A DNA stretch of 64,000 bases from Candidatus Magasanikbacteria bacterium GW2011_GWC2_37_14. Its GTDB lineage: Bacteria; Patescibacteriota; Patescibacteriia; Magasanikbacterales; UBA922. Made by a program: the position numbers and the translations under genes. This document shows positions 1 through 64,000 of the stretch, piece by piece (position 1 is the stretch's first letter; every line of letters begins with the position of its first letter). Where the stretch lies: NCBI GenBank assembly GCA_000990355.1, contig LBSX01000008.1, forward strand, positions 40,316 to 104,315, read 5' to 3'. Below the pieces are notes generated by a model. The model did no database searches. It had not been told where the DNA came from and worked only from the letters and a program-made list of their open reading frames with translations.

Positions 1-1107
1 TATTTTGCTAGTTCTGTTTATAGTAAATATTTAAATCTTACTACTTCACAATTATTTTGGAGTGGTTTTATTGGTTTAATTTTAACTGGCTTAATGGTGT
101 GGATTACTGAATATTACACTTCTACCAAATACAACCCAGTAAAAAGTATTGCCAAAGCTAGTGAAACAGGACATGGTACCAATGTAATTGCTGGTTTGGC
201 AGTTTCCATGAAAGCTACAGCTTTGCCAGTTTTGTTTATTGCTGCTGCCATGCTTGGTGCTTATAGTATTGCTGGTCTTTATGGAGTAGCCATTGCGGCC
301 ATGGCCATGTTGTCCATGACTGGAATTGTCGTAACCATTGATGCTTACGGGCCCATTACCGACAATGCTGGTGGAATTGCCGAGATGGCAGAAATGGGCG
401 ATGAAGTGCGAGCTATTACCGATCCCTTGGACGCAGTTGGCAACACTACCAAAGCTGTTACCAAAGGGTATGCGATTGCCAGTGCTGCTTTGGCTGCTTT
501 AGTTTTATTTGCCGATTACACTCACAAATTATCGGCCAATGGCATTTCCACAATCTTTAGAATTGATGATCCAAAAGTTTTGGTTGGTTTATTTATTGGT
601 GGGTTATTACCTTATTTATTTGGTTCTTATTTAATGGAATCTGTGGGCAAAGTTGCTGGTAAAGTTGTGGAAGAAGTTCGCCATCAATTTAAAGAAATTC
701 CTGGTATTATGGAAGGTAATGCCAAACCAGATTATGCTAAATGTGTAGATATTGTAACCAAAGGTGCCATTGGTCAAATGGTTTTACCAGCTTTAATTCC
801 AATTGTTGCACCAATTTTGGTTGGACTACTTCTTGGTTCGGCTGCTCTTGGAGGATTACTTGTTGGCACTATTATCACTGGTTTGTTCGTGGCTATTTCC
901 ATGACTGCTGGTGGTGGCGCTTGGGACAATGCTAAAAAATATATTGAAAATGGTAATTATGGTGGTAAAGGATCTTTTGCCCATCAAGCCGCAGTGACTG
1001 GTGACACTGTTGGTGATCCTTACAAAGATACTGCTGGCCCAGCCATTAATCCAATGATTAAAGTGGCAAACATTGTAGCGTTGTTGATTGTTGGGTTGCT
1101 AAAGTAA
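1..1107 (+). CDS. hppA: Membrane-bound H+/Na+-translocating pyrophosphatase, C-terminal part; the 5' end lies outside the window
   Basis: Frame 1 is open from base 1. The translation has the V-PPase signature [22 protein letters not shown] and multiple TM helices. Confidence 0.9.
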
Positions 1108-1138
1108 GCCCCCAGATTTTGCAACACAGATAACACAA

Positions 1139-1170
1139 ATAAAAACCCCGGGTTTATCCCGGGGTTTTAT
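1139..1170. terminator. Rho-independent terminator hairpin (aaaaaccccgggtttatcccggggtttt)
   Basis: Perfect GC stem followed by a T-run directly after the hppA stop. Confidence 0.7.
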
Positions 1171-1295
1171 TATAAAACAAAAACTACTCGCCAAACTCCT
1201 TCCACTACTTTATATATTTACAAAGCAATGGGCGGATGCGAGTAGCATTTGAAAGCATCGCCCGGCGGTGAACGCGCCATTGGTTTTACCTCCCT

Positions 1296-1508
1296 TCAGG
1301 CGGTGATGCCAAGGAACTTCTTCAGCTCGGCCAAATGTTCAACAGTTTCACTTGCCGGAACTTGATGCTTCTGACACAAGGCCTCTACGAAGGCAATCGC
1401 CCTGTCCTTGTGCATGGTCCGCATTTCCGGATGGATCTGCGGATCGTCCCTCTTAAACCAAACGGTCAGTTCTCCATTTCCCCCGACCCAGAAATACATA
1501 AACTTCAT
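1296..1508 (-). CDS. Hypothetical 70-aa protein on a GC-rich (about 50%) islet
   Basis: ORF preceded by a GAGGGGG RBS on the minus strand. Local GC is far above the flanks. The plus-strand ORF 1335..1538 is treated as its shadow. Confidence 0.45.
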   Translation of the reverse strand: MKFMYFWVGGNGELTVWFKRDDPQIHPEMRTMHKDRAIAFVEALCQKHQVPASETVEHLAELKKFLGITA

Positions 1509-1674
1509 GGCCCCCTCGCCACGATGTGGTTCTACTAAGACTTTAACACTCTACAATAATAAGTCAAATTTTTAGATAACTTTCAAGAATATTTTTTTTA
1601 TGCTAAAATACTAATCATAAAAGCTTAAAAACACTAGAACATTAAAACACATACCAGTTAACACTACTGTTTTA

Positions 1675-4098
1675 ATGTTTTTATGCTTTAATGTTTTAAT
1701 GAATATGGGCAGACGTCGTTTAGAACCAGTTTACAATCCGCCAATTACCCGCGGAATTATTGCTATTCTTTTAGTTGTTTTGGCAATAATTATTACTTTA
1801 AGTTTTTTTAACAAAGCCGGAGTAGTAGGAGAAATTTTAAATAATTATGTTTTGAGTTTTTTGTTTGGCTCCATGCGCTTTATCACCCCAGTCATGATTA
1901 TTATTTTAGCTTGGTTTTTAATTAAAGACACAGAATACGATTACCGCTCTACACATGGCATTGGTTCTTTATTATTTTTCTTGGCTAGCTCTAGTTTAAT
2001 GCATCTTGGTTTTGCCACTAGTGAAATGTGGAACAAAGTGTTAATGATGGGACAAGGTGGGGGAATTTTTGGCATGCTTGCCTGGCCACTAAAAACTTAC
2101 TTGGGTAATGTCGCCAGTATAGTTTTGCTTATTGGTATTATCTTAATTTCTGTTTTTTTAATTTTCAACACAGCTTTTATTCATTTTGTACAATTAAACA
2201 AAAAACTTTTTTCTGGCTTGGGATTTTTGGGCAAAAGTTTACTTGGTCTTACTGGACTTTTTGTAAAAGAAAATCAACCAACTCTAAATTTAAAAAATAA
2301 TTATAATAAAGAAGAGGAAGAGGAGGAAGAAGAATACGAAGATGAAGAAAACGATGAAGAAGTTAATTTGGATCAAGAAGAAGATATAGGCAGTAGAAAA
2401 TTTCAAACCAAAAAAGTAAAAACCGAAACCGACGATGAAGAAGAAGACGATAGTGAAGATGACGACGACCCTTCGGCTAACGCTCAGGGCAAGTCAAAAA
2501 TTCCTTCGGCTTGGGACAAAAAAATAATTGTTAAAGATTTACCAGAATTAAATTTACTAACTACCAAAAAATCCAAACCTACTAGTGGCGACATCGAAGC
2601 CAATGCTGCAACTATAAAAAATACTTTGCATGAATTTGGTATTGATGTAGATATGGGCGAAGTTCGCGTTGGGCCAACGGTTACTCAATATTCTTTTAAA
2701 CCAGCCAAGGGTGTAAAACTTACTCGCATTACCACTTTAAGCAACGACTTATCTTTGGCTTTGGCTGCCCACCCAATTAGAATAGAAGCACCAATCCCAG
2801 GACAATCTTTGGTAGGTATAGAAGTACCAAATACCAAAGTAGCCATGGTAACTATAAAAGAATTAATTGAAAGTGAAGAATTTAAACACCGCCCTCACAA
2901 CATGATGATTGCTTTGGGTAAAGATGTGGCTGGTAAAGTTTGGTTTGCTGACTTACCAAAAATGCCTCACTTATTAGTTGCCGGTGCCACTGGATCTGGC
3001 AAAACTGTTTGTATCAACACTATTATCATGAGTTTGCTGTACCAAAATACTGCCGAAACTTTGCGGATGATTATGGTTGACCCCAAACGTGTAGAATTAA
3101 CTTTATACAACGGTATCCCACATTTATTAACACCGGTAATTACCAATGTCCAAAAAACTGTAAATGCTCTAAAATGGACCATTGGCGAAATGGATCGCCG
3201 TTTTGATGTTTTGGCTGCTCATGGTTGTCGTGATATCGGCTCTTACAATACTCGCTATCCAAAGGAAAAAATGCCCAACATTGTTTTTATTATTGATGAA
3301 TTGGCTGACTTAATGGCCGCAGCGGCAAGCGAAGTAGAAGCAGGAATTATTCGCTTAGCCCAAATGTCTCGCGCCATTGGTATCCATTTGGTGGTGGCTA
3401 CCCAAAGACCTAGTGTGGATATTATTACTGGCTTAATGAAAGCCAACATTCCTGCACGTATTGCTTTTTCTGTCGCTTCAATCATGGATTCACGGACAAT
3501 TTTGGACTGCCCAGGTGCCGACAAACTATTGGGTCGTGGTGATATGTTATATTTAACTGCCGAACTTTCCAAACCAAAACGTATCCAAGGTGCTTTTATT
3601 TCCGAAGAAGAAGTTGGCAATGTTGTGGAATATTTAAAAGAAGACGGTGAAGCTGAGTATGATTCCTCTATTATCGAAAAACCCACCAGTGGTACGGTAA
3701 ATATGTTTGGTGGAGCGAGTGATGATCAAGATCCACTGTTCAATGAAGCCCGTGAAGAAATAATTAAAGCTGGCAAAGCTAGTGCTTCATTTTTACAACG
3801 ACGCTTTAAAGTTGGTTATGCTCGAGCGGCCAGAATACTAGATGAATTAGAAGCTGCTGGAGTAATTGGCCCTGGCGAAGGAGCCAAAGCTCGTGAAATT
3901 TTGGCCACAGCAGTTCCCGAAACCATGAATGCTGGTGGAGAATTAAATGTTTTTGATAGTGTAGAAAAAGAAATTGAAGAGGAAGAGGAAATTGATGATG
4001 AAGAATCGTCCTCCGCCAAGGCTTCGGACGACACGGATGTTGAGGAGGAAAGCGAGGAAGAGAAAACAGAAGAGGAAAATACTGTTGAAAAATATTAA
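1675..4098 (+). CDS. ftsK: DNA translocase FtsK/SpoIIIE
   Basis: N-terminal TM segments, Walker A GATGSGKT, Walker B IIDELADLM, ATQRPSVD, and a C-terminal gamma winged-helix (RRFKVGYARAARILDELE). Two poly-acidic low-complexity linkers. Start could be the ATG at 1699 or 1705. Confidence 0.92.
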   Translation: MFLCFNVLMNMGRRRLEPVYNPPITRGIIAILLVVLAIIITLSFFNKAGVVGEILNNYVLSFLFGSMRFITPVMIIILAWFLIKDTEYDYRSTHGIGSLLFFLASSSLMHLGFATSEMWNKVLMMGQGGGIFGMLAWPLKTYLGNVASIVLLIGIILISVFLIFNTAFIHFVQLNKKLFSGLGFLGKSLLGLTGLFVKENQPTLNLKNNYNKEEEEEEEEYEDEENDEEVNLDQEEDIGSRKFQTKKVKTETDDEEEDDSEDDDDPSANAQGKSKIPSAWDKKIIVKDLPELNLLTTKKSKPTSGDIEANAATIKNTLHEFGIDVDMGEVRVGPTVTQYSFKPAKGVKLTRITTLSNDLSLALAAHPIRIEAPIPGQSLVGIEVPNTKVAMVTIKELIESEEFKHRPHNMMIALGKDVAGKVWFADLPKMPHLLVAGATGSGKTVCINTIIMSLLYQNTAETLRMIMVDPKRVELTLYNGIPHLLTPVITNVQKTVNALKWTIGEMDRRFDVLAAHGCRDIGSYNTRYPKEKMPNIVFIIDELADLMAAAASEVEAGIIRLAQMSRAIGIHLVVATQRPSVDIITGLMKANIPARIAFSVASIMDSRTILDCPGADKLLGRGDMLYLTAELSKPKRIQGAFISEEEVGNVVEYLKEDGEAEYDSSIIEKPTSGTVNMFGGASDDQDPLFNEAREEIIKAGKASASFLQRRFKVGYARAARILDELEAAGVIGPGEGAKAREILATAVPETMNAGGELNVFDSVEKEIEEEEEIDDEESSSAKASDDTDVEEESEEEKTEEENTVEKY

Positions 4099-4103
4099 AG
4101 AAT

Positions 4104-4190
4104 TTCCCTCCCCTTTATAAGGGGAGGGCAGGGAGGGGTATTAAACACCTACCCCCTCTTAATCTCCCCCTTATAAATGGGGAGAAAACC
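4104..4190. repeat. GC-rich palindromic repeat cluster (family A: C4-5 TTwwAA G4-5 hairpins)
   Basis: ccctcccctttataaggggagggcagggaggggta ... ctcccccttataaatggggag. The same unit recurs at 8950, 12205, 13150, 16480, 51900, 56316, 62150 and 62518. Confidence 0.8.
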
Positions 4191-4195
4191 ACCTT

Positions 4196-4888
4196 ATGAA
4201 TGCTTTTTTTTGCAAAAAACTAAATACTCCACCAAAGAGAGTTTGTTTGCGTCTAAAAGAATTGCGCGAAGAAAAAAAAATAACTTTAATAGAATTAGCT
4301 AATAAAACAAAAATCGATAAAAAATATTTAGAAGCTTTGGAAAAATGCCAGTTTGAAAAATTACCCAAAGCCTTGGTCTACCAAAAAAATATTGTCCGTC
4401 GTTATGTAGAAACTTTGGGATTAAAGCCCGATTCTTTTTTGGAACAATACTTAATTGAAGAAACCCACAAACAAAAAATCAAACATCCTCACACCGCTTT
4501 AAAAAATAATTATTGGAATCATTTACCAACATTTTTACGTTATGGCTTTTTAGCAATAATAATTTTAGCTATTGTATTTTATTTAGGCTGGCAAGTTAAA
4601 AATATTATTAAACCACCAAAATTAATTATTTATTCTCCAATCGAGGGCTATATTACCGAAAATGACCAACTACTCTTGGTTGGTGAAACCGAAAGAGAAG
4701 CCAAAGTAACGGTAAATGGCAAAGACATAAAAAATAATGAAAATGGACAATTTAAAGAAACAATTAATTTATCGGCTGGAATAAATACCATTACCATTAC
4801 CACCCAAAAAAAACACGGCAAAACTACCACCCAAGTTCGTCATATTGTTTACCGACCAATAGTTATTAACACCCAAAATAACAATTGA
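4196..4888 (+). CDS. HTH (XRE-like) plus single TM plus extracytoplasmic domain; RodZ-like cytoskeleton/morphogenesis protein
   Basis: N-terminal HTH (RLKELREEKKITLIELANKTKI), central TM (FLAIIILAIVFYLGW) and a C-terminal beta-rich domain, which is the RodZ architecture. Confidence 0.55.
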   Translation: MNAFFCKKLNTPPKRVCLRLKELREEKKITLIELANKTKIDKKYLEALEKCQFEKLPKALVYQKNIVRRYVETLGLKPDSFLEQYLIEETHKQKIKHPHTALKNNYWNHLPTFLRYGFLAIIILAIVFYLGWQVKNIIKPPKLIIYSPIEGYITENDQLLLVGETEREAKVTVNGKDIKNNENGQFKETINLSAGINTITITTQKKHGKTTTQVRHIVYRPIVINTQNNN

Positions 4889-4990
4889 CATAAAACCAAA
4901 AAACTATTATTCTACTACTTGAGGGCTTAACCTCTTTTTTTTACACTGTCATCCTCGCGAACGCGAGGATCCAGAATTTAAACAATCAAT

Positions 4991-6049
4991 ATGACAAAAA
5001 AAGAAATAATAAACGACAAATTAAAAGCCGCCCAACCAGCCATTGACCAAATTCGCGAACGCTACGGAGAAGGCGCAATTATGAAATTTGGCGAATCCCG
5101 TAGTATGGACGTAGATACTGTGCCTACTGGTTCAATTTCCTTAGACATTGCTTTGGGAGTAAAAGGTGTACCCCGAGGTCGTATTATAGAAATTTTTGGG
5201 CCCGAAGCCTCGGGAAAAACTACTTTGGCCCAACATATTGTAGCCGAAGTACAAAAAATGGGTGGGGTGGCTGCTTTTGTGGATGCCGAACACGCCCTAG
5301 ACCCTGATTATGCTCGTAAAATTGGGGTAGATGTGGATAATTTATTAATTTCTCAACCAGATACAGGTGAACAAGCTTTGGAAATTGTGGAAACTTTGGT
5401 TCGTTCCGATGCAGTAGATGTAATTGTAATTGACTCGGTAGCGGCCTTGGTACCCAAGGCCGAAATCGAAGGCGAAATGGGGGATTCACACATGGGTTTA
5501 CAAGCCAGACTTATGAGCCAGGCACTACGTAAACTCACTGGTATTATCAGTAAAACCAACACCGTAGTAATTTTTATTAACCAAATTCGTCACAAAATTG
5601 GTGTTTTCTTTGGAAATCCAGAGACCACCACTGGCGGTAATGCTTTAAAATTTTATTGTTCAGTTCGCATCGAAGTTCGCCGCGCGGCACAAATCAAACA
5701 AGGTGAAAAAATTATTGGTAATCGTGTAAAAGCCAAGGTGGTAAAAAACAAAGTGGCTGCACCTTTCCGTACTACGGAATTTGATATTATGTACAACGAG
5801 GGCATATCTGTTTCTGGAGATTTGTTGGACACTGGTGTTTTACATAAAGTAGTCAACAAATCAGGCAATAGTTATTCCTTTGGCGAAGAAAAGATTGGTG
5901 TGGGTCGCGAAAAAGCCAAACAATATTTAAGAGAAAATCCAGCACTCATGAAAAAAATCCGCACAGCAATTTGGGAAGCAGTAGAACGTGGTGAAGCCCC
6001 CGAAGAAAGCGAAGGCGACAATGGCCCTAAAGAATTATTTGAAGAGTAA
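4991..6049 (+). CDS. recA: Recombinase RecA
   Basis: [13 protein letters not shown] Walker A, and L2 loop and other motifs collinear with RecA over 352 aa. Confidence 0.97.
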
Positions 6050-6090
6050 AAAACAACCCTGTACCGTTCTGGTACAGGGTTGTTTTTTAA
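6050..6090. terminator. Terminator hairpin (aaccctgtaccgttctggtacagggttgtttttt)
   Basis: Palindrome plus T-run after recA. The same GTAC-core hairpin recurs at 29048 and 29207. Confidence 0.7.
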
Positions 6091-6128
6091 TATAGTTGGG
6101 GGTAAAATAAATATGCTTTTAATTTTTT

Positions 6129-6617
6129 ATGAAACTTAGACCCTCCACAGAAAAACATAAAGAGCTATTTAAAGAGTGGCAAAAAGAAGGGCAGATGGAA
6201 GAAATAACTTGCCGAGAAATTAAAAATGAAAAACCTTTTGTAGACCCTAAAGTTTTAGCTTTTTCATTTTTTGTAGAAAACATAAAAGAACCAATTGGAA
6301 AATTTAATTGTTTTAGTATAAACAAACGCAACAAATCATGCGAATGCGGGTATGCCGTTAACCCAAAATATAGAGGACAAGGATACGGTGAAATTATGAT
6401 AAGGTATTGCGTTAATTATTTATTCAATAACTTTAATTTTAATAAATTATATTGTCAAACAGGTTCTTTTAATAAATCCTCAGTGAAAATTTTAAAAAAA
6501 TCTGGTTTTCACCGTGATGGAGTATTGCGCGAACATCATGAACTAGACGGAAAACTTTGGGACGATTATATTTATAGTATTTTACGTGCTGAGTGGAAAA
6601 AGTGGAATAAATTTTAA
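6129..6617 (+). CDS. GNAT family N-acetyltransferase (RimJ/RimL-like)
   Basis: Acetyl-CoA binding motif R/Q-G-x-G-Y-G (RGQGYGEIMIRY) and a C-terminal KSSVKILKKSGF...GVLREH. Confidence 0.75.
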   Translation: MKLRPSTEKHKELFKEWQKEGQMEEITCREIKNEKPFVDPKVLAFSFFVENIKEPIGKFNCFSINKRNKSCECGYAVNPKYRGQGYGEIMIRYCVNYLFNNFNFNKLYCQTGSFNKSSVKILKKSGFHRDGVLREHHELDGKLWDDYIYSILRAEWKKWNKF

Positions 6618-6621
6618 TTTT

Positions 6622-7083
6622 ATGAACTACAAACACACCCAAATTGGTTATTTAATATTGGTTGTTACACTAGCAGTGCTAGCGCTCTTCGCCTGGGCTT
6701 ATATTACTGCCGCTGCCGAGCCCACCTCAGTAGATTCTGGCACAAATCTTCTCGTTACTACCACAATGGCATTAACTCTGTTTATTCTTGCTTCCTTTGG
6801 ATCACTTCAAGTAATTATTGACGAAGAATATTTACAAATCAAATTTGGCTATGGAATTTATAAAAAAAAGTTTTTGCTTAATGATATAGTATCCGCTAAA
6901 ACCGTAAAAAATCATTGGTATTATGGCTGGGGAATAAGAGGTTGGTTATGGCCCAAGATGTGTATTTACAATGTTTCTGGTTTTGACGCAGTTGAAATAA
7001 AACTGAAAAATGGTAAAACGTATAGAATAGGCACAGATGAAGCTACAAAATTAGAACAAGCAATTCTACATTCAATTAAATAA
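6622..7083 (+). CDS. Membrane protein with bacterial PH-like (bPH_2/DUF304-type) architecture
   Basis: Two N-terminal TM helices then a roughly 90-aa soluble domain. Start moved to the ATG at 6622 to avoid overlap with the GNAT gene. Confidence 0.45.
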   Translation: MNYKHTQIGYLILVVTLAVLALFAWAYITAAAEPTSVDSGTNLLVTTTMALTLFILASFGSLQVIIDEEYLQIKFGYGIYKKKFLLNDIVSAKTVKNHWYYGWGIRGWLWPKMCIYNVSGFDAVEIKLKNGKTYRIGTDEATKLEQAILHSIK

Positions 7084-7109
7084 TAAATCTAATTTCAATC
7101 ACAAATTCT

Positions 7110-7694
7110 ATGGACAAAAAATATCTAATTGTAGGAACAATCACAGCTTTGATTCTTGTAGGGGCTGCCTGCAACAAAACAACAAATAACATACCCGCAC
7201 CACAAACAACCAAACAAGAAACAACACAAAAAACTATCACAACTGAAAAACAAATAAACACCCCTGACAGTCAATTTGAAATAAGTGCAAATATCAAAAT
7301 CAATGACGATGTAAAAAATAAGGCTACAGTTTCGATTCCTGTTGCCAAACCAACACTTGTCAATAAAGGAGAAAATTCTGAAAATTGTTTGGATCAAAAA
7401 TGTTTTGAAAAAAAATTTACTAATTGTCAAAAAGCCACATTCTTGGCGAAAGTAGAAGGTTTTGAAGCCGAATATCTTTATACGATTACTGGCCCTAAAG
7501 ATGGAAAATGCGAAATGAAAACTAAATATACCAAAAATCCTGATCCCGAATGGACAAATAAAGAAATGATTTGTCTGTATGATAACCAAAAACCATTTTT
7601 AACAGCAACAGACGAATTAATGAATCAATTAATAATGCAAAAAAATAATTCTATTTGTTCGGGTGACTTAGCAAAAATCTTAACATCACTTTAA
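7110..7694 (+). CDS. Cys-rich lipoprotein, hypothetical
   Basis: Signal peptide with lipobox LVGAAC, and 8 Cys in the mature part. Confidence 0.6.
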   Translation: MDKKYLIVGTITALILVGAACNKTTNNIPAPQTTKQETTQKTITTEKQINTPDSQFEISANIKINDDVKNKATVSIPVAKPTLVNKGENSENCLDQKCFEKKFTNCQKATFLAKVEGFEAEYLYTITGPKDGKCEMKTKYTKNPDPEWTNKEMICLYDNQKPFLTATDELMNQLIMQKNNSICSGDLAKILTSL

Positions 7695-7789
7695 AAAAGT
7701 GTGTTAAACATCTTAAAACACAGACAGTCTACAGTAAGCTTTTACTTATAAATAATAATTTAAAAAAATACTCTGACAACAGAGTATTT

Positions 7790-8065
7790 TTATTTTACTT
7801 CATCCACCCCACCTTTACTCCATGGATTACAACGAAGAATGCGCCAAATAGTTTTGGGAATGCCAATAAGCAGGCCTCTTTTTTTTATTATTTGATAACC
7901 ATACTCACTGCAAGTTGGGTAAAATTTACAATACCCATGTGGGTGCAAAAATTTAAACCAACCATGGTCAGGGGAAAGGGTGTGTTGATAAATTCTTATC
8001 AAGAATAAGAAAGGAAAGCGGAGTAAGTAGATTACTTTTTTTATATAGTTTTTCACAATTTTCAA
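7790..8065 (-). CDS. yidD: Membrane protein insertion efficiency factor YidD
   Basis: CKFYPTCSEYGYQ motif (the C-x-F-x-P-x-C-S-x-Y hallmark). Confidence 0.85.
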   Translation of the reverse strand: MKIVKNYIKKVIYLLRFPFLFLIRIYQHTLSPDHGWFKFLHPHGYCKFYPTCSEYGYQIIKKRGLLIGIPKTIWRILRCNPWSKGGVDEVK

Positions 8066-8183
8066 TTTACATTTTTCAATTTACAATGAATTCCCAATTA
8101 AATAATTTTCAATATTACAATTGTATCTTGAAAATTGATAATTTATTGTAAATTGATTATTGGTAATTGTAAATTAAAACTAA

Positions 8184-8558
8184 TTATAAAACTCCAGACT
8201 TTCTTAGAACTTCCACCACACTCTTCTCAATCTCTCCATATTCTTTGCCGATCATTTCTTTTTTGGCAATTAGGAGAAGCATAAAACCAGTTTTTAATTT
8301 ATTATCTTTTAAAAGCAAACGTACAACTTCGCGCATTTGACGTTTAAGACGATTACGCACCACTGCGCGTTTATCTATTTTTAAACCAACCACAAAACCA
8401 ATTTTCAAATCATTGGTAGTATAAGCTCGACGAGGATATTTTTCTGGCACAATTTTCCAAACCTTGGCTTGCAATAATGATCCATTAACAAAATAGCCCT
8501 CTTTAAAGAGAATTTCAAAATCTTTCATGCGGGTAAGACGATTTTGTTGTTGAAGCAT
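8184..8558 (-). CDS. rnpA: Ribonuclease P protein component
   Basis: RLTRMKDFEILF ... VVRNRLKRQMRE motifs, size, and position between yidD and rpmH. Confidence 0.8.
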   Translation of the reverse strand: MLQQQNRLTRMKDFEILFKEGYFVNGSLLQAKVWKIVPEKYPRRAYTTNDLKIGFVVGLKIDKRAVVRNRLKRQMREVVRLLLKDNKLKTGFMLLLIAKKEMIGKEYGEIEKSVVEVLRKSGVL

Positions 8559-8707
8559 ACAAATATTGGCGTCACCCCCGCGAAAGCGGGGGTCTTACCA
8601 ACAGTTAAAGATTCCCACCTTCGCGGGAATGACGCTATAAGTAATAACAGTATACCAAACTATTCATTAATTAAAAACCCCGCCTTAGTGGCGGGGTTTT
8701 GGCTTAT

Positions 8708-8884
8708 TTATCGAGTTTTTCTGGTTCTTTTACCTTTTTTCTCATCACTGGTAGTTAATTTCTTTCTACCTTTGGCCCGGCGACGACTAAGCACTTTTTT
8801 GCCACCAACAGTGCTCATTTTTGCCAAAAAACCATGTGATTTAGATCGATGTTTTTTCTTTGGCTGATAGGTTCTTTTTGGCAT
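8708..8884 (-). CDS. rpmH: 50S ribosomal protein L34 (58 aa, C-terminally extended); absent from the ORF track because it is under 60 aa
   Basis: The reverse-strand translation is [58 protein letters not shown]. It sits immediately upstream of rnpA, as in the canonical origin cluster. Confidence 0.8.
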
Positions 8885-9020
8885 ATTTAAAACAAATTAT
8901 AAAATAATTACCCATACAGTATATCACATTATGAAGCTTTTGTCAAGAGTGACATTTTCCTCCCCCTACAAGGGGGAGGTGAGGAGGGGGTTTCGTTAGA
9001 AATCATACCAAATAACTACT

Positions 9021-9049
9021 TTATCCCCACTATCCACAATTTATCCCCA
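9021..9049. promoter_or_regulatory. Three phased DnaA-box-like 9-mers (TTATCCCCA / cTATCCACA / TTATCCCCA, 10-bp register) upstream of dnaA; candidate oriC or dnaA autoregulation element
   Basis: Direct reading of the sequence. The consensus is TTATCCACA. Confidence 0.6.
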
Positions 9050-9147
9050 TTCCATACACTTTTTAGCTAAATTAAGCCATTTTTTATTTACAATATATGT
9101 GCTAAAATTACCATAATTGCTTAAATTATTATCTTTTTCTCACTTTT

Positions 9148-10527
9148 ATGACTAATTACGAAATCTGGCAAGCTGTTTTGGCCGACTTTGAACTTAAAAT
9201 CTCCAAAGCTAACTTTACCACCTGGTTTAAAAGCACAGGAATTGCCTGTTATAATGCCGGACAAGTAACTATTTGTGTACCCAATACTTTTACCAAGAGT
9301 TGGTTAGAAAAAAAATATAATTCTGACATTATCAAAACCATTGAACGGGTAACCAATAAACCTATTAAAAAAATAGAATATCGGGTAGATAATTTAAAAG
9401 CCATTGAAGAAAAAGAATGCACTCTTACCGAAGAACCAGTTGTTTCCACTATCAATACCCCTGTTTATTCCAACCAGCCAAAAGTTTTGGGTGCTAAGTT
9501 TGGCCTTAATGCTAAATACACTTTTAATAGCTTTATTGTTGGCAAACACAATGAATTGGCTCATGCCGCTGCTCAAGCGGTTACCAACCGGCCTGGAGAA
9601 GCTTACAACCCTTTATTTATCTATGGTGGAGTGGGATTAGGCAAAACACACCTTTTACAAGCTGTGGGGCATGCCTTACTCGAAAAAAACCCTCTTACAA
9701 AAATTCTCTATGTTTCTTCAGAAAAATTTACCAATGAATTTGTTTCCGCTATTAAAGAGGGAAGAGGTAAAGAATTCAAAGATCGCTACCGCAATGTAGA
9801 TCTATTGTTAATCGACGATATCCAATTTATTGGTGGTAAAGAACAAACTCAAGAAGAATTTTTCCATACTTTCAACGAGCTACACCAACAAGGCAAACAA
9901 GTTATTCTAACTTCCGACCGCCCACCAAAGGCTATCCCAGCCTTAGAAGACCGCTTACGCTCACGTTTTGAATGGGGGATGATTGCCGACATCACCAACC
10001 CAGACTTTGAAACCCGAATAGCTATTTTACAAAGACGTTGTCAGGAAAACAATTTTCCTCTTTCCACTGATCTTGTTAGTCTAATTGCTACCACTGTCCA
10101 AAGCAATATTCGTGAGCTAGAGGGTGCTTTAAACAAAGTAATGGCTTATCACCAACTAAAAAACTGTGAACCAACCAGAGAGACAATAAAATCCTTGCTA
10201 GTTAGTTTTGAAGCCCAAAGCATGAAAAAAACCCTTACCCCAAAAGAGCTTATTGCCACTGTTTCCGAATTTTATGATGTACATATAGATGACATTGCCG
10301 GTAAAAGCCGAGAAAAACGACTAGCTACCCCCCGACAAATTATTATGTACTTACTTCGTGAAGAATTAAAAATGTCCTACCCAGCAATTGGCACCGAATT
10401 AGGTGGACGTGATCATACTACTGCCATGCACGCTCACACCAAAGTTGGCACTGATTTAGAAAACGAAGCAAAATTAAGACAAGAAATTAAAGCCATTAAA
10501 GAAAGATTATATATAAATAACATTTAA
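9148..10527 (+). CDS. dnaA: Chromosomal replication initiator DnaA
   Basis: AAA+ Walker A GGVGLGKTHLLQA, a sensor/Box VII region, and a C-terminal DNA-binding helix-turn-helix. Confidence 0.97.
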   Translation: MTNYEIWQAVLADFELKISKANFTTWFKSTGIACYNAGQVTICVPNTFTKSWLEKKYNSDIIKTIERVTNKPIKKIEYRVDNLKAIEEKECTLTEEPVVSTINTPVYSNQPKVLGAKFGLNAKYTFNSFIVGKHNELAHAAAQAVTNRPGEAYNPLFIYGGVGLGKTHLLQAVGHALLEKNPLTKILYVSSEKFTNEFVSAIKEGRGKEFKDRYRNVDLLLIDDIQFIGGKEQTQEEFFHTFNELHQQGKQVILTSDRPPKAIPALEDRLRSRFEWGMIADITNPDFETRIAILQRRCQENNFPLSTDLVSLIATTVQSNIRELEGALNKVMAYHQLKNCEPTRETIKSLLVSFEAQSMKKTLTPKELIATVSEFYDVHIDDIAGKSREKRLATPRQIIMYLLREELKMSYPAIGTELGGRDHTTAMHAHTKVGTDLENEAKLRQEIKAIKERLYINNI

Positions 10528-10718
10528 ACATTAATAAACTGTGGAAAAGTCTGTTAACAAACTATTAAGAAATAATTAAGCCTGTTATTAAACAACGAAA
10601 TTATTAAGAATTTATTAACAGACAAAAAAAATAAAATTAAATTTCACACAGTTTATTCCAAAAAACAAAACAGTTTAAACACAACACCAAAACCAAAATT
10701 CACCATCATATTTTACAA

Positions 10719-10727
10719 TTATCCACA
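10719..10727. promoter_or_regulatory. Perfect DnaA box TTATCCACA in the AT-rich dnaA-dnaN spacer
   Basis: Exact consensus match inside a 237-bp AT-rich intergenic region (10528-10764). Confidence 0.5.
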
Positions 10728-10764
10728 CTATACACAACACCTACTACAATTATCAATTAAATAT

Positions 10765-11889
10765 ATGAAATATACTTGTATAAAGGAGAACTTAGAAAAG
10801 GCACTTGATTTGGTAAGTGGTACAGCTGGCAAACAAGTTAATTTGCCAATTCTATTAAATATCTTAATTCAAGCCGAAGAATCAGGAGTAAAGTTAATTA
10901 GTACTAATTTAGAAATGGCTGTAAAGGTACAAGTAAGAGCCAAAGTAGAGAAAACTGGTTCTTTTACGGTGCCAGCCAAAACTTTAACCGACTTTGTTCA
11001 TCTTTTACCCGAAGAACAAGTAGAAATGGAATTAATTGAAAGTGAATTAGTTATTCGTTGTGGGAGTTCTTCTACCAAAATAAAAGGCATGTCTGCCGAT
11101 GAATTTCCAGTAGTGCCAGAAGTAGAAGAAAAACATGGCTATGTCTTAAAAGTAAATGATTTAAAACAAGCAATGTCGCAAACTGTCTTTGCTTGTGCCA
11201 AAAACGAAGTCCGTCCAGAATTAGCTGGGGTTTTTGTAGGCTTGTTTACCGAACGTTTTAAGGGTTTAATTATGGCGACTACCGATTCTTATCGTTTGGC
11301 CGAAAAAAAAGTACCAGTGGAACAAGGTGAAGATGAAATTAAAGTAATTGTGCCTTCTCGGACTGTTCATGAGATTATTAGATTATTAGCTTTGGCCAAA
11401 GAAGAACAAGGAGAAAGTAATGTGCGTTTGTGGATTAGTGAAAATCAAATAGCCATTCGCTATGATAGTTTTGAATTAACTTCTCGGTTAGTGAGTGGAC
11501 GTTATCCAGATTATACCCAGATAATTCCTACCAGTTTCAAAACCACGGCTTTGTTTTCTATTAGTGCTATGACCAAAAAAATCAAAGCCGCTAGTTTATT
11601 TACGACCATGGGAGTAAATGCTGTATCATTTGATCTTAATTCTAGTGAAAATTCTATTGCCATTTCTTCTACTTCTACCCAAACTGGTGAACATGCTTCG
11701 GAAATGGATGTAGAAATTTCTGGAGAAGAAAATTCTATTTTATTAAATCATCGTTATGTATTAGATGGTTTGCAAAATTTGGGCAGTGAAGAAGCAGAAT
11801 TTAAAATGAATGGCGCAGATTCACCCTGTTTATTCAAAGCCAAAGGTAATGAAGATTATTTGTATATTGTAATGCCAATAAGACAATAA
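10765..11889 (+). CDS. dnaN: DNA polymerase III beta sliding clamp
   Basis: 374 aa with the three-domain clamp pattern, sitting downstream of dnaA. Confidence 0.93.
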   Translation: MKYTCIKENLEKALDLVSGTAGKQVNLPILLNILIQAEESGVKLISTNLEMAVKVQVRAKVEKTGSFTVPAKTLTDFVHLLPEEQVEMELIESELVIRCGSSSTKIKGMSADEFPVVPEVEEKHGYVLKVNDLKQAMSQTVFACAKNEVRPELAGVFVGLFTERFKGLIMATTDSYRLAEKKVPVEQGEDEIKVIVPSRTVHEIIRLLALAKEEQGESNVRLWISENQIAIRYDSFELTSRLVSGRYPDYTQIIPTSFKTTALFSISAMTKKIKAASLFTTMGVNAVSFDLNSSENSIAISSTSTQTGEHASEMDVEISGEENSILLNHRYVLDGLQNLGSEEAEFKMNGADSPCLFKAKGNEDYLYIVMPIRQ

Positions 11890-11975
11890 GAGTAACTAGC
11901 CACAAGGGTGTCATTCCTGCGAAGGCAGGAATCTAGAAAATTGAAAAAATAAAATCCCGATTTAATCGGGATTTT

Positions 11976-12200
11976 TTATTCAACTTTGATTATTTTATTT
12001 TTGCTCGTTAAGCCTCTAATTATTTTAATTTTAGTTTTGGGAATTTTCCACTCAGAACTTAAAAATTTTATTAATTCTTCATTGGCCTTGCCATCAATTG
12101 GTGGGGCTTTTAGTTTTATTTTTATGGTACCGTCGCTTAATTCACCAACAATTTCATTTTTACTAGCTCGAGGAGTGATTTTTAGTTTGAAAGTGGTCAT
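11976..12200 (-). CDS. DUF167/YggU family protein (UPF0235)
   Basis: MTTFKLKITPRASKNEIVG...LKAPPIDGKANEELIKFLS matches the YggU family. The ORF-track N-terminus (12201-12284) is repeat-encoded, so the start was moved to Met29. Confidence 0.65.
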   Translation of the reverse strand: MTTFKLKITPRASKNEIVGELSDGTIKIKLKAPPIDGKANEELIKFLSSEWKIPKTKIKIIRGLTSKNKIIKVE

Positions 12201-12204
12201 AAAG

Positions 12205-12295
12205 TGTTTTCCTCCCCTTGGAAAGGGGAGGACAGGAGGGGTTGATTGTATTACTGTCAACCACCCCTCCCCCCTCCTTTCCAAGGAGGGGAAAC
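12205..12295. repeat. Family A GC-rich palindromic repeats (two inverted units)
   Basis: cctccccttggaaaggggagg ... cccctcccccctcctttccaaggagggg. Confidence 0.8.
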
Positions 12296-12303
12296 CAGAT
12301 TTG

Positions 12304-13086
12304 TTATTTAATACCCTTGGTCATTTTAACAATTTCATTGTGGATTAAGCCATTGCTAGCAAGCATGGTATCATCACTCATTTGCCAAGGCTGGCCTTGC
12401 CAGTTGGTTACTTTGCCACCAGCCTCCAAGATTATGCGAATGCCGGCAATCACGTCCCAGGGATGAATATTGGCCATTACGCAGGCTTCGGCATGACCAC
12501 TGGCGACTGCCGAGAGTTCAATCCCAGCACAAGAAAATTGACGAAAATGACCGACATCTTTGGTAAGCAATTTATTTAAAAATTTATGAAAACGGCGACG
12601 GCCAGCAGGGGAATGGCCACGGCAAATTAAAAACATACTGTTTTTTAGTTGACTGATTTTGGAAACTTTAATTTTTTGACCATTGCACCAAGCCCCTTTA
12701 TATATTTGCGCATAGTAAATTTCGTTCATCATTGGCAAACCAATTACTCCCACAGTAATTTCATCTTTGTCTTCCAATCCCAAACAAGTGGCAAATTCTG
12801 GATAGCCATAGGCAAAATTGGTGGTGCCATCTAGTGGGTCTACATGCCAAGTTTTGGTACTGGGGTTGTCAATTTTTTTGGCTTCTTCACTAACAATATC
12901 GTAGGTAGAGAAATTTTTTAAAAGCTGTGTGGTAATATGACGATTGGAAAGTAAATCAATACTAGTAACAATTTCGTCGTCTTTTTTAAATTTTATTTTT
13001 CGTGCTCCTGAACGTTGAAAATGTTTGTGTAATAATTGATTGGTTTCTTTGACAATTTTTGTAGCGATTAATAATTCATTTTTCAT
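12304..13086 (-). CDS. Inositol monophosphatase family protein (SuhB/IMPase-like)
   Basis: WHVDPLDGTTNFAYG and HPWDVIAG metal-binding motifs. Confidence 0.8.
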   Translation of the reverse strand: MKNELLIATKIVKETNQLLHKHFQRSGARKIKFKKDDEIVTSIDLLSNRHITTQLLKNFSTYDIVSEEAKKIDNPSTKTWHVDPLDGTTNFAYGYPEFATCLGLEDKDEITVGVIGLPMMNEIYYAQIYKGAWCNGQKIKVSKISQLKNSMFLICRGHSPAGRRRFHKFLNKLLTKDVGHFRQFSCAGIELSAVASGHAEACVMANIHPWDVIAGIRIILEAGGKVTNWQGQPWQMSDDTMLASNGLIHNEIVKMTKGIK

Positions 13087-13248
13087 AGTGGGATTATTAT
13101 AACAGATTTTGATAAATTAAAAAAACCAGTTTTTTAAGCTGGTTTTTTGGGCTAACCCCTTCGCCCTTTGGGGCACCTCCCCTTCGTAAGGGGAGGTCAG
13201 ACACTGCCCCCTCCTTACGAAGGAGGGGTGGCCGGAGGCCGGGGTGGT

Positions 13249-14580
13249 TTATTCGTGGTCGTGGTGGTGTTCGTGGATAATTCCTTCGGGAATCGGTTCA
13301 CCAAGGGCGGTAGCTTTTAGCCATTGCATTACTTTGCGGTTTTGCAAGGTCATGGAAATAGTATCTTTGACTTCTGGTTTTTTTAAATTTGCCAAATAAT
13401 CTTTGTTGTCTTTGTACATTTCTTCCATAACTTTAATTTCCTTTTGCAATTCTTCGTCGTGAACGTGTATACCTTGTTCGTTGGCCACTTGGCGAGAAAT
13501 AAGAGCCGCTTTGGCGCGTTTTTCGGCTTGGGCAGAAAAATCTTTAAACATTTCTTCTTGGGTTTTCTTTAAGTCTGCTAAATATTGTTCAATGTTAATT
13601 CCGTGTCGTTCTAAATCATGTTTTAATTCGTAAAATATTTTATGACGTTCCGCATCAATCAAAACTTCAGGAATTACTTCAAATTTGGCATCAGTAATTA
13701 ATTTTTCTAAAATTTCAATTTCAACTTGTTGATCGGCTTTTTCTTCGGCTTCGTGCAACAAATTAGCATTAATTAATTCACGTAACTTTGCTAAATCTTC
13801 TTGGCCGATTTTCTTGGCTAGTTCATCAGAAATTTCTGGTAATTGGCGTTCATAAATATCTTTTACTTTTACTTTAATTTGAACATTTTTGCCAGCCAAA
13901 TGTTTTTGATAATGGGTTGGAGGAAAGTCTAGTGAAAATTCCTTTTCTTCGCCTTGACCCAAACCAATAAGCTGGTCATTAAAACCAGGAATATAGTGTG
14001 GTTCGCTCAAATATACTTGATAATCTTTGGCCGCGCCGCCTTCTACGGGCACTTTATCCAAAAACATATCCATATCAATTATTAGTTTGTCTTCGGTGCT
14101 AGATTTTTTATCATTTTTTATTACTTCCACAGCCTGCATTTTGCGAATGGAATCAATTACTTCATCTATGTGCTTGTCTTCTATTTTTTTTACTTTTTTT
14201 TCTACTTTAATATTTTTTATATTTGGTAAAATTACTTTTGGCAAAAGTGAAACAGTTGCTTTGTAAGCAACATCATTACCTGGAGCTAGTTTGTCAATAG
14301 AAATTTTTGGCATGCCAATGGTATCCAATTTCTCACTTGTTACGGCTTCGTAATAACTTGTTTGCACAATATCTTCTAAAGCTTCTTGTAAAATTGCCAT
14401 TTCACCCACTTCTTTTTTCAAAACATCTAGTGGTACTTTGCCAGGACGAAAGCCTTTTATAGAGGCGCGTTCGGCCAATCTTTTTCCAGCAACTTCTAAA
14501 TATTTTTCATAATTTTCTGGAGAGACAGTAATAGTAAGTTCGATTTGTGAATTTTCTAATTTTTTTAGAATGTGTGGCAT
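13249..14580 (-). CDS. tig: Trigger factor
   Basis: N-terminal ribosome-binding domain with the GFRPGKVP motif, a PPIase-like middle domain, and a C-terminal chaperone domain. Has an unusual His-rich tail (HEHHHDHE). Confidence 0.9.
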   Translation of the reverse strand: MPHILKKLENSQIELTITVSPENYEKYLEVAGKRLAERASIKGFRPGKVPLDVLKKEVGEMAILQEALEDIVQTSYYEAVTSEKLDTIGMPKISIDKLAPGNDVAYKATVSLLPKVILPNIKNIKVEKKVKKIEDKHIDEVIDSIRKMQAVEVIKNDKKSSTEDKLIIDMDMFLDKVPVEGGAAKDYQVYLSEPHYIPGFNDQLIGLGQGEEKEFSLDFPPTHYQKHLAGKNVQIKVKVKDIYERQLPEISDELAKKIGQEDLAKLRELINANLLHEAEEKADQQVEIEILEKLITDAKFEVIPEVLIDAERHKIFYELKHDLERHGINIEQYLADLKKTQEEMFKDFSAQAEKRAKAALISRQVANEQGIHVHDEELQKEIKVMEEMYKDNKDYLANLKKPEVKDTISMTLQNRKVMQWLKATALGEPIPEGIIHEHHHDHE

Positions 14581-14684
14581 ATTGTTTAATTTAAGAATAA
14601 GTTCGCTTATTATGAGTGATTTTTAAGATTTTGTCAAGGTCTTGTTTTTAGAAAATAAAGTAATAATGTGGTATAATAAAATAG

Positions 14685-16469
14685 ATGAAAAATAAAAGTT
14701 TTCTAGGTTTTAGTTTAATAGAAGTCATGGTAGGCGTGGCTGTTTTTTCGTTAATCTTTGTGGGTATTTATTCGGGAGTGCAGTTAGTTTTTAAAGTTGT
14801 TTATCAATCACGTTTGCGAATTTTGGAAACTGGAGTATTAAATGAACAAGTAGAAATAATTCGTAATCTTCCTTTTGCTGATGTGGGTATTGTAAATGGT
14901 AGTCCAAGTGGGGTATTGGTGCGTACTGTTACAAGTACGCGCAATAATATTGATTTTTTGGTTACGCGTACAATTCGCAATATTGATGATTCTTTTGATG
15001 GATTAATTGGTGGAGTACCAAATGATACAGCACCAGCGGATTATAAATTAGTAGAAGTAGAAGTAACTTGTCCAAGTTGTGGACAAAGAGAACCAGCAAG
15101 ACTTTCTACTTATATTGCTCCAAAAAATTTAGAAGGTAATTTAAATCACGGAGCTTTGTTTGTAGAAGTCTTTGATTCCGAAGCTGAGCCCGTGCAAGGA
15201 GCTACAGTGCACATTGTGGCCACCTCTACCAATCCTCAATTAGATATGACCGATGTTACTGATAACGAAGGAATGCTCCGAATTGTAGATTTGGCTACAG
15301 GCACTGCTGCTTATGCAATTACTGTAAGCAAGGATGGTTATACTAGTGAACAAACAATGTTGCCAAGTGTTAGTGTGCCTAATCCAGTTAAATTGCCAAT
15401 TTCTGTAGCTGTCCAAATAGTAACAGAAATTAGTTTTTCTATTGATTTGGTTTCTTCATTGCAAATTCAAACTTTAAATAGTGTTTGTAGTGCTCTGGGC
15501 AGTGTGGGTTTAAGTGTTCTTGGCACCAAAGTAATTGGCATTGAACCAGACGTTTTAAAGGTTAATCAAAATATTACTACCAATGGTTCGGGAATTTATA
15601 ACTTAACAAATCTGGAATGGGACAATTATGGTTTAAAGCCTAGTGCTTATGATTTGGTTGGTTCTATTCCAGCCACACCAATAAATTTGTCCGCTGGAGT
15701 AGATCAACCAGTACAATTAATATTGGGGGCCAACACAGCCAATTCACTATTGGTGCAAGTAAAAGACAGTGTAACCGATCAGCCAGTTTCTGGTGCTCAG
15801 GTAAAAATTAGTAAAACTGGTTATGAACAAACAAAAATTACTGGTGTGGGTTATGTTCGTCAAACAGATTGGTCGGGTGGTACTGGTCAATTAAACATGA
15901 GTGACGAATCAAAATATTGGTCTGATGATGGAAAATTAGAAATTAATAGTCCGGCAGGTGATTTAAAACTTAGAGAATTAGGACAGTCCTATGTTTCGAG
16001 TGGTTATCTTGAATCATCTATTTTTGATTTGGGTACATTGGTAAATTTTGTGGATTTAATTTTTGAACCCTTGTCCCAACCAGCAGAAACTGGGGCAGAT
16101 TCTTTACATTTTCAAGTGGCAGTAAGTACTACTTCTACCCCCGTAAGCTGGAATTATCTTGGGCCAGATAATACTTCGGCTACTTATTATAATTCTACAA
16201 ATTATTCTTTAAATAATTTGCCAAACAACCAGCGTTATTTTCGTTATAAAGTATTTTTGCAAACTGTCGATAATAACTATACACCAATTCTTTCTGATTT
16301 AAATATTACTTATATTACTGCCTGCACTCCGCCTGGCCAAACTTATTTTGGTAATTTGTTGGCCGAAACTTATACGGTAGAAGTTAGCGCTAATGGTTAT
16401 CAAACAACTACCCAAACAGTAACTTTGAGTGGAGATGTAATTATGGGTATAGAATTAGCTGCTTCTTAA
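14685..16469 (+). CDS. Large type IV pilin-like protein (prepilin N-terminal cleavage/methylation motif)
   Basis: N-terminus KSFLGFSLIEVMVGVAV (G/FSLIE class III signal). The rest is beta-rich, probably adhesin or carboxypeptidase-regulatory-like. Confidence 0.65.
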   Translation: MKNKSFLGFSLIEVMVGVAVFSLIFVGIYSGVQLVFKVVYQSRLRILETGVLNEQVEIIRNLPFADVGIVNGSPSGVLVRTVTSTRNNIDFLVTRTIRNIDDSFDGLIGGVPNDTAPADYKLVEVEVTCPSCGQREPARLSTYIAPKNLEGNLNHGALFVEVFDSEAEPVQGATVHIVATSTNPQLDMTDVTDNEGMLRIVDLATGTAAYAITVSKDGYTSEQTMLPSVSVPNPVKLPISVAVQIVTEISFSIDLVSSLQIQTLNSVCSALGSVGLSVLGTKVIGIEPDVLKVNQNITTNGSGIYNLTNLEWDNYGLKPSAYDLVGSIPATPINLSAGVDQPVQLILGANTANSLLVQVKDSVTDQPVSGAQVKISKTGYEQTKITGVGYVRQTDWSGGTGQLNMSDESKYWSDDGKLEINSPAGDLKLRELGQSYVSSGYLESSIFDLGTLVNFVDLIFEPLSQPAETGADSLHFQVAVSTTSTPVSWNYLGPDNTSATYYNSTNYSLNNLPNNQRYFRYKVFLQTVDNNYTPILSDLNITYITACTPPGQTYFGNLLAETYTVEVSANGYQTTTQTVTLSGDVIMGIELAAS

Positions 16470-16518
16470 TTTTTATCCCCCTCTTCCCAAGAGAGGGCAG
16501 GGGGAGTTGCCGAAGCTT

Positions 16519-17160
16519 ATGATTAAAATAAAAAATAAAAAAGGCCTTGCCCTGTATCGTTCTGGTTCAGGGTTTACACTTCTAGAATTACTTGTTGCTA
16601 TGGGAATTTTTACTTTAATTTCCGGAGCTGTAACTTATTTAATTACCGATGGTTTGCGTTATAGTCGAATTATTTGGGACCAACTAGAAGGACAAAGTGA
16701 AGTGCGTAAAGTTTTGTCCGAAGTAGTAAATGATGTGCGCCGGGCCGAAACTTCTTCTACCGGCGCTTACCCAATAGAAAGTGCTTCCAAATATAGTTTG
16801 GTTTTTTATGCCAATATAGATGTCGACAGTTTTAGAGAAAAAGTACGTTATTATTTAGAAGGTACAAATTTAAAAAAAGGCGTAACCAAACCGAGTGGCA
16901 GCCCATTGATTTATAATTCGGGCAATGAAAAAATTGTGATTTTGGCACATAATGTCATAAATATTTCTAAAAATCAGCCAGTGTTTAGTTTTTATGCCGA
17001 AAGTTATCAAGGTACTGGTAATGCTTTGAGCGAACCAATCACCACTACAGACGTGCATGTAGTGCGAGTGCAATTAGAAATTGAACGTGATGCCAACAAA
17101 AGTCCAGTGCCAATTCGTGGTGAATCACTTACTCAAATTAGAAATTTAAAAACGAATTGA
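16519..17160 (+). CDS. Type IV pilin / pseudopilin-like protein
   Basis: N-terminus GSGFTLLELLVAMGIF (prepilin peptidase site). Start set to the ATG at 16519. Confidence 0.65.
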   Translation: MIKIKNKKGLALYRSGSGFTLLELLVAMGIFTLISGAVTYLITDGLRYSRIIWDQLEGQSEVRKVLSEVVNDVRRAETSSTGAYPIESASKYSLVFYANIDVDSFREKVRYYLEGTNLKKGVTKPSGSPLIYNSGNEKIVILAHNVINISKNQPVFSFYAESYQGTGNALSEPITTTDVHVVRVQLEIERDANKSPVPIRGESLTQIRNLKTN

Positions 17161-17161
17161 T

Positions 17162-18493
17162 ATGAAACAAAAGCGTGGCAGCATTTTAATGTTTAGTTTG
17201 GTGTTTGGTGCAATTGCCAGCTTAATTTTGATTACCGGTGTGGGTAGTTATGCTTTGTTTGAAAATAAAGCTTCCAATAAAAAATTAGATCGTGATTTAG
17301 CTTTTCATATTGCCGAAGCAGGAATTAATTATTATCGTTGGCATTTGGCGCATAACCAAACCGATTATACCGATGGTACAGGCCAGGCTGGTCCTTATGT
17401 ACATGAGTATAATGACATGAATGGAAATTTAATTGGTTATTTTTCTTTGGCTATTACTCCTCCGCTGGCTGGTAGCACAGTGGTAAAAGTAGAATCAACA
17501 GGTTGGGCTTTGACCTCACCAAATTCTCAACGCACAATTCGGATTCGTATGGGTGCTCCTTCGGTTACCAATTATACCTTTTTGTCTCATGCTGGGTTAT
17601 CTTTTAGTTTTACTACTGTGGTTCATGGGCAAGTACATGCCAATGGTGAAATTCGTTTTGACGCCGAAACTGATTCTTGGGTTAAGAGTGGTATAAGAGT
17701 ACAAGGTGGTGGACATCCAAAATCTTTTTGGGTTTATCCTGTTCCCACCATTGATTTTTACTCTGTAACTTCTGATTTAAAAGCAATCAAAGATTTGTCC
17801 GATGCCGGAGGAATTCATTTAACTTCTTCGGGAAAAGAAGGCTACCAAATAGTTTTTAATGGTAGTTCTTTTGCTTTGTATAAAGTAAATACCAAAGATT
17901 GCTATAATGGTGAAGGTCGTTGGCGCAAACGTTGGGGTGATTGGTATTGGGAAGGCACTACTTATTGTTTTGATGTAGGTACACACAGTTTTGTAAATAA
18001 TTATAATATACCGTCCAATGGAGCAATTTTTGTAGAAGATAATGTGTGGGTAGAGGGTACTGTAGATGGGCGAGTAACAATTGGTGTGGGTAAATTCCCA
18101 GTAAAATCTCCTTATAAAAATATTATTATTAATAATAATTTACGTTATACGGCGCAAGGAGGAGATGATGTAATTGGCTTAATGTCTCAGGGAGATATTG
18201 TAGTGCCTTTTGAAGTGCCAGATAACATGTATATTGACGCAGCTTTGCTTTCGCAATTTGGAAAAAATTACCGGCCATATTATGATGAAAATTTAAAAAC
18301 CAGTTTAACAATCAATGGTTCGCAAATGGCTTATGAGGGTGGTGGTTGGAAATATGTAAATGGTCTTGGCCATGTTATTTCTGGTTTTCATGATACTTAT
18401 CATAATTACGATGGTAATTTGCGTTATTACCCACCACCCGGGTTTCCCGTCGGCACCACTTATGAATTAATTAGTTGGGAAGAAGTGGAGTAG
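17162..18493 (+). CDS. PilX-like minor pilin / pilus assembly protein
   Basis: N-terminal KQKRGSILMFSLVFGAIASLILITGV hydrophobic segment typical of the PilX N-terminus. Translationally coupled to the upstream pilin gene. Confidence 0.5.
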   Translation: MKQKRGSILMFSLVFGAIASLILITGVGSYALFENKASNKKLDRDLAFHIAEAGINYYRWHLAHNQTDYTDGTGQAGPYVHEYNDMNGNLIGYFSLAITPPLAGSTVVKVESTGWALTSPNSQRTIRIRMGAPSVTNYTFLSHAGLSFSFTTVVHGQVHANGEIRFDAETDSWVKSGIRVQGGGHPKSFWVYPVPTIDFYSVTSDLKAIKDLSDAGGIHLTSSGKEGYQIVFNGSSFALYKVNTKDCYNGEGRWRKRWGDWYWEGTTYCFDVGTHSFVNNYNIPSNGAIFVEDNVWVEGTVDGRVTIGVGKFPVKSPYKNIIINNNLRYTAQGGDDVIGLMSQGDIVVPFEVPDNMYIDAALLSQFGKNYRPYYDENLKTSLTINGSQMAYEGGGWKYVNGLGHVISGFHDTYHNYDGNLRYYPPPGFPVGTTYELISWEEVE

Positions 18494-18530
18494 GCAGTTA
18501 ACAGTTACCAGATAGCAGATATCATTGTGT

Positions 18531-18899
18531 ATGAATGATGATGTGTATTTTAAAAAATTAAAGTTAAAAATCCATGCTTTTGTTTTGCTAACCTATAATA
18601 TCACCAATGATTTTCCAAGGTCAGAACTTTATGGAACTGTTTCACAATTAAGGAGGGCGGCTGTTTCCGTGATGTTAAATTTAGTGGAAGGTTTTGGAAG
18701 AAGGAAAGAAAAAGTAAAATTAAATTTCTTTGAAATATCATATGGTTCGGCAAGAGAGTGTAAATATTTAATATTTTTGGCTTTGGAGAAAAAATGGATT
18801 GATAAACAGGCATATGAAAAGATTTTTGTTTTGCTAGATGAAATATCAGCTATGTTATGGAGTATGATTGTTGGTTTGGAAAAAAATATTGAGGAATAA
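18531..18899 (+). CDS. Four-helix-bundle protein (TIGR02436 family, also known as the 23S rRNA intervening-sequence protein)
   Basis: Family signature SQLRRAAVSVMLNLVEGFGRR ... SARECKYLIFLALE. Start set to the ATG at 18531. The gene is bracketed by roughly 30-nt inverted repeats. Confidence 0.75.
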   Translation: MNDDVYFKKLKLKIHAFVLLTYNITNDFPRSELYGTVSQLRRAAVSVMLNLVEGFGRRKEKVKLNFFEISYGSARECKYLIFLALEKKWIDKQAYEKIFVLLDEISAMLWSMIVGLEKNIEE

Positions 18900-18976
18900 T
18901 TTTGCTATTTGCTATCTGTTAATTGTTATCTGAAAAAATTGGTTTTTAAAAAAGATTTCTGTTATAATATAGTCGT

Positions 18977-19837
18977 ATGAAAAATTCGACAGTTGTTCGT
19001 AAAGGAGTAATCGTGGCCGCGGGTTTGGGTACTCGTTTTTTGCCAGCCACCAAAGCCGTACCAAAAGAATTATTACCAGTTTTAGACAAACCAGTTATTC
19101 AGTATTTGGTAGAAGAAATGGCAAATAGTGGTATTACGGAAATTATTTTGGTAATTAACAAACAAAAAACTGCGATTATTGAACATTTTAAACGCGATAA
19201 AAATTTGGAAAATTTATTAAAAAAAGCTAATAAATATTCAGCCATTGAACCGCTGGTAAATTTAATTAAAAAAGTTAAATTTACTTATGTTTACCAAAAT
19301 CAACCTTTGGGTAATGGTCAGGCCTTGCTTTGTGCCAAAAAAGCTGTGGGCAATGTTCCTTTTGCTTTTTCTGATGGTGATTCAATAATTGATAGTGAAG
19401 AACCAGCCATTGGTCAGGTAATTAAAGCTTTTAAAAAAGTAAATAGTTCTATAATCGGCGTACAAAAAATAAAAGATAAACAAGCCATGACCAAGTATGG
19501 GAATGTTTATGTAGAGACGCATAATAATGCGTCTGTACCAAAAGTCTATAAAGTCCAAAAGATTGTGGAAAAACCAAGTGTTGCTGATGTGTCACCCGAG
19601 GGCTTAATTATTGGTGGAATGCGTTACGTGTTTACTTCAGAAATTTGGTCATATTTAGAAAAAACCAAAAAAGGTAAAGGTGGAGAAATTTGGGTGGCCG
19701 ATGCGGCCAATGATTTGGCCAAGCAAGGAAATTTTTTTGCTTATGAATATAAGGGCAAGTATTTTGATACTGGCAACAAAGAAGCCATGTTAAAAACTAC
19801 GGAACATTTTTATTTAAAACATTGTTATGAAAAGTAA
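18977..19837 (+). CDS. galU: UTP--glucose-1-phosphate uridylyltransferase
   Basis: N-terminal AAGLGTRFLPATKAVPKELLPV nucleotidyltransferase motif. Confidence 0.88.
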   Translation: MKNSTVVRKGVIVAAGLGTRFLPATKAVPKELLPVLDKPVIQYLVEEMANSGITEIILVINKQKTAIIEHFKRDKNLENLLKKANKYSAIEPLVNLIKKVKFTYVYQNQPLGNGQALLCAKKAVGNVPFAFSDGDSIIDSEEPAIGQVIKAFKKVNSSIIGVQKIKDKQAMTKYGNVYVETHNNASVPKVYKVQKIVEKPSVADVSPEGLIIGGMRYVFTSEIWSYLEKTKKGKGGEIWVADAANDLAKQGNFFAYEYKGKYFDTGNKEAMLKTTEHFYLKHCYEK

Positions 19838-20543
19838 ATTAATAGTTTTTTTAGCAATTTTGGCTTGGTTTTTACCCAGCAGTGTTTTGGCTAGCACTTT
19901 TTATTGTGCTTGCAAAGATGCCGAAACTGCTTATCGTCCTTGTAAAACTTTAACTGCTACTACTTTGGCTGGTGCAGAATTGGAATGTAAAGGCATGGAA
20001 GGGAATTTAGGTTGTGATGCTACTGGAGTGAGTTACCCAGACGGAGCTACTTGTCAGGAAATTAATGAGGGATATCAGGATTTTATTAATATGGTTGTTG
20101 GGGCAAATTATCCTACGCCCAAAGAATGTAAAAGTGGTGAACAACAACAGACCTGGAAGCAGTGCATTCTTGATGCACTTAAAGAGGCTGGTAAAAGTAC
20201 ATTAAGTGCTATAGATGTAGAAAATTGTACAGGGTTGTCTTGTTATGAAGCGCCAGTAGATAGTCCAGTGGTTGGTTTAGAAGGAAAAATAAAAGATTTA
20301 AATCAAATTGGCACTACTGATGCCAATAAAATGATTGGCCGGATTATTAAAGCTATAATGGGTTTAATGGGTACTGTGTCTTTGATTTTATTTGTTTATG
20401 GTGGAGTGTTGTGGATGACTGCAGCCGGGAATAGTGAACGCGCTGGTGAAGCTAGGAAAATACTTATTTGGACTTCTTTGGGTATGATGGTGATTTTGGG
20501 AAGTTATGGAATAGTAGATTTTATATTCAAAGCTTTCGAATAA
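19827..20543 (+). CDS. Secreted Cys-rich protein with a C-terminal TrbC/VirB2-like (T4SS-type pilin) two-helix hydrophobic domain; paralog 1 of 11
   Basis: Signal peptide, then about 130 aa with 12 Cys, then the conserved domain IGRIIKAIMGLMGTVSLILFVYGGVLWMTAAGNSERAGEARKILIWTSLGMMVILGSYGIVDFI. Confidence 0.6.
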   Translation: MKSKLIVFLAILAWFLPSSVLASTFYCACKDAETAYRPCKTLTATTLAGAELECKGMEGNLGCDATGVSYPDGATCQEINEGYQDFINMVVGANYPTPKECKSGEQQQTWKQCILDALKEAGKSTLSAIDVENCTGLSCYEAPVDSPVVGLEGKIKDLNQIGTTDANKMIGRIIKAIMGLMGTVSLILFVYGGVLWMTAAGNSERAGEARKILIWTSLGMMVILGSYGIVDFIFKAFE

Positions 20544-20650
20544 TAAATTTACAATTTACATTTTCCAATTTACAATAAATTTTCAATTTTACAATTGTAA
20601 ATTGTTAATTTGTTGAAAATTGTGAATTGATAATTGAAAATTAAATTTTT

Positions 20651-22024
20651 ATGTATAGAAAATTAATCACTCTTTCACTCTCAGTACTCGTTTTGCTCGT
20701 ACTTGGTTTTGGTTGTAAAGGTCTAAGTGCCACCGAACAAGCAGCTATTAAGCCTGTGTCTTTGGATTACTGGACAGTTTACAATGATGTAGATACTTTA
20801 AATAAATTTGCCACAGAATTTAAGCAAAAATATCCTTATGTAACAATCAATATTCGCCAAGTGCGCGAAGACCAATTTGCTAGTCTACTAACCAATGCTT
20901 TGGCCGATGATGTAGCGCCAGATATTATTTCTATAAGTAATCGTGAATTGCGTAAATATCAAGATCGGCTTATAGAAATGCCCAAGAGTGCTAGTTTGTC
21001 TACTATTACAGTTACGGGTAAATATTTTAAAAATACAGTAATTGGGTCCGAGACCATTACTTTGCCGACTGCTTTGGGAATAAAAACCAGTTTTGTAGAT
21101 ACCGTATACAATGATGTAGTTTTGGCAGGGAAAATTTTTGCACTACCCTTGGCCGTAGATAATATGGCGATTTATTACAACAAAGATTTATTGGACAAAG
21201 CTGGTATTCCCGAACCACCCAAAACTTGGGATGAGTTTATGGAAGATGTTAAAAAAATAACGATTTTTAATAAAGATGGTAGTATTATTCAATCTGGGGT
21301 GGCACTTGGCACGGGCAATAATATTACTCGGGCTTTTGACATTTTGTCGCTCCTCATGATGCAAAGCGGGGTGGTAATGGCTCGGGGCCAGGCAGTTACT
21401 TTTGCCGACGGGGTAGAACAAGCTGGTGTGCGCCATCCAGCTTTGGCTGCTTTGCGTTTTTATACAGATTTTGCCAGAAGTGATAAAGAAGTTTATACTT
21501 GGAATGAAAAAATGAAAGGCGATTTGCAGAATTTTATTAGTGGCAAAAGCGCTTTTTATTTGGGTTTTGCTTATGATTACAAACGAATCAAAAACAGTGC
21601 TCCCCAATTAAATTTGGAAATTATTCCCATGTTGCAATTAAGTGAAAACAAGCCCGCCAATGTGGCTAATTATTGGCTAGAAGGGGTAACCAAAAAATCC
21701 CGGCACAAAAACGAAGCTTGGGGCTTTTTGGGTTTTATTACTACTCCCGAAAAAATTAAAGAATATACCAAAGCTGCTCGCTACCCTACACCTTTGCGGG
21801 CGCAAATAAACGAACAAAAAAAAGATCCTGTACTTAGCCCATTTGTGGCGCAAACTCTACAAGCCGAAAATTGGTATCGGGGCAAAGATGGCGCGGGAGT
21901 GGAAAAAGCTTTTAAAAGCTTAATTACTAATTATTTAAAACCTTATGCGAGTGAAGAAGAGGCTACTGCGCGTGATATTAATTTGTTAAAATATACTAGT
22001 GAATTAGTACAACAGACGATGTAG
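20651..22024 (+). CDS. ABC transporter extracellular solute-binding lipoprotein (family 1, sugar/maltodextrin-type)
   Basis: Lipobox LGFGC, and family-1 SBP architecture over 457 aa. Sits inside the pilin-like array. Confidence 0.7.
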   Translation: MYRKLITLSLSVLVLLVLGFGCKGLSATEQAAIKPVSLDYWTVYNDVDTLNKFATEFKQKYPYVTINIRQVREDQFASLLTNALADDVAPDIISISNRELRKYQDRLIEMPKSASLSTITVTGKYFKNTVIGSETITLPTALGIKTSFVDTVYNDVVLAGKIFALPLAVDNMAIYYNKDLLDKAGIPEPPKTWDEFMEDVKKITIFNKDGSIIQSGVALGTGNNITRAFDILSLLMMQSGVVMARGQAVTFADGVEQAGVRHPALAALRFYTDFARSDKEVYTWNEKMKGDLQNFISGKSAFYLGFAYDYKRIKNSAPQLNLEIIPMLQLSENKPANVANYWLEGVTKKSRHKNEAWGFLGFITTPEKIKEYTKAARYPTPLRAQINEQKKDPVLSPFVAQTLQAENWYRGKDGAGVEKAFKSLITNYLKPYASEEEATARDINLLKYTSELVQQTM

Positions 22025-22079
22025 TTGTTAGAGGAATTAGAGGTTTTAGTTATTAGTAAATGAATTAAAATTTAAAGAT

Positions 22080-23213
22080 ATGCCAAAAAATAAATTTCTC
22101 CTTATCTTTTCTATAATATTTTTAGTGAGTTTGTTTTTTGGTTTAAAAGAGGTTGAGGCAGTGGATTATCAATGCTGTGTGTTTACCCATGGCGGGATAT
22201 CGGAATGTGCTTTGGATGATCCTTGTCCAGCAACTAAACAAGTAGTTGTTGGTTCGGAAGAAACAGGTATGAGTGGTTATAAAACGGTTACAGAAAATGC
22301 CATTGGCAAAGCACAATCTTGTACTGATGTTGATATTTGTTTAAAACCAGCTTTTGAAGTAACTTGGACTGATGGACCAAAACAAGAGTTAACAGTAGGT
22401 GAAGTAATTAAAGCACAAACTGAAGCAAAAGTAATTTTTAGGCGTACAAGTCAACCAGTTGATGTTGTTTTGTCTTGTACTAATTGTGATGTGGAGGTGA
22501 CAACAGTTTTGGTTACTGGTAATATCATTCAGTTTACTTTGGATACAGGAAAATTTTTAAATAAGAATAAAGGTATAAACCCTTATTATGAAATAGTTGC
22601 CAAGTTAAATGATAAAGAATTAGGTAGACATACTTTAAATTTAGAATTAAAAAGGTTTGAATGTAAAAATTATAAACCACCTTGTACAGATAATTCGCAG
22701 TGTTTCCCTTTTGGGGCTGATTGCTTTTCTAAAATAGATGATACAATTTGCAGAAAATTGGACTCTCGACCAGATTTGTGTGGTCAGCAGGCAGATGGTC
22801 CTACTCTTGGTAGCACTGCTTGTTTTTGGGATGCTACGACAAAACAATGTAAAACTGGTATGGAAAAGGGTATTAGTAACAAGTATCCGGTGCCCGATGG
22901 TTATGCCGAGGGTGGCGGAGTTTTGCCTCCTTGTGCTTTTTCGGGATCTTGTCGTAAAGTAAATGATTTATTGGAATTAATTATAAATTTGGGTAGGGCA
23001 AATTTTGGTATTATTGGTACTTTTGCTTTTGTATTTTTTATTTATGGTGGTTTTACCATGATTACCTCTTTTGGCAGTGCCGAAAAAGTTAAAAAGGGCC
23101 GGGATATTTTGTTGGCAGCCGTGGTCGGTATGATTATTGCTTTTTCTGCTTATTTATTAATTAATTTTATAATAAGTGCTTTGGGAGTAGCAGATAGTTT
23201 TAAAGTAATATGA
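22080..23213 (+). CDS. Secreted Cys-rich protein with a C-terminal TrbC/VirB2-like domain; paralog 2
   Basis: Signal peptide, about 290 aa with more than 20 Cys, then GRANFGIIGTFAFVFFIYGGFTMITSFGSAEKVKKGRDILLAAVVGMIIAFSAYLLINFI. Confidence 0.6.
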   Translation: MPKNKFLLIFSIIFLVSLFFGLKEVEAVDYQCCVFTHGGISECALDDPCPATKQVVVGSEETGMSGYKTVTENAIGKAQSCTDVDICLKPAFEVTWTDGPKQELTVGEVIKAQTEAKVIFRRTSQPVDVVLSCTNCDVEVTTVLVTGNIIQFTLDTGKFLNKNKGINPYYEIVAKLNDKELGRHTLNLELKRFECKNYKPPCTDNSQCFPFGADCFSKIDDTICRKLDSRPDLCGQQADGPTLGSTACFWDATTKQCKTGMEKGISNKYPVPDGYAEGGGVLPPCAFSGSCRKVNDLLELIINLGRANFGIIGTFAFVFFIYGGFTMITSFGSAEKVKKGRDILLAAVVGMIIAFSAYLLINFIISALGVADSFKVI

Positions 23214-23845
23214 AAAAAATTATCCTAACAATTTTATTAGCAATAATTTTTTCTTTGCCAATGTGGATTGCCCCGGTTTTTGCTGTGGATGATCCTAGCA
23301 GTGAAACAGTTAAGTTGGATAATCCGTTGGGAGAGAGAAATGATATGCGGCAAATTTTGGGGCAGATTATTGATTATTCTATGGGTATTATGGGAGCGAT
23401 TACTCTCTTGGTTTTTGTGTTTGGGGGCGGTATGTGGCTAACTTCTATGGGTAATGCGGAAAAGGTAAAAACTGGCACTCAAGCCATGATTTGGGCAGCA
23501 ATTGGACTGTTTATTATTTTTGGCAGTTATGCTATACTGAACCTAGTAATAAAAGGTTTAACTGGTGGAGTTGCGAGTACTAGTTTACAAGTACCAAGCA
23601 GTGAAGAAAAAAATCCAGAAACTAGTTGTGTTTCTCCAAGTTTCTGTAACACGGCTGATAACTATTGTGGGTGTACAGCAGATTGTGCCAAAGACGATAA
23701 ACTTTGTTTTACCAATTGTGGAGAGATGTGCACAAATTTTTCTGGAGCGTGCGCTACAGATGAAGAAAAAAAGGGCTTGTTTGTAACTTGTGTGGTTGCC
23801 TCTGGTGGGGGAGAATTGGATTGCAAACAAACTATTTGTGAATAA
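23210..23845 (+). CDS. TrbC/VirB2-like domain protein with a C-terminal Cys-rich module; paralog 3, domain order inverted
   Basis: Signal peptide, then MRQILGQIIDYSMGIMGAITLLVFVFGGGMWLTSMGNAEKVKTGTQAMIWAAIGLFIIFGSYAILNLV, then an 80-aa tail with 14 Cys. Confidence 0.6.
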   Translation: MKKIILTILLAIIFSLPMWIAPVFAVDDPSSETVKLDNPLGERNDMRQILGQIIDYSMGIMGAITLLVFVFGGGMWLTSMGNAEKVKTGTQAMIWAAIGLFIIFGSYAILNLVIKGLTGGVASTSLQVPSSEEKNPETSCVSPSFCNTADNYCGCTADCAKDDKLCFTNCGEMCTNFSGACATDEEKKGLFVTCVVASGGGELDCKQTICE

Positions 23846-23912
23846 TAAAAGGTTTAACAGGTAAATAATTATTACGTATGAAGGTATTTCAACAAAGGAA
23901 GGGGGTGAAAAC

Positions 23913-24431
23913 ATGATTAAATTAATGAAAGCTTTAAATAATAAATTAGTAGTATTAGCTGTAGTAACTTTGGCTTTTGGTTTATTGCTTTTGCCAGGTT
24001 TAGCTTATGCAGAGATTGATGCTGCCTGTGCCGATGATACTGAATGTGACGCGGGTGAAATTTGTGGAGTAGATGAAACTTGCGTGGCCGACCCTTCTAC
24101 CTCAGGTTCAGACGCCAAAGACCCATTTGGAATAAATTATGGTGCTAAAACTGGTTTAGGTTCCAGAGATATTCGCGATACCATTGGTAGCATTATTAAT
24201 GTAGCTTTGGGTTTACTCGGCATTGTGGCCGTAGTAATCGTCTTGGCTGGTGGTTTTAAATGGATGACCTCTGGTGGTAATGAAGAAAAATCTACCGAAG
24301 CTCGCAAATTGATTTTTGCTGGTATTATTGGTTTGGCAATTATTTTGTCTGCCTATGCAATTTCTAGATTTGTCTTAACACAATTGTATACCGCAACAAG
24401 TACAAGTGGTACAGCTACCTATGGAGTATAA
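23913..24431 (+). CDS. TrbC/VirB2-like pilin-family protein; paralog 4
   Basis: Signal peptide, a short Cys/acidic segment, then IRDTIGSIINVALGLLGIVAVVIVLAGGFKWMTSGGNEEKSTEARKLIFAGIIGLAIILSAYAISRFV. Confidence 0.6.
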   Translation: MIKLMKALNNKLVVLAVVTLAFGLLLLPGLAYAEIDAACADDTECDAGEICGVDETCVADPSTSGSDAKDPFGINYGAKTGLGSRDIRDTIGSIINVALGLLGIVAVVIVLAGGFKWMTSGGNEEKSTEARKLIFAGIIGLAIILSAYAISRFVLTQLYTATSTSGTATYGV

Positions 24432-24559
24432 GTAGCATTTACATAGTCTCTTAAGTTAGGAGAAAATATAATGTTAACAAAAGGAATTATTACCCCCGAC
24501 AGATTGTCGGGGGTAATAATGGCCTTGATTGTAGGTTGTTATTTGTTATCAAGCTGTCA

Positions 24560-24645
24560 TTCCTTAGCGTCATTCCCGCGCAGGCGGGAATCTTACACTA
24601 GTTAAAAAGATTCCCGCCTGCGCGGGAATGACGCACGAAGAAAGG
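24560..24645. repeat. Family B palindromic repeat pair (GTCATTCCCGCGCAGGCGGGAAT ... ATTCCCGCCTGCGCGGGAATGACGC)
   Basis: Two inverted copies. Relatives occur at 4930, 8566, 11905, 52068 and 62226. Confidence 0.8.
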
Positions 24646-24693
24646 TGGCAATGACAAATTGATACTGAGTAATAAATTACAATAATTATATAT

Positions 24694-25095
24694 ATGAAAA
24701 AAGCATTTTTATTTTTAAGTCTAATGTTTGTTTTGTTATTTGGATTTTTTTGCACTTTTAAACCAGTTTTGGCACAAGGTCCTTATTTAGGTTTGGAATA
24801 TGGAGCCGACACTGGACTTTCTACCAAAGACATTCGTTTTACTACCGCCAGAATTATCAATACGGTGCTTGGCCTTTTGGGCATGGTTTCGGTAGTAATT
24901 ATTATTTATGCTGGTTTTAAATGGATGACTGCCGGTGGTAATGAAGAAAATGCCACTTCGGCCAGAAAAATTTTATTTTCGGCAGTAATCGGTTTGGTAA
25001 TAATTCTTAGTGCTTATTCTATTGCTCGTTATGTAAATACTAGTTTATACAAAGCGACTACTGGCTATGACTATGAGTCAATGATTATTGAATAG
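24694..25095 (+). CDS. TrbC/VirB2-like pilin-family protein; paralog 5
   Basis: IRFTTARIINTVLGLLGMVSVVIIIYAGFKWMTAGGNEENATSARKILFSAVIGLVIILSAYSIARYV. Confidence 0.6.
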   Translation: MKKAFLFLSLMFVLLFGFFCTFKPVLAQGPYLGLEYGADTGLSTKDIRFTTARIINTVLGLLGMVSVVIIIYAGFKWMTAGGNEENATSARKILFSAVIGLVIILSAYSIARYVNTSLYKATTGYDYESMIIE

Positions 25096-25100
25096 TATAT

Positions 25101-25622
25101 ATGAAAAAAATATTATTTTTATTAGTTGGTTTGGTAATAGTTTTTTCTCCAGTTTTGGCAATGGCGGAAGATTCTTATGGTTTGGAAACAACGGCTGGAG
25201 CTGCCAAATTAAAAAGTGATAAAGATTTGCCCACTTTGGTTGGTAATGTGGCTGGTACTGCACTTTCTTTGGTAGGTGTAATATTTTTTGCTTTAATGAT
25301 TTATGCTGGTTTTTTGTGGATGACTGCCCAAGGTAAAGAAGAACAAGCCAAAAAAGCTTTGGACACAATTATTGCCTGTATTATTGGTTTAATAATCATT
25401 TTGGCCGCTTATGCGATTACTAGATTTATTTTTAATAGTGCGGGGGTGGGAGGAAGTGGTACAGTGCCTCAAGAAAAACAGTGTGATGCTACATCTGTTG
25501 CTTCGTGTAAATCTAAACCTGAGAGTACTACAGCTTGTACTGAAACAGCAGGTGGGGTAACTACTAATGGGTTTTGTCATTTTGTAAACCCACAGTCAAA
25601 GAGTTGTAGTTGTGGAAATTAG
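25101..25622 (+). CDS. TrbC/VirB2-like pilin-family protein with a C-terminal Cys-rich tail; paralog 6
   Basis: Conserved domain LVGNVAGTALSLVGVIFFALMIYAGFLWMTAQGKEEQAKKALDTIIACIIGLIIILAAYAITRFI, then a 9-Cys tail. Confidence 0.6.
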   Translation: MKKILFLLVGLVIVFSPVLAMAEDSYGLETTAGAAKLKSDKDLPTLVGNVAGTALSLVGVIFFALMIYAGFLWMTAQGKEEQAKKALDTIIACIIGLIIILAAYAITRFIFNSAGVGGSGTVPQEKQCDATSVASCKSKPESTTACTETAGGVTTNGFCHFVNPQSKSCSCGN

Positions 25623-25632
25623 AATATTTATT

Positions 25633-26340
25633 ATGTTTTTTGGTTATAAAAAAATAATTTTAATTTTAGCAGTATTTTTGAATATATTTTTTTTTGGAAA
25701 CCAAGCTTTGGCAGCTTACACTTTTGATGACACTGGCCTGATGCTTGGTAAAGCCGCGGAGCCAACAGGAATGTTGGATACCAAAGTCACTGGGTCTTTG
25801 CCAGTAGTTTTGGGTTTTTGGGCCACAGTAGCATTTTCATTAGTAAGCATTGTCTTTTTTATTTTAATGTTTTATGCTGGTTTTTTGTGGATGACAGCGC
25901 GTGGTTCGGAAGAAGTGGTAACCAAAGCCAAGGGCATAATTACTATGGCCATAATTGGTTTGTTTGTACTCGTAGCCTCGTATGCAATTACCACCTTTAT
26001 TACTAGCAGTTTAGTTCCTGGTGTGGCTGGTAATAAAGCCGCTGGTACTGGTAATTTGGAAGTTGGGCCAAATAATCCCGAAGGTTGTTGTGTGGATTGG
26101 GTAGCCACCGATAGTCAGTGGTTTGGCGCAGTTGGTACCTTAAAAAAAGATAATGACGGTGGTTTTGTGGGAGTAAGTGCTTGCCGGATAACTACAAAGT
26201 CTGATTGTGAATTACAAGGTACAACAGAAACGGAAAGTGATGTGTTGGCTGGCCCCGAAGGTGTTGGTTATTGGGTATTTGATGAAGCTATAAAAGAAAA
26301 AGAGGCTTGTCAAAGTGCTTATTGTAAATTAGCAAATTAA
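25633..26340 (+). CDS. TrbC/VirB2-like pilin-family protein with a C-terminal Cys-rich domain; paralog 7
   Basis: Start moved to the ATG at 25633 because the track start is a GTG. Conserved domain, then a roughly 110-aa tail with 7 Cys. Confidence 0.55.
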   Translation: MFFGYKKIILILAVFLNIFFFGNQALAAYTFDDTGLMLGKAAEPTGMLDTKVTGSLPVVLGFWATVAFSLVSIVFFILMFYAGFLWMTARGSEEVVTKAKGIITMAIIGLFVLVASYAITTFITSSLVPGVAGNKAAGTGNLEVGPNNPEGCCVDWVATDSQWFGAVGTLKKDNDGGFVGVSACRITTKSDCELQGTTETESDVLAGPEGVGYWVFDEAIKEKEACQSAYCKLAN

Positions 26341-26349
26341 TAAAAAATT

Positions 26350-26715
26350 ATGAAAAAAATATTTATAACTCTGGCATTATTTACAATTTTGTTAACACCA
26401 GTTTTTGTTTTTTCTGCCAATACTGGTTTGGGTGCCTTAACAAAAAATTTAAGTGATACTGGCAAAGCCGCAGAAATAAGTGAAACTGGTACTTTGCAAG
26501 ATATTGTTGGTACAGGAATTGGAGCGGCCCTTACTTTGGTTGGATTAATTTTTATGATTTTAATGGTTTATGGTGGATATTTGTGGATGGTTGCGAGAGG
26601 TGCCGAAGAAATGATCACCAAGGCCAAGGGAATTATTACTGCTGCGATTATCGGTTTGGTAGTAGTAATTAGCGCCTATGCCATAACAGTATTTATTACA
26701 GGTAGGTTTCAGTAA
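26350..26715 (+). CDS. TrbC/VirB2-like pilin-family protein; paralog 8 (minimal form)
   Basis: Signal peptide plus a short linker plus the conserved domain only (121 aa). Confidence 0.6.
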   Translation: MKKIFITLALFTILLTPVFVFSANTGLGALTKNLSDTGKAAEISETGTLQDIVGTGIGAALTLVGLIFMILMVYGGYLWMVARGAEEMITKAKGIITAAIIGLVVVISAYAITVFITGRFQ

Positions 26716-26735
26716 TTAGTTTTATTTTAAATGAT

Positions 26736-27122
26736 ATGAATATAAAGAAAATAATTTTAATAGCCATCTTTAGTTTATTATTGTGTACCCCAGTATTGGC
26801 GAAATTAAATTTGGGCACAGGAATTGCTGGGCAGGCGGCGGTAAAAGCTGGTTATGAAGGAAATACTAGTGAAATAACTTTTTCGCAAAATATTGGTACA
26901 GTAATTAATGCCGCACTTTCGCTAGTGGGTGTAATATTTTTGGTTTTAATGGTTTATGCGGGATATTTGTGGATGACAGCACGTGGTTCGGAAGAAGAAA
27001 TTACCAAAGCCAAAGGAATTATTATTGCGGCCATGATTGGTTTAATTTTGGTGGTAGGTGCTTATAGTATTACTACTTTTGTGGTACCACGTATTTTGGC
27101 TAGTGGCGTCAAAACTCCCTAA
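26736..27122 (+). CDS. TrbC/VirB2-like pilin-family protein; paralog 9
   Basis: IGTVINAALSLVGVIFLVLMVYAGYLWMTARGSEEEITKAKGIIIAAMIGLILVVGAYSITTFV. About 75% identical to paralog 7 within this domain. Confidence 0.6.
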   Translation: MNIKKIILIAIFSLLLCTPVLAKLNLGTGIAGQAAVKAGYEGNTSEITFSQNIGTVINAALSLVGVIFLVLMVYAGYLWMTARGSEEEITKAKGIIIAAMIGLILVVGAYSITTFVVPRILASGVKTP

Positions 27123-27123
27123 T

Positions 27124-27531
27124 ATGAAAAAAATTGTTTTGTTAATAATTTTATTTGTTAGTCTAGGGTTATTCCCTTTGGCCTTGCAGGCTCAAGTAAA
27201 TAAAACTACGGGTGAAAAAATTATGGGGCAAGTAGGTGCTAGTGCCGAAAAGGCCGAAATTGGGGCGCCAGCAGATTTTAGAGTAGTTGTTACCAGAACC
27301 ATAAAAACTCTTCTTGAGACAGTTGGTGCAGTATTTATTATTTTAATAGTTTATGGCGGTTATACTTTTATTACTGCTGAGGGCGAAGAAGAAAAAGTAA
27401 CCAAAGGTTTAAATATAATCAAGCCAGCAATTATTGGTTTAATAATCATTTTGGCGGCTTATGGTATTACTTTGTATGTGGGCATACGGTTTACCCAAGC
27501 AGTAACTGAAGGGGCCACAATAATGCGTTAA
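27124..27531 (+). CDS. TrbC/VirB2-like pilin-family protein; paralog 10
   Basis: Start moved to the ATG at 27124 (MKKIVLLIIL). Conserved domain is present. Confidence 0.55.
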   Translation: MKKIVLLIILFVSLGLFPLALQAQVNKTTGEKIMGQVGASAEKAEIGAPADFRVVVTRTIKTLLETVGAVFIILIVYGGYTFITAEGEEEKVTKGLNIIKPAIIGLIIILAAYGITLYVGIRFTQAVTEGATIMR

Positions 27532-27536
27532 AATTT

Positions 27537-28046
27537 ATGAAAAAGTTCTTATATCTTATTTTGCTAGCCGTTTTTTTAAGTGGTTTATTTACTTTTGTCC
27601 AAGTTAAGGCAGCTGATTATCGTGCTGATACCATGAATCAACTTTCCGCTACCGCTGGTGCCAATGGAGCCAACTATGGCACAGCGCGTGATCCACGAGC
27701 AATTGTGGCCCAAGTAATAAAAATTTTTTTGGGTACAGTAGGAATATTGTTTGTGGCTTACACGGTTTATGCTGGGTTTATAATACTAACTTCTGGTGGT
27801 AATGAAGAAAAAGTTGGAAAAGCCAAAAAAATGATTTTTTATGCGACCATAGGTATTATAATTACTCTCTCTGCTTATGGGATAGTTTTGTTTGTACAAA
27901 GATATTTTGTAGGAGATACTGGCGGTTTAAATGGCAGTGCTAGTTATGGGCCGTGGTATGTAGAAGGAAGTTTAAACGTGGATGAGAGTAATAGTCAATT
28001 TTATTCTCCAGATCCCTTGGAACAAGATACACTTATTTATCACTAA
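27537..28046 (+). CDS. TrbC/VirB2-like pilin-family protein; paralog 11
   Basis: VAQVIKIFLGTVGILFVAYTVYAGFIILTSGGNEEKVGKAKKMIFYATIGIIITLSAYGIVLFV, followed by a terminator hairpin (catccgcctcatcggcggatg plus T-run). Confidence 0.6.
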   Translation: MKKFLYLILLAVFLSGLFTFVQVKAADYRADTMNQLSATAGANGANYGTARDPRAIVAQVIKIFLGTVGILFVAYTVYAGFIILTSGGNEEKVGKAKKMIFYATIGIIITLSAYGIVLFVQRYFVGDTGGLNGSASYGPWYVEGSLNVDESNSQFYSPDPLEQDTLIYH

Positions 28047-28107
28047 TAATAAAAATAAAACATCCGCCTCATCGGCGGATGTTTTTTAATTTCTAGAGAT
28101 ACAAAGG

Positions 28108-28180
28108 GGTGGCCAACGAGAATTGAACTCGTATTGTCGGTTCCACAAACCGAAGTAATAACCATTATACCATGGCCACC
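28108..28180 (-). tRNA. tRNA-His (anticodon GTG) with an encoded G-1
   Basis: Hand-folded: acceptor GTGGCCA/TGGCCAC, anticodon stem TCGGT/ACCGA with loop TTGTGGA, T-arm ACGAG-TTCAATT-CTCGT, and an extra 5' G characteristic of tRNA-His. No encoded CCA. Confidence 0.8.
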
Positions 28181-28245
28181 ACTCTATATCCCTAACACAG
28201 AGCAGATGGTAGCCATTATATTTGAAAAACGTCTTTTTGTCAACT

Positions 28246-28983
28246 TTATTTGTCGCCAATCTTTTCAAAAGCCCGTAAAACTTCTAGTGGTATAGCAAAA
28301 ATTACTGTGTTTGATTGATCCGAAGAAATGTCGTTGATAGAGTTGAGAGTACGTAAATGCAGGGCTCCGGGAGCAGCAGAAAGCATAGTAGCCGCTTTGG
28401 CCAAATTTTCGGCAGCAATTACTTCACCACCAGACTTAATAATTACGGCTCGGCGTTCACGTTCGGCCTCTGCTTGTTTGGCAATTACGCGTTGCATGTC
28501 TTCGGGTAATTGAATATCTTTTAATTCTACACTTTCTACTTTTATACCCCAGTTTTCAGTAGCCCCATCAACAATAATTTTGATTTTTTCGGCTGCAGAT
28601 TCACGATTAGCCAGAAGTTCGTCCAATTCCATTTGGCCAATTACATTTCTCATGGTGGTTTGGGCCAATTGCGACACGGCGTACCAAAAATTTTCTACTT
28701 CCAAAGTGGCTTTGGCCACATCGCTTACTTTGTAATAAATTACTGCATTAACTTTGGCCGAAACATTATCTTTGGTAATGGCTTCTTGGAGTGGTACATC
28801 CACGGCTTTAATACGAATGTCGACTTTGGTTAAACTTTGAATAACAGGGAAGACCAAGCGCCAGCCGGGTTCAACAATTTTGGTAAATTTACCAAGTTGA
28901 AATTTTACCCCGCGCTGGTATTGGTTTACTTGGCGGATGCTAATGAAGATTAGCACTAGTACTAAGATTGCTAGTTGCCACAT
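28246..28983 (-). CDS. SPFH/band-7 (stomatin/HflK-like) membrane protein
   Basis: N-terminal TM, then the SPFH domain pattern (QYQRGVKFQLGKF ... VDIRIKAVDVP ... AVIYYKV), then a coiled-coil C-terminus. Confidence 0.8.
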   Translation of the reverse strand: MWQLAILVLVLIFISIRQVNQYQRGVKFQLGKFTKIVEPGWRLVFPVIQSLTKVDIRIKAVDVPLQEAITKDNVSAKVNAVIYYKVSDVAKATLEVENFWYAVSQLAQTTMRNVIGQMELDELLANRESAAEKIKIIVDGATENWGIKVESVELKDIQLPEDMQRVIAKQAEAERERRAVIIKSGGEVIAAENLAKAATMLSAAPGALHLRTLNSINDISSDQSNTVIFAIPLEVLRAFEKIGDK

Positions 28984-29082
28984 AGAGTTTGAGTTAAGAA
29001 TTATTACTTATAGCTTAATAGTACTATCTTTTGCTTTTTTGGTCAATAAAAATCCTGTACCAGATTGGTACAGGGTTTTTTG

Positions 29083-29154
29083 TGACCCCGCTTGGAATCG
29101 AACCAAGATCTAAAGCTTAGAAGGCTTCTATTCTATCCATTGAACTACGAGGCC
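29083..29154 (-). tRNA. tRNA-Arg (anticodon TCT)
   Basis: Hand-folded: acceptor GGCCTCG/CGGGGTC with two G-U pairs, anticodon loop CTTCTAA, T-arm CTTGG-TTCGATT-CCAAG, discriminator A. Confidence 0.7.
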
Positions 29155-29231
29155 AATAGCTAATTGTGAGACAATCTTACAATAAAAATTAGTGTTTGTC
29201 AACCATGCACCAGAACGGTACAGGGTAAACC

Positions 29232-30182
29232 TTACTCATTCTTCTTGCCATGAAATTTTTTGTAAATATTTTTTAGTTCTTTGTCGGTAATGTGGGTATA
29301 AATTTGGGTGGTGGTAATTGAAGAATGGCCAAGCATAGTTTGTACACTGCGAATGTCGGCGCCATTTTGCAATAAATCTGTTGCATAAGAATGGCGTAAG
29401 GTATGTGGAGTAACCAGTTTGGTAATACCAGCAGCTTTGGCATATTTTTGTACCAAACGTTGCACCGAGCGAGTGGTTAAGGATTCATCTTTACTGTTTT
29501 TTTCTTTTTTACTTTTTAAATCATGACAAATAAATAAAAAAGGATTAAGATCCTTGCGAACTTCTAAATATTTTTTTAACCAATATTTAGCTTGGTCGGA
29601 CAAAAAGACTACACGGGATTTCCGGCCTTTACCGGTAACCGTAAATTCTTCGCGAGCAAGATTAATACTATCTTTCTTTAAATTAACTAATTCGGATACA
29701 CGGAGGCCAGTAGAGAATAGCATTTCCAAAATTGCTTTGTCACGGTATTTGATTAAGCCACTAGAATTTTCATTTAACTCTGCTTGTTTAAGTGGAGCTT
29801 CTAAAAGACGACTCAGGTCACTACCTTCCAAAAAAGAAACTTCACGGTCGGGCATTTTCATTAATTCTATTTTTTCGGCTGATAAAGTTTTTACATCACG
29901 TTTGGCTAAATATTTTAAAAAGGAGCGCAAGGCGATTAAATGATAATTTTGGGTGTTCTTTTTTAAAGGTTCACCATGAACATCTGCTAAGCGATTAAGC
30001 CACAAGCGAAATTGGCGAACTTTTTCGGCGTCAATATTTTCGGCTTTATTTTCTGGACCAAACCAAGTGGTAAACCTTTTTAAATAAAAATCATAATTGC
30101 GTAAAGTTTTATCACTACGGTTGCGTTCAATTTCCAGGTATTCTAAATATTCGATTAAGTATTTTGAAATATTTGTTGGCAT
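29232..30182 (-). CDS. Tyrosine site-specific recombinase, XerC/XerD family
   Basis: C-terminal catalytic motif HTLRHSYATDLLQNGADIRSVQTMLGHSSITTTQIYTHI (R-H-R-Y tetrad present) and an N-terminal core-binding domain. Start set to Met35 (MPTNISKY). Confidence 0.85.
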   Translation of the reverse strand: MPTNISKYLIEYLEYLEIERNRSDKTLRNYDFYLKRFTTWFGPENKAENIDAEKVRQFRLWLNRLADVHGEPLKKNTQNYHLIALRSFLKYLAKRDVKTLSAEKIELMKMPDREVSFLEGSDLSRLLEAPLKQAELNENSSGLIKYRDKAILEMLFSTGLRVSELVNLKKDSINLAREEFTVTGKGRKSRVVFLSDQAKYWLKKYLEVRKDLNPFLFICHDLKSKKEKNSKDESLTTRSVQRLVQKYAKAAGITKLVTPHTLRHSYATDLLQNGADIRSVQTMLGHSSITTTQIYTHITDKELKNIYKKFHGKKNE

Positions 30183-30660
30183 AGTAGTCTTTAAAATTTG
30201 CTTTATTATATTGTACGACACTATTGACCCTTCTGTCAAAATCAGGGTCAAGTTGAGCCGGGCCGAAACTTGACAAAAGGTCAATTTTGTGGTATACTAA
30301 ATACATAAAATTAACAAATATAAATTTTTTCATGCCAAAATCCTTAACAGTCGCAGATTGTTGGACATTTCAAAAATTTATATTTGTTAATTTAAAAATC
30401 ATGTAGAGCTTTTTGGGCCACGTGATAAGCAAAAACAAATACAAAAATAAATATGCAAAACCAAAATTGGGGAGCGGTCAACCCACAACAAGCCGCAGAT
30501 TCTTTGGTATATTATTATCTCTTGGCCGGTATCTCTGTTTTGGTAGCGGTTTTTTTGTTCCTACCAAAAAGTTCAACAGGGTGAAATAAAAGTACAATTT
30601 ATTTAGGAGGAAATTTTGCCACCTTGAAAGGGTGGCTTTTATGGCGTATAATATAATTAT

Positions 30661-31362
30661 ATGCACCATCCACAAGTAAAACATACAATTGAGATTTTTA
30701 AAAAATTGTTTGCCAATTTGCCACCCTTGGTGCCACCAGAAGTGGCCAATGAAATGGAACATGCTCTTATTCACTTACAAAGTGATTATTTGTTGACACC
30801 AGAAGAAATGGATAATATGGTAATTGCTTTTGGTAAAAAAATTTGGCCATATTGGAAAGCTTTTGAAGAATTTTATGCTTTGTATCAAGGCAAGTTGGGA
30901 GAAAAATTTTTACTAGGCAAATTAAGTACTGGTGTAAAAAAGCATTATATTTTATTTAAAGACCATGGCGCTGATTACAAAGATTTGCGAATGGGCAAAG
31001 GTGCAGAATTTTTTTCTTTGGAAGAAAGAATGGAATTTAAAGGTGCTTTGGTAGAGATAGACAATGAGTTAAGAAAATATGTACAACAAGAAGTGCTGTC
31101 GGTTGAAAGAACAAAATACGAAGATTTAATAATTAGTTTTCAAACTATTTTTGAGGATATTGAAAAAAGATTGGGTACTTTGCGCTTAATGGCCGAAGAC
31201 GAAGCCGAACACCCTCAAATTGCTTCGGAAATAAGAGAACAGGTAAAAGCTTTTGAATTTGGTTTATGTTTGCTGGGGCCTCATAGTCGGCTAAGTGAGC
31301 TGGTAGAATTTGAAGATTATTACCTGGAAAGAAAAATGACTAAAAAAATATTAGGAAAATAA
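30661..31362 (+). CDS. Hypothetical all-alpha protein (233 aa)
   Basis: Long ORF with a sigma70-like promoter upstream (TTGACA-17-TATACT at 30268-30296). No recognisable motif. Confidence 0.5.
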   Translation: MHHPQVKHTIEIFKKLFANLPPLVPPEVANEMEHALIHLQSDYLLTPEEMDNMVIAFGKKIWPYWKAFEEFYALYQGKLGEKFLLGKLSTGVKKHYILFKDHGADYKDLRMGKGAEFFSLEERMEFKGALVEIDNELRKYVQQEVLSVERTKYEDLIISFQTIFEDIEKRLGTLRLMAEDEAEHPQIASEIREQVKAFEFGLCLLGPHSRLSELVEFEDYYLERKMTKKILGK

Positions 31363-31365
31363 AAC

Positions 31366-31470
31366 CCCCCCAGCTCCACTACGTTGCGCCGGGCAGGCTA
31401 GTAAACTTTGTTAAAAAGATAGTCTAGCTTGCCAGGCGCAGTGAAACGGAGACTGGGGGGGGATTGTTTT
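31366..31470. repeat. Family C 95-nt long-hairpin element, copy 1 (cccccc-arm-loop-arm-gggggg)
   Basis: Identical, apart from one loop base, to 62564-62665. Lies between convergent genes. Confidence 0.85.
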
Positions 31471-32445
31471 TTAGATTAATTTAGGTTTTATATTTGAATT
31501 TTTATTAATCAATTTTGTTATTTGATTTTTATTTAATAGTCCTGCTTGGGCGCCGATTTTGGATATAACACCAGCTGCATTGGCTGTACCCCAGCACATG
31601 GCTTGGTATAAATCTTCATTGTAATGCCAACTTGCTAAAAAGCCACTGGCGTAAGCATCGCCGGCACCGGTTTTTTCTACCAAAGTTGTGGGGTAAAGTG
31701 CCATTTTGTATAACTCTTGGCCATTGGAAGCATAAGAACCATTGGTACTGTCAGTCAAAACAATGTTTTTTACTCCTAGTTTGTGTAGTCTTTTTATTAG
31801 CTCTGTTATTTTGCCATTATTGCCAGTAATTTTTTCTGCTTCTTCTTTATTTACAAATAATAAATCAGTAAATTTTAAAATCTTTTTAAAATTATTTAAA
31901 CTGTTTTTTAATTGTAAAGATCCAGGGTTTACTGCTAATTTGGTATTTGGGTATTTTGCCAAATATTTAATAATTTTTTCTTGTACTCGTGTAAAGTTTT
32001 GTCCCAAAGAAGTGTAATACAGCCATTGGCTTTGGGGAATAGTAGCGTTTTGGTAAGTTTTTTTGGTGTAATAAGACAAAGTGGTGCGTTCGCCTAAATA
32101 ATTTAAAACAATGGAATAACGAGTTTCTTGGTTCGGCAACATTTTTACATATTCGGTATTCACATTTGTTTTTTCCAAACCCTCTTTAATTACTAGACCA
32201 TTCAAATCATCCCCCAGTTCGGTTAGTAAAGCAGTTTTTAAACCAAGTTTTTGTGTGCCAACGGCGACATTGCAAGCATTGCCACCCAAAGCTTGGTCAG
32301 TTTTTTTTACGGGAATTTTGTCGGCATAATTTAAACAAAGCAAACAATGTTCTCTTTTTATGTCGCATTGTAATTTTGCTTCTTCATGGTCAATAACCAC
32401 AAAAGTATCGACCATTGAGTCACCAATAGTAGTAATGTTAAACAT
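31471..32445 (-). CDS. PfkB-family carbohydrate kinase (ribokinase-like)
   Basis: N-terminal GDSMVDTF and C-terminal GAGDAYASGFLASW anion-hole motifs. Confidence 0.75.
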   Translation of the reverse strand: MFNITTIGDSMVDTFVVIDHEEAKLQCDIKREHCLLCLNYADKIPVKKTDQALGGNACNVAVGTQKLGLKTALLTELGDDLNGLVIKEGLEKTNVNTEYVKMLPNQETRYSIVLNYLGERTTLSYYTKKTYQNATIPQSQWLYYTSLGQNFTRVQEKIIKYLAKYPNTKLAVNPGSLQLKNSLNNFKKILKFTDLLFVNKEEAEKITGNNGKITELIKRLHKLGVKNIVLTDSTNGSYASNGQELYKMALYPTTLVEKTGAGDAYASGFLASWHYNEDLYQAMCWGTANAAGVISKIGAQAGLLNKNQITKLINKNSNIKPKLI

Positions 32446-32449
32446 ATAT

Positions 32450-32791
32450 TTATTTCATTCTTTTATATCTTTTTAAATCTTCCGGGCTGTGTTTGTGAAG
32501 CCCAACATAAATTTCGATAAATTCTACAGTCGAGGCAATAAAAAATCCGAGCATAACAATGGCAAATAAATTACTATCTATGTAGAGTGCGTAAACAAAC
32601 AAGGCGTAAGCGCCAACGGCAAAAACCAAATCTTGGCGTCGTTCTAATTCCAAAAATACTCCGTAAACAATCATAATTCCGCCCAAAGCACCAACCACAT
32701 CAAAAGCCAATTGCCCAAGAGAAATTGGTAAATTGGGTATTAAAGTTTGTAAAAACATAATATTTAAATTAAGTACGTGGGTATTATACAA
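32450..32791 (-). CDS. Small integral membrane protein, hypothetical
   Basis: Three or four predicted TM helices. No recognisable family. Confidence 0.4.
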   Translation of the reverse strand: MYNTHVLNLNIMFLQTLIPNLPISLGQLAFDVVGALGGIMIVYGVFLELERRQDLVFAVGAYALFVYALYIDSNLFAIVMLGFFIASTVEFIEIYVGLHKHSPEDLKRYKRMK

Positions 32792-32853
32792 GAATTTGCT
32801 TTTTCTGGTAAGAGGGTAAGAAAAAACCTGCTTATTTAGCAGGTTTTAATATT

Positions 32854-33810
32854 TTATTCTTCCTTCCACTTATTTATATATTCAATCGCACTCAAGGCGG
32901 CAATTACACCTTGTCCAGCAGAAACGGCAATTTGTTTGTAAGGAATGTTGGTAACATCACCGGCAGCAAAAATTCCGGGAAGTGAAGTGCGACATTTTTG
33001 GTCAATTTCAATTTGGTTGCCACCATCTTTTTTTATTTCTACAAATTGAGAGTTTGGTAAATTCCCAACGTGAATCATTACTCCCTGAACATTAATTATT
33101 TTTTCTTCGTCAGTAGTTTTGTCTTTTAATTTTAGACCAGTAACAAAATTATCTACCACAAACTCTTTACTTTCTACATTATAAATAATTTCTATGTTTG
33201 GTAAGGCTTTAACTTTGGTGATCAAAATATCTTCACCTTTGGGAAAACCACCTTTATTAGCTTCATCATTGGGGTATTTGGTAATTAAATAAACTTTGCT
33301 CGCAATACCACTCATCATCAAGGCTGATTCCAAAGCAGCATTTCCGGCGCCAACCGTAGCAGTAATTTTTCCACGGTAAAGCGGGCCATCACAAACTGTA
33401 CAATAAGTAACACCTTTTCCACGCAAATTTTCTTCATTGGGCAAACTCAAGAGACGTGGGTGAATACCACTGGCGATAATTACAGTTTTGGTTTCGTAAG
33501 TTTTTTCTTCGCCACTATAATTTTTGGCGGTTACTGTATAATAATTTTTTTCTTGGCTAATTTTGGTGACTTCAAAACCCAAGTCCATTGGCACATTGTA
33601 GGATTTTACATGATTGGTAAAATCTTGGGCAAGCTTAAAGCCATTGGTGGCAATAATTCCAGGCCAATTATTTACTTCTCCGGAAAGAGCTACTTCGCCA
33701 CCACTGTCTTTGCTAACAATTATGGTATTAAGATTGCGGCGAGCGGCATAAATAGCAGCCGAAGAGCCAGCTGCGGCGGCGCCAATGATTACAAGATCGT
33801 ACATAGACAA
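32854..33810 (-). CDS. trxB: Thioredoxin-disulfide reductase
   Basis: FAD site GAAAAGSSAAIYAARR, redox-active CTVCDG, and NADPH site GAGNAALESA. Confidence 0.9.
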   Translation of the reverse strand: MSMYDLVIIGAAAAGSSAAIYAARRNLNTIIVSKDSGGEVALSGEVNNWPGIIATNGFKLAQDFTNHVKSYNVPMDLGFEVTKISQEKNYYTVTAKNYSGEEKTYETKTVIIASGIHPRLLSLPNEENLRGKGVTYCTVCDGPLYRGKITATVGAGNAALESALMMSGIASKVYLITKYPNDEANKGGFPKGEDILITKVKALPNIEIIYNVESKEFVVDNFVTGLKLKDKTTDEEKIINVQGVMIHVGNLPNSQFVEIKKDGGNQIEIDQKCRTSLPGIFAAGDVTNIPYKQIAVSAGQGVIAALSAIEYINKWKEE

Positions 33811-33821
33811 ATAACATTAAG

Positions 33822-33866
33822 CAGATAACAGATAGCATAAATTGTTATTTGCTATCTGTTAACTGA
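33822..33866. promoter_or_regulatory. Family D palindrome CAGATAACAGATAGCA-(12)-TGCTATCTGTTAACTG
   Basis: Near-perfect 16-bp inverted repeat in the trxB/rpe spacer. Relatives flank the four-helix-bundle gene (18494-18523 and 18901-18930) and occur at 58895-58985. Confidence 0.7.
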
Positions 33867-33879
33867 TGATAAACTAGTT

Positions 33880-34527
33880 TTAAGTAATAGTCAATTTGTG
33901 GATTATTTCCGTAAACTTTTTCAAGTTTTCTTCTGGTGAAAAATTGTTTTTAAAAATAGCACTACCTGGGCAAACTGCTTGTATACTACTTTCATAGATA
34001 TCTGGCAAAGTATCTTCGTTTACACCGCCATCCCATTCGGTAAAAAGTGTGGGGTAAGTAGCGTTTAATTCTAGAGCTTTGTGTAAAACTTCTGGTATAA
34101 GTTTTTGTCCTTGTTTACCGGGTACGATTCCCATAAACATTACCGTATCAATTTTTTCTAAATATTTTTCTAAATTTTCAATATTTGTTTCGGGATTTAA
34201 AACTAAACCTACTTGCCAATTATTTTTTTTGGCAAAAATAATCGCTTGGTCAACATTTTTGCTTTCTAGATGAATTAAAACTCGATTGACTGGTGAACAA
34301 TTAACCCAGCGTTGTAATTCTTTTAAAGGTTCTTCAACCATTAAATGAAGTTCTACCGCAATTTTACAAATTTTTTGTACTACTTCTGGTTCGGCCCAAG
34401 TAGTGCTTGGGACAAATTTACCGTCGGCAATATCTAGCTGTACTTGGTTTAAAACATTTTGCACGCTGTTTATTTGTGAAGTAAATTCTTCTTCGCTGGT
34501 AACTAAAATAGAAGGAATAATTTGCAT
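33880..34527 (-). CDS. rpe: Ribulose-phosphate 3-epimerase
   Basis: IIPSIL ... LDIADGKFVP ... HLMVEEP pattern of Rpe TIM barrels, and operon with rpiB. Confidence 0.75.
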   Translation of the reverse strand: MQIIPSILVTSEEEFTSQINSVQNVLNQVQLDIADGKFVPSTTWAEPEVVQKICKIAVELHLMVEEPLKELQRWVNCSPVNRVLIHLESKNVDQAIIFAKKNNWQVGLVLNPETNIENLEKYLEKIDTVMFMGIVPGKQGQKLIPEVLHKALELNATYPTLFTEWDGGVNEDTLPDIYESSIQAVCPGSAIFKNNFSPEENLKKFTEIIHKLTIT

Positions 34528-34528
34528 A

Positions 34529-35002
34529 TTATTTTTTATTCTCCAATTTTTCTAGTTTTTTATTTCTTCTTTCATATTTACCGCCCAAAAATTCTTCGGT
34601 TTCTAGCCATTTTTTTACAATAGCCATTGCATGATCTTCGGATAATACCCGGCCACCCAGACATAAACCATTACTGTTGTTGTGTAAACGTGAAAGTCTT
34701 GCTGATTCTATGTTATATGCTAAAGCAGCACGCATACCTTTTACTTTGTTGGCAGCCATGCACACACCTGTTCCAGAGCCACAGATAAAAATTCCTCGGC
34801 CATTAGTTTTTACAGTTTTTTTGGCTGCGGGAATAATGAAATCAGGGTAGTCATCCTGTTCATTATAGGTTTTAGCGCCTAAATCAATGAATTTAATTTT
34901 TAATTCATTTTTTAGATATCTGGCCAAACGTTTTTTTAATTGGTAACCGCCGTGGTCGGCAGCTAAATATAGGGGTCTTTTGTCCCAAGATTTGATTGTC
35001 AT
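34529..35002 (-). CDS. rpiB: Ribose-5-phosphate isomerase B
   Basis: YLAADHGGYQLK ... CGSGTGVCMAANK active-site motifs. Confidence 0.85.
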   Translation of the reverse strand: MTIKSWDKRPLYLAADHGGYQLKKRLARYLKNELKIKFIDLGAKTYNEQDDYPDFIIPAAKKTVKTNGRGIFICGSGTGVCMAANKVKGMRAALAYNIESARLSRLHNNSNGLCLGGRVLSEDHAMAIVKKWLETEEFLGGKYERRNKKLEKLENKK

Positions 35003-35248
35003 ATAAAAAATGTTAATAAACCAATTATAGCATTTTTTTAAATTTCAACAAAAAAACAACACCGCCCACTACTTTAACAATCCAAATATGTATCTCATAT
35101 TATTCATATTAAAACAAAAGACTCCGACATACTCCTTGCTGATGGTTTCAATTTTGCAACAATCAGCAGGGGGTCGGAGTCAATTGTGGCCATTGTTTAC
35201 CCCCTCGAAAAACAATGGCAAGGAACAAAGGGTGGAGTGTGCCTAGAA

Positions 35249-35560
35249 CTAGGCGGTGGGCTGGATGAGCGGCTGGGCGGTGTGGTACGCGCTTTGGAGC
35301 AAGACCAGGATTTCTAGGGTAGCCTGTCCAGGAGTGGCCTGCAGGTTGACGCGAGTCCAGAGTCTGGGATCGCCCAGGGTGAACAACGGTTCCTGCACGT
35401 GACGATGTTCATTGAGATCACCGAGCAACGCGAGCGCAAGTTGCTCACGTAGTGCGTGGATGCGCTTCTCGTCCCCTGGGAGGGAGTGGATCGAGAACAA
35501 ATTTTCCAGGGCGTCCTTGTGCGCCAAGTAGTCCAGCACTTTTTCGATGGTCGTGAACAT
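35249..35560 (-). CDS. Hypothetical 103-aa protein on a GC-rich (about 58%) islet
   Basis: ORF inside a roughly 480-bp block whose GC differs strongly from the flanks. A long inverted repeat (gactccgac...gtcggagtc) lies downstream. Confidence 0.4.
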   Translation of the reverse strand: MFTTIEKVLDYLAHKDALENLFSIHSLPGDEKRIHALREQLALALLGDLNEHRHVQEPLFTLGDPRLWTRVNLQATPGQATLEILVLLQSAYHTAQPLIQPTA

Positions 35561-35645
35561 TGGATGTCCCCAAGTTGGTGGTCAGTGGTATTTTAGTGTA
35601 ATTTAGCGATTTGTCAAATCTTCTTTGGTTGGGCTTAGTTTAAAC

Positions 35646-35673
35646 TTGACAAACTCTAGTTTTGTGCTATAAT
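35646..35673 (+). promoter_or_regulatory. Sigma70-like promoter of rpsO (TTGACA-16-TATAAT)
   Basis: cttgacaaactctagttttgtgctataat. Confidence 0.6.
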
Positions 35674-35742
35674 GTGTAAGCCTGTGACCAAAATGGACCC
35701 ATACCCGTTTTGGCCTCATACTAATATTTAACACAGACCCGT

Positions 35743-36093
35743 ATGTTGGACAAAGCAAAAAAGCTAAAAATAATTAAAAAATTTCAAACCCACGAGGGTG
35801 ATACTGGCTCTTCGGAAGTGCAAATTGCCATTCTCACAGCAGAAATAGAGGAGCTTTCGGAACATTTAAAAGTTCATGCCAAAGACCATTCTTCTCGTCG
35901 GGGCTTACTTCGCAAAGTTGGTGAACGTCGCAGATTGCTACGTTATTTGCAAAAAGAAAATCCTACTTCTTACGAAGAATTAGGCAAGAAATTAAAATTA
36001 AAACACGTAAAAAATTTAATTAAGGCTCAGACTGGTGCTACCTCGGAAGAGACAGAAGATAATGTTGATGACGATGCTATTCAAGAAGAATAA
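35743..36093 (+). CDS. rpsO: 30S ribosomal protein S15 with a roughly 27-aa K-rich/acidic C-terminal extension
   Basis: [51 protein letters not shown] matches S15. Confidence 0.9.
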
Positions 36094-36631
36094 AACTAAG
36101 AATCCACTTAAACACCCCGAACAACGCGTAGGGGTGTTTATTGATGTACAGAATCTTTATTATAGTGCCAAAAATTTATATGCACGTAAAGTTAATTTTG
36201 GTAATATTGTAGAAGATGCAGTTGCAGGTAGAAAAAAGATTCGGGTAATTGCCTATGTAGTAAGCACCGAATCCAAAGACGAAAAACCTTTTTTTGATGC
36301 TTTAAATAATTTGGGTATTGAAACTAGAGAAAAAGATTTACAGATTTTTTCTACGGGCATGAAAAAAGCTGATTGGGATGTGGGTTTGGCTGTAGACGCT
36401 ATTCGCTTGGCTCCTAGTTTGGATGCGGTGGTAATTGTTTCGGGCGATGGTGATTATTTGCCTTTGGTAGAATATTTACAAAAAAGTAGTGGCAAACAAG
36501 TAGAAGTAGTAGCTTTTGGTGAAACTGCTTCGCATTATATTTTGGACGAGGCCGACGACTTTTTGGATTTAAGTAAAAATAAAGATCGCTATTTAATGAA
36601 TGAAGTTTGGATAAATAAAAAAAATAAATAA
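36062..36631 (+). CDS. NYN/LabA-like (PIN-type) nuclease domain protein
   Basis: [14 protein letters not shown] ... [14 protein letters not shown] ... [17 protein letters not shown]. Start is uncertain (ATG at 36062, 36068 or 36074) and the CDS overlaps the rpsO 3' end by 20-32 nt. Confidence 0.7.
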
Positions 36632-36716
36632 TTAATTTAAGAGAAGTGGTTTTTGGACATCGAGGCCTTAAGCAGAGGTCTTTAGCCTAAAAATCACTTC
36701 CAAGAAAGAAAAATAT

Positions 36717-38945
36717 ATGGAAAACAAAAGTTGGTCGCTCAATTGGGGCGGCAGAGAACTTACCGTAGAGGTAGGTAAATTAGCATTGTTAACTAATGGG
36801 TCTTGTACTGTGCGCTATGGCGACACGGTAGTTTTGGCCACAGTGGTAAAAAGTAAAAAGGAAAAAGATGCAGATTATTTTCCACTATCTGTGGAATTTG
36901 AAGAAAAATTGTATGCCGCTGGCAAAATAAAAGGCAGTCGGTTTATTAAAAAAGAAGGTCGACCATCCGACGCAGCAATTTTGTCTGGTCGTTTAATTGA
37001 TCGCGCCATTCGTCCTCTTTTTGATGATCGGGTAAGAAATGAAGTTCAAGTAGTAGTAACTCCTTTGTCTGTAGATCAAGAAAATGATGCTGCCATTACC
37101 GCTTTTATTGCGGCCTCGGTAGTTGTTTCTATTTCCAATATTCCTTGGAATGGTCCGGTAGCAGCTGCCAGAATTGGTAGAGTAAATGGTGAATTAATTT
37201 TGAATGTTACTGGCAGTCAATTGGAAAGTGCAGAAAATGATTTGAATTTGGTAGTGGCTGGTACTCCAGAAAAATTGATTATGGTAGAAGCTGGCGCCAA
37301 AGAAGTGAGTGAAAAGGATATGCTTGAAGCTATGCAATGGGGTTTAAAACAATTACAACCAGTGATTGAATTTATTAATAAAATTAAAAAAGAAATTGGT
37401 TTGCCAAAAGATGTAACCCCAGAAAAAATTGCTTCGGTCGAAGAAGCTGGTGATGATATTAAAGAAAAAGTAAAACAATTAGTAAGAAAATTTGTTTTGG
37501 ATAATAGTGAAAAAATGGTTTTTGATAAAGCCAAAATTTCTCGTACCGAAAGAATTGAAATGTTGAATAATCTTGAAACTAGTGCTAAAGAATTTTTAGT
37601 GGCTCAAGGTGTTGTTGAAGAAGACATGTTGTCTGGTTTACAAAATATAAAACTTTATGTAGAAGAAGTAATTACCAAAAAGATTTTGGACAAAGAACAA
37701 AGATTGGATGGACGCAAATTAGATGAGGTCCGGGCTTTGAGCACCGAAGTTGATTTGTTGCCACGTGTGCATGGTTCGGCACTTTTTCAACGCGGTGATA
37801 CTCAAGTATTATCAATTGTTACTCTTGGTGCTCCTGGAGATAAACAAACTTTGGATGGTATGGAAGAAGATGGCACCAAACGTTATATGCACCATTACAA
37901 TGATGCTCCATACACTTATGGAGAAACTGGCCGTGTAGGTGGACCAGGACGTCGGGCTATTGGTCATGGAGCTTTGGCCGAACGGGCACTAGAACCAGTA
38001 TTACCAGCCGAAACTGATTTCCCTTATACTATTCGTGTTGTTTCCGAAGTGTTGGGTTCTAATGGTTCTTCTTCAATGGCCTCTACCTGTGGTTCCACAA
38101 TGTCCCTGATGGCAGCCGGAGTACCAATTAAAAAACCAGTAGTGGGTGTAGCCATGGGTTTGGCTTCCGAAAGTGATGAAAATGGCAAAATAAAACGTTT
38201 TAAAGTTTTAACTGATTTGCAAGATGTAGAAGATGGTCCTGGGGGAATGGATTTTAAAATTACTGGAACTGCCGACGGTATTACTGCTATGCAAATGGAT
38301 ACCAAGACTACTGGTTTAACTTGGGAGATTGTGGAAAAAACAATTAAACAAAATAAAGAAGCCCGCGAAGTGATTATGAAAAAAGTAGTAGAAGCAATTG
38401 CTACTCCTCGTGCCGAACTTTCTCCTTATGCACCTCGGATTGAAACAATCCAGATTAATCCAGAAAAAATTGGTGATCTTATTGGTCCTGGCGGTAAAAC
38501 AATCAAGAAAATTACCGAGGAAACTGGTGTATCAATTGATATTGAACAAGACGGTCGCGTATTAATTACTTCGGTAGATGCCGAAGCCATGAAAAAGGCT
38601 ATCCAATATGTAAAAGATTTAACTCACGAAGTAACTGCTGGTGAAACTTATGATGGTACAGTGGTACGTTTGGAAGATTTTGGGGCTTTTATAAATATTT
38701 TGCCTAGTCAAGATGGTTTGGTACACGTATCGGAAATTTCTTGGAACCGTGTTGGCAAGCCTAGTGATGTCTTGAAAATTGGCGATAAAGTAAAAGTATT
38801 GGTAAAAGAAATTGATAATCTAGGTAGAACTAATTTATCAATTAAAGCCTTAATTGCCAAACCCGAAGGTTATGTGGCTCCTGCACCATTTGTGCGCGAC
38901 AACGGTGGTCAAAAAAGAGGTGGGTTTGTAAAGCGAGATCACTAA
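36717..38945 (+). CDS. pnp: Polyribonucleotide nucleotidyltransferase (PNPase)
   Basis: Two RNase PH domains, a KH domain (GPGGKTIKKITEETG) and an S1 domain, over 742 aa. Confidence 0.95.
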   Translation: MENKSWSLNWGGRELTVEVGKLALLTNGSCTVRYGDTVVLATVVKSKKEKDADYFPLSVEFEEKLYAAGKIKGSRFIKKEGRPSDAAILSGRLIDRAIRPLFDDRVRNEVQVVVTPLSVDQENDAAITAFIAASVVVSISNIPWNGPVAAARIGRVNGELILNVTGSQLESAENDLNLVVAGTPEKLIMVEAGAKEVSEKDMLEAMQWGLKQLQPVIEFINKIKKEIGLPKDVTPEKIASVEEAGDDIKEKVKQLVRKFVLDNSEKMVFDKAKISRTERIEMLNNLETSAKEFLVAQGVVEEDMLSGLQNIKLYVEEVITKKILDKEQRLDGRKLDEVRALSTEVDLLPRVHGSALFQRGDTQVLSIVTLGAPGDKQTLDGMEEDGTKRYMHHYNDAPYTYGETGRVGGPGRRAIGHGALAERALEPVLPAETDFPYTIRVVSEVLGSNGSSSMASTCGSTMSLMAAGVPIKKPVVGVAMGLASESDENGKIKRFKVLTDLQDVEDGPGGMDFKITGTADGITAMQMDTKTTGLTWEIVEKTIKQNKEAREVIMKKVVEAIATPRAELSPYAPRIETIQINPEKIGDLIGPGGKTIKKITEETGVSIDIEQDGRVLITSVDAEAMKKAIQYVKDLTHEVTAGETYDGTVVRLEDFGAFINILPSQDGLVHVSEISWNRVGKPSDVLKIGDKVKVLVKEIDNLGRTNLSIKALIAKPEGYVAPAPFVRDNGGQKRGGFVKRDH

Positions 38946-38961
38946 TTAGTTTGTATAAAGT

Positions 38962-38993
38962 AAAAGAATCCCCCCCTAAGGGATTCTTTTTTT
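38962..38993. terminator. Terminator hairpin after pnp (aaaagaatccccccctaagggattcttttttt)
   Basis: Perfect stem plus T-run. Confidence 0.7.
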
Positions 38994-39153
38994 ATCCACA
39001 GTATTGTTTGACACTAATTATTTATCTGGTAAACTAAAATTAGTATGAATAAAATTTTCTTAACTACAACCACTACTACAATCTTTTTCTCTTATTGAGG
39101 TAGTGTTTATTTTTTAAGAAAAGATAATAATCCTCAAGAAGAGGATTTTTTTT

Positions 39154-39909
39154 ATGAATAATAAAATTGATAAAATATATTTTGATTTTGATAGCACCCT
39201 AATTAAGGCGGAAAGCTTGGATTTGTTGGGAATAAGGCGAGGGGTAGGAAAAAATGTTTCTGCTATGACAAAACGTTCAATGAACGGCGAAGTGGCATTC
39301 TCTGATATTTTTTTAGAAAAAATGCAATTAATTTCTCCGACAAAAAATGATCTCGATGTTGTAGCACAAGAGTGTGTTGGTTTGTTGGTAGCTGGTGTGC
39401 TGGAAACAATGAAATTATTGCGTGCTTTGGATAAGCAGGTATATATTCTGTCAGCTAATTTTTATCCAATGATTTTGCCGGTGGCGAAAAAACTTGGGTT
39501 AGACGAGAATAACATTATTGCCAATGAGATATTTTTTGATGGGGATGAAAATTTTTTGAATTTTAATACTAGTTCGTTGTTGGCTCAGGATTATGGCAAA
39601 GCAAGAGTGTTACAGCAAGAAAAACAAAAAGGTGGAAGATTAGCATTGGTAGGAGATAGTGTAGCCGACTTGGAGGCAGCAAGTGAGGTGGATGTTTTTG
39701 TTGGTTTTGGTGGAGTTGTACAACGAGAAAAAGTATTTAAGGAGTCAAAACATTTTGTTTCCTCACCATCATTATTGCCATCTTTAAATTTCTTGTTATC
39801 GGATGATGAGATAAATAAATTGAAAATTATTGGTTTTGAAAAAATAGTAAATGAAATTCAAAAATTGACTACCATTACTACAACCGGGACAGGGCCGGTT
39901 GCTTGGTAG
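39154..39909 (+). CDS. HAD-superfamily hydrolase (phosphoserine phosphatase-like)
   Basis: Motif I FDFDSTL and motif IV GDSVADLEA. The C-terminal tail runs into the GC-rich block. Confidence 0.7.
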   Translation: MNNKIDKIYFDFDSTLIKAESLDLLGIRRGVGKNVSAMTKRSMNGEVAFSDIFLEKMQLISPTKNDLDVVAQECVGLLVAGVLETMKLLRALDKQVYILSANFYPMILPVAKKLGLDENNIIANEIFFDGDENFLNFNTSSLLAQDYGKARVLQQEKQKGGRLALVGDSVADLEAASEVDVFVGFGGVVQREKVFKESKHFVSSPSLLPSLNFLLSDDEINKLKIIGFEKIVNEIQKLTTITTTGTGPVAW

Positions 39910-39983
39910 TGGTATTAGTTTTTGAACAAAATACTCGCCAAGGCTGGCGGGTATTTTTGTTTAAAAAAGCGGGAGGAGGAAAT

Positions 39984-41297
39984 ATGCGAGAGGGTGCGTT
40001 GCTTTTGCCTGAGTTTAGTTCGTTGTATCGATTTCGTGAGCCAGACGTGAGGCAGTATCAACAGCAGAAGGGAGTGGAACAGATCAAGCAGGAGAATGAT
40101 CTGTTTACAGACCCAATTAATGGATGTGATTGTGTCTTTACCTCTCACCGAATTGGAACAGTGCTTGTGGCGCCACGATCTCAGTGTTTGACGCGTTTTC
40201 CTGGGCACAGCTTGCCTGGTCCTGGTGGTAATTGCCAGATTAACACCGGAGCTTTGGAGTGGAATCGTTTTCAGGAACTCGCCAAATTCGCAGGGATTCC
40301 AGTGCTCGGAGATTGTCAGTTGGTATCGACGGTAGCAGAGCCGAAATTGCCGTCGTGGGATTGGTTGGGTGTGGCTGAGCCGGATATATTTGTCTTGAGT
40401 CCCATCATTGTCCAAACGTTGCCGTGGGGTGAGGCTGAATGGCAGATGTATGTTGAAGGGTTGCGACATAGTCTGCGTCAGGTGCACAATTGTAGCATGG
40501 CGAAGATTCTGTCGTTGGCACGCCAGGCTTGGGACCAACACGGTAAAATGATCTATGACAGCGATGCACTCCTGTGGGCAGAGAAAATTATGTGCGTCGT
40601 GGGCAAAGAGAATTGTGATTTGAATGCGATTTTCGAGTTGGAAGCGGCGGTTAGCTGTCGACAGTACTCTCGCGATCTCCGTATTCATAGTCGGGGTGTT
40701 TACCGCGGCATGTGGATCGAGGTTGGAGAAGTTGGACTCGCTTCCATCAAGGCAACGGAGTTGGTTATGCCAGTGCGTATTATTCAAGAGCTCCAGAGTC
40801 TGTACAAGAACGGTTTTGCTCCCATCGTGGTGAATGAGTATGGGTGCAATACGGATGGTAGTCATCGTCATACGACTGCCTGGCTCTGGAATTTGCTCAA
40901 GGCTATTGGATCGTTCAATTCGGGAGTGCTCCAATCGCGTGTCACCGAATTCGTCGTGAAGCATTGTCTGGCCATGGGTCCGATCATCACCCGTGAAGTA
41001 TTGCGTGTGTTGTCCGAATTGTTGGCTAATCACCGCCAACTCTTGTTCGAAGAAATCATGCCACAAGTGCAGAGATATAATCCGATTGCTACTTTGCCGG
41101 TCATACTGCTCAATGAGTATTCGGCTGGCACGGTTGTGAAGAAGGAATATGATGAAGGCACGGCAGTGCGGCGTGTTGATCCTGAGACGTATCGGTTGCT
41201 TGCCAATAACCCTTCCTTCACCCTTCCGGCACGTGGTCCCTATCACCGTACGGACCGATCGATCCTTCCCTGGTTTCAAATTCTGGAAAAGGAGTAG
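39984..41297 (+). CDS. Unknown 437-aa protein encoded on a GC-rich (about 52%) island with atypical codon usage
   Basis: Strong RBS GGAGGAGG-4-ATG. The plus-strand translation is complex and protein-like, with conserved Cys/His clusters (CDC, NEYGCNTDGSHRH). The equal-length minus-strand ORF is low-complexity R/S-rich and judged to be a shadow. Confidence 0.55.
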   Translation: MREGALLLPEFSSLYRFREPDVRQYQQQKGVEQIKQENDLFTDPINGCDCVFTSHRIGTVLVAPRSQCLTRFPGHSLPGPGGNCQINTGALEWNRFQELAKFAGIPVLGDCQLVSTVAEPKLPSWDWLGVAEPDIFVLSPIIVQTLPWGEAEWQMYVEGLRHSLRQVHNCSMAKILSLARQAWDQHGKMIYDSDALLWAEKIMCVVGKENCDLNAIFELEAAVSCRQYSRDLRIHSRGVYRGMWIEVGEVGLASIKATELVMPVRIIQELQSLYKNGFAPIVVNEYGCNTDGSHRHTTAWLWNLLKAIGSFNSGVLQSRVTEFVVKHCLAMGPIITREVLRVLSELLANHRQLLFEEIMPQVQRYNPIATLPVILLNEYSAGTVVKKEYDEGTAVRRVDPETYRLLANNPSFTLPARGPYHRTDRSILPWFQILEKE

Positions 41298-41481
41298 GTG
41301 TTCTTTCTTGGCCTGTCCCTCGGCTATTCAATAGAGGTGATAGTGAGCCGGCATTTTCTCCGGCAATTCACTTTGTCGACAAACAAAACTAAATAACTAC
41401 TGTTTTATTGCAGTAGTTTTTAGTTGACCTTTTCGATTATTTGTAGTTTAATATTGGTATTCACATAATGCTTATGTGTTC

Positions 41482-42144
41482 ATGAAACCTTTAAATAAAG
41501 TTAAAATAGAATGGTCGCCAAAATTTGCGTATGCTATTGGTTTGATAGTGACTGATGGAAATTTATCTGGTGATGGAAGACATATTTCTTTCACTTCAAA
41601 AGACTATGATTTAGCATTTTTATACAAGGAATGTCTTGAATTAGATAATATTGTTGGTAAAAAATCTAGAGTGGCCGGTGCAGAAAAAATATACAGTATA
41701 GTTCAGTTTGGCGATGTAAGTTTTTATAAATTTTTATTGTCCATCGGGTTAACACCAAACAAATCAAAAACTATTGGCAAACTTAAAGTACCAAGAAAAT
41801 ATTTTTATCACTTTTTGCGTGGTTGTTTTGATGGAGATGGTAATATAAATGAGTTTAAACATCGAGAAAGTCAACACACACAGTTAAGAGTTAGATTTTT
41901 TTCTGCAAGTAAGAAGTTTGTTGATTGGCTAAGGGGAAATACTATTAAAAATGGGATAAAAGGCTATTATGGAAGTGTAGGGAAAAAGAAAAGTGTTTAT
42001 GTTTTGGAATTTGCTAAAGCCGATTCAATAAAGTTATTAAACTTGATTTATAAAGAAAATTGTGGTATCTTCTTAGAAAGAAAGTATTTAGTAGCTAAAA
42101 AATATTTGCTGGCGTGGCGGAATTGGTATACGCGCTTGCCTTAG
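41482..42144 (+). CDS. LAGLIDADG-family homing endonuclease (two-motif, monomeric type)
   Basis: Motif 1 FAYAIGLIVTDGNLS and motif 2 FLRGCFDGDGNIN. Start taken as the ATG at 41482. The 3' end overlaps tRNA-Leu by 37 nt. Confidence 0.8.
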   Translation: MKPLNKVKIEWSPKFAYAIGLIVTDGNLSGDGRHISFTSKDYDLAFLYKECLELDNIVGKKSRVAGAEKIYSIVQFGDVSFYKFLLSIGLTPNKSKTIGKLKVPRKYFYHFLRGCFDGDGNINEFKHRESQHTQLRVRFFSASKKFVDWLRGNTIKNGIKGYYGSVGKKKSVYVLEFAKADSIKLLNLIYKENCGIFLERKYLVAKKYLLAWRNWYTRLP

Positions 42145-42191
42145 AAGCATGTTCCCGAAAGGGATTGAGAGTTCGAGTCTCTCCGCCAGCA
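42108..42191 (+). tRNA. tRNA-Leu (anticodon TAG), class II with a long variable arm
   Basis: Hand-folded: acceptor GCTGGCG/CGCCAGC, D-loop with GG, anticodon loop CTTAGAA, variable arm CCC-GAAA-GGG, T-arm GAGAG-TTCGAGT-CTCTC, discriminator A. Confidence 0.75.
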
Positions 42192-42194
42192 CAC

Positions 42195-42461
42195 ATGAAT
42201 AACTTAGAAGCTAAAATCTTTGCCGCTGAATTGGGTGCAGAAATGCCCGAATTAGATTTACATGGATTTTATCCAAATGAAGCCCTAGAAAAACTAGAGG
42301 TTTTTTTATTTAAAAACTCGCAAAATAAGGAGCAGATGGTTAGAGTAATTTATGGCTTTGGCACGGGAAAATTGGCTAATGAAGTTTTGAATTATTTAAA
42401 AAAACACACGTTGGTTGAAGCTGTTATAGAAAAAGAAGGAAGTTGTATTGTAGTTCTTTAA
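42195..42461 (+). CDS. Smr-domain protein (small MutS-related nicking endonuclease domain)
   Basis: LDLHG ... VIYGFGTGKL Smr motifs. Start set to the ATG at 42195, right after the tRNA. Confidence 0.7.
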   Translation: MNNLEAKIFAAELGAEMPELDLHGFYPNEALEKLEVFLFKNSQNKEQMVRVIYGFGTGKLANEVLNYLKKHTLVEAVIEKEGSCIVVL

Positions 42462-42486
42462 TTTTGCTGATTTATTCAAAATAGCC

Positions 42487-42515
42487 TTGACAAAAGGCTG
42501 TTTTTTTATTATAAT
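42487..42515 (+). promoter_or_regulatory. Sigma70-like promoter TTGACA-17-TATAAT
   Basis: ccttgacaaaaggctgtttttttattataatc, upstream of the ATP-grasp gene. Confidence 0.65.
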
Positions 42516-42552
42516 CTTGGCTTATAAAATAGTGTATTACTTATTTATTATT

Positions 42553-43809
42553 ATGAATAATTTAAAAGGAAAAGTTATTTTATTAGTTAATGCTACTTCA
42601 CCCAATAAAGTTTTTATTTTAAAAAAAATAAAATCACTGGGTGTAAAAATTGTTTGTTTGGATAGAAGTATTAGAGATTTTGCCAAACCATATGTTGATG
42701 AGTGGCTGGTTGCAGATTTAAATAATTATTCCAAATGTTTCGCCGTAGTGGAAGATTTTGTTAGAAAGGGTAATAAAATTGATGGAGTTTTAACCTTTTG
42801 GGAAGAATGTGTAGTTTTGGTTTCTAAATTAGCGGAAAATTATCACTTGCCGGGTATTCCTAGCAAAGTTTCTAAGATTGTAAAAAATAAATATTTATTT
42901 AGACTTGATTGTTTTAAAAAAAATATCCCTGCACCCGCAAGCCGGCTTTTGGTAAATAAAAGAGATTTGGATTTTGTGAAGAAAAATTTTATATTTCCAA
43001 TTATTGTAAAGCCCGTTTATGGTGCTTCAAGTGCTTTTGTAATTAAAATAGAAAGAGTGGAAGAATTGGAAAAAGGTTATAATTATGTGAAGAAAAATGT
43101 TCATTCTTTTGTATTGGCTCCAGAGTGGGAGAGTTTGGAAATAGTAGCTGAAGAATATATAACTGGCAAAGAGGTTGATATTGATGTTTTGGTACAAAAT
43201 AGCGAAATTAAGTATTTGGTTATTAATGATAATAAAAAAACAAAAGAGCCATTTTTTGTAGAATTAGGGCAATGGTCTCCTTCTGTTTTGCCCAACAAAG
43301 CTTTGGAAGTTTTGCATAAGATGGCCCTTGAGTCACTCGCAAAATTGGGAGTTAGTAATGGTTGTGTTCATTTTGAGGCTAAGTATGGTAGAAATGGAGC
43401 CGTGCCGATTGAAATAAATTTACGTATGGGTGGTGGACATGTATATTTATTTTCTAAAAATGTTTGGGGTGTGGATTTAGTAGAGAATGCTGTTAAAATT
43501 GCTCTTGGTGTATCTGTCAAAATAAATAAACCAAATAAACCCTACAAATATTTGGTAGGTGGCCAATTGTTGCCAAGAAAAACCGGAGTAATTACCGAAA
43601 TTAAAATTGATAAGAGTTTGGAAAAGAAACCATATTTTGTAAGTATGTATTTTGAAAAGAAAGTTGGGGATACTTTTTTGTGTCCACCAGAAGGTTATGA
43701 TGGTTCGGTTGGCAGACTTTTGGTAGAGAGCGGTAAAAGTATTAAACATGCTAAGAAGTTGTTGGTAGAGGGCTCTAAGTTAATAAAGTTTAAAGTTAAG
43801 AGTTTGTAG
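42553..43809 (+). CDS. ATP-grasp domain protein (carboxylate-amine ligase type)
   Basis: ATP-grasp fold pattern (IIVKPVYGASSAFV ... EEYITGKEVDIDVLV ... IEINLRMGGG). Start set to the ATG at 42553. Confidence 0.7.
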   Translation: MNNLKGKVILLVNATSPNKVFILKKIKSLGVKIVCLDRSIRDFAKPYVDEWLVADLNNYSKCFAVVEDFVRKGNKIDGVLTFWEECVVLVSKLAENYHLPGIPSKVSKIVKNKYLFRLDCFKKNIPAPASRLLVNKRDLDFVKKNFIFPIIVKPVYGASSAFVIKIERVEELEKGYNYVKKNVHSFVLAPEWESLEIVAEEYITGKEVDIDVLVQNSEIKYLVINDNKKTKEPFFVELGQWSPSVLPNKALEVLHKMALESLAKLGVSNGCVHFEAKYGRNGAVPIEINLRMGGGHVYLFSKNVWGVDLVENAVKIALGVSVKINKPNKPYKYLVGGQLLPRKTGVITEIKIDKSLEKKPYFVSMYFEKKVGDTFLCPPEGYDGSVGRLLVESGKSIKHAKKLLVEGSKLIKFKVKSL

Positions 43810-43866
43810 TTGTTGTTATAGGTACTCCCCTTAAATAGGGGAGTTTTTTTATCCACAACTTTACTC

Positions 43867-43895
43867 TTGACCTATACCTGGGGTGGAGGTATACT
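43867..43895 (+). promoter_or_regulatory. Promoter TTGACC-17-TATACT with an embedded CsoR-type operator (ATACCT-GGGGTGG-AGGTAT)
   Basis: GC-rich pseudo-palindrome between the -35 and -10 elements, directly upstream of csoR. A TTATCCACA box lies at 43849-43857. Confidence 0.65.
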
Positions 43896-43952
43896 ATAAA
43901 TAATTTACAATTATCAATTTACAATTTTCAAATAATTTTTAAACAAGAAAAT

Positions 43953-44228
43953 ATGATTGAACCATATACTGGTAAAATAAAAATTAATTTAAAAAAGGTG
44001 CATGGGCAATTGGCCTTAATTGATAAAATGATTGTCGAAAATAGATATTGTTTGGATATTGCCCAGCAAGTAAATGCGGCTATTGGGATACTCAAACAAG
44101 TAAATAATCACATTTTGGAAAGTCATTTGCTTTCTTGCGGAACCAATAAATTGGAATCTAAAAGTGAAAAAGTGCGTTTGGAATTTGTAAAAGAATTAAT
44201 GAAAGTTTTTGATCAAACTAAAAAATAA
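43953..44228 (+). CDS. csoR: CsoR/RcnR-family metal-sensing transcriptional repressor
   Basis: DUF156 pattern: HGQLALIDKMIVENRYCLDIAQQVNAAIGIL with conserved Cys/His/Cys ligands. Confidence 0.8.
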   Translation: MIEPYTGKIKINLKKVHGQLALIDKMIVENRYCLDIAQQVNAAIGILKQVNNHILESHLLSCGTNKLESKSEKVRLEFVKELMKVFDQTKK

Positions 44229-44232
44229 TTAT

Positions 44233-45555
44233 ATGCAAAAATTACTAATTCCGATAAAAGGCATGCATTGTAAATCTTGTGAAATTTTGGTTGGTAATAA
44301 TTTAAAAAAATTGCCAGACGTAAAAGAGGTCTTTGTGGATTCCAAAATTGGTGAAGCAAAATTATCTTTTGAAAATCAACCACCAGCTGAAGCCTTAATT
44401 AATCAAGCTGTTGCCGACGCTGGTTATAGTGTTGGCAAAGAAGACAAAAAATCATTACTCTCCAAAGATAAAAATGATTATCTAAATTTATTAAAAAGTT
44501 TGGTAATTTTGCTAATACTATTTTTTTTGTGGAAAATGTTGGGTCTTGGGAATTTGGGTGCTAGTTTGGGTGATAGTGCAGGTTTGGGAGCGGCCCTCCT
44601 TATTGGTTTGGTGGCCGGGGTTTCTACTTGTATGGCAATTATTGGCGGTTTGGTTTTAAGTTTGTCCGCTCGCCACGCCGAATTACATCCCGAAGCATCT
44701 GCATGGCAGAAATTTCGGCCCCATTTATTTTTTAATTTAGGAAGAATTGGCGGTTTTTTTATCCTTGGTGGAATAATTGGTTGGCTTGGCTCAGCTTTTA
44801 AATTATCAAATAATTTTTTAGTTTTTTTAACATTAGCCGTTAGTCTGGTAATGATTTTTTTGGGGTTAAAGTTGTTAAATATTTTTCCTTTTTTGCAAAA
44901 TAAAAATATTTCTTTACCAAAGTCTATTAGTAAAAAATTAGGTATTGGTAATGACACTAAAGAATATAGTCATCGTGGCGCAATGCTTTCTGGGGCACTC
45001 ACTTTCTTTTTGCCTTGTGGCTTTACTCAAGCCATGCAATTGTATGCTGTTTCCACTGGTAGCTTTTTTCTTGGTGGATTAAGTTTGGCAATATTTGCTT
45101 TTGGTACAAGTTTTGGTTTGTTGGGTATTGGCGTACTTAGTTCTGTTTTCCGGGGTAAAAAAGCAAAAGTATTTTTTAGTGTAGCGGGTCTAATTGTAAT
45201 TGTTTTGGGTTTGTTTAATATAAATAATTCCCTAAATTTATTTTCTGCCAAAGTAGATAAAACCCCACTAACTGCTGGGGCAATTACTGATGAAGTGCAA
45301 ATTGTAAATATGACTCAAGATTATTCTGGTTACAGTCCAAATGTTCTAACTGTAAAAAAAGGTGTTCCCGTGCGTTGGGTGATTAATTCTACTAATCCGT
45401 ATACTTGTGCCTCTTCACTAGTAATGAGAAAGTATAATATTAGTCGAAGTTTACAAAAAGGGGAAAATATTATTGAATTTACTCCCACCGAAGCGGGTGA
45501 AATCCCTTTTTCTTGCAGTATGGGAATGTATCGTGGAAAGTTTATTGTCCAGTAA
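44233..45555 (+). CDS. HMA-domain polytopic membrane protein (DsbD/TauE-like core) with a C-terminal Cys/Met-rich soluble domain; putative copper-handling protein
   Basis: N-terminal GMHCKSC metal-binding motif, at least 6 TM helices with conserved Cys pairs, and a C-terminal tail ending SCSMGMYRG. Confidence 0.6.
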   Translation: MQKLLIPIKGMHCKSCEILVGNNLKKLPDVKEVFVDSKIGEAKLSFENQPPAEALINQAVADAGYSVGKEDKKSLLSKDKNDYLNLLKSLVILLILFFLWKMLGLGNLGASLGDSAGLGAALLIGLVAGVSTCMAIIGGLVLSLSARHAELHPEASAWQKFRPHLFFNLGRIGGFFILGGIIGWLGSAFKLSNNFLVFLTLAVSLVMIFLGLKLLNIFPFLQNKNISLPKSISKKLGIGNDTKEYSHRGAMLSGALTFFLPCGFTQAMQLYAVSTGSFFLGGLSLAIFAFGTSFGLLGIGVLSSVFRGKKAKVFFSVAGLIVIVLGLFNINNSLNLFSAKVDKTPLTAGAITDEVQIVNMTQDYSGYSPNVLTVKKGVPVRWVINSTNPYTCASSLVMRKYNISRSLQKGENIIEFTPTEAGEIPFSCSMGMYRGKFIVQ

Positions 45556-45663
45556 TTCCGAACCCACAGGTGAGGAATCCCTTTTAAAAAATATTAAAAA
45601 AGTATAATTAATAAAGCGAAGTTAAACCCAAAGAAAAGGGATCTCTCGCTGTGGCTCGAGATT

Positions 45664-47844
45664 ATGACAATAAATAAACAACAATACAATATACATGGCA
45701 TGCATTGTGCTTCTTGTGCATTAGTTATTGAGGGTGCTTTAAAAAAAATACCAGGTATTAAAAGTGCAAACGTAAATTATGCCAATGAAAAAGCGATTGT
45801 TGAAGGTGAAATTGATGCTAATGAAGTTGTTGAAATAATTAAAAATACCGGTTATCGGGCAGAAGTAGTTGGGAGTGAAATGCCACATACCGAGCATGAC
45901 CATCAAAAAATGTTGCAAACATCAGAAATTAAAAAAGAACGAAATTATTTTTTGTTTAGTTTGGTTTTGTCATTGCCAATTTTTGTTTTAAGTATGATTT
46001 TGGCAAACAAGACTTTGATTAGTTTAATAGTGCAATCAATTTTGGCTGGAGTTATCCAATTTTTTATTGGCTACAGATTTTACCGAGGTACTTGGTATGG
46101 AATTAAAAATAAAACTGCTAATATGGATACTTTGGTGGCAGTGGGTACTAGTGGGGCTTATTTTTATAGTTTATTTACAACTTATTTTGTGGGTGGGGAA
46201 GCCTTTTATGAGACTTCTTCACTTCTAATTACTTTTGTGATTTTGGGCAAATGGTTGGAAGCCAAAACCAAAGGAAAAACCGGGGAAGCAATAAAAAAAC
46301 TAATGGGTTTGCAAGCCAAAACTGCGCGCGTCCTTCGACAAGCTCAGGATAAATTTATAGAGGTTGATATTCAAATAGAGCAAGTGGTGGTTGGGGATAC
46401 AGTAATTGTGCGACCTGGTGAAAAAATTCCCGTGGATGGAGAAATTGTTGAAGGTTATTCTAGTATTGATGAATCAATGATTACCGGAGAAAGTATTCCT
46501 GTGGAAAAAAAAGTTGGGGATTTTGTAATTGGAGCCACAATTAATAAAACTGGTAGTTTTAAATTTAAAACTACCAAAATTGGCAAGGATACCATGTTGG
46601 CCCAGATTATAAAAATTGTTGAAGAAGCCCAAGGGTCCAAAGCCCCAATTCAAAAATTTGCTGATCGGGTTTCGAGTATTTTTGTGCCCGTGGTAATGCT
46701 AATTTCAATAATTACTTTTTTAATTTGGTTTTTTGTGGTGGGAGCAAGTTTTGTAATTTCTTTAATGGCAGGTATAGCAGTGCTAGTAATTGCTTGTCCT
46801 TGTGCTTTGGGTTTGGCCACGCCCACAGCGATTATGGTGGGCACTGGCAAAGGAGCAGAAAATGGCATTTTAATTAAAAATGCCGAAGCCTTGGAAATTG
46901 CTGGCAAGATAAATGTGGTGGTGTTTGATAAAACTGGTACCTTAACAGAAGGCAAACCAGAAGTAGTTAATATTGTGGAAAGTAAAAAATATACCTCAAA
47001 AAATATTTTACAAAAAATTGCATCAGTGGAAAATAAATCAGAACATCCTTTGGCTGAAGCGATTGTGAAAAAAGCCAAAGAATTAAATTTGGAATTTTTA
47101 TCAGTTGAAAATTTTTCTGCAGAAGTTGGTAGAGGTGTGAAGGCTAAAGTTGCCGGTCAGGAAATTTTAATTGGTAATGGAGCACTTTTAAAAGAAAACA
47201 ATATTAGTTATGAAGAGTTAAGAGAGGAAATGATTGTTGAAGAGGAAAAAGGTAGGACAGTTTTAATGGTAGTTGTAGCTGGGACTATGGTAGGTTTTGT
47301 TTCGGTGGCTGATAAATTAAAAGCGAGTAGCAGAGAAGCAATAAAAATGTTAGAAAAATTAGGTTTGGAACCAGTAATGGCGACTGGAGATAATAATAAA
47401 ACTGCCGAAGCAATTGCCAATGAAGTTGGGATTAAAAATTGGCGAGGTAGAGTACAACCCCAAGATAAATTAGAAATTATAAAAGAATATCAAGCAAAAG
47501 GAGGAAAAGTAGTTATGGTCGGTGATGGTATAAATGACGCCCCTGCTTTGGCACAAGCTGACTTGGGTATTGCTATGGGAACAGGAACTGACGTGGCTAT
47601 GGAAACCGGAGGAATAATTTTAGTAAAAAATGATTTATGTGATGTAGCCAAAGCCATTAAATTGAGTCGACTTGCCATGAACAAAATAAAGCAAAATATG
47701 TTTTGGGCCTTGTTTTACAATAGTATAGGAATTCCTATTGCTGCATTTGGTTTGTTAAAAGCCGAATATGCTGGTTTGGCCATGGCCATGAGCTCTGTTT
47801 CTGTAGTGCTTAATTCATTGTTATTAAAGCGTAAAAAACTTTGA
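45664..47844 (+). CDS. copA: Copper-translocating P1B-type ATPase
   Basis: [11 protein letters not shown] domain, CPC motif ([12 protein letters not shown]), DKTGTLT phosphorylation site, GDGINDAP. Confidence 0.93.
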
Positions 47845-47933
47845 TTTTTACCCACAAACTATCCACAATGTACCAGAACTTCCTCAGGGAAGTACGGTAC
47901 ATTGCAGGCAGTTTTTATCCACACCTTAGACAC

Positions 47934-47962
47934 TTGACAATAGTTTGAGAAAGTTGTAAAAT
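47934..47962 (+). promoter_or_regulatory. rRNA promoter TTGACA-17-TAAAAT
   Basis: cacttgacaatagtttgagaaagttgtaaaat, preceded by TTATCCACA at 47915-47923. Confidence 0.6.
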
Positions 47963-48409
47963 TGTCAGGCATTCATAAATGAATTGCACCACGTCCGCAT
48001 ACGTTTGGACCTCTGGGTATAACAATAAAGTTAAACGACAATGTTTACTTACATAAAATTATACTTAGATTAACCAGGCGTGGCAATTGACTTTTCTGTT
48101 AAATTGATCGCTTGAAGGCGATCTTTTTTTCCACGAAAAGTGGCGTAATGAAATAAGCCACTTGGAGTAGGAACCGCGTGATGAGCAAAGCGAATTTTAC
48201 GCGGTAAACACGGTGCCACATCGTGGCAGGCTCTCAGATCACAGACAGCGTAGATAAAAATCTAAATTGTCTGTGGCAAGAGATTTAGGGATAGAACTTT
48301 GACAATTCAAATTAAAAATATTAAATAGGTCAATTCAAAAATAAGCGGTCTTATTAAAGATTTAATAAGATAAAAAGAAAGCACAATTGTGTGTTTTCGT
48401 AGTATGCAT

Positions 48410-51690
<3,281 letters not shown>

Positions 51691-51748
51691 GCACAGAGTT
51701 GTGCTGATCTATAAAATTAATATTTTTTCAATTCAAACTGAGTACAGA

Positions 51749-51858
51749 GTCTAGGTGTCATGAGCGAGAGGGTCACACCCGATCCCATCCCGAACTCGGC
51801 AGTTAAGCCTCTCAGCGTCGATGATAGCGGCAACGCAAAAGTAGACCGACGCCTGGAC
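51749..51858 (+). rRNA. rrf: 5S ribosomal RNA
   Basis: Helix I GTCTAGGTG/CGCCTGGAC closes. Internal CCCGAACTCGGCAGTTAAGC and GTAGACCGACGCC blocks match 5S. Confidence 0.8.
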
Positions 51859-51894
51859 CTTGTACTCAGTTTTTTTATTTTAAAAATATCGCTA

Positions 51895-52340
51895 ATGGCG
51901 GTGTTTTTTTTGTCTCCTCCTTACGAAGGAGGAGTACCCCGACGTCGCAGTCGGGGGGAGGTGGTTAGCAAATCCCCTCTAGAGAGGGGTGTCGCGTCAG
52001 AAGCGACGGGGTGTGTTGGTTTCCCTCCCCTACGAGGGGAGGATTAGGGTGGGGTTTCGTCACCGTCGTCTGTCATTCCTGCGCAGGCAAGAATCCACCC
52101 GCCTGCCATCGCTATGCTCTAGCATTAGCGGGCAGGGAAATCGTCCAATTACTCTTACCTCCATGGAGCAAAAACTTCGCGCTAAACAAACACTGCGGAA
52201 AATTTAGGACTCGTCATTCGTTTTTGCTCGTGCGAGCCTAAAGAGGCTCTAGACGAGCAAATCCTTCTTCGCTATAGAGCTCCGAAGGAACACTCTTCCT
52301 CGCCTCTAAATTTTTACCTTGTGTTTGTGCGCGCGTGAGT
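51895..52340. repeat. Dense cluster of GC-rich hairpin repeats (families A and B plus further palindromes) downstream of 5S
   Basis: ctcctccttacgaaggaggag, ccccgacgtcgcagtcgggg, cccctctagagagggg, tccctcccctacgaggggagga, gtcattcctgcgcaggcaagaat, tttgctcgt...acgagcaaa, and GTTTGTGCGCGCGTGA (also present at 62487). Confidence 0.75.
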
Positions 52341-52347
52341 GTTGTAA

Positions 52348-53121
52348 TTATTTTTGTTTTATACTTTTGGACTGTCCCCAAATAATTTCAAACTGCTGTT
52401 TCATCATCTCTGCCATTTCCGGGCTTTCAATTAAGAATCCGTAATTTTCTTTTTGTGAAGAAATAAAACGCACAGTGTTGGCATAAATTGTATAGCCCAA
52501 AGAAAAATCAATATTTTTTGGAGCAATACGAATTTCTCTTTTTAATTCTACATCATTTTTAAAAAAATCATACTTAGTTTTAGCGGTTGCTTGCATCTGT
52601 GGCCAAATTACTTTAATTTGAATATTTCTTTCAGCACGCTTTTTGTGGAATTCTTGGTAAAATTCGCTACCCAATAATTTAATAATTTTTTCTACTGGCC
52701 AAAGCACATAAGCAGTGGTGTCGCGATAAAGCAACATGTCTTTCATCATGTGTTGTAGTTCTTCTCGTCCTTCAAATAATTGTAAACGCGGTTTGGTGGG
52801 GCTGTTTTTTTTGTAGTAAGTATTTTTTAATTCTGCTAAAGTACTTTTAGCCGTTAAAATGTTTTTTTGTTTTTCTTCAATTAATAACTCAATAATTTCT
52901 GGCTTTTGTATTGTAAAAATTTTAATATTATTTTTTTGTGACTCAACTATTAAGCCTGTCTTGGTTAGATTTTCTAATAAATCATAAATAGCTGTGCGCT
53001 TAACTCCAGCTTTTTGAGCCAGGGTAGTAGCACCAGTTGGCCCACTTTCTAAGGCAACTAAAAATATTTCTTTTTCTAAAGGTTGTAAATTAAACAAGTC
53101 CAAAATTTTGTTTATTTGCAT
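52348..53121 (-). CDS. TrmB-family transcriptional regulator
   Basis: N-terminal wHTH (LEKEIFLVALESGPTGATTLAQKAGVKRTAIYDLLENLTKTGLI) and a C-terminal sugar-sensing domain. Divergent from the ABC transporter operon. Confidence 0.7.
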   Translation of the reverse strand: MQINKILDLFNLQPLEKEIFLVALESGPTGATTLAQKAGVKRTAIYDLLENLTKTGLIVESQKNNIKIFTIQKPEIIELLIEEKQKNILTAKSTLAELKNTYYKKNSPTKPRLQLFEGREELQHMMKDMLLYRDTTAYVLWPVEKIIKLLGSEFYQEFHKKRAERNIQIKVIWPQMQATAKTKYDFFKNDVELKREIRIAPKNIDFSLGYTIYANTVRFISSQKENYGFLIESPEMAEMMKQQFEIIWGQSKSIKQK

Positions 53122-53211
53122 ATTGTTGTGGTTTTGTCACGACACTGTATACAATACTCTGATTTGAGAGTATTGTCAAGACAGGTTAATTAATTTTTAA
53201 TTTTTTAAAAT

Positions 53212-54261
53212 ATGGCAATTCATATTTTCAAAAAACATTTTAAAAAAATGTTTAATACTAAAATTTTGATTTTAGTGATGGTTGTAAGTTTTTCAGTAGT
53301 TGCATTAGCTGGCTGTTCAGTGAATCAAAATGTTGCCGAACCAACATCTGTTTTACCAGTTGTCCAAACAGTCAGAACTGCTTATATGCCAATTACAGCC
53401 AATTTATCTCTTTTTGTAGCGTTAGAGCAAGGATTTTTTAAACAAAATGGCCTTAATATTGAAGCTTCTGAGGCCACTACACCCAATGATATTGTGGCTG
53501 CTTTAGTGTCTGGTAAAATTGATTTTGCCCCAGTTTTGGCATATACCATTGTTTTTCCATCTGCTATACAATATCCGAATACTTTTAAAATATTTTCTTC
53601 CACCGAAGAAACAGAAACTAATTATACTGCCAGCATTATTGCCAAAAAAGATTCCCCTATCAACTCTTATCAAGATTTACGTGGTAAAAAAATTGGGGTT
53701 TATGGAGGGTTGGTTCAAGTAAATTTTCTTAAAGCCATACTTACTGGCATGAAAATAAGCCTAGCTGAAGTTGAAATTATTGAAATTAATCCAAAACTTC
53801 AAATTCAAGGACTTTTGGCTGGCGAATATGATGCCTTATCAACTACTGAACCAACTTCTAATATTGCCTTGTTTAGTGGTCAAACTAAATTGGTATCTAA
53901 CAACCCTCGGGTTAAATACATTATGTCGCCATTCCCATCAACGGCAGCAGTACTGGCTACTAAATTTATAAATGAAAATAAAGTTGCGGCTCAGGCCGTG
54001 GTAAAATCACTCAATCAGGCAATTGATTTTATAAACAATAACCCGGCCGAAGCTAAAAAGGCCATGTTAAAATATACACCGATTCCAGTAGAATCGGCTG
54101 ACAAAGTTCTTGCCGATCTAAAATTATTTCATTATGCGAAATTGGGTGAGGAAAATCGTACCCAAGTTCAAAAATTTGCTGACTATCTGTATGATAATAA
54201 ATTGCTTAAAACTAAAGTAGAGGTTAATTCCTTATTTGGTGATGGATTATTAGAGCTATAA
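53212..54261 (+). CDS. ABC transporter substrate-binding lipoprotein (NMT1/SsuA/TauA-like)
   Basis: Lipobox LAGCS, and NMT1-type periplasmic binding fold over 349 aa. Confidence 0.7.
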   Translation: MAIHIFKKHFKKMFNTKILILVMVVSFSVVALAGCSVNQNVAEPTSVLPVVQTVRTAYMPITANLSLFVALEQGFFKQNGLNIEASEATTPNDIVAALVSGKIDFAPVLAYTIVFPSAIQYPNTFKIFSSTEETETNYTASIIAKKDSPINSYQDLRGKKIGVYGGLVQVNFLKAILTGMKISLAEVEIIEINPKLQIQGLLAGEYDALSTTEPTSNIALFSGQTKLVSNNPRVKYIMSPFPSTAAVLATKFINENKVAAQAVVKSLNQAIDFINNNPAEAKKAMLKYTPIPVESADKVLADLKLFHYAKLGEENRTQVQKFADYLYDNKLLKTKVEVNSLFGDGLLEL

Positions 54262-54263
54262 AC

Positions 54264-55034
54264 ATGCCAAATCTTGCTATAACAAATCTTACCAAAATTT
54301 ATAACGCACAAAGTAAAAATCCACAGTTAGTGTTTGATAATTTTTCTTTAGAAATTAAATCTAACATTATTGTGGCAGTAGTTGGAGTAAATGGCTGTGG
54401 CAAAACTACCCTGCTTAATTGTTTGGCCGACTTAATACCATTCGAATTGGGACGTATTAAAATTGATGATAAAGATAATCAAAATACTAAGATTGGTTTT
54501 GTTTTTCAAAATTATCGTGAGTCATTACTGCCATGGTTAAAAAATATTGATAATGTCGCTTGTACTCTGGAACAATCAACGTTGTCTAAACTTGAAAAGC
54601 ATGTTTATATTAAAAATTGGGCCGTTGAACGTAATATTGTATTGCCGTGGGGATCTTACCCCTATCAGTGTAGTGGTGGACAACAGCAGTTATTAGCGCT
54701 TGTGCGTGAATTTATCAATCAGCCAAAATTACTTTTAATGGATGAACCATTTACAGCGCTTGATTATGAAAAAAGATTGGCTTGGCGGCAACAACTTGAG
54801 TTGCTGTGGCAAAAATGTCCTACTACAATAATTTTAGTTTCGCATGATATAGAAGAAGCCATTTATCTTGCTGATGAAGTGATAGTACTTGGGAATCAGC
54901 CTACTAAAATTTTTGGACATTATACAATTGATTTGCCTCGTCCTCGTGTGCCGGTTTTGCTTCAGAGCGAAAAGTTTTCTGAATTGTATCGTAAGGTGTC
55001 ACAATCATTTTTGCAAACTATTCCTGTGCTATGA
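54264..55034 (+). CDS. ABC transporter ATP-binding protein (SsuB/TauB-like)
   Basis: Walker A GVNGCGKTT, signature SGGQQQ, Walker B LLLMDEPF, H-loop SHD. Confidence 0.85.
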   Translation: MPNLAITNLTKIYNAQSKNPQLVFDNFSLEIKSNIIVAVVGVNGCGKTTLLNCLADLIPFELGRIKIDDKDNQNTKIGFVFQNYRESLLPWLKNIDNVACTLEQSTLSKLEKHVYIKNWAVERNIVLPWGSYPYQCSGGQQQLLALVREFINQPKLLLMDEPFTALDYEKRLAWRQQLELLWQKCPTTIILVSHDIEEAIYLADEVIVLGNQPTKIFGHYTIDLPRPRVPVLLQSEKFSELYRKVSQSFLQTIPVL

Positions 55035-55771
55035 AATTTAATATTCTTGGTATTTTAATTATATTTTTAGTTTGGGAATTATTATCTTTGTTTGTAAATA
55101 GATTATTTTTACCTTCGCCTGTGGCAGTAATAAATAATTTGTTTGCGTTATTAGATACACCAGAATTGTATGGTGATATTTGGGCTACTTTTAAGCGAAC
55201 TATTGTTGGTTTATCAATGGGTACAATTATTGGGGTGATAATTGGGATTTTGTTAGGTTTTTTCCGTCCGCTCTACAAAACTTTACGTTTGCCTATGGAT
55301 TTTATTCGTTCTATCCCCACCACAGCATTGTTTCCTCTTTTTATTGTGCTTTTTGGTTTAGGAGATTTAGTTAAAATATTTGTGTCGGCTTGGGCGGCAT
55401 GTTTAATAGTACTTGTTAATACTCTTTATGGTTTCCAAAATATTTCACAAATACGGCTGCTAGTAGGCAAATTAAAAAAGTTTTCTTTTAGGAAAACAGT
55501 TTGTTTGATTATTTTGCCTTCTACACTTTCATATATTGCCGCTGGTATTCGCGTTAGTCTTTCCTTTTCTCTAATTGTTGAGTTGGTGGCGGAAATGTTT
55601 TTAGGTTCGCAAAATGGTTTGGGGCATAGAATTTTTGCCGCTTCTAGTGTTTTGGCAATGGAAGAAGTTTATGTAGGAATTTTGTTAATAGGATTTTTGG
55701 GGTATGTTTTAAATAGTTTGATGCTGTTCTTAGAACATAAAATAATTCATTGGTCAGGGCAAACATCGTGA
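55031..55771 (+). CDS. ABC transporter permease (SsuC/TauC-like)
   Basis: Six TM helices and the EAA-like loop typical of the BPD_transp_1 family. Overlaps the ATPase stop by 4 nt. Confidence 0.8.
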   Translation: MKFNILGILIIFLVWELLSLFVNRLFLPSPVAVINNLFALLDTPELYGDIWATFKRTIVGLSMGTIIGVIIGILLGFFRPLYKTLRLPMDFIRSIPTTALFPLFIVLFGLGDLVKIFVSAWAACLIVLVNTLYGFQNISQIRLLVGKLKKFSFRKTVCLIILPSTLSYIAAGIRVSLSFSLIVELVAEMFLGSQNGLGHRIFAASSVLAMEEVYVGILLIGFLGYVLNSLMLFLEHKIIHWSGQTS

Positions 55772-55859
55772 TTTAAAGTGATTTTTATTAAAACAAAAAA
55801 AGAATTAAATTTTTTCGCGCCAAAATCTAATAGTCGCAGACAGTGGCCGCTTCAAAAAT

Positions 55860-56735
55860 CTAATTCTTTTTTTGTTTTAAAATATTTATAAAATATATTA
55901 TTCCCCACACAACAAACGGCACACTCAACCATTGCCCGGTGGTTAAGCCAAAATAAGTTGGAAATTCTTTAACAAATTCAATTATAAAACGAGAAGAAAA
56001 ATAGAGTATTAAAAATAAATGAAAGATAAAAAGATTTGGTAGTTTTTCTTTGTCGCGTAAAGTTACACCACGCGACACGTATTTTTTATAACTAAAATAT
56101 AGAATTATAAATATTATAAGTAACGCCAGTGCTTCGTAGAGCTGTGCAGGGTGGCGTAGGACAGGGTTTAACTCGTAATTGGGGAAATATACACCCCAGG
56201 GTAAATTAGTGGCTCTGCCGACAATTTCCGAGTTAAAGAAATTTCCAATCCTAATAAACATTGCCAAAAGTGGGATAGGAATGATAAGGATGTCCAGAAT
56301 TTTACGCCAATCTAATAACCCCCCCCGCCCCCCTTTTTCAAGGGGGGTAACGTCGTTTTTCCCCCTTAATAAAGGGGGATTAAGGGGGTTGTTGGCTTTT
56401 ATTTTGATGAATAAAAAAAATGTTAATAACAAACCAATTGTCATACCATGGCTAGAAAGCCCACCATGATTAATCATAATCATTTCTAGCGGATGGGTAA
56501 AATAAAAAGTAGGCTCGTAAAATAAAATTTCTCCTAGTCGAGCGCCAATTAGTCCGCCAACTATTAGCCAAGTACATAAATCATAAGCCAAATTTATTGG
56601 ATATTTTTTTTGTTTAAATAATTTAGCAATAATATAAATTGCTATTCCGACACCGAGAGCCAAAAAAAGACCGTACCAGCGGATGGTGATAAAACTGTAT
56701 TGGAATAGGATTGGATTAAGATTATTAGTAATCAT
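55860..56735 (-). CDS. lgt: Prolipoprotein diacylglyceryl transferase carrying an in-frame, repeat-encoded 25-aa insertion
   Basis: Lgt signature FIRIGNFFNSEIVGRATNLPWGVYFP and an N-terminal WYGLFLALGVGIAIYI. The residues NPLNPPLLRGKNDVTPLEKGGRGG are encoded by a family A repeat at 56316-56390. Confidence 0.8.
   Translation of the reverse strand: MITNNLNPILFQYSFITIRWYGLFLALGVGIAIYIIAKLFKQKKYPINLAYDLCTWLIVGGLIGARLGEILFYEPTFYFTHPLEMIMINHGGLSSHGMTIGLLLTFFLFIKIKANNPLNPPLLRGKNDVTPLEKGGRGGLLDWRKILDILIIPIPLLAMFIRIGNFFNSEIVGRATNLPWGVYFPNYELNPVLRHPAQLYEALALLIIFIILYFSYKKYVSRGVTLRDKEKLPNLFIFHLFLILYFSSRFIIEFVKEFPTYFGLTTGQWLSVPFVVWGIIYFINILKQKKN
56316..56390. repeat. Family A GC-rich palindromic repeat located inside the lgt coding sequence
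   Basis: cccccctttttcaaggggggtaacgtcgtttttcccccttaataaagggggattaagggggtt. Compare 62518-62552, cctcccctttataaggggaggattaaggaggggt. Confidence 0.8.
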
Positions 56736-56811
56736 AGGTTACTGGACATTATTGTATTTTTGTGTTTAAATAGTTCCAAACGACCCAAGTGGGTTTTTTG
56801 GGAGGGACGAT

Positions 56812-57132
56812 ATGCCATCGGTTTTGGTAGTGCGGGAAGAGGATCTCAAGCGGTGTCCGAAGGCCTTTCGGGATTACGTGAGCGAGTTCTTCGCGAGGTA
56901 CATGATCTGGGGCGTGCGAGTTCGTTATGCCGCTACCTATTCCTTCGAGCCCAGTGGCGGTTACCGCAAGGGTCACGCACCTTCGCACAGCGTGGAGCTC
57001 GCCAGGTTCACCGAGGGGCTGGCTGGTCAGTCTCTAAATAGCTGGATGAACCAGGCGGCGAGACAGGACATCGTTCTCCATATACCTGTCGGTCAACACG
57101 CAAGTGGTTCATCGTGGGCCGATGACGACTAA
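56812..57132 (+). CDS. Hypothetical 106-aa protein on a GC-rich (about 58%) islet
   Basis: RBS GGGAGGG-6-ATG. Followed by a long imperfect hairpin (aatcgacttgccaccatgt...acatggaggttttgcaagtcgatt) at 57150-57235. Confidence 0.45.
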   Translation: MPSVLVVREEDLKRCPKAFRDYVSEFFARYMIWGVRVRYAATYSFEPSGGYRKGHAPSHSVELARFTEGLAGQSLNSWMNQAARQDIVLHIPVGQHASGSSWADDD

Positions 57133-57262
57133 TGGAGGTTAGAAGAATGAAGTGTCGTGCACCGCCGAAAGGACATGGTTGGGATGAGAATCGACTTGCC
57201 ACCATGTTTTTCTCTAAAGTTTTTTAGTGAAAGACATGGAGGTTTTGCAAGTCGATTTTTGT

Positions 57263-58036
57263 TTACTCTAACAGTAACAACGCCATCATTACTGCCACAC
57301 CCAAAATAGAAATTACAAGTTGTAAAGCAGATTTTTTAGCATTGGTTTCTTTGTGAAGTTCTGGTACCAAGTCCGAGCCAGCAATATAAATAAAACTGCC
57401 GGCGGCAAAAGGAATTAAAAAAGATGTAATATGGGGAATAAATTGGCTAACTAAAATAGCAATTATTGCGCCAAGTATAGCTGTTAAGCCAGTAATAAAA
57501 TTTAAAAATAAAGCGCGTTTTCTGTTGTAACCGCCATGCAGTAATATACCAAAATCACCGATTTCTTGAGGAATTTCGTGTAGAATTACCGCAAAAGTAG
57601 TGGCAAGCCCAAGTGGAATATTTACCAAATAACTGCCGCCAATAATTAAGCCATCAATAAAATTATGTACCGTGTCGCCAATTAAATTCATTTTGGCAAA
57701 AGGAGCTACTTGCACGTGGTCGTGATGTTCTTCCAAACATTCGGTAGAATGGGTGTGGTGACAATGATGCCAGTGAATAATTTTTTCCATGACAAAAGAC
57801 AAGCCAATACCTAGTAAAACGTATAAAGAAACTTGTAAAGTAAATCCAGATTCTTCTACTGCTTCTGGCAAAAGATGAATAAAAGCATCGGCGAGCAAAG
57901 CACCAGCCGAAAAACTTACTAAGTAAATTAAAATTTTGCGTAGTTTTTCTTCTTTAATGGAAATTGAAGCTAGCCCAATTAGGGAAATTAAGCTGACGAT
58001 GGTAACGCTTAAAATTGAATAAATTATTGCGGTCAT
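57263..58036 (-). CDS. ZIP-family divalent metal (zinc) transporter, ZupT-like
   Basis: HEIPQEIGDFGILL signature, a His-rich loop (HWHHCHHTHSTECLEEHHDH), and 8 TM helices. Confidence 0.8.
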   Translation of the reverse strand: MTAIIYSILSVTIVSLISLIGLASISIKEEKLRKILIYLVSFSAGALLADAFIHLLPEAVEESGFTLQVSLYVLLGIGLSFVMEKIIHWHHCHHTHSTECLEEHHDHVQVAPFAKMNLIGDTVHNFIDGLIIGGSYLVNIPLGLATTFAVILHEIPQEIGDFGILLHGGYNRKRALFLNFITGLTAILGAIIAILVSQFIPHITSFLIPFAAGSFIYIAGSDLVPELHKETNAKKSALQLVISILGVAVMMALLLLE

Positions 58037-58887
58037 AAATTTATTTTAATCATTATGGGACAGTGGTCAGAACCAACCACTTGGTCCATAATTGTAGCAT
58101 CTTTTAAATATTTTTTCAAGAGTTTGCTAATAACAAAATAATCAATCCGCCAGCCAATATTTCGACGACGGGCGCCAAAGCGGTAAGTCCACCAAGTATA
58201 TTTTATGTCTTTGGGGTGAAGTTCACGAAAAGTATCAATCATTTTATTCTTTAAAAATTTATCAAAACTCGTGCGTTCTTCAATAGTAAAGCCAGCATTT
58301 TTTTCATTTTCTTTTGGATTGGCCAGATCAATTTCTGTATGAGCTACGTTAAAATCCCCAGTAAAAATAACAGGTTTTACTTGCCCTGAGCTAGCCGAAG
58401 GGGTTTGTTCCAAATTTTTAATATGTTTAAATATTTTATTATTAAATTCAATTTTAAAATCAAGGCGCGATAAATCATGGCGAGTGTTGGGGAAATATGC
58501 ATTTACAAAATAAAATTTTTCAAATTCAATTGTTTGTACTCGGCCCTCGCTATCGAATTTATCTAGTCCTAAGCCATTAATAACAGCAATATCTTTTTTA
58601 TTTTCTCGCTGTGGGTTCGCTCCGCTAGGTCCTCGCTTCGAAAATAAAAAAGCTATTGTTGTATCCTTAATCAAGATCGCCGTGCCGGCATAACCTGGTC
58701 GTTCGGCCGAATTCCAGAATTCTGTATAGCCCGGAAAATCTAATTTAGCGTCAAAGCGATCCTTCTCGGCAATTTTAACTTCTTGTAAAGCTAAAATATC
58801 TGGTTGATATTTTTTTAAGACATCTAAAAAGCCATTACGCAAACAGGCGCGAATACCATTTACATTCCAGCTCATTAAAGTGATCAT
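58033..58887 (-). CDS. xth: Exodeoxyribonuclease III / AP endonuclease
   Basis: MSWNVNGIR ... LALQEVK ... a C-terminal DHCP motif. Start moved to the ATG of MITLMSWNVNG because the track start is a TTG. Carries a possible roughly 20-aa insertion (SKRGPSGANPQRENKKDIAV) encoded by a GC-richer segment at 58600-58660. Confidence 0.8.
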   Translation of the reverse strand: MITLMSWNVNGIRACLRNGFLDVLKKYQPDILALQEVKIAEKDRFDAKLDFPGYTEFWNSAERPGYAGTAILIKDTTIAFLFSKRGPSGANPQRENKKDIAVINGLGLDKFDSEGRVQTIEFEKFYFVNAYFPNTRHDLSRLDFKIEFNNKIFKHIKNLEQTPSASSGQVKPVIFTGDFNVAHTEIDLANPKENEKNAGFTIEERTSFDKFLKNKMIDTFRELHPKDIKYTWWTYRFGARRRNIGWRIDYFVISKLLKKYLKDATIMDQVVGSDHCPIMIKINL

Positions 58888-59066
58888 ATTAGCAGATAAC
58901 AAATAGCAGTTATCATATGACAATGATAAAACAAAAATTTGTTTTTGGCAAATTGTTATCTGCTATCTGCTATCTGCATCATGACAATTGTCCACAGGCA
59001 CCTACTCTTGCCAAATTGCTTTATTCTTGGTATATTTTTTTTATTAAAATTATAAGTAAATACTAT

Positions 59067-59453
59067 ATGGCAAAAGATCGTTACCTGGAAATTAAAGAAT
59101 CAGTTTTGGATCACATTCAGACTTTGTTTGATGAAATGGAAGAAGAAATGGCTATGAGTCATCAAGAAAAATATGCTTTATTAGAAGATTCTTTTGAGAA
59201 TGCTACGGATGAGGACGAATTAAAAGTAGCCTTTGAACAATGGTATGCCGAACACAGTGAAGATTTGAATTTGGATTTTAAAGTAGATGAATTGTGGGAC
59301 AAAGCAGTGGGTGGTGAATTAAGTTATGATAATTTGAAAGATACCGAAGATGAAGAAGAAACCAGTGAAGATTTTTTGGGTTTAAAAGAAGAAGACGAAG
59401 ATGATGAAAAAAAACACAAAAATGAATATAGTGATGGGAATGATGAGTACTAA
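59067..59453 (+). CDS. Hypothetical acidic protein (128 aa; D/E-rich C-terminus)
   Basis: Start moved to the ATG at 59067, downstream of a TTGCCA-17-TATATT promoter. The upstream part of the track ORF covers family D repeat copies. Confidence 0.45.
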   Translation: MAKDRYLEIKESVLDHIQTLFDEMEEEMAMSHQEKYALLEDSFENATDEDELKVAFEQWYAEHSEDLNLDFKVDELWDKAVGGELSYDNLKDTEDEEETSEDFLGLKEEDEDDEKKHKNEYSDGNDEY

Positions 59454-59578
59454 TAATGTACGAAATACGAAAAGTCCGAAATTACGAAACACAAAATCTG
59501 CCAAATTGGTGGGTTTTTTTATGTCTTGAATATTTTTTTTGCCAGTGCTATATTACTTGGCAGTAATAATAATTTTTT

Positions 59579-60766
59579 ATGGAAAATGAAACTTTTAATG
59601 CTTTGATTGCCCAGGGTGGAGGGCCAACGGCCGTGATTAATCAAAGCTTGGTAGGGGCTATTTTGGAGTTAAAAAAACAGCCAAGTGTTGGCCGGATTTT
59701 TGGTTCGCATTTTGGAGTAAAAGGAATTTTAAAAGAAGACTTTATTGATCTAACAAATTTGGCCGAAGTAGATTTGGAAGCCATTGCCAAAACTCCAGGT
59801 TCGGCTTTGGGTTCTACCCGTGACAAACCAGATGCCGAATATTGTGCAAAAATGTTTGAAGTAATGAAAAAAAACCAGATTAAATATTTTTTCTATATTG
59901 GTGGTAATGATTCGGCCGATACTTGTAAAATTGTTAATGAAGAAGCCAAAAAAGTTAAATACGAATTACATACTATTCATATTCCCAAAACCATTGATAA
60001 TGATTTGATGGTGACCGATCATTGTCCAGGTTTTGGTTCAGCAGCTAAATTTGTGGCCCAGGCTTTTATGGGAGTAAATTTAGATAATGCTTCTTTGCCC
60101 GGAATTTATTTGGGAATTGTGATGGGTCGGCACGCCGGTTTTCTTACTGCCAGTTCGGTTTTGGCCAAACAAAATTCCGAAGATGGCCCGCATTTAATTT
60201 ATACTTCCGAACGGCCGTTCAATATTCATTATTTTGTACGTGATGTAAAAGCAGTGTATGAAAAATATGGCCGTTGCGTGGTAGCAATTTCCGAAGGGAT
60301 TATTGATGAAGAGGGCACACCTATAGCTTCCAAACTTGCCAAACAAGTAGAACATGATGCGCATGGTAATGTACAATTATCTGGTAATGGTATTTTAGGA
60401 GATTTATTGGCCGACACCGTAAAAAGTCATACCGGGATTTCACGGGTACGAGTAGACACTTTTGGTTATTTACAACGTTCTTTTGCTGGTTGTGTCAGCG
60501 AAGTTGACGCCAAAGAAGCGCGCGAGGTTGGTGTAAAAGCAGTGCAATTTACTTTTTCCGGTGATGTTGATGGTTCAGTAGTAATTAAGCGCGAGGGCGA
60601 GTATAATGTGAGTTATGCTTTGGTAGATTTGGCAGAAGTAAATGCTAAAACCAAAAAAATGCCACCAGAATTTTTTGCTTCCGACAATATGGTGAGTCAA
60701 AAATTTATTGATTATGTTAAACCATTGGTAGGTGAATTGCCAATTATTAAAAAATTAATTAATTAA
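59579..60766 (+). CDS. 6-phosphofructokinase, probably pyrophosphate-dependent (PfkA family)
   Basis: N-terminal QGGGPTAVINQS, FFYIGGNDSADT, and a PKTIDNDL catalytic block. Confidence 0.8.
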   Translation: MENETFNALIAQGGGPTAVINQSLVGAILELKKQPSVGRIFGSHFGVKGILKEDFIDLTNLAEVDLEAIAKTPGSALGSTRDKPDAEYCAKMFEVMKKNQIKYFFYIGGNDSADTCKIVNEEAKKVKYELHTIHIPKTIDNDLMVTDHCPGFGSAAKFVAQAFMGVNLDNASLPGIYLGIVMGRHAGFLTASSVLAKQNSEDGPHLIYTSERPFNIHYFVRDVKAVYEKYGRCVVAISEGIIDEEGTPIASKLAKQVEHDAHGNVQLSGNGILGDLLADTVKSHTGISRVRVDTFGYLQRSFAGCVSEVDAKEAREVGVKAVQFTFSGDVDGSVVIKREGEYNVSYALVDLAEVNAKTKKMPPEFFASDNMVSQKFIDYVKPLVGELPIIKKLIN

Positions 60767-60777
60767 AATATTTTTAT

Positions 60778-61770
60778 ATGAGTGAATTAAATAATATTGC
60801 AAAACAAATGGTTGCCCCAGGCAAGGGTATTTTGGCTGCCGATGAAAGTACCCCAACAATTGGTAAACGCTTCGCCAAAATTGAAGTAGAAAATAATGAA
60901 GATAATCGTCGTGGTTATCGTGAATTACTCTTTACTGCACCAAACATGGGTGAATATATTAGTGGAGTAATTATGTATGACGAAACTATCCGTCAACGTG
61001 CGAGTGACGGTCATACTTTTGTGACAGTTTTGGAAAAGCAAAACGTATTGAGTGGAATAAAAGTAGATGAAGGAACAGAAAGTTTGGTAGATTCGCCAGA
61101 AGAAGTAGTTACCAAGGGTTTGGAAAATTTACCAGCTCGTTTGCCAGAATATGTAAATATGGGAGCTAAATTTTGTAAGTGGCGCGGGGTAATAAAAATT
61201 GGCGAAAATTTGCCAACTGCCAATTGTGTACAAATGAATGCTGAGCGTTTGGCCAAGTATGCAAAATTGTGCCAAGAAAATAACTTGGTCCCAATTGTGG
61301 AACCAGAAGTTTTAATGGACGGTGGTCATACAATAGAAAAATGTTATGAAGTAACAAAGAATGTTTTAGATGTTACTTTTGTTGAATTAAAAAAAGCTGG
61401 AGTAGAATTGGGTGGAATTATTTTAAAACCAAATATGGTTATTTCTGGTTCCACTTGCGAAACTCAAGCTAGCGCCAAAGAAATTGCCGAACTTACCGTA
61501 AAATGTTTAAAAGAAACTGTGCCTGCCGAAGTATCAGGAATTGCCTTTTTGTCTGGCGGACAAAGTGAAGAATTGGCAGCCGAAACTTTGAATGAAATAA
61601 ACAAAATAGCAGTTGATTGTCCTTGGCAATTATCCTTTTCTTATGGTCGGGCTTTACAAGCTTCTACTTTAAAAGCTTGGGCTGGTAAATCGGAAAATAT
61701 TGTAACTGCACAAGAAACATTTTTAATGCAAGCTAAAAAAACTAGTTTAGCTAGAGATGGCAGGCTTTAA
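60778..61770 (+). CDS. Fructose-bisphosphate aldolase, class I
   Basis: GKGILAADES hallmark, and a Schiff-base lysine region (LEGTLLKPNMV-like IILKPNMV). Confidence 0.85.
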   Translation: MSELNNIAKQMVAPGKGILAADESTPTIGKRFAKIEVENNEDNRRGYRELLFTAPNMGEYISGVIMYDETIRQRASDGHTFVTVLEKQNVLSGIKVDEGTESLVDSPEEVVTKGLENLPARLPEYVNMGAKFCKWRGVIKIGENLPTANCVQMNAERLAKYAKLCQENNLVPIVEPEVLMDGGHTIEKCYEVTKNVLDVTFVELKKAGVELGGIILKPNMVISGSTCETQASAKEIAELTVKCLKETVPAEVSGIAFLSGGQSEELAAETLNEINKIAVDCPWQLSFSYGRALQASTLKAWAGKSENIVTAQETFLMQAKKTSLARDGRL

Positions 61771-61778
61771 TTTTAAAT

Positions 61779-62147
61779 ATGTTAATAAAAAAATTTGCCA
61801 ATCAAAAAGAAATTATTGCTGGAGACAATTGTCTTTTAAGGGAGTTTATTAACGTGGAACATGGTGATAAAGTAGACTGTCGTTATAGTTTGGCTTGGTC
61901 CAAGATGCCTGTTACAAAAAAAACCTGGAAGCACACCATGAAAACTTCGGAAGTATATTTTATTTTAAAAGGCAAAGGCAAAATGTATATAAATGATGAA
62001 GCAGAAGAGGTTGGTGTATATGATACAGTTTATATTCCACCTAATGCTACTCAATATATAGAAAATATTGGTGAAGAAGATTTAGAATTTATTTGTATTG
62101 TTGACCCGGCTTGGAGAAAAGAAGACGAAGTTGTTTTGGAGAGTTAG
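61779..62147 (+). CDS. Cupin-domain protein
   Basis: Cupin motifs 1 and 2 (G(X)5HXH-like region ...KHTMKTSEVYFILKGKGKM... and a PPNATQYIEN region), 122 aa. Confidence 0.55.
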   Translation: MLIKKFANQKEIIAGDNCLLREFINVEHGDKVDCRYSLAWSKMPVTKKTWKHTMKTSEVYFILKGKGKMYINDEAEEVGVYDTVYIPPNATQYIENIGEEDLEFICIVDPAWRKEDEVVLES

Positions 62148-62149
62148 GC

Positions 62150-62290
62150 CGTCATCCCCCTCTTGACCTCGAGGGGGTAGGCCTGCCCGACATGCCGTCA
62201 AGGCAGGCGGGGGGAGTTTGCCGGAGCTGTTTGTCATTCCTGTCCCGTAACCTGGTACGGGATAAACTCCGGCAGGAATCCAGAAATCGT
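62150..62290. repeat. Family A plus family B palindromic repeats
   Basis: ccccctcttgacctcgagggggtaggcctgcc...ggcaggcggggggag, and gtcattcctgtcccgtaacctggtacgggataaactccggcaggaatcc. Confidence 0.75.
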
Positions 62291-62563
62291 CTAATAAAAT
62301 CAAAACTACTTTTCAGTAGTTTTTGTTTTATATTCATTTTACTTTTTGTCACCAAAAAGTAACAAAAAGTGCCGGGGTAAAAAACTCGCGCCTTCAACTA
62401 AAGATTAAAGTATTATCTATTCAAGCCCTGGGCGCTCAAACAGTTTTACCCCTGGACCCCAGGTTTTTTCTGTGGTGTGTAAATGTTTGTGCGCGCGTGA
62501 TTGAGTGTTTCTTTTTCCTCCCCTTTATAAGGGGAGGATTAAGGAGGGGTATTTTACAAACAA

Positions 62564-62665
62564 AAAATCCCCCAGCTCCACTACGTTGCGCCGGGCAGGC
62601 TAGTAAACTTTATTAAAAAGATAGTCTAGCTTGCCAGGCGCAGTGAAACGGAGACTGGGGATTTT
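62564..62665. repeat. Family C 95-nt long-hairpin element, copy 2
   Basis: cccccagctccactacgttgcgccgggcaggctagtaaactttattaaaaagatagtctagcttgccaggcgcagtgaaacggagactgggg. One mismatch relative to copy 1. Confidence 0.85.
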
Positions 62666-62820
62666 TTATTTTCAACTATTTACAAAATAATTTTATAAAC
62701 ACTTGAGTCACCCTTGGTCCTCCAAGGCCAAGGTGCTCCTTCTTGTGAAAGGAAAAGATCGATAAAGAATGTGGGTTTTTTGCCCCGGAGCTGGGGCGGG
62801 TGGTGGGGTGGGGTAGCAGT

Positions 62821-63879
62821 TTAGCGGGGCTCCGGCGTGGTGGGGATGTCGCCACCGCTGAAGAACTTGTTCGGGTCGGCGAGCATCGCCTGGGTCGGTG
62901 GCGTTGTGGGGTGAAGTTCGTACTCCACCACGACCTCATTGCCGACGCGTTTCCAGGTGATGTGTCTCTTGTCCAGGACGTGGTTCACGGCGAAGGGGAA
63001 CTTCGGGTTCATCCACACCATCACCTCGTCGCCCTCCTTGAGCTGCTCGCCCCGTTCGCCCGGCTTGTGGATGTAGACGACTGTCGACATGCTCGGCATG
63101 TTCACCACGGCCACCAGGCGTTCCGTGCTCTCGATGGTGCGGGCCTGGAGCTTGATGAAGCACCAGCCCGCGTCTTCCATGCGACGGCGGAGGGACATGT
63201 ACCAGCTCACCTGGTGGACGTTCGACGGCCACTCCACGAAGTCGTTCTGGAGCGGCAACATCTCGAATTTCGGCGGGAACCGGTAGGGCTCTCCACCCAG
63301 CATGGCCCAGCGCAGGGCGCAGGGTATGGTGAGCGGGTAGTTCCTGGACCAGAGGTGCCGTCGGAAGCATTCCTTCTTGCTTCCGTCGCCGTCGGCCAGA
63401 CCCTTGAGTCCCTGGACGATCAGGGGGATCGTCCGCCAGGTGGGCACGAGGCGGAGCGAGAGCCCCACCTGAAGGCTCTGGGGCAGGTTGAGACGACGGA
63501 GAACTTCGATCGTTTGCGAGTTGACGACGCTCTCCAACCGATCCACCGCCCGGATGGCGATCGGCCAGGCATCGTGGTTGCCCAGCGAGGCGCGGATGTG
63601 CTCATAGATGATGAGCACCTTCTCGGGCTGTACCGAGGCGATCTCGAGGAGCATGTGCACCAGGTCGGAAAAACCGAATTTGGCCCAGGCCAGCGCGTTT
63701 TCCAGGAAGGCGCGCTGGAACTCGCGGCAGCAGGGCTCGTCGCCGAGACACGCCCTTCTGATCGTTTCGTCGTTCGCACCCGCTTCGATCAGCCAGCTGA
63801 AGACCTGGTGGATGTCCATCCCTTCTTCGGTCTCGAGCTTGGCCCACATCTCGCGCAGGAGCTCGGGCTGGATGGCCAT
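62821..63879 (-). CDS. Unknown 352-aa protein on a high-GC (about 62%) island
   Basis: RBS GAGGAGG-5-ATG on the minus strand. The translation is complex and W/R-rich. All plus-strand ORFs in this block are Arg/His/Gly-rich antisense shadows. Confidence 0.55.
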   Translation of the reverse strand: MAIQPELLREMWAKLETEEGMDIHQVFSWLIEAGANDETIRRACLGDEPCCREFQRAFLENALAWAKFGFSDLVHMLLEIASVQPEKVLIIYEHIRASLGNHDAWPIAIRAVDRLESVVNSQTIEVLRRLNLPQSLQVGLSLRLVPTWRTIPLIVQGLKGLADGDGSKKECFRRHLWSRNYPLTIPCALRWAMLGGEPYRFPPKFEMLPLQNDFVEWPSNVHQVSWYMSLRRRMEDAGWCFIKLQARTIESTERLVAVVNMPSMSTVVYIHKPGERGEQLKEGDEVMVWMNPKFPFAVNHVLDKRHITWKRVGNEVVVEYELHPTTPPTQAMLADPNKFFSGGDIPTTPEPR

Positions 63880-64000
63880 GTTGGCCTCCTCTCAGCAACC
63901 AAGGGCTTCTGTTCCCAGGGTTGCAAAGCAAAAATTGAGCAGTCGGACACCCTTGTGCCAACCGCAGGTTCTTTAACTAAACGTTATTTTCGCAAATAAC

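Follow-up and report, generated by a model that had tools for sequence, protein, structure and literature searches.

What is an apparently intact LAGLIDADG endonuclease gene doing outside any intron or intein, with its 3′ end buried in a tRNA gene? The question is raised by a locus in the window, that is, the whole 64-kb stretch of DNA analysed here, which comes from Ca. Magasanikbacteria (Patescibacteria/CPR). To our knowledge, free-standing LAGLIDADG enzymes have rarely been described from bacterial chromosomes. The original prediction read the arrangement either as the remnant of a mobile insertion next to a tRNA or as an endonuclease in the service of an intron elsewhere in the window, and here we examine the locus, its relatives and its neighbours to arrive at an explanation of its position.

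Anatomy of the locus and its product

The open reading frame (ORF) occupies positions 41482..42144 of the forward strand (ATG at 41482, TAG at 42142-42144, with an alternative GTG start at 41476) and encodes a double-motif, single-chain protein of 220 amino acids. Over 37 nt it overlaps a tRNA-Leu(UAG) gene on the same strand (42108..42191), its conserved partner, which is complete and uninterrupted and does not encode the CCA end; ARAGORN and Rfam agree on a contiguous tRNA-Leu(UAG) at 42108-42191/2 (Rfam 57 bits against a gathering score of 29). The tRNA sequence supplies the last 12 codons of the ORF and its stop, and the conserved part of the protein stops at about residue 209, precisely at the tRNA start. 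The stop codon coincides with the tRNA anticodon, as it does in one of 80 related loci (L002); limited to these two copies and a consequence of the reading frame, the coincidence was rejected as a meaningful feature. Three nt past the tRNA, and again on the forward strand, starts a stand-alone Smr-domain gene of 88 amino acids (42195..42461). ORF calls, ARAGORN, Rfam and Pfam thereby bear out the arrangement initially described, a LAGLIDADG ORF overlapping a complete tRNA-Leu(UAG) with an Smr gene next to it.

Several forward-strand signals delimit this module. On its left, a terminator-like hairpin with a 9-bp stem and a T-run (41395..41418) ends the transcription unit of an upstream GC-rich gene (39984-41297), and a further hairpin lies upstream at 41347-41364. 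The predicted promoter of the endonuclease gene, TTGACC-N17-TTTAAT (41424..41452), was read from the sequence 29 nt upstream of the ATG. It was missed by a consensus promoter scanner because its second hexamer has no A at position 2, but it is homologous to a TTGACA-N17-TACAAT element in the related locus L001, and the downstream sequence attggtattcac is common to both. No terminator was found between ORF and tRNA in the window. A terminator-like hairpin at 42478..42504, overlapped by the perfect TTGACA-N17-TATAAT promoter of the next gene (42487-42515), would close the endonuclease-tRNA-Smr unit, and since no terminator precedes 42478 the Smr gene is probably co-transcribed with the ORF and the tRNA. 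The GC content of the endonuclease ORF is 29.2%, as compared to 37.6% in the window and 50.3% in the GC-rich gene.

The gene is free-standing, as had been proposed: it has its own ATG behind a promoter-like element and no extein, the tRNA is contiguous, and an Rfam search returned no intron family in the endonuclease-tRNA region. Two doubts raised at the outset, a split tRNA with the enzyme inside a tRNA intron and a pseudogene with degenerate motifs, can be set aside. Neither half of the tRNA is repeated anywhere in the 64-kb window, which rules out a split tRNA as well as att-like repeats, and the ORF is intact and keeps both acidic residues.

Pfam LAGLIDADG_3 matches the ORF twice (E 1.1e-10, 42 bits against a cutoff of 22.5), and the two motifs, AIGLIVTDG (D25) and LRGCFDGDG (D119), carry an acidic residue at motif position 8 that is invariant across a 20-sequence alignment of homologues. 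The AlphaFold model (pLDDT 85, pTM 0.85) shows the expected alpha-beta-beta-alpha-beta-beta-alpha arrangement twice, with the tRNA-encoded tail (residues 214-220) disordered, and Foldseek assigns it a probability of 1.0 against I-Tsp061I, I-DmoI, PI-SceI and I-AniI. The nearest solved structures are I-Tsp061I (2dch), I-DmoI and intein endonuclease domains, with 2dch as the best match (hmmsearch 2.2e-10, Foldseek 9e-11). Judged by its motifs and modelled fold, the product is a member of the single-chain LAGLIDADG endonuclease superfamily. Like these LAGLIDADG_3 proteins, it is a two-domain monomer of similar size with acidic residues in both motifs, but it is only 14-21% identical to archaeal rRNA-intron enzymes and intein domains, and it lies outside the self-splicing introns and inteins in which they reside, with RNase P as the proposed equivalent of splicing. 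The LAGLIDADG enzymes of CPR rRNA insertions, such as I-ShaI, share with it the host phylum, the superfamily, a home in RNA genes and a patchy distribution (PMC11270868). They are, however, mostly single-motif LAGLIDADG_1 homodimers encoded in 23S/16S group I introns (PMC11270868), whereas the window enzyme, a LAGLIDADG_3 monomer with two motifs, is encoded upstream of a tRNA.

A recurrent address at tRNA-Leu

In 80 of 80 loci from related genomes the ORF adjoins a tRNA-Leu(NAG) gene or fragment, whatever the orientation, and an adjacency that recurs in all 80 independent loci is beyond chance. The canonical arrangement, with the 3′ end of the ORF at the 5′ end of the tRNA, is found in 73 of them (gaps of -59 to +72 nt). 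The tRNA is inverted in three loci that belong together in one clade, all with an intact ORF; it lies upstream of the ORF in one (L038), is represented by a tRNA-like copy without T arm in another, and is cut by the contig end in a third, while in L070 the contig ends within the ORF and a tRNA-Leu(UAG) lies ~300 nt upstream. The conserved C-terminal codons RKYxxAKxYL end precisely at tRNA +1, and the stop codon falls within the tRNA in 69 of 92 distinct loci (~75%), 37 of them at tRNA nt 8-10. The recurring unit, present in ~150 loci from many Patescibacteria lineages, is an ORF of ~640 nt with its promoter, inserted between promoter and tRNA. Duplicated, fragmentary and replaced copies of tRNA-Leu genes were also seen at endonuclease loci.

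The family comprises 301 clusters at 50% identity (E <= 1e-30) or, under looser settings, 3351 hits at 90% clustering (E <= 1e-3). Its members are compact monomers of ~208 amino acids with many natural variants, 45-63% identical across many candidate phyla; taxon labels on many TPA_asm records looked unreliable and were excluded as evidence. A phage origin was rejected, phage homologues being just 25-34% identical. No description of such an endonuclease-tRNA arrangement was found in the literature searched, and a large stand-alone LAGLIDADG family of Patescibacteria directly 5′ of tRNA-Leu, and usually running into it, is apparently undescribed. The ORFs adjoining tRNA-Leu(GAG) form a separate clade, in which the N-terminal domain is conserved and the beta-hairpin of the C-terminal domain (residues ~121-140) is entirely different from that of the UAG clade, yet conserved within each clade; the clades appear to have exchanged one recognition half. 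A second family, of 699 clusters, takes the same position on tRNA-Cys in 6 of 6 loci.

The function of the gene is maintained in the family: ~100 of 102 ORFs have their full length and both acidic residues, the exceptions being one premature stop and one N-terminal truncation, and dN/dS is 0.03-0.15. Its presence at this address is nevertheless polymorphic. A sample of contigs, picked solely through the tRNA 5′ 27-mer, yielded 36 with a full ORF, 6 with a 3′ remnant abutting the tRNA and ~29 without the ORF. The ORF is an indel in an otherwise syntenic tRNA cluster, Cys-Leu(UAA)-Lys-Leu(UAG), and contigs with it share three exact 83-nt tRNA sequences with contigs that lack it. Such presence/absence polymorphism at one defined site, accompanied by degenerate copies, is among the traits expected of a homing endonuclease. 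Because alleles with and without the endonuclease share identical tRNAs, self-immunity cannot rest on tRNA-internal changes, and immunity through such substitutions was rejected for alleles of the same type. Leaders of alleles lacking the ORF are not conserved, some being remnants of ORF deletion, and no clear 22-bp target was therefore readable from them. Mosaic tracts, candidates for co-conversion around the insertion site, are also present as sharp shifts in identity: between L083 and L095 identity is 94-100% over the tRNA and the 3′ half of the ORF and 50-75% over the remaining locus, in metagenome contigs that may be chimeras, and L131 and L082, also metagenome contigs and possible assembly chimeras, share 954 identical nt and then differ in the presence of the ORF.

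Among known systems, a precedent is offered by T4 SegB, a free-standing homing endonuclease encoded among phage tRNA genes, which recognises a motif found in such genes and promotes inheritance of the surrounding tRNA region (PMC2330249). Like the Patescibacteria family, it is free-standing, sits among tRNA genes and is missing at the same place in related genomes (PMC2330249). The SegB site contains a conserved tRNA-gene motif, and its own gene is co-inherited with neighbouring tRNAs, a behaviour for which a counterpart is proposed here. The two differ in nuclease superfamily (GIY-YIG for SegB, LAGLIDADG here) and in genomic context, with SegB a phage gene and the Patescibacteria endonuclease a cellular, chromosomal one. 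Furthermore, segB does not run into the 5′ end of a tRNA and has no known leaderless ORF-tRNA transcript, and the Patescibacteria family, unlike SegB, is phylum-wide, with lineages specific for particular tRNAs.

The pre-tRNA leader as a candidate niche

Sigma-70-like sites are found at most 100 nt upstream of the ORF in 68 of 93 distinct loci, versus 17% of control genes, and a -10 hexamer ending 5-9 nt before the ATG in 43 of 93, versus 4.1% of control genes. Promoter-like sites within the last 70 nt of the ORF are rare (14% vs 2-3%), and with so weak an enrichment an internal tRNA promoter was not adopted as a general rule. With promoter-like sites ending this close to the ATG in many relatives, the ORF has the appearance of a leaderless mRNA serving at the same time as the 5′ leader of the pre-tRNA; the window copy, with its promoter-like element 29 nt from the ATG, is not leaderless. 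Co-transcription with the tRNA is not obligatory, given that the ORF remains intact in the three loci where the tRNA is inverted.

We consider it probable that the window ORF belongs, as an intact copy, to a family of free-standing, monomeric LAGLIDADG homing endonucleases that spans the Patescibacteria and has a fixed niche in the 5′ leader of tRNA-Leu(UAG). From a promoter adjoining the start codon, which in relatives with 5-9 nt spacing would be close enough for a leaderless mRNA, a single transcript would carry the endonuclease ORF followed by the tRNA. RNase P would cleave at the tRNA 5′ end, allowing the tRNA to mature normally regardless of the upstream sequence, so that the insertion would cost the host little; this processing would do for the gene what self-splicing does for endonucleases carried by introns and inteins. 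The enzyme would cut tRNA-Leu loci without the gene, at a putative site that probably spans the leader/tRNA junction or part of the tRNA gene, and recombinational repair would copy the endonuclease gene, often together with the adjacent tRNA, into the cut locus (intronless homing). Copies no longer spreading would decay from the 5′ side, leaving a short 3′ remnant as tRNA leader.

That so large a family sits directly before tRNA-Leu suggests that selfish endonuclease genes can reside safely just 5′ of a tRNA. We put forward more tentatively, as a possibility somewhat short of an even bet, that the pre-tRNA 5′ leader is a third self-removing safe harbour for homing endonuclease genes, besides introns and inteins. 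The leaderless mRNA of the ORF would then itself be the tRNA leader, and RNase P would detach the ORF with the host tRNA unharmed; because the stop codon usually lies within the tRNA, processing would leave a non-stop message and low endonuclease levels. At least three lineages, on tRNA-Leu(UAG), tRNA-Leu(GAG) and tRNA-Cys, would exploit this niche across Patescibacteria, and they may be engaged in an arms race with tRNA-gene alleles that would explain the duplicated, fragmentary or replaced tRNA-Leu genes at endonuclease loci.

The family combines large size and a precise, repeated genomic address with a plausible reason for its tolerance there. If RNase P processing does replace splicing, it would constitute a new way for selfish nucleases to live inside the transcription units of conserved genes, and may help explain the persistence of such genes in the very small genomes of Patescibacteria. 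The compact monomers, with their natural variants and apparently swapped recognition half, should also be useful for meganuclease engineering.

Competing readings of the locus

The gene might instead be a domesticated LAGLIDADG protein, inherited vertically as a host-beneficial, sequence-specific DNA-binding or nicking factor at the tRNA-Leu locus (helping, say, to regulate or maintain the tRNA gene) and lost in some lineages. This we regard as unlikely, though bacteria offer a precedent in WhiA, whose LAGLIDADG scaffold has been domesticated (PMC3984707). The dN/dS of 0.03-0.15 denotes purifying selection unusually strong for a selfish endonuclease. When the window is compared with L001, the divergence of the endonuclease (63% at the amino acid level) is similar to that of PNPase (66%) and resembles that of the neighbouring Smr gene; ORF identity correlates with flank identity (r = 0.93), every clear loss observed is a deletion, and a neighbour-joining tree of the endonucleases roughly tracks taxonomy, grouping Magasanik-, Staskawicz- and Nomurabacteria. 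Strong selection, PNPase-like divergence and a taxonomy-like tree also fit vertical inheritance of a host-useful gene with repeated loss, as does, for domestication, the level of identity maintained across many candidate phyla.

Domestication sits poorly, however, with the absence or decay of the gene in about half of the contigs carrying the same tRNA, identical tRNAs included, with the sister lineages on other tRNAs (GAG, Cys) and their remodelled DNA-binding half, with the local tracts of near-identity and with an ORF 8 points AT-richer than the window. WhiA, which lacks the catalytic residues and carries a C-terminal HTH domain, resembles the window family in being a chromosomal, strongly conserved and vertically inherited bacterial LAGLIDADG fold. 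The window protein, in contrast, keeps both catalytic Asp residues, which are invariant in the 20-sequence alignment, and is polymorphic in its presence; the ORF has no HTH or WhiA match in Pfam and ends with the second LAGLIDADG domain.

A single foreign insertion, or island, next to the tRNA, of which endonuclease, Smr and GC-rich genes would together be the remnant, is very improbable. tRNA genes are classic integration sites and the GC-rich gene is compositionally foreign (50% vs 37.6%), but the 64 kb contain neither att-like repeats of the tRNA ends nor an integrase, and the conserved unit is a single ORF. Comparison of synteny, as suggested by the original prediction, finds the GC-rich gene in 0 of 80 endonuclease loci and the Smr gene in 4 of 155 (tblastn and a custom HMM; two of these labelled Magasanikbacteria), with the tRNA as the constant partner, and synteny with L001 extends over PNPase, endonuclease, tRNA and Smr but leaves out the GC-rich gene. 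The protein family of the GC-rich gene is genuine but rare, has no match in Pfam, NCBIfam, PADLOC or PHROG, and is always paired with a HAD gene; in the closest relative, L156, the pair (83-86% identical) occurs without endonuclease, tRNA-Leu or Smr and is followed by unrelated genes, and the GC-rich gene was rejected as part of the element. The window Smr domain lies well above the Pfam threshold (48.3 bits against a cutoff of 25.7, E 1.1e-12) and resembles the C-terminal domains of MutS2 and SmrB, but its rarity at endonuclease loci led us to reject it as a functional partner. Of the mobile-insertion reading, the mobile, selfish nature of the gene is supported, and the larger insertion gives way to a single ORF with its promoter.

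[quoted passage not shown] The link to the 23S intron was rejected, and the endonuclease module includes neither this intron nor the Smr or GC-rich gene. Current annotations label genes of the family as 'intein-containing protein' or 'hypothetical', with their 3′ ends mis-called into the tRNAs.

The LAGLIDADG gene and its tRNA-Leu neighbor

A 100% identical protein, P0001, assigns the window to Candidatus Magasanikbacteria GW2011_GWC2_37_14, within the Patescibacteria/CPR. The window carries a 220-aa ORF (41482-42144, forward strand) with two matches to Pfam LAGLIDADG_3, whose final 37 nt are shared with a complete, uninterrupted tRNA-Leu(UAG) (42108-42191, forward strand) in such a way that the TAG ending the ORF is also the anticodon. 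Next on the same strand comes an 88-aa gene with an Smr domain match, starting at 42195, 3 nt past the tRNA. The original prediction, a LAGLIDADG ORF overlapping tRNA-Leu(UAG) with Smr next to it, is borne out in every detail, and both ARAGORN and Rfam report a contiguous tRNA that is intact rather than split. The GC content of the ORF is 29.2%, against 37.6% for the window. On the forward strand it is preceded by two terminator-like hairpins, at 41347-41364 and 41395-41418, and then by a promoter-like sequence, TTGACC-N17-TTTAAT (41424-41452). Since the first downstream terminator on that strand is at 42478-42504, endonuclease, tRNA and Smr look like a single transcription unit. At 42192-42197, the Smr ATG lies 3 nt beyond the tRNA discriminator base and lacks a Shine-Dalgarno sequence, and the Smr mRNA would be almost leaderless once the tRNA 3' end is processed. 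This spacing is not conserved, widening to 60 nt in L001, another Magasanikbacteria locus.

We compared 80 loci taken from one-genome-per-species contigs, with labels from many candidate phyla, including Magasanik-, Staskawicz-, Yanofsky-, Nomura-, Kaiser-, Wolfe-, Jorgensen-, Harrison-, Gribaldo-, Lipton-, Curtiss- and Doudnabacteria. In 73 of the 80, the ORF is followed immediately, on its own strand, by a tRNA-Leu (61 UAG, 11 GAG, 1 AAG), with a gap of -59 to +72 nt. Three further loci, forming a single clade in the tree, have an adjoining but inverted tRNA-Leu(UAG); one (L038, Magasanikbacteria) has the tRNA just upstream of the ORF and Smr downstream; one has a tRNA-Leu-like sequence without T arm; one has its tRNA cut by the contig end; and in one (L070) the contig stops inside the ORF and tRNA-Leu(UAG) lies ~300 nt upstream. 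What the family conserves is its position next to tRNA-Leu. The boundary is precise: tRNA position +1 coincides with the exact end of the codons for a conserved C-terminal helix, RKYxxAKxYL. Of 92 distinct canonical loci, 69 have their stop codon within the tRNA, 37 of them at tRNA nucleotides 8-10, so an overlap like that of the window is the normal state of the family; the identity of stop and anticodon, which recurs only in locus L002, is incidental.

Some taxon labels seem unreliable (L017, L004, L077 and many "uncultured Candidatus Saccharibacteria" TPA_asm records); the PNPase of L017, labelled Gammaproteobacteria, shares 67% identity with the window's. In L028, a record labelled Armatimonadota, a tRNA-Leu(UAG)-like sequence without T arm follows the ORF at ~2389-2460 and is not called by ARAGORN.

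The endonuclease family and its tRNA partners

LAGLIDADG genes are known in CPR rRNA insertions (PMC11270868), and Patescibacteria tRNAs are known to contain group I introns (PMC13011429); our search of 8 million full texts turned up no account of a free-standing family of LAGLIDADG genes joined to the 5' ends of tRNAs. We classify the gene as a putative free-standing homing endonuclease, a kind already known, in which the precisely defined niche and predicted transcript architecture are new. Family and tRNA-leader niche appear to be undescribed and widespread, and are open to direct test; the window copy is an ordinary member. The family comprises 3351 clusters at 90% identity (E <= 1e-3), or 301 clusters at 50% identity under a stricter E <= 1e-30. 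NCBIfam has no model for it, and its members are currently named "intein-containing protein", "hypothetical" or, generically, "LAGLIDADG family homing endonuclease". Phage relatives are distant (25-34% identity).

An alignment of 20 homologues, each 52-79% identical to the window protein, contains 44 invariant positions, among them the acidic residues D25 and D119, one in each motif. AlphaFold confidently predicts (pLDDT 85) a double alpha-beta-beta-alpha-beta-beta-alpha fold, with disorder confined to the tRNA-encoded tail (residues 214-220); the closest solved structures are the archaeal rRNA-intron enzyme I-Tsp061I, followed by I-DmoI and the endonuclease domains of inteins. Nearly all ORFs (about 100 of 102) are full-length with both acidic residues, one exception being the N-terminally truncated ORF of L074. 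The other, on metagenome contig L126, is cut short in frame by a stop after 51 codons, with the remainder aligning at 75% identity, and is a candidate fresh pseudogene or a sequencing error.

In a neighbor-joining tree, all ORFs adjoining tRNA-Leu(GAG) or tRNA-Leu(AAG) form one clade, apart from the UAG ORFs, and Kaiserbacteria have members in both. The N-terminal domain is conserved between the two clades, whereas a beta-hairpin of the C-terminal domain (residues ~121-140) is completely different, each version (...DGDG.I....HPES...Q.r.r... and ...DGDGtfYSYwDpRWksSMFY...) being kept within its clade. LAGLIDADG enzymes read DNA through these hairpins, and a difference restricted to the C-terminal one therefore suggests targets with one half-site in common and the other different, as would be the case for two tRNA-Leu isoacceptor genes.

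A second, more distant LAGLIDADG_3 family (~242 aa, 699 clusters) shows the order infB-rbfA-ORF-tRNA-Cys(GCA), with an 18-86 nt overlap of the tRNA in all six loci examined (ORF at 136-951 in L148 and ~1501-2232 in L158-L162, with tRNA-Cys at ~2203-2286) and a -10-like hexamer ~6 nt ahead of the ATG. Because this family also overlaps its tRNA, a LAGLIDADG ORF running into a tRNA 5' end is a repeated solution, not the accident of a single locus. Locus L003 holds an intact tRNA-Leu(UAG)-linked gene and also, on the reverse strand at 4119-4748, a degenerate copy of the tRNA-Cys family, apparently without the second motif, that starts at the 3' end of tRNA-Leu(UAA) (4701-4784).

Predicted transcription, and presence and absence of the ORF, at the tRNA locus

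Sigma-70-like sites, defined as at least 9/12 matches no more than 100 nt upstream of the start codon, occur in 68 of 93 distinct loci, compared with 17% of 640 control genes (other genes on the same contigs). The -10 hexamer ends 5-9 nt ahead of the ATG in 43 of the 93 loci, versus 4.1% of controls. As a rule of thumb for bacterial promoters, a start codon so close to the -10 element yields a leaderless mRNA, and in such loci the endonuclease mRNA would be leaderless; in the Magasanikbacteria copies (window and L001) the promoter lies 24-29 nt upstream, giving a short leader. Within the final 70 nt of the ORF, promoter-like sites are uncommon (14%). On the simplest reading, a single primary transcript would begin at the ATG, encode the endonuclease and continue straight into the tRNA, making the ORF a pre-tRNA 5' leader. 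RNase P strips any 5' leader off a pre-tRNA, and the ORF may be tolerated through this processing as an intron or intein is through splicing out. Speculatively, where the stop codon falls inside the tRNA, the message left after processing would lack a stop, which could limit expression of a potentially toxic nuclease. The putative activity of the enzyme would be to cut unoccupied tRNA-Leu loci, whose repair would copy in the ORF and often the tRNA, with flanking tRNA genes possibly providing homology arms that are conserved across species. Among experimentally studied systems, T4 SegB comes closest: this GIY-YIG enzyme of a phage tRNA cluster drives inheritance of the tRNA region, and its 27-bp site includes a tRNA gene's conserved T-psi-C motif (PMC2330249).

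Scanning metagenome contigs with a 27-nt 5' segment of a common Paceibacteria-type tRNA-Leu(UAG), a sampling not biased toward the endonuclease, we found a full ORF against the tRNA on 36 contigs, a 3' ORF remnant only (14 to ~95 codons, always flush with the tRNA) on 6, and no ORF on ~29 whose upstream sequence ran to 650 nt or more; 4 contigs were too short for scoring. Occupied and empty alleles share the same surrounding tRNA cluster, Cys-Leu(UAA)-Lys(CUU)-[ORF]-Leu(UAG), and three exact 83-nt tRNA sequences were found both with and without the ORF, so immunity of occupied alleles cannot rest on tRNA-internal changes. The "empty" leaders of L149, and perhaps of L131 and L114, still resemble the final ~30 nt of the ORF, which marks those alleles as deletion derivatives. 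This apparent pattern of gain, decay and loss is that expected of a homing endonuclease gene. A domesticated function, as opposed to a purely selfish one, seems unlikely to us, even with very strong purifying selection (dN/dS 0.03-0.15 across ~60 ORF pairs; dN 0.031 and dS 0.49 for the least saturated, L083/L095), a tree roughly congruent with taxonomy and an ORF divergence like that of PNPase (63% vs 66%, window vs L001) in its favor.

ORF and flank identity are correlated (r = 0.93), the ORF averaging 4 points higher. The outlier is L083/L095, at 90% in the ORF versus 70% in the flanks, where a sliding comparison finds 94-100% identity only over the ORF 3' half and tRNA, and 50-75% elsewhere. 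Empty L131 and occupied L082 share 954 identical nucleotides through the end of tRNA-Leu(UAA), beyond which they differ by an inverted tRNA-Lys and by the ORF, tRNA-Leu(UAG) is identical and 92-94% identity follows. These tracts, from metagenome assemblies that may be chimeric, look like recombination centered on the ORF-tRNA junction.

In L122 (~4077-4199) and L135 (~3988-4110), with the tRNA on the forward strand, a 5' tRNA-Leu(UAG) fragment of at least 27 nt and type GGGCGAG... is followed, after 13 nt, by a complete tRNA-Leu(UAG) of different type, GCTGGGG..., and looks like the scar of a tRNA gene replacement with a breakpoint near tRNA position 27. In L117, L094 and L070, tRNA-Lys(CUU) is flanked by two different tRNA-Leu(UAG) genes in opposite orientation; an endonuclease gene is present at the locus in L117, where it abuts just one of the two, and in L070, but not in L094.

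Neighboring genes

The gene stands as free-standing and of mobile type; two further proposals made for it do not hold. It had been read as the remnant of an island including Smr and the GC-rich gene upstream (39984-41297), but Smr is present in only 4 of 155 loci (L001, L038, L007 and L004) and the GC-rich gene in none of 80 genome loci. The latter belongs to a rare family (24 clusters, 437-462 aa) with no domain matches that always comes after a HAD hydrolase gene, and in the window the two form a conserved pair (39154-41297; 35% and 50% GC). In the closest relative found, L156, this pair occurs independently, ahead of unrelated genes and two tRNA-Gly genes; its HAD and GC-rich genes are 86% and 83% identical to those of the window, against only 63% for the adjacent PNPase, which suggests recent acquisition of the pair by horizontal transfer. 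Service to the ORF-less group I-like insert (50983-51295) of the window's 23S gene (3288 nt, versus a model length of 2925) is likewise unsupported, as a 23S gene lies close to the endonuclease in only one other locus and CPR 23S introns carry LAGLIDADG_1 enzymes (PMC11270868).

Composition probably accounts for a 454-aa ORF on the antisense strand of the GC-rich gene. At its right-hand end (62001-64000), the window reaches a GC content of 47% and then 61.5%, well above its 37.6% average.

Follow-up and report, generated by a model that had tools for sequence, protein, structure and literature searches.

The repeats nearest to the one considered here are the BoxC/PIT/TM elements (PMC4666352, which cites the Hoyne/Maher and BoxC papers as earlier work). 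They occur as dispersed copies, often in inverted (‘palindromic’) doublets, are without a transposon link and decay via small deletions. A unit runs from a pyrimidine arm through a loop to a purine arm and, after a short loop, to a reverse-Hoogsteen arm that mirrors the purine one, with stems of 8-10 nt and loops of 1-5 nt. In class II motifs the third arm mirrors the purine arm, giving G.G-C, A.A-T or T.A-T triads, and oligonucleotides of TM_ECO fold as a triplex in vitro, with the triplex undetected in vivo (PMC4666352). The published view of the class is one of DNA-level instability (polymerase stalling, slippage and repair) rather than of a dedicated transposase. The present repeat is alike in anatomy, in stem and loop lengths, in dispersal as often inverted doublets, in showing no transposon link in the window and related loci, and in its manner of decay. 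It differs in its arms, which are C5-8/G5-8 or CCTCCCC and not the CCCTCNCCC of TM_ECO, and in its hosts, which are Patescibacteria and mixed environmental bacteria rather than Proteobacteria or Cyanobacteria. Location is a further difference: TM_ECO is ‘always located intergenically’ in E. coli MG1655, whereas copies of the present repeat also stand in frame within genes.

Two other systems are pertinent. REPINs (Bertels and Rainey 2011, PMC3116915) are, like the present repeat, made of short palindromic units in inverted doublets with a spacer; both are predicted to give a long hairpin in single-stranded DNA or mRNA, and in both doublets and singlets coexist. The inverted-doublet arrangement of REP/REPIN elements is found at 4106-4190, 12210-12291 and 56316-56390 of the DNA analysed here, at 2905-2995 of a related locus, L001, and in 13 metagenome doublets. 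However, REPINs are extragenic and tied to RAYT transposases (PMC3116915), and no RAYT link is seen for the present repeat in the window and related loci. The GTAG/CGTC head, a REP criterion in PMC3733652, is not seen in the family units.

The other system is the RPEs of Rickettsia (Ogata et al. 2000, 2002; PMC10969869). These are also palindromic, multi-copy and in frame within unrelated housekeeping genes, whose products gain a peptide segment and are not destroyed by it, about half of the copies being genic. The two are set apart in that RPEs (RPE-1 to RPE-10) form sequence families of their own, are ~100-150 bp and are confined to Rickettsia, whereas here a unit has 30-45 nt and a doublet ~75-80 nt, and in that triplex-motif anatomy is a feature of the present repeat. 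The initial annotation of the DNA had called the colonisation of genes by in-frame palindromes uncommon; it is not unprecedented, as RPEs do likewise (PMC10969869). A search of the accessible literature on such repeats in Patescibacteria/CPR found nothing relevant.

The insert in lgt

The window, i.e. the whole stretch of 64,000 nucleotides that was analysed, is from a contig of Candidatus Magasanikbacteria bacterium GW2011_GWC2_37_14. The features of its lgt gene are as follows.

55860-56735, minus strand: lgt, prolipoprotein diacylglyceryl transferase, 291 aa (ORF, Pfam and structure match)
56313-56396, minus strand: DNA inserted relative to empty sites, 28 codons (ANNPLNPPLLRGKNDVTPLEKGGRGGLL), net +26 aa, one full-length inverted doublet
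56316-56347, minus strand: half A of the doublet, of class II triplex-motif type (CCCCCCTT gaaa AAGGGGGG cgg GGGGGGTT), encoding TPLEKGGRGGL
56348-56359, no strand assigned: spacer between the halves, coding strand AAAAACGACGTT region
56360-56390, plus strand: half B of the doublet, likewise of class II triplex-motif type (TCCCCCTT aata AAGGGGGA tta AGGGGGTT)
56046-56078, minus strand: second in-frame insert, VSRGVTLRDKE, in the TM5-TM6 cytoplasmic loop, window-specific

The ORF encodes NPLNPPLLRGKNDVTPLEKGGRGG stop-free, Pfam LGT is matched both before and after the insert (E = 1e-58), and its product matches PDB 5AZB both in sequence and in fold (Foldseek E = 2.6e-11, TM 0.72). Residues H96, R162, E170, Y245, R249 and E253 correspond to E. 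coli H103, R143, E151, Y235, R239 and E243, whose roles are described in PMC4728403, and all are present. The gene is intact, with its catalytic residues kept, and the continuation of Lgt homology on either flank, already claimed from the sequence, holds. So does the description of the repeat as an in-frame expansion segment rather than a disruption.

GC content is 0.536 in the insert and 0.326 in the remainder of the gene. Its DNA at 56316-56390 comprises two C-run/G-run hairpins, and its coding-strand RNA folds at -49.5 kcal/mol (z = -4.05; none of 200 shuffles as good). Half B, on the coding strand, encodes NPLNPPLLRG. The second lgt insert, with a 10-bp hairpin at 56052-56076, is of another sequence type than the doublet and occurs once in the window.

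Ribosomal bypassing of short inserts is known from T4 gene 60 and the yeast mitochondrial byps. With that precedent elsewhere, and a hairpin so stable, the segment might be thought to lie in the gene untranslated, either cut out of the mRNA or skipped by the ribosome. However, only one of the three coding-strand frames is open across the insert and it is the frame in use, and every filled lgt examined is in frame and stop-free. Bypass or removal is accordingly judged very improbable, and the insert is probably translated.

Family membership and triplex-type anatomy

The other units of the family in the window are listed here.

4106-4190, no strand assigned: intergenic inverted doublet (forward unit 4106-4140, reverse unit 4146-4190)
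8959-8991, plus strand: intergenic single unit, CCTCCCCCT aca AGGGGGAGG tga GGAGGGGGT
12210-12291, no strand assigned: intergenic inverted doublet (12210-12243 on the plus strand, 12259-12291 on the minus strand)
13201-13245, plus strand: intergenic unit with a weaker third arm (covariance model, 32.4 bits)
16470-16513, plus strand: intergenic unit inside a 37-nt gene spacer
52024-52055, plus strand: unit 3′ of 5S rRNA, its third arm with T opposite A (GGTGGGGT)
62516-62551, plus strand: intergenic unit whose second loop, tta, with the first A of the third arm gives ATTAA, like lgt half B

No copy of either lgt half, exact or with up to 3 mismatches, is present elsewhere in the window, and membership was therefore established by a covariance model, trained on 11 intergenic units only. 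It matches half A at 56312-56353 (minus strand; 25.2 bits, E = 8e-6) and half B at 56353-56395 (plus strand; 22.3 bits, E = 7e-5). These are the top non-training matches in the window, the next one that spans the full model scoring 11.8 bits. An ITxF-like scan for triplex motifs (pyrimidine arm, loop, complementary purine arm, loop, third arm; stems 6-15 nt, loops 1-6 nt, at most one mismatch) gave 8 motifs for the window, of which lgt holds two and intergenic units with stems of 8-10 nt hold six, and none for any of 30 simulated windows. Over its full length the insert also aligns with the 13 doublets from other metagenome contigs. The lgt insert belongs, beyond chance, to a dispersed family of hairpin repeats, and the initial annotation was right to place it there. 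Family units, as read from the sequences, begin TTT(T)CC... and finish ...GGGG-TT(G/A). No donor copy was identified in the window, since the intergenic copies there are of the CCTCCCC type and the arms in lgt are pure C5-8/G5-8. Searching Rfam over the window gave no family at the gathering threshold, and the insert is overlapped only by sub-threshold miRNA-like hairpin matches. A reading as intrinsic terminators was tried and rejected; just one family unit is terminator-like, and none in lgt.

In each half a pyrimidine arm is followed by a purine arm and then by the mirror image of the latter. Half B gives 8 triads with no mismatch in the ITxF-like scan (stem 8 nt, loops of 4 and 3 nt); half A has a stem of 8 nt in the same scan, its zero-mismatch register being read by eye. 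As the lgt arms are homopolymeric, only their T/A feet (AGGGGGTT and GGGGGGTT) are informative on mirror symmetry. Of 227 hairpins that are informative, 90 have only an exact mirror copy as third arm (with A or T opposite A) and 32 have both mirror and direct copies, with no instance of direct only; in the control, random arm rearrangements are found downstream at 8.5%. This agrees with the definition of class II in PMC4666352. On sequence grounds the lgt halves are class II intrastrand triplex motifs of the BoxC/PIT/TM class, and formation of a triplex by each is plausible. Identity with TM_ECO sensu stricto was rejected, as its strict pattern, CCCTCNCCC N3-6 GGGNGAGGG N3 GGGNGAGGG, has no match in the window and some copies, in lgt, RarA, TrmB, LipB and other genes, are genic, so that location is not strictly intergenic. 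That pattern does occur beside C5/G5 units in three metagenome loci.

Family copies lie in frame within RarA/MgsA, TrmB, LipB/LplA and an ATP-grasp enzyme, and also within ORFs resembling a methyltransferase, EngA, a GcvT-like protein and an epimerase. A single order of parts, C5-N5-C5-loop-G5, spacer, C6-loop-G6-N-G6, with AAAT/ATTT-like feet, recurs on the 13 other contigs and in other genes, and the contigs on which the repeat occurs range in GC from 0.35 to 0.65. In RarA of one locus, L037, the repeat has undergone tandem amplification.

MITEs are recognised by terminal inverted repeats together with a target-site duplication; here, comparison of filled with empty sites reveals no visible duplication, the flanks having diverged and the whole element being palindromic. 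Within the window, a phmmer search of every ORF from 80 aa upwards, with an approximate IS200 TnpA query, found no Y1 transposase. The Y1 genes of loci L014, L020 and L023 pass the IS200 model and score 20-29 bits with the RAYT model, against a cut-off of 80. IS200-type genes in related loci are flanked by another type of hairpin, GTCCCGTAGGGAC. In these loci, then, no transposase link to the family is seen; the GC-rich islands have no Pfam match and the IS200-like genes carry a different hairpin.

It is here that growth in place has to be considered, i.e. that slippage and template switching built the segment up from the A-/T-rich codons that close TM3, with no pre-formed copy arriving. The empty site in a related locus, L002, is itself an AT-rich near-palindrome (T7...A8), related copies alter by collapse, decay and tandem amplification, and neither target-site duplication nor transposase is seen, all of which would suit such an origin. 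However, the same ordered architecture exists on 13 other contigs and in other genes, both lgt halves are matched by a model trained on intergenic units, and independent local growth would not yield matching loops and spacers, the ATTAA stretch among them. In-place growth is consequently regarded as quite unlikely, and arrival of a pre-formed copy is preferred.

The window also has inserts in xth, at one of which the initial annotation saw a comparable GC-richer expansion.

58587-58658, minus strand: xth insert 1, with a GC-rich core of 34 nt (58606-58639) flanked by AT-rich inverted repeats of 19 nt, encoding ...AFLFSKRGPSGANPQRENKKDI...
58381-58404, minus strand: xth insert 2, TPSASSGQ, without a hairpin, common to L001 only

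Both xth inserts are real and lineage-specific, the segment SKRGPSGANPQRENKKDIAV being shared only with L001 and not with ExoA (5CFE). What does not stand is kinship with the lgt repeat: neither insert is a family member, and insert 1 was rejected as the family model does not match it and it does not recur in the window.

Derived state, position and recurrence

The distance from the HG motif to the RxGN motif is 64 aa in this lgt product. The baseline is 38 aa, as seen in E. coli, 62 of 99 homologs and 70 of the 80 species-representative loci that were fetched (labelled Magasanikbacteria, Peregrinibacteria, Gracilibacteria, Uhrbacteria, Nitrospirae and Thermodesulfobacteriota MAGs), and that spacing in orthologs shows the segment to be derived. 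Empty-site DNA is found in L002 and L003; an empty-site allele with flanks identical to those of this lgt has no match in the metagenome contigs. Were the segment instead ancestral to Lgt and lost in other lineages, its being common to the relatives P0002, P0080 and perhaps P0014, P0010 and P0066 would be accommodated, but E. coli and loci labelled as several phyla have a distance of exactly 38 aa, which contradicts this reading, and the segment has the composition and structure of the repeat. Ancestry is deemed extremely improbable.

The C8 and G8 runs are of the sort prone to sequencing error, and with them goes the idea of an artefact, either a frameshift hidden in homopolymers or a chimeric hairpin. 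L001, an independent metagenome assembly from another sample, nevertheless has the same insert in frame, within lgt coding DNA of 83% identity outside the insert (17% flank divergence), and L006 has a further copy, decayed in its arms. The hidden frameshift raised as a possible refutation is thereby excluded, and with Lgt homology in the same frame on either side, there is scarcely any chance of an artefact of either sort.

The insert sits in the turn that joins TM3 to TM4 on the cytoplasmic face. D148 of the lgt product aligns with E. coli D129, a residue described as cytosolic in location, and E. coli H103 is at the periplasmic end of TM3; the periplasmic loop that had been raised as a point to check on 5AZB has accordingly to be exchanged for this turn. 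In an AF2 model of the product (mean pLDDT 88.6) the only stretches of low confidence are ~116-142 (mean ~50) and ~222-235, and the loop of ~26 residues formed by the TM3-TM4 insert is predicted to be disordered.

At least five sequence-distinct types of insert occupy this site, which is filled in other lineages too; the inserts are unrelated in sequence and from +2 to +46 aa in size. A neighbor-joining tree is too weakly resolved to separate gains from precise losses, and the claim is limited to that number of types. In L007 there is collapse to a single palindrome, and L043 has inserts in three loops of lgt.

Between the window and L001 all three substitutions in the insert are in loops or spacer (one in the spacer) and none in the 48 arm positions, with third-codon positions of lgt outside the insert 68.5% identical. 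This conservation was rejected as proof of selection, since neighbouring TM3 codons are equally conserved and it may be that of a local block. It nonetheless counts towards retention for a function, for instance as an mRNA hairpin that slows ribosomes between TM3 and TM4 or attracts RNase, as a DNA structure in transcription or replication, or as a binding peptide loop. The stability of the coding-strand RNA fold and the repeated filling of the same loop in other lineages are on the same side. Set against them are the close homologs (62 of 99) and species-representative loci (70 of 80) that do well without any insert, the lack of any sequence relationship among inserts at the site, the decayed arms in L006, the equal conservation of adjacent TM3 DNA, the disorder of the loop in the model and the lack of a terminator-like site in lgt. 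PIT elements, moreover, are without promoter or terminator activity (PMC4666352). Retention for a function is on balance unlikely; the Lgt with the insert is probably still functional, with the insert neutral or nearly so.

Probable entry and retention of the doublet, and its meaning

Very probably, then, the segment is a complete dispersed selfish doublet of ~75-80 nt that entered the TM3-TM4 turn, was kept, and is read through as a loop. A copy would have entered lgt exactly at the cytoplasmic turn, and its retention would be due to three conditions: a length that is a multiple of three, a sole frame that is stop-free, and a connector without a catalytic role. Reading through it would yield a Pro/Gly/Lys-rich disordered loop, the C runs giving Pro, the G runs Gly, and the T/A feet Leu, Lys and Asn. 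Later changes would fit slippage, as with the collapse in L007, the decay in L006 and the tandem amplification in L037 RarA.

A broader possibility is entertained more tentatively. G/C-rich triplex-motif doublets may be a widespread, unrecognised source of in-frame loop insertions, a cross-phylum counterpart of RPEs, with the Lgt TM3-TM4 turn a true recurrent landing site whose A-run/T-run DNA attracts or generates such structures, rather than just the only position at which an insertion is survived, and with the triplex or hairpin part of the insertion mechanism.

Two phenomena meet at this locus, the BoxC/PIT/TM class with its local genome instability and the ‘protein-coding palindromes’ known mainly from Rickettsia. 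Repeats of a class that is described in E. coli K-12 as confined to intergenic DNA can, from these sequences, apparently also lengthen proteins. At a practical level, such inserts add to protein lengths, give rise to spurious ORFs and can lead alignment and annotation of CPR genomes astray. The Lgt TM3-TM4 turn, with its filled, collapsed, decayed and empty states, is a natural series for studying the arrival, change and loss of repeats. If the phenomenon is general, common structured DNA repeats would steadily supply disordered Pro/Gly-rich loops in streamlined uncultivated bacteria.

The insertion in lgt and its place in the protein

The in-frame insertion in lgt is real. The gene, its principal insert with the two halves of a GC-rich double hairpin, and a second, smaller insert are as follows.

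Features of lgt in the window
55860-56735, minus strand: lgt open reading frame, 291-aa product
56313-56396: principal insert, with halves A (56316-56347, minus) and B (56360-56390, plus)
56046-56078, minus strand: second insert, VSRGVTLRDKE, 33 nt, in frame, window-specific and absent from L001

Pfam LGT matches the product (E = 1e-58) in two stretches flanking the principal insert, one on each side, and in the sequence alignment to E. coli Lgt (5AZB, the sole solved relative) residues 6-111 and 149-283 align while residues 112-148 are without counterpart. The DNA of 56316-56390 is made up of runs of 5-8 Cs and 5-8 Gs with AT-rich loops between them, insert GC is 0.536 vs 0.326 in the remainder of lgt, and the coding-strand RNA of the insert is predicted to fold as a single long interrupted hairpin (-49.5 kcal/mol, z = -4.05). 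Insert length is divisible by three, and just one of the three coding-strand frames is free of stops across it. As that lone open frame is the lgt frame, and given the Pfam, 5AZB and compositional evidence, the initial annotation was correct in describing a hairpin repeat translated without a stop and with Lgt homology resuming on both sides, and essentially right in its overall reading of a repeat-family member as an in-frame expansion of the gene.

An AlphaFold model built from 118 sequences (mean pLDDT 88.6, pTM 0.87; Foldseek to 5AZB, E = 2.6e-11) has TM3 at residues 95-115 and TM4 at 143-168, with confidence low in two places only: ~116-142, where pLDDT averages ~50 and drops under 50 at 122-124 and at 129-138, and ~222-235, where the 221-230 block averages 58. 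In E. coli Lgt, TM3 has H103 at its N-terminus, close to the periplasmic interface, and the Lgt signature motif is at the C-terminal end of TM4, leading to the periplasmic head (PMC4728403); D129, cytosolic in the same account, aligns with window D148. This orientation places the modelled insert at the cytoplasmic TM3-TM4 turn, and not in the periplasmic loop for which mapping onto 5AZB had been suggested as a check. Counterparts of the residues found essential in PMC4728403 (H96, R162, E170, Y245, R249, E253) are present in columns that are invariant or nearly so, and the protein is probably active. The second insert, in the TM5-TM6 cytoplasmic loop where pLDDT of the model is low, has a 10-bp hairpin (GTCGCGT...ACGCGAC, 56052-56076), is unrelated to the TM3-TM4 insert and is unique in the window.

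Whether the segment is ancestral was judged from the spacing between two conserved motifs, (S)HG where TM3 begins and RxGN within the Lgt signature. This spacing is 64 aa in the window protein, 38 in E. coli Lgt (counted on the 5AZB alignment), 37-38 in 62 of 99 close homologs (those with both motifs locatable) and 38 in 70 of 80 lgt loci of GTDB species representatives, which by record titles include Magasanikbacteria, Peregrinibacteria, Gracilibacteria, Uhrbacteria, Nitrospirae and Thermodesulfobacteriota MAGs. In the relative loci L002 and L003 the empty site reads ...AAATCAAAAAAAATTGATTGG..., encoding K-S-K-K-I-D-W. The ortholog comparison that the initial annotation had called for thus shows the segment to be derived and not ancestral.

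An assembly artefact, or the frameshift hidden in homopolymer runs that had been envisaged, is ruled out by L001, an independent assembly (Lgt 82-84% identical; lgt coding DNA 83% identical outside the insert), which carries the same insert in frame with three substitutions, all in loops or spacer. None of the 80 representative lgt genes has a frameshift at the site. The chance that three random hits all avoid 48 arm positions of 75 is ~5% by our own arithmetic, which is weak evidence, and the adjoining TM3 codons are conserved as well as the insert. From codon 85 to ~128 (TM3 and the first insert half; 56090-56440) DNA identity with L001 is 93-97%, vs the 83% outside the insert, which may be due to chance or mark a tract of recombination. 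The metagenome contigs searched yielded no empty allele whose flanks are identical.

A dispersed triplex-motif doublet

No exact or near-exact copy of either lgt half is present elsewhere in the window. The unit there has the form TTTYCC[T]CCCCTT-loop-AAGGGG[A]GG-short loop-GGAGGGG, with all copies outside lgt being intergenic. With a covariance model trained solely on 11 intergenic units, the lgt halves are the top non-training matches in the window, at 25.2 bits (E = 8e-6) and 22.3 bits (E = 7e-5), these E-values being rough because calibration was shortened; the next spanning the whole model scores 11.8 bits. The lgt insert is an inverted doublet, as are the following.

Intergenic inverted doublets of the same family
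Window 4106-4190
Window 12210-12291
L001 2905-2995

Metagenome contigs scanned for the pattern of one half gave at least 120 stretches (contig GC 0.35 to 0.65), and 13 of 87 among the matches listed are full doublets aligning end to end with the lgt insert. They have in common C5-N5-C5-loop-G5, a ~10-nt spacer, C6-loop-G6-N1-3-G6 and feet AAAT.../...ATTT. The lgt segment is therefore a single complete copy of a composite element that occurs dispersed, and not a pair of chance hairpins.

When copies are lined up, the third, G-rich box mirrors the second and is never a copy of it (GGGGAGG...GGAGGGG; AGGGGGAAG...GAAGGGGG; AAGAGAGGGG...GGGGAGAG), with T at times replacing the mirror A (AAGGAGGGG...GGGGTGGTT). 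The window and all retrieved loci supplied 227 distinct pyrimidine-loop-purine hairpins on which this was assessed, limited to asymmetric purine arms with an internal A and including nested variants of one hairpin.

Copies of the purine arm just downstream of it (hairpins)
Mirror copy alone: 90
Both a mirror and a direct copy: 32
Direct copy alone: 0
No copy of either kind: 105 (many of them opposite-strand readings, the third arm being on the other side of the hairpin)

Random rearrangements of the purine arm were found downstream in 8.5%. A class II purine-motif intrastrand triplex is defined by this succession of a pyrimidine arm, a purine arm and the mirror of the purine arm (Holder et al. 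2015, PMC4666352). Repeats of this type (BoxC, PIT elements, 'TM') are abundant in bacteria, form triplex in vitro (in vivo formation is not demonstrated), have no promoter or terminator activity, are not transposon-linked, are often palindromic inverted pairs and are associated with local genomic instability (PMC4666352). A scan modelled on the criteria of that study (stem at least 8 nt, loop 1 of 3-6 nt, loop 2 of 1-6 nt, at most 1 mismatch) gave 8 motifs in the window, the two lgt halves among them, and none in any of 30 simulated windows. The strict E. coli TM_ECO pattern is present in three metagenome loci and has no match in the window, so the lgt unit is assigned by its sequence to the known triplex-motif class and not to the E. 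coli family. Arm order, mirror third arm and inverted pairing are shared with BoxC/PIT/TM; however, the E. coli MG1655 copies are 'always located intergenically' (PMC4666352), whereas one copy of the present family is in frame in lgt. Since purine-motif triplexes do not form in RNA (PMC4666352), any triplex here would be at the DNA level, and the mRNA would form a hairpin.

Recurrence in Lgt and in other genes

Extra length at the exact insert site, from +2 to +46 aa, is present in 37 of the 99 homologs.

Insert types at the TM3-TM4 site
PLxPPLxKGGxGGLL: window, P0002, P0080, P0014 and P0066, with a remnant in P0010
TPAPSPSKGEG
SPLTGGCRGVL
SAQGGSASGGK
SLRG...LLAMT: a different hairpin family
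Types of Uhrbacteria

At the DNA level there is a single unit (L004), a collapsed four-box palindrome (L007) and doublets (window, L001, L008, and L006 with decayed arms). In an NJ tree the filled genes are scattered among the empty ones, but as this tree is too weak for counting events, just at least five sequence-distinct insert types are claimed. In an Uhrbacteria lgt (L043) three loops are filled by family units.

Applied to the lgt-centred loci, the covariance model also has genic hits, in frame in real genes.

In-frame copies in other genes
RarA/MgsA: L031, L032 and L037 (three to four tandem copies in L037)
TrmB-type regulator: L012, L020
LipB/LplA: L081
ATP-grasp/citrate-binding enzyme: L021

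Matches of at least 20 bits number 27, ~40% of them genic, in this small lgt-centred sample; among the 87 matches listed for the unbiased DNA-pattern sample, 7 are in long spanning open frames. Six of the seven look real by inspection (a methyltransferase-like ORF with IPLNPPLPKGDLINPTLEKGGRGGF, a GAF/HD-GYP protein, UDP-GlcNAc 2-epimerase, a GcvT/YgfZ-like protein, a CinA-like protein and EngA). The L037 copies (6569-6830) are of a 17-aa unit (KTSPQSSPSQGEE-KKG) that is single in its close relative L031 (16189-16313), which indicates recent in-frame amplification.

The xth ORF (58033-58887, start likely MITLMSWN) has two segments common to L001 and absent from L002, L003, L004, L007 and B. 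subtilis ExoA (5CFE).

Inserts in xth
58587-58658, minus strand: insert 1, 19-nt AT-rich inverted repeats enclosing a GC-rich core of 34 nt (-20.2 kcal/mol, z = -3.85)
58381-58404, minus strand: insert 2, TPSASSGQ, structureless

The covariance model matched neither, and no other copy of the insert 1 core is present in the window, on which grounds membership of the lgt family is rejected. The insertion in xth regarded as comparable to that in lgt is then real, and both xth inserts are lineage-specific and of another kind. The xth genes of L002 (7560-8375) and L003 (4629-5432) have their own 10-aa insert, SDPDGSALDG, in a different loop, and inserts that are small and lineage-specific are therefore common in this gene neighbourhood.

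Several other features were seen. Directly upstream of lgt, before the ZIP transporter gene, is a ~450 bp GC-rich island (56749-57200), with no Pfam match for its ORF 56812-57132; its position in L001 holds the 2905-2995 doublet instead. GC-rich stretches at 39903-41297 (~0.50) and 62800-64000 (0.47-0.62; genome ~0.35) carry long ORFs on each strand and match nothing in Pfam or Rfam. A LAGLIDADG gene is called shortly beyond lgt in L002 and L007, and the 23S rRNA match (48400-51687) is 3288 nt vs a 2925-nt model, with ~360 nt extra inside the gene. Eight tandem paralogous small genes (24216-27887) share a conserved ...YAGFLWMTA... segment, and all four of those tested match Pfam T4SS_pilin (TrbC/VirB2-like). 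Another intergenic hairpin family, GTCATTCC-GCG...GC-GGAATC, is at 4947-4971, 8603-8637, 11909-11933, 24567-24634 (a perfect 28-nt inverted doublet) and 52071-52095; a 103-nt hairpin-bearing repeat has two copies (31356-31458 and 62558-62660; 95% identity, 31 kb apart); and AT-rich arrays of AATTTACAATT-like words, as direct and inverted repeats, are at intergenic 8041-8191, 20546-20643 and 43901-43969.

Spread and precedents

A complete doublet is inserted in the cytoplasmic connector of lgt, its length divisible by three and in its sole open frame, and we infer that it is translated to a disordered Pro/Gly/Lys-rich loop that is tolerated; the insert is retained in L001. Selection would remove copies in other frames or places, and through such purging the TM3-TM4 turn would look like a hotspot. 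No target duplication is visible at the lgt site, and no transposase linked to the triplex-motif family was found. Polymerase stalling, slippage and error-prone repair at triplex structures, as proposed in PMC4666352, fit with copies here having collapsed, decayed or been amplified in tandem, and leave dispersal unexplained. IS200-family Y1 transposase genes of Magasanikbacteria lie near triplex-motif units in two of three loci, with hairpins other than the triplex repeat (GTCCCGTAGGGAC and CCAGGCACTTTAGTGCCTGG) on both flanks.

IS200-family genes
L014 4165-4632
L020 3762-4229
L023 690-1121

The initial annotation had regarded repeats in frame in essential genes as uncommon, but there is precedent, the closest in behaviour being the palindromic elements of Rickettsia, whose copies enter housekeeping genes in frame (PMC10969869). 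In-frame colonization by palindromic repeats is already known, and so is the triplex repeat class. What has no earlier account that we found in the literature is triplex-motif (BoxC/PIT-like) doublets acting as protein-coding inserts, the occurrence of such inserts in Patescibacteria and other environmental bacteria, and the recurrent filling of one cytoplasmic turn of Lgt.

Follow-up and report, generated by a model that had tools for sequence, protein, structure and literature searches.

A GC-rich single-gene island in the genome of Candidatus Magasanikbacteria GW2011_GWC2_37_14 and the uncharacterised protein family of its product

Organization of the island

Candidatus Magasanikbacteria GW2011_GWC2_37_14, the host of the island described here, is a groundwater CPR bacterium. 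Examination of a 64,000-nucleotide stretch of its genome (hereinafter the window) reveals an island of about 1.15 kb (62,770-63,920) with a GC content of about 62%, against 37% in the remaining window. In bins of 100 nt the GC fraction climbs from 0.30-0.38 at 62,600-62,750 to 0.58-0.68 over 62,750-63,950, which bears out a preliminary description of this DNA that had placed a jump to more than 60% near 62.7 kb; in the last 100 nt of the window it is down to 0.45. The sole error of interpretation in that description was to let the window end inside the island: it stops at about 63,920, some 80 nt short of the window edge, and is therefore a single gene, with AT-rich DNA following past 64,000 in three other assemblies (contigs L010 and L023 among them).

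The sequence signals on the minus strand are those of an autonomous unit, made up of a sigma-70 promoter, a leader, a Shine-Dalgarno sequence, an ORF of 352 aa and a GC-rich hairpin. A promoter scan of contig L010 (11,967-11,939) recovered the predicted promoter, TTGACA-17 nt-(TG)TATAAT, which matches the sigma-70 consensus at 12/12 positions, has an extended -10 element and is equivalent to window positions 64,034-64,006, just past the window end. It is followed by a 5' leader of about 120 nt (63,880-64,000, minus strand), in which GC falls to 45% and which contains the Shine-Dalgarno sequence GGAGG (plus-strand CCTCC, 63,885-63,889), separated by 5 nt from the ATG; a ribosome-binding site for this frame is also noted in the preliminary description. 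Beyond the coding region (62,821-63,879, minus strand), the 3' untranslated end (62,771-62,820) contains the hairpin GCCCC-AGCTCC-GGGGC (plus-strand 62,782-62,797) about 25 nt past the stop codon. The hairpin is followed by an A-run and hence does not form a canonical intrinsic terminator; a terminator scan likewise returned no canonical site at the 3' end of the gene.

The island is situated between a stack of repeats and an IS30-family insertion sequence. On the repeat side, a non-coding spacer of 620 nt that extends from a cupin gene to the island (62,148-62,770) is packed with host intergenic repeats: a GC-rich block (62,150-62,290), a hairpin (TTCCTCCCCTTTATAAGGGGAGG..., 62,513-62,550) with family copies at 4,103, 8,955, 12,207, 13,172 and 52,020, and a 103-nt element with 46-nt inverted arms (62,558-62,660) that recurs at 31,356-31,458 with 95-99% identity. 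The last two are the repeats that had been noticed adjoining the island start. On the other side, an intact IS30-type transposase of 329 aa (HTH_38 and rve domains) begins about 90 nt beyond the promoter and reads away from the island gene. A pair of inverted repeats in L023 (1,810-1,820 and 2,883-2,893) bounds an inferred insertion sequence of 1,084 bp, the left inverted repeat of which abuts the -35 hexamer of the island promoter. Searches for terminal inverted repeats, direct repeats or a target-site duplication bracketing the island itself found none, and the mobility features typical of genomic islands are here represented by the adjacent IS30-family element, with no integrase. Elsewhere the host genome has several T4SS pilin genes in an array, as well as another compositional outlier, and gene traffic in this genome is therefore plausible.

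Identification of the coding strand

Within 62,676-63,999 the two strands together carry nine overlapping ORFs with a length of 50 aa or more. Among them are the minus-strand frame of 352 aa (62,821-63,879) and a plus-strand frame of 399 aa (62,800-63,999), which an exact look-up identifies as KKQ27593.1 / A0A0G0G942. The latter is the longer of the two and was chosen not only by the gene caller behind the GenBank and UniProt records but also by those applied to the ENA and JGI contigs; moreover, GC-rich segments of AT-rich genomes are often RNA genes, so that a structured GC-rich non-coding RNA would be another candidate. Against both of these stands the distribution of GC over the codon positions. 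The minus-strand frame (63.2% GC) has GC1/2/3 values of 0.615/0.405/0.875, while those of the plus-strand frame, 0.83/0.42/0.60, are the mirror image of a genuine GC-rich gene, the frame staying open because its first codon position coincides with the GC-rich third position of the real gene. In 4/7 family genes tested the corresponding antisense frame is broken, and the protein-level conservation of the seven full-length homologues (see below) is confined to the minus frame. Rfam returned no match at the gathering threshold in the window, and at six related loci none at E <= 1 except a tRNA. By these sequence criteria the minus-strand frame is the real gene, as the preliminary description had held, and the plus-strand frame is a shadow ORF; we consider a real plus-strand gene or a non-coding RNA to be vanishingly improbable. 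The public records KKQ27593.1 / A0A0G0G942 and the ENA and JGI calls thus describe the wrong strand, and the real protein family cannot be seen in NCBI or UniProt as a result. Shadow-ORF errors of this sort probably arise systematically wherever AT-rich metagenome-assembled genomes contain GC-rich islands.

The gene deviates from its host in base composition and codon usage, in the manner of genomic islands. Its GC3 of 0.875 lies more than 12 SD from the 0.273 +/- 0.049 of the 49 other long ORFs of the window, which served as the host genes in this comparison. Host-rare codons make up 35% of the gene, against a mean of 5.7% and a maximum of 13% in host genes; with about one-third of its codons rare in the host, its expression should therefore be limited. 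The product had been called rich in tryptophan and arginine: it is indeed Trp-rich (3.4%), but only mildly Arg-rich (7.4%).

The encoded protein and its family

Homologues of the 352-aa protein came to light only in an index-free HMMER search of 1.84 billion representatives and in a profile search using the C-terminal domain; a word-seeded search returned nothing but the query itself when started from the single protein, and 2/7 members when started from the full alignment. The resulting family is very rare, numbering eight in about 15 billion sequences. The seven homologues are full-length, 33-40% identical to the 352-aa protein (E-values 3e-52 to 4e-13) and in possession of the same invariant motifs. 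The invariant residues include R190-W191-A192, G238-W239, H271, R276-G277, G283-D284-E285-V286 and E321-L322-H323-P324.

The preliminary description could place no motif in this protein, and sequence and profile searches agree: there were no families at E <= 1 in Pfam-A, NCBIfam, PHROGs or PADLOC, the seven-member family scan gave only DUF4116 in one member (E=0.23), and in the PDB the best match reached E=0.71 in the sequence search and E=0.068 in the profile search. An AlphaFold model (pLDDT 72, pTM 0.68; the single-sequence version, at pLDDT 45, was unusable) predicts a helical-repeat N-terminal domain (approximately residues 1-195), a low-confidence linker (195-224) and a C-terminal β-barrel domain (239-320) of 6-7 strands. 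The best Foldseek matches of this model have E >= 0.006 and TM-scores of about 0.2-0.26. An ASCH/PUA-like identity of the C-terminal domain was considered and rejected, the match being a trivial one of 8 residues; likewise, a second gene of 354 aa in contig L003 was rejected as a paralogue upon testing. As judged from these searches, the 352-aa protein is a member of a previously unrecognised family without a detectable relative or fold match.

The protein is likely to be cytoplasmic. Its variable helical-repeat domain might serve as a recognition scaffold, and the conserved barrel, with its cluster of invariant His, Arg, Asp and Glu residues, could be a binding or catalytic module. Our best guess from this predicted architecture is that it might have an accessory function of the conflict type, such as defence, anti-defence or addiction, or that it might bind nucleic acids.

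Genomic contexts of the family

The family is so far seen only in low-GC bacteria from groundwater and wastewater, of which one is a named CPR bacterium and a second is presumably CPR-like; L003, L004 and L005 are essentially identical. All eight members are solitary single-gene islands, apparently self-promoted, with a GC content 8-26 points above that of their flanks. The neighbouring genes differ at every locus and are chromosomal housekeeping genes, such as those for aldolase, PFK, RNR and UvrD (uvrD), or the nusG-rplK pair. In L003 the family gene is found 320 nt downstream of tRNA-Pro; the contigs of its relatives in NCBI, searched for an empty site, stop just past nrdB. In L007 it comes after rplK, a position at which eight related contigs (about 87% nucleotide identity, nusG-rplK) carry a different gene of 201 or 219 aa, with the far junction not captured. 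At least one lineage, that of L007, has close relatives without the family gene.

Parts of the transcription unit recur along with the protein. A GC-rich hairpin is present 10-30 nt past the stop codon at 8/8 loci and takes the canonical form with T-runs in L007, L008 and L009. Visual inspection of the upstream DNA gives promoter-like TTGAC(A/T) ... TAT-type hexamer pairs in L001, L002, L006 and L007, and less regular candidates in L003 and L009. The non-coding flanks are kept between the closer relatives: the 56-nt 3' hairpins of L007 and L008 are 96% identical despite only 46% identity between their proteins, and L003 and L024 have a 14-nt leader motif in common. Across the family as a whole, the leader showed no conserved structure or riboswitch, no consensus and no Rfam match.

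No GC-matched homologue or donor was found among the 1.84 billion representatives. Scans by protein of GTDB species representatives, JGI contigs and IMG/VR contigs confirmed no further member, and scans of the same three collections by alignment confirmed none among the matches listed, these being weak negatives in view of the generic motifs that matched. BLAST collections of phages and plasmids contained no real match to the family.

Origin of the island

We propose that the island genuinely belongs to the chromosome and is a cassette of one gene, acquired horizontally by GW2011_GWC2_37_14, too recently for its composition to have drifted towards that of the host, and put the probability of this reading at about 0.6. 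The cassette, inclusive of its short 5' and 3' non-coding flanks, would spread horizontally among low-GC, mostly CPR-type bacteria, or else reach such bacteria out of a GC-rich pool as yet unsampled, in either case with a high turnover. Its present location, with the repeat stack on one side and the IS30-family element on the other, would be a hotspot of mobile DNA. So understood, the island as such is unremarkable: a small genome has taken up a foreign accessory gene.

A chimeric join to a GC-rich contaminant contig, a concern of the preliminary description, would account for an abrupt step in composition, in a metagenome-assembled genome, beside repeats in which other assemblies stop, contigs L011 and L012 (JGI and Logan) ending at about 62,200 in the spacer. 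Yet both GC transitions lie inside one de Bruijn unitig, Logan L001, which corresponds to window positions 62,711-64,034 with 0 mismatches, is AT-rich at each end and is present in two runs. Two further assemblies, the ENA MEGAHIT contig L010 and the JGI contig L023, which stem from the same population, agree with it base for base over the island, with identical junctions and the same context. Furthermore, the island consists of exactly one complete gene with promoter and ribosome-binding site properly placed, and homologues in seven other contigs from other samples have the same island structure. Taken together, these sequence comparisons make a misjoin very unlikely. The island being identical in L023, this contig yielded no dN/dS; its differences are confined to the IS30 region, where it probably has another copy of the IS. 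A further explanation is that the island is cargo of the IS30-family element, being co-mobilised with it or transcribed from an IS-derived hybrid promoter, and hence belongs to a transposon instead of forming a cassette in its own right. The intact transposase next door and the IS end that touches the -35 hexamer are what such an arrangement would look like. However, the inferred 1,084-bp element (L023 1,810-2,893) excludes the island, its inverted repeat is short (11 nt, 91% complementarity), and its GC is host-like, at 0.34-0.40. The IS is also a single copy: the 64-kb window has no second one, the opposite flank of the island has neither an IS nor an inverted repeat that would match, and a transposase accompanies the gene at none of the homologous loci. 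We therefore view the cargo explanation as a long shot.

Difficulties for horizontal acquisition come from the composition of the family. All eight known members reside in lower-GC contexts, and no donor lineage with a matching composition was identified; in the lack of a donor or GC-matched homologue, the reservoir that horizontal acquisition requires is therefore unobserved. Codon-position GC gives no sign of amelioration in 6/7 members tested, and every copy would therefore have to be young. Eight GC islands out of eight with no known GC-rich source are hard to reconcile with a simple donor-to-recipient transfer, and even the best reading, that of a horizontally acquired accessory cassette, leaves the family-wide GC excess unexplained. 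These same facts speak for a gene that is a long-term resident of low-GC genomes, or moves among such genomes only, and whose high GC is actively maintained rather than left over from a donor. Selection at synonymous sites for mRNA structure or stability, slow translation by means of host-rare codons, or gene-specific GC-biased repair or conversion might be the cause. That about 15 billion proteins yielded no member from a genome of matching GC is in line with this, as is the finding that, in 6/7 members tested, the source GC estimated from codon position 3 is equal to or greater than that from position 1, the opposite of downward amelioration; the regressions of codon-position GC on genome GC of Lawrence and Ochman (1997) are, however, said to be noisy for single genes. 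There is also a trend towards higher gene GC in hosts of higher GC (Spearman 0.64, n=7, p=0.12). Finally, local mRNA folding relative to synonymous-codon shuffles is stronger in the family (z from -0.8 to -4.3, mean -2.9) than in neighbour-gene controls (mean -1.2; Mann-Whitney p=0.002), but none of these controls is GC-rich and the excess may be generic to GC3-rich genes. The accessory nature of the gene, which close relatives of the L007 host lack, tells against maintenance, as does the lack of a consensus RNA structure in either the leader or the coding region across the family; nor are we aware of any process by which a single gene would be lifted 25 GC points above the genome around it. 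Maintenance of GC is in our estimate a minor but real possibility. We hold it unlikely, in turn, that the family represents a new kind of self-contained gene cassette with a GC-rich composition that is intrinsic and maintained rather than the fading signature of a donor. Such a cassette could take two forms: a GC-ward drive or selection over the whole coding sequence, for which there are hints in the strong conservation of the 3' hairpin and in the excess of local mRNA folding, or, likewise in keeping with the evidence, a gene adapted to being expressed in another cell that is GC-rich, for example the bacterial host of episymbiotic CPR bacteria. The family offers a compact test case for the persistence and circulation of compositionally foreign genes in CPR bacteria.

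Comparison with known systems

At the protein level, the architecture of the AlphaFold model, with a helical-repeat N-terminal domain and a C-terminal barrel, resembles that of TPR or PPR proteins with a C-terminal OB or other small barrel, such as TTC5/STRAP, and the OB fold of uS12; indeed, TTC5, designed PPR proteins and uS12 are its top Foldseek matches in the PDB. The likeness is one of architecture and not of membership, as these matches have E >= 0.05 and TM-scores of about 0.2 with no sequence or profile similarity, and significant superposition on both domains was not found.

At the level of the locus, the deviant GC and codon usage, the adjacent IS30-family element, the tRNA-Pro 320 nt upstream in L003 and the accessory distribution are shared with classical genomic islands. 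In contrast to these, the island is a single gene of 1.15 kb without an integrase, flanking direct repeats or a donor, and every one of its homologues is itself an island. Another system for comparison is that of the phage morons, which Hendrix and colleagues reportedly described as autonomous promoter-gene-terminator units of deviant base composition inserted between conserved genes. The island differs from them in lying outside any prophage, among housekeeping genes, and in having neither a phage homologue nor a PHROG match. Nevertheless, it resembles a moron in being a single ORF of deviant composition between unrelated neighbours, with a strong promoter of its own and a downstream hairpin (in the window a non-canonical one), and in that the slot after rplK that the family gene occupies in L007 is otherwise occupied in close relatives.

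The GC-rich island and its coding strand

A scan of GC content in 100-nt steps reveals a rise from 0.30-0.38 at 62,600-62,750 to 0.58-0.68 across 62,750-63,950 (window mean 37.6%), followed by a fall to 0.45 over the window's final 100 nt. This confirms the jump in GC content reported in the preliminary description; its further statement that the window ends inside the island does not hold, as the island ends at ~63,920, spans ~1.15 kb (~62,770-63,920) and contains a single gene. The overlapping ORFs on both strands that had also been remarked upon are likewise present: nine of at least 50 aa lie within the stretch, as would be expected where AT-rich stop codons are scarce. Repeat comparison shows that the island sequence occurs only once in the window.

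The minus-strand ORF (62,821-63,879; 352 aa) has GC fractions of 0.615, 0.405 and 0.875 at codon positions 1, 2 and 3, which is the classic pattern for genes of GC-rich genomes, and GGAGG is located 5 nt 5' of its ATG. The longer plus-strand ORF (62,800-63,999) displays the mirror of this pattern (0.83/0.42/0.60). Given that GC3 in the other 49 long ORFs of the window is 0.273 +/- 0.049, the island gene lies more than 12 SD from the host ORFs; codons rare in the host (<10% of their synonymous family) make up 35% of it versus an average of 5.7% in host genes. Index-free HMMER searches of 1.84 billion representatives recovered six full-length relatives (E = 3e-52 to 4e-13), and a C-terminal profile search recovered one more. 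These seven homologues are 33-40% identical to the window protein over their full length and have in common the invariant motifs RTIP, LRWAxLGG, AGWRF, GxRGDxLKxGDEVMV and ELHPxxxPTxxMLxxPxxxF. This homology settles the minus strand as the coding frame. Thus, the earlier choice of the minus frame with its ribosome-binding site as the gene is borne out by the GGAGG, the codon-position GC and the homologues in that frame.

Of the seven family genes tested, only the three richest in GC3 keep the antisense frame open; it is interrupted in the remaining four, and we accordingly reject the 399-aa plus-strand ORF as a real gene and regard it as a shadow ORF. It is nevertheless this shadow that was deposited as GenBank KKQ27593.1 (UniRef100_A0A0G0G942, 'hypothetical protein US42_C0008G0106'), and gene calls on the ENA and JGI contigs likewise pick it. 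The sole entry for the true protein in the protein collection comes from gene prediction on a Logan contig. Hence, the databases annotate the antisense ORF instead of the real gene, and the 352-aa protein is absent from NCBI and UniProt.

Host surroundings

The host, Candidatus Magasanikbacteria bacterium GW2011_GWC2_37_14, is represented by a 190,491-bp contig on which exact look-ups identified RecA (KKQ27532.1), an aldolase (KKQ27591.1) and a cupin (KKQ27592.1); the window contains 23S and 5S rRNA genes, three tRNAs, RecA and an array of T4SS-pilin paralogues. Upstream of the island lie plus-strand genes for PFK, a class I aldolase and the cupin, the last separated from it by a 620-nt non-coding stretch of stacked host intergenic repeats. 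On the other side is the promoter of the island gene, TTGACA-17 nt-TATAAT with an extended -10 TG (12/12 match), at 64,034-64,006 in window-equivalent coordinates, extrapolated from contigs that reach beyond the window. Here begins a 1,084-bp IS30-family element (window-equivalent 64,034-65,117; 1,810-2,893 of the JGI contig L023) with an inferred pair of 11-nt inverted repeats and a 329-aa transposase containing HTH_38 and rve domains. Its inferred left repeat abuts the -35 hexamer, raising the possibility of an IS-influenced promoter. Past the element, host genes resume with trmB, ispD and others. The transposase regions of L023 and the ENA contig L010 are only ~65% identical, with an in-frame stop in L010; the L010 region is probably another IS copy that the assembly attached here.

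Several families of short GC-rich palindromic repeats, such as TTTCCCTCCCCTT..AAGGGGAGG and TGTCATTCCTGCG..GCAGGAATC, occupy intergenic regions, for example at 4,103-4,127, 8,955-8,991, 11,909-11,933, 12,207-12,242, 13,172-13,241, 24,568-24,592, 51,911-52,095 and 62,513-62,550, and a 103-nt element with inverted arms occurs at 31,356-31,458 and 62,558-62,660. These intergenic repeats of the AT-rich host cause contig breaks in other assemblies.

A second compositional outlier is a plus-strand 437-aa ORF (39,984-41,297; 50% GC; GC3 0.54 versus 0.27 in the host), opposed by an antisense shadow ORF of equal length (39,915-41,279). It has no Pfam match, and an exact look-up in the protein collection, made with both possible start codons, did not find it. 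Directly downstream are a free-standing LAGLIDADG-type endonuclease gene (flanking 41,476-42,144) and a tRNA-Leu gene (42,108-42,192), and the region looks like another foreign insertion. Elsewhere, a tandem array of at least eight small paralogs with a common 150-nt core occupies 23,913-28,046; the four that were scanned all match the T4SS pilin family PF18895 (VirB2/TrbC-like). The 23S rRNA gene (48,400-51,687) spans 3,288 nt versus a 2,925-position model, implying an insertion of ~360 nt; it is followed by the 5S gene (51,751-51,857), and the window contains no 16S gene.

The family, its loci and its composition

All eight family members are singleton clusters that come from assemblies of groundwater or wastewater in Logan, JGI or ENA, with none from NCBI genomes. 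Their neighbors differ without relationship between loci: uvrD and an ASCH-domain gene (L002), nrdAB, tRNA-Phe and tRNA-Pro (L003), a PAP2-domain gene and znuA (L006), and secE-nusG-rplK (L007). Most loci have readable promoter-like hexamer pairs upstream, then a 100-220-nt leader, and all have a GC-rich hairpin 3' of the stop codon, often backed by a second A-tract/T-tract terminator. A 56-nt 3' flank with this hairpin is 96% identical between L007 (8,643-8,700) and L008 (1,410-1,466), whereas protein identity is just 46%; a section of its stem (CGTCGGCTTCTT) is present again in L009. This flank is conserved much more strongly than the coding sequence, and it could have a role as RNA or DNA, result from a recent exchange or be a mini-repeat common to both loci. 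Likewise, L003 and L024 have a 14-nt leader motif in common. These non-coding flanks in closer relatives suggest that the transferred or conserved unit includes short flanks. Among relatives of the L007 host, eight contigs (L013-L020), ~87% identical in nusG-rplK, have another gene of 201 or 219 aa behind rplK, suggesting that the island-family gene is accessory and occupies a variable slot. In these genomes rplA does not follow rplK; the variable ORF is succeeded by queA on the opposite strand. This arrangement is in line with descriptions of L1-lacking Parcubacteria.

In all eight loci gene GC exceeds flank GC: 63% versus 37% in the window, 65% versus 51% (L002), 66% versus 46% (L003), 46% versus 31% (L006), 51% versus 43% (L007), 56% versus 42% (L008), 62% versus 37% (L009) and 62% versus 50% (L024). 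Where neighboring genes could be compared, GC3 is 13-60 points over theirs. Searches of genomes, phages and plasmids turned up no member in a source of matching composition. Lawrence-Ochman regressions on seven members imply a source GC of 45-72% from codon position 3; this equals or exceeds the position-1 value in six of the seven, and thus only the most AT-rich host (L006) gives any sign of downward amelioration.

Protein architecture

Inspection of the 352-aa sequence revealed no signal peptide or transmembrane segment; its pI is ~6, as in other members tested. An AlphaFold model from a seven-sequence alignment (pLDDT 72, pTM 0.68) comprises helices (5-195), a low-confidence linker (195-224), a β-barrel (239-320) and two short C-terminal helices. 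The N-domain differs in length between members through additional helical hairpins, and most invariant residues, including H271, R276, D284, E285, E321 and H323, fall in the C-domain. Foldseek against PDB and BFVD returned no significant match, the weak top matches being TPR/PPR solenoids, TTC5 (TPR + OB fold) and the uS12 OB fold; function can thus be approached only through architecture and genomic behavior. We read the product as a probable recognition scaffold fused to a binding or catalytic barrel, and infer that a conflict-type or nucleic-acid-binding role is most likely.

Origin of the island

We propose, with a probability of about 0.6, that the island is an accessory cassette, complete in itself, that reached this mobile-DNA hotspot by horizontal transfer. 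The main rival, in which the GC-richness of the gene is maintained in place, is distinctly less probable. Gene GC tends to track host GC, though not significantly (rho 0.64). Local mRNA folding of the coding sequences from the window (62,821-63,879), L002, L003 and L006-L009 is stronger than in synonymous-codon shuffles (z -0.8 to -4.3; -2.7 to -4.3 in six of the seven) and more extreme than in 12 neighboring control genes, which did not include GC-rich ones (mean z -1.2; Mann-Whitney p=0.002). A search for RNA structure conserved across the family found no consensus. A non-coding RNA, or a plus-strand gene as currently deposited, is the least credible reading. Carriage of the island as cargo of the adjoining IS30 element is improbable, and no inverted or direct repeats were found bracketing the island.

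Misassembly, namely the misjoin with a contaminant that the preliminary description named as its refuting outcome, is very hard to credit. The 1,324-bp Logan unitig SRR3309152_424679, recorded in two runs, matches window 62,711-64,034 with zero mismatches and has AT-rich sequence on either side of the island, thereby spanning both junctions. The ENA contig k141_1411140 (L010) matches the window from ~52,170 to 64,000, and the JGI contig Ga0209211_10006339 (L023) is identical to it over window-equivalent 62,225-64,100, although these assemblies may share samples. Moreover, a chimeric join would be very unlikely to bring in one entire gene, no more and no less, with promoter and RBS in their proper places.

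Islands acquired by horizontal transfer are in general well documented in Patescibacteria (PMC12455944). To these the present case adds an uncharacterized protein family, a GC anomaly that extends across all its members and for which no source was found, and public database entries that demonstrably annotate the wrong strand.
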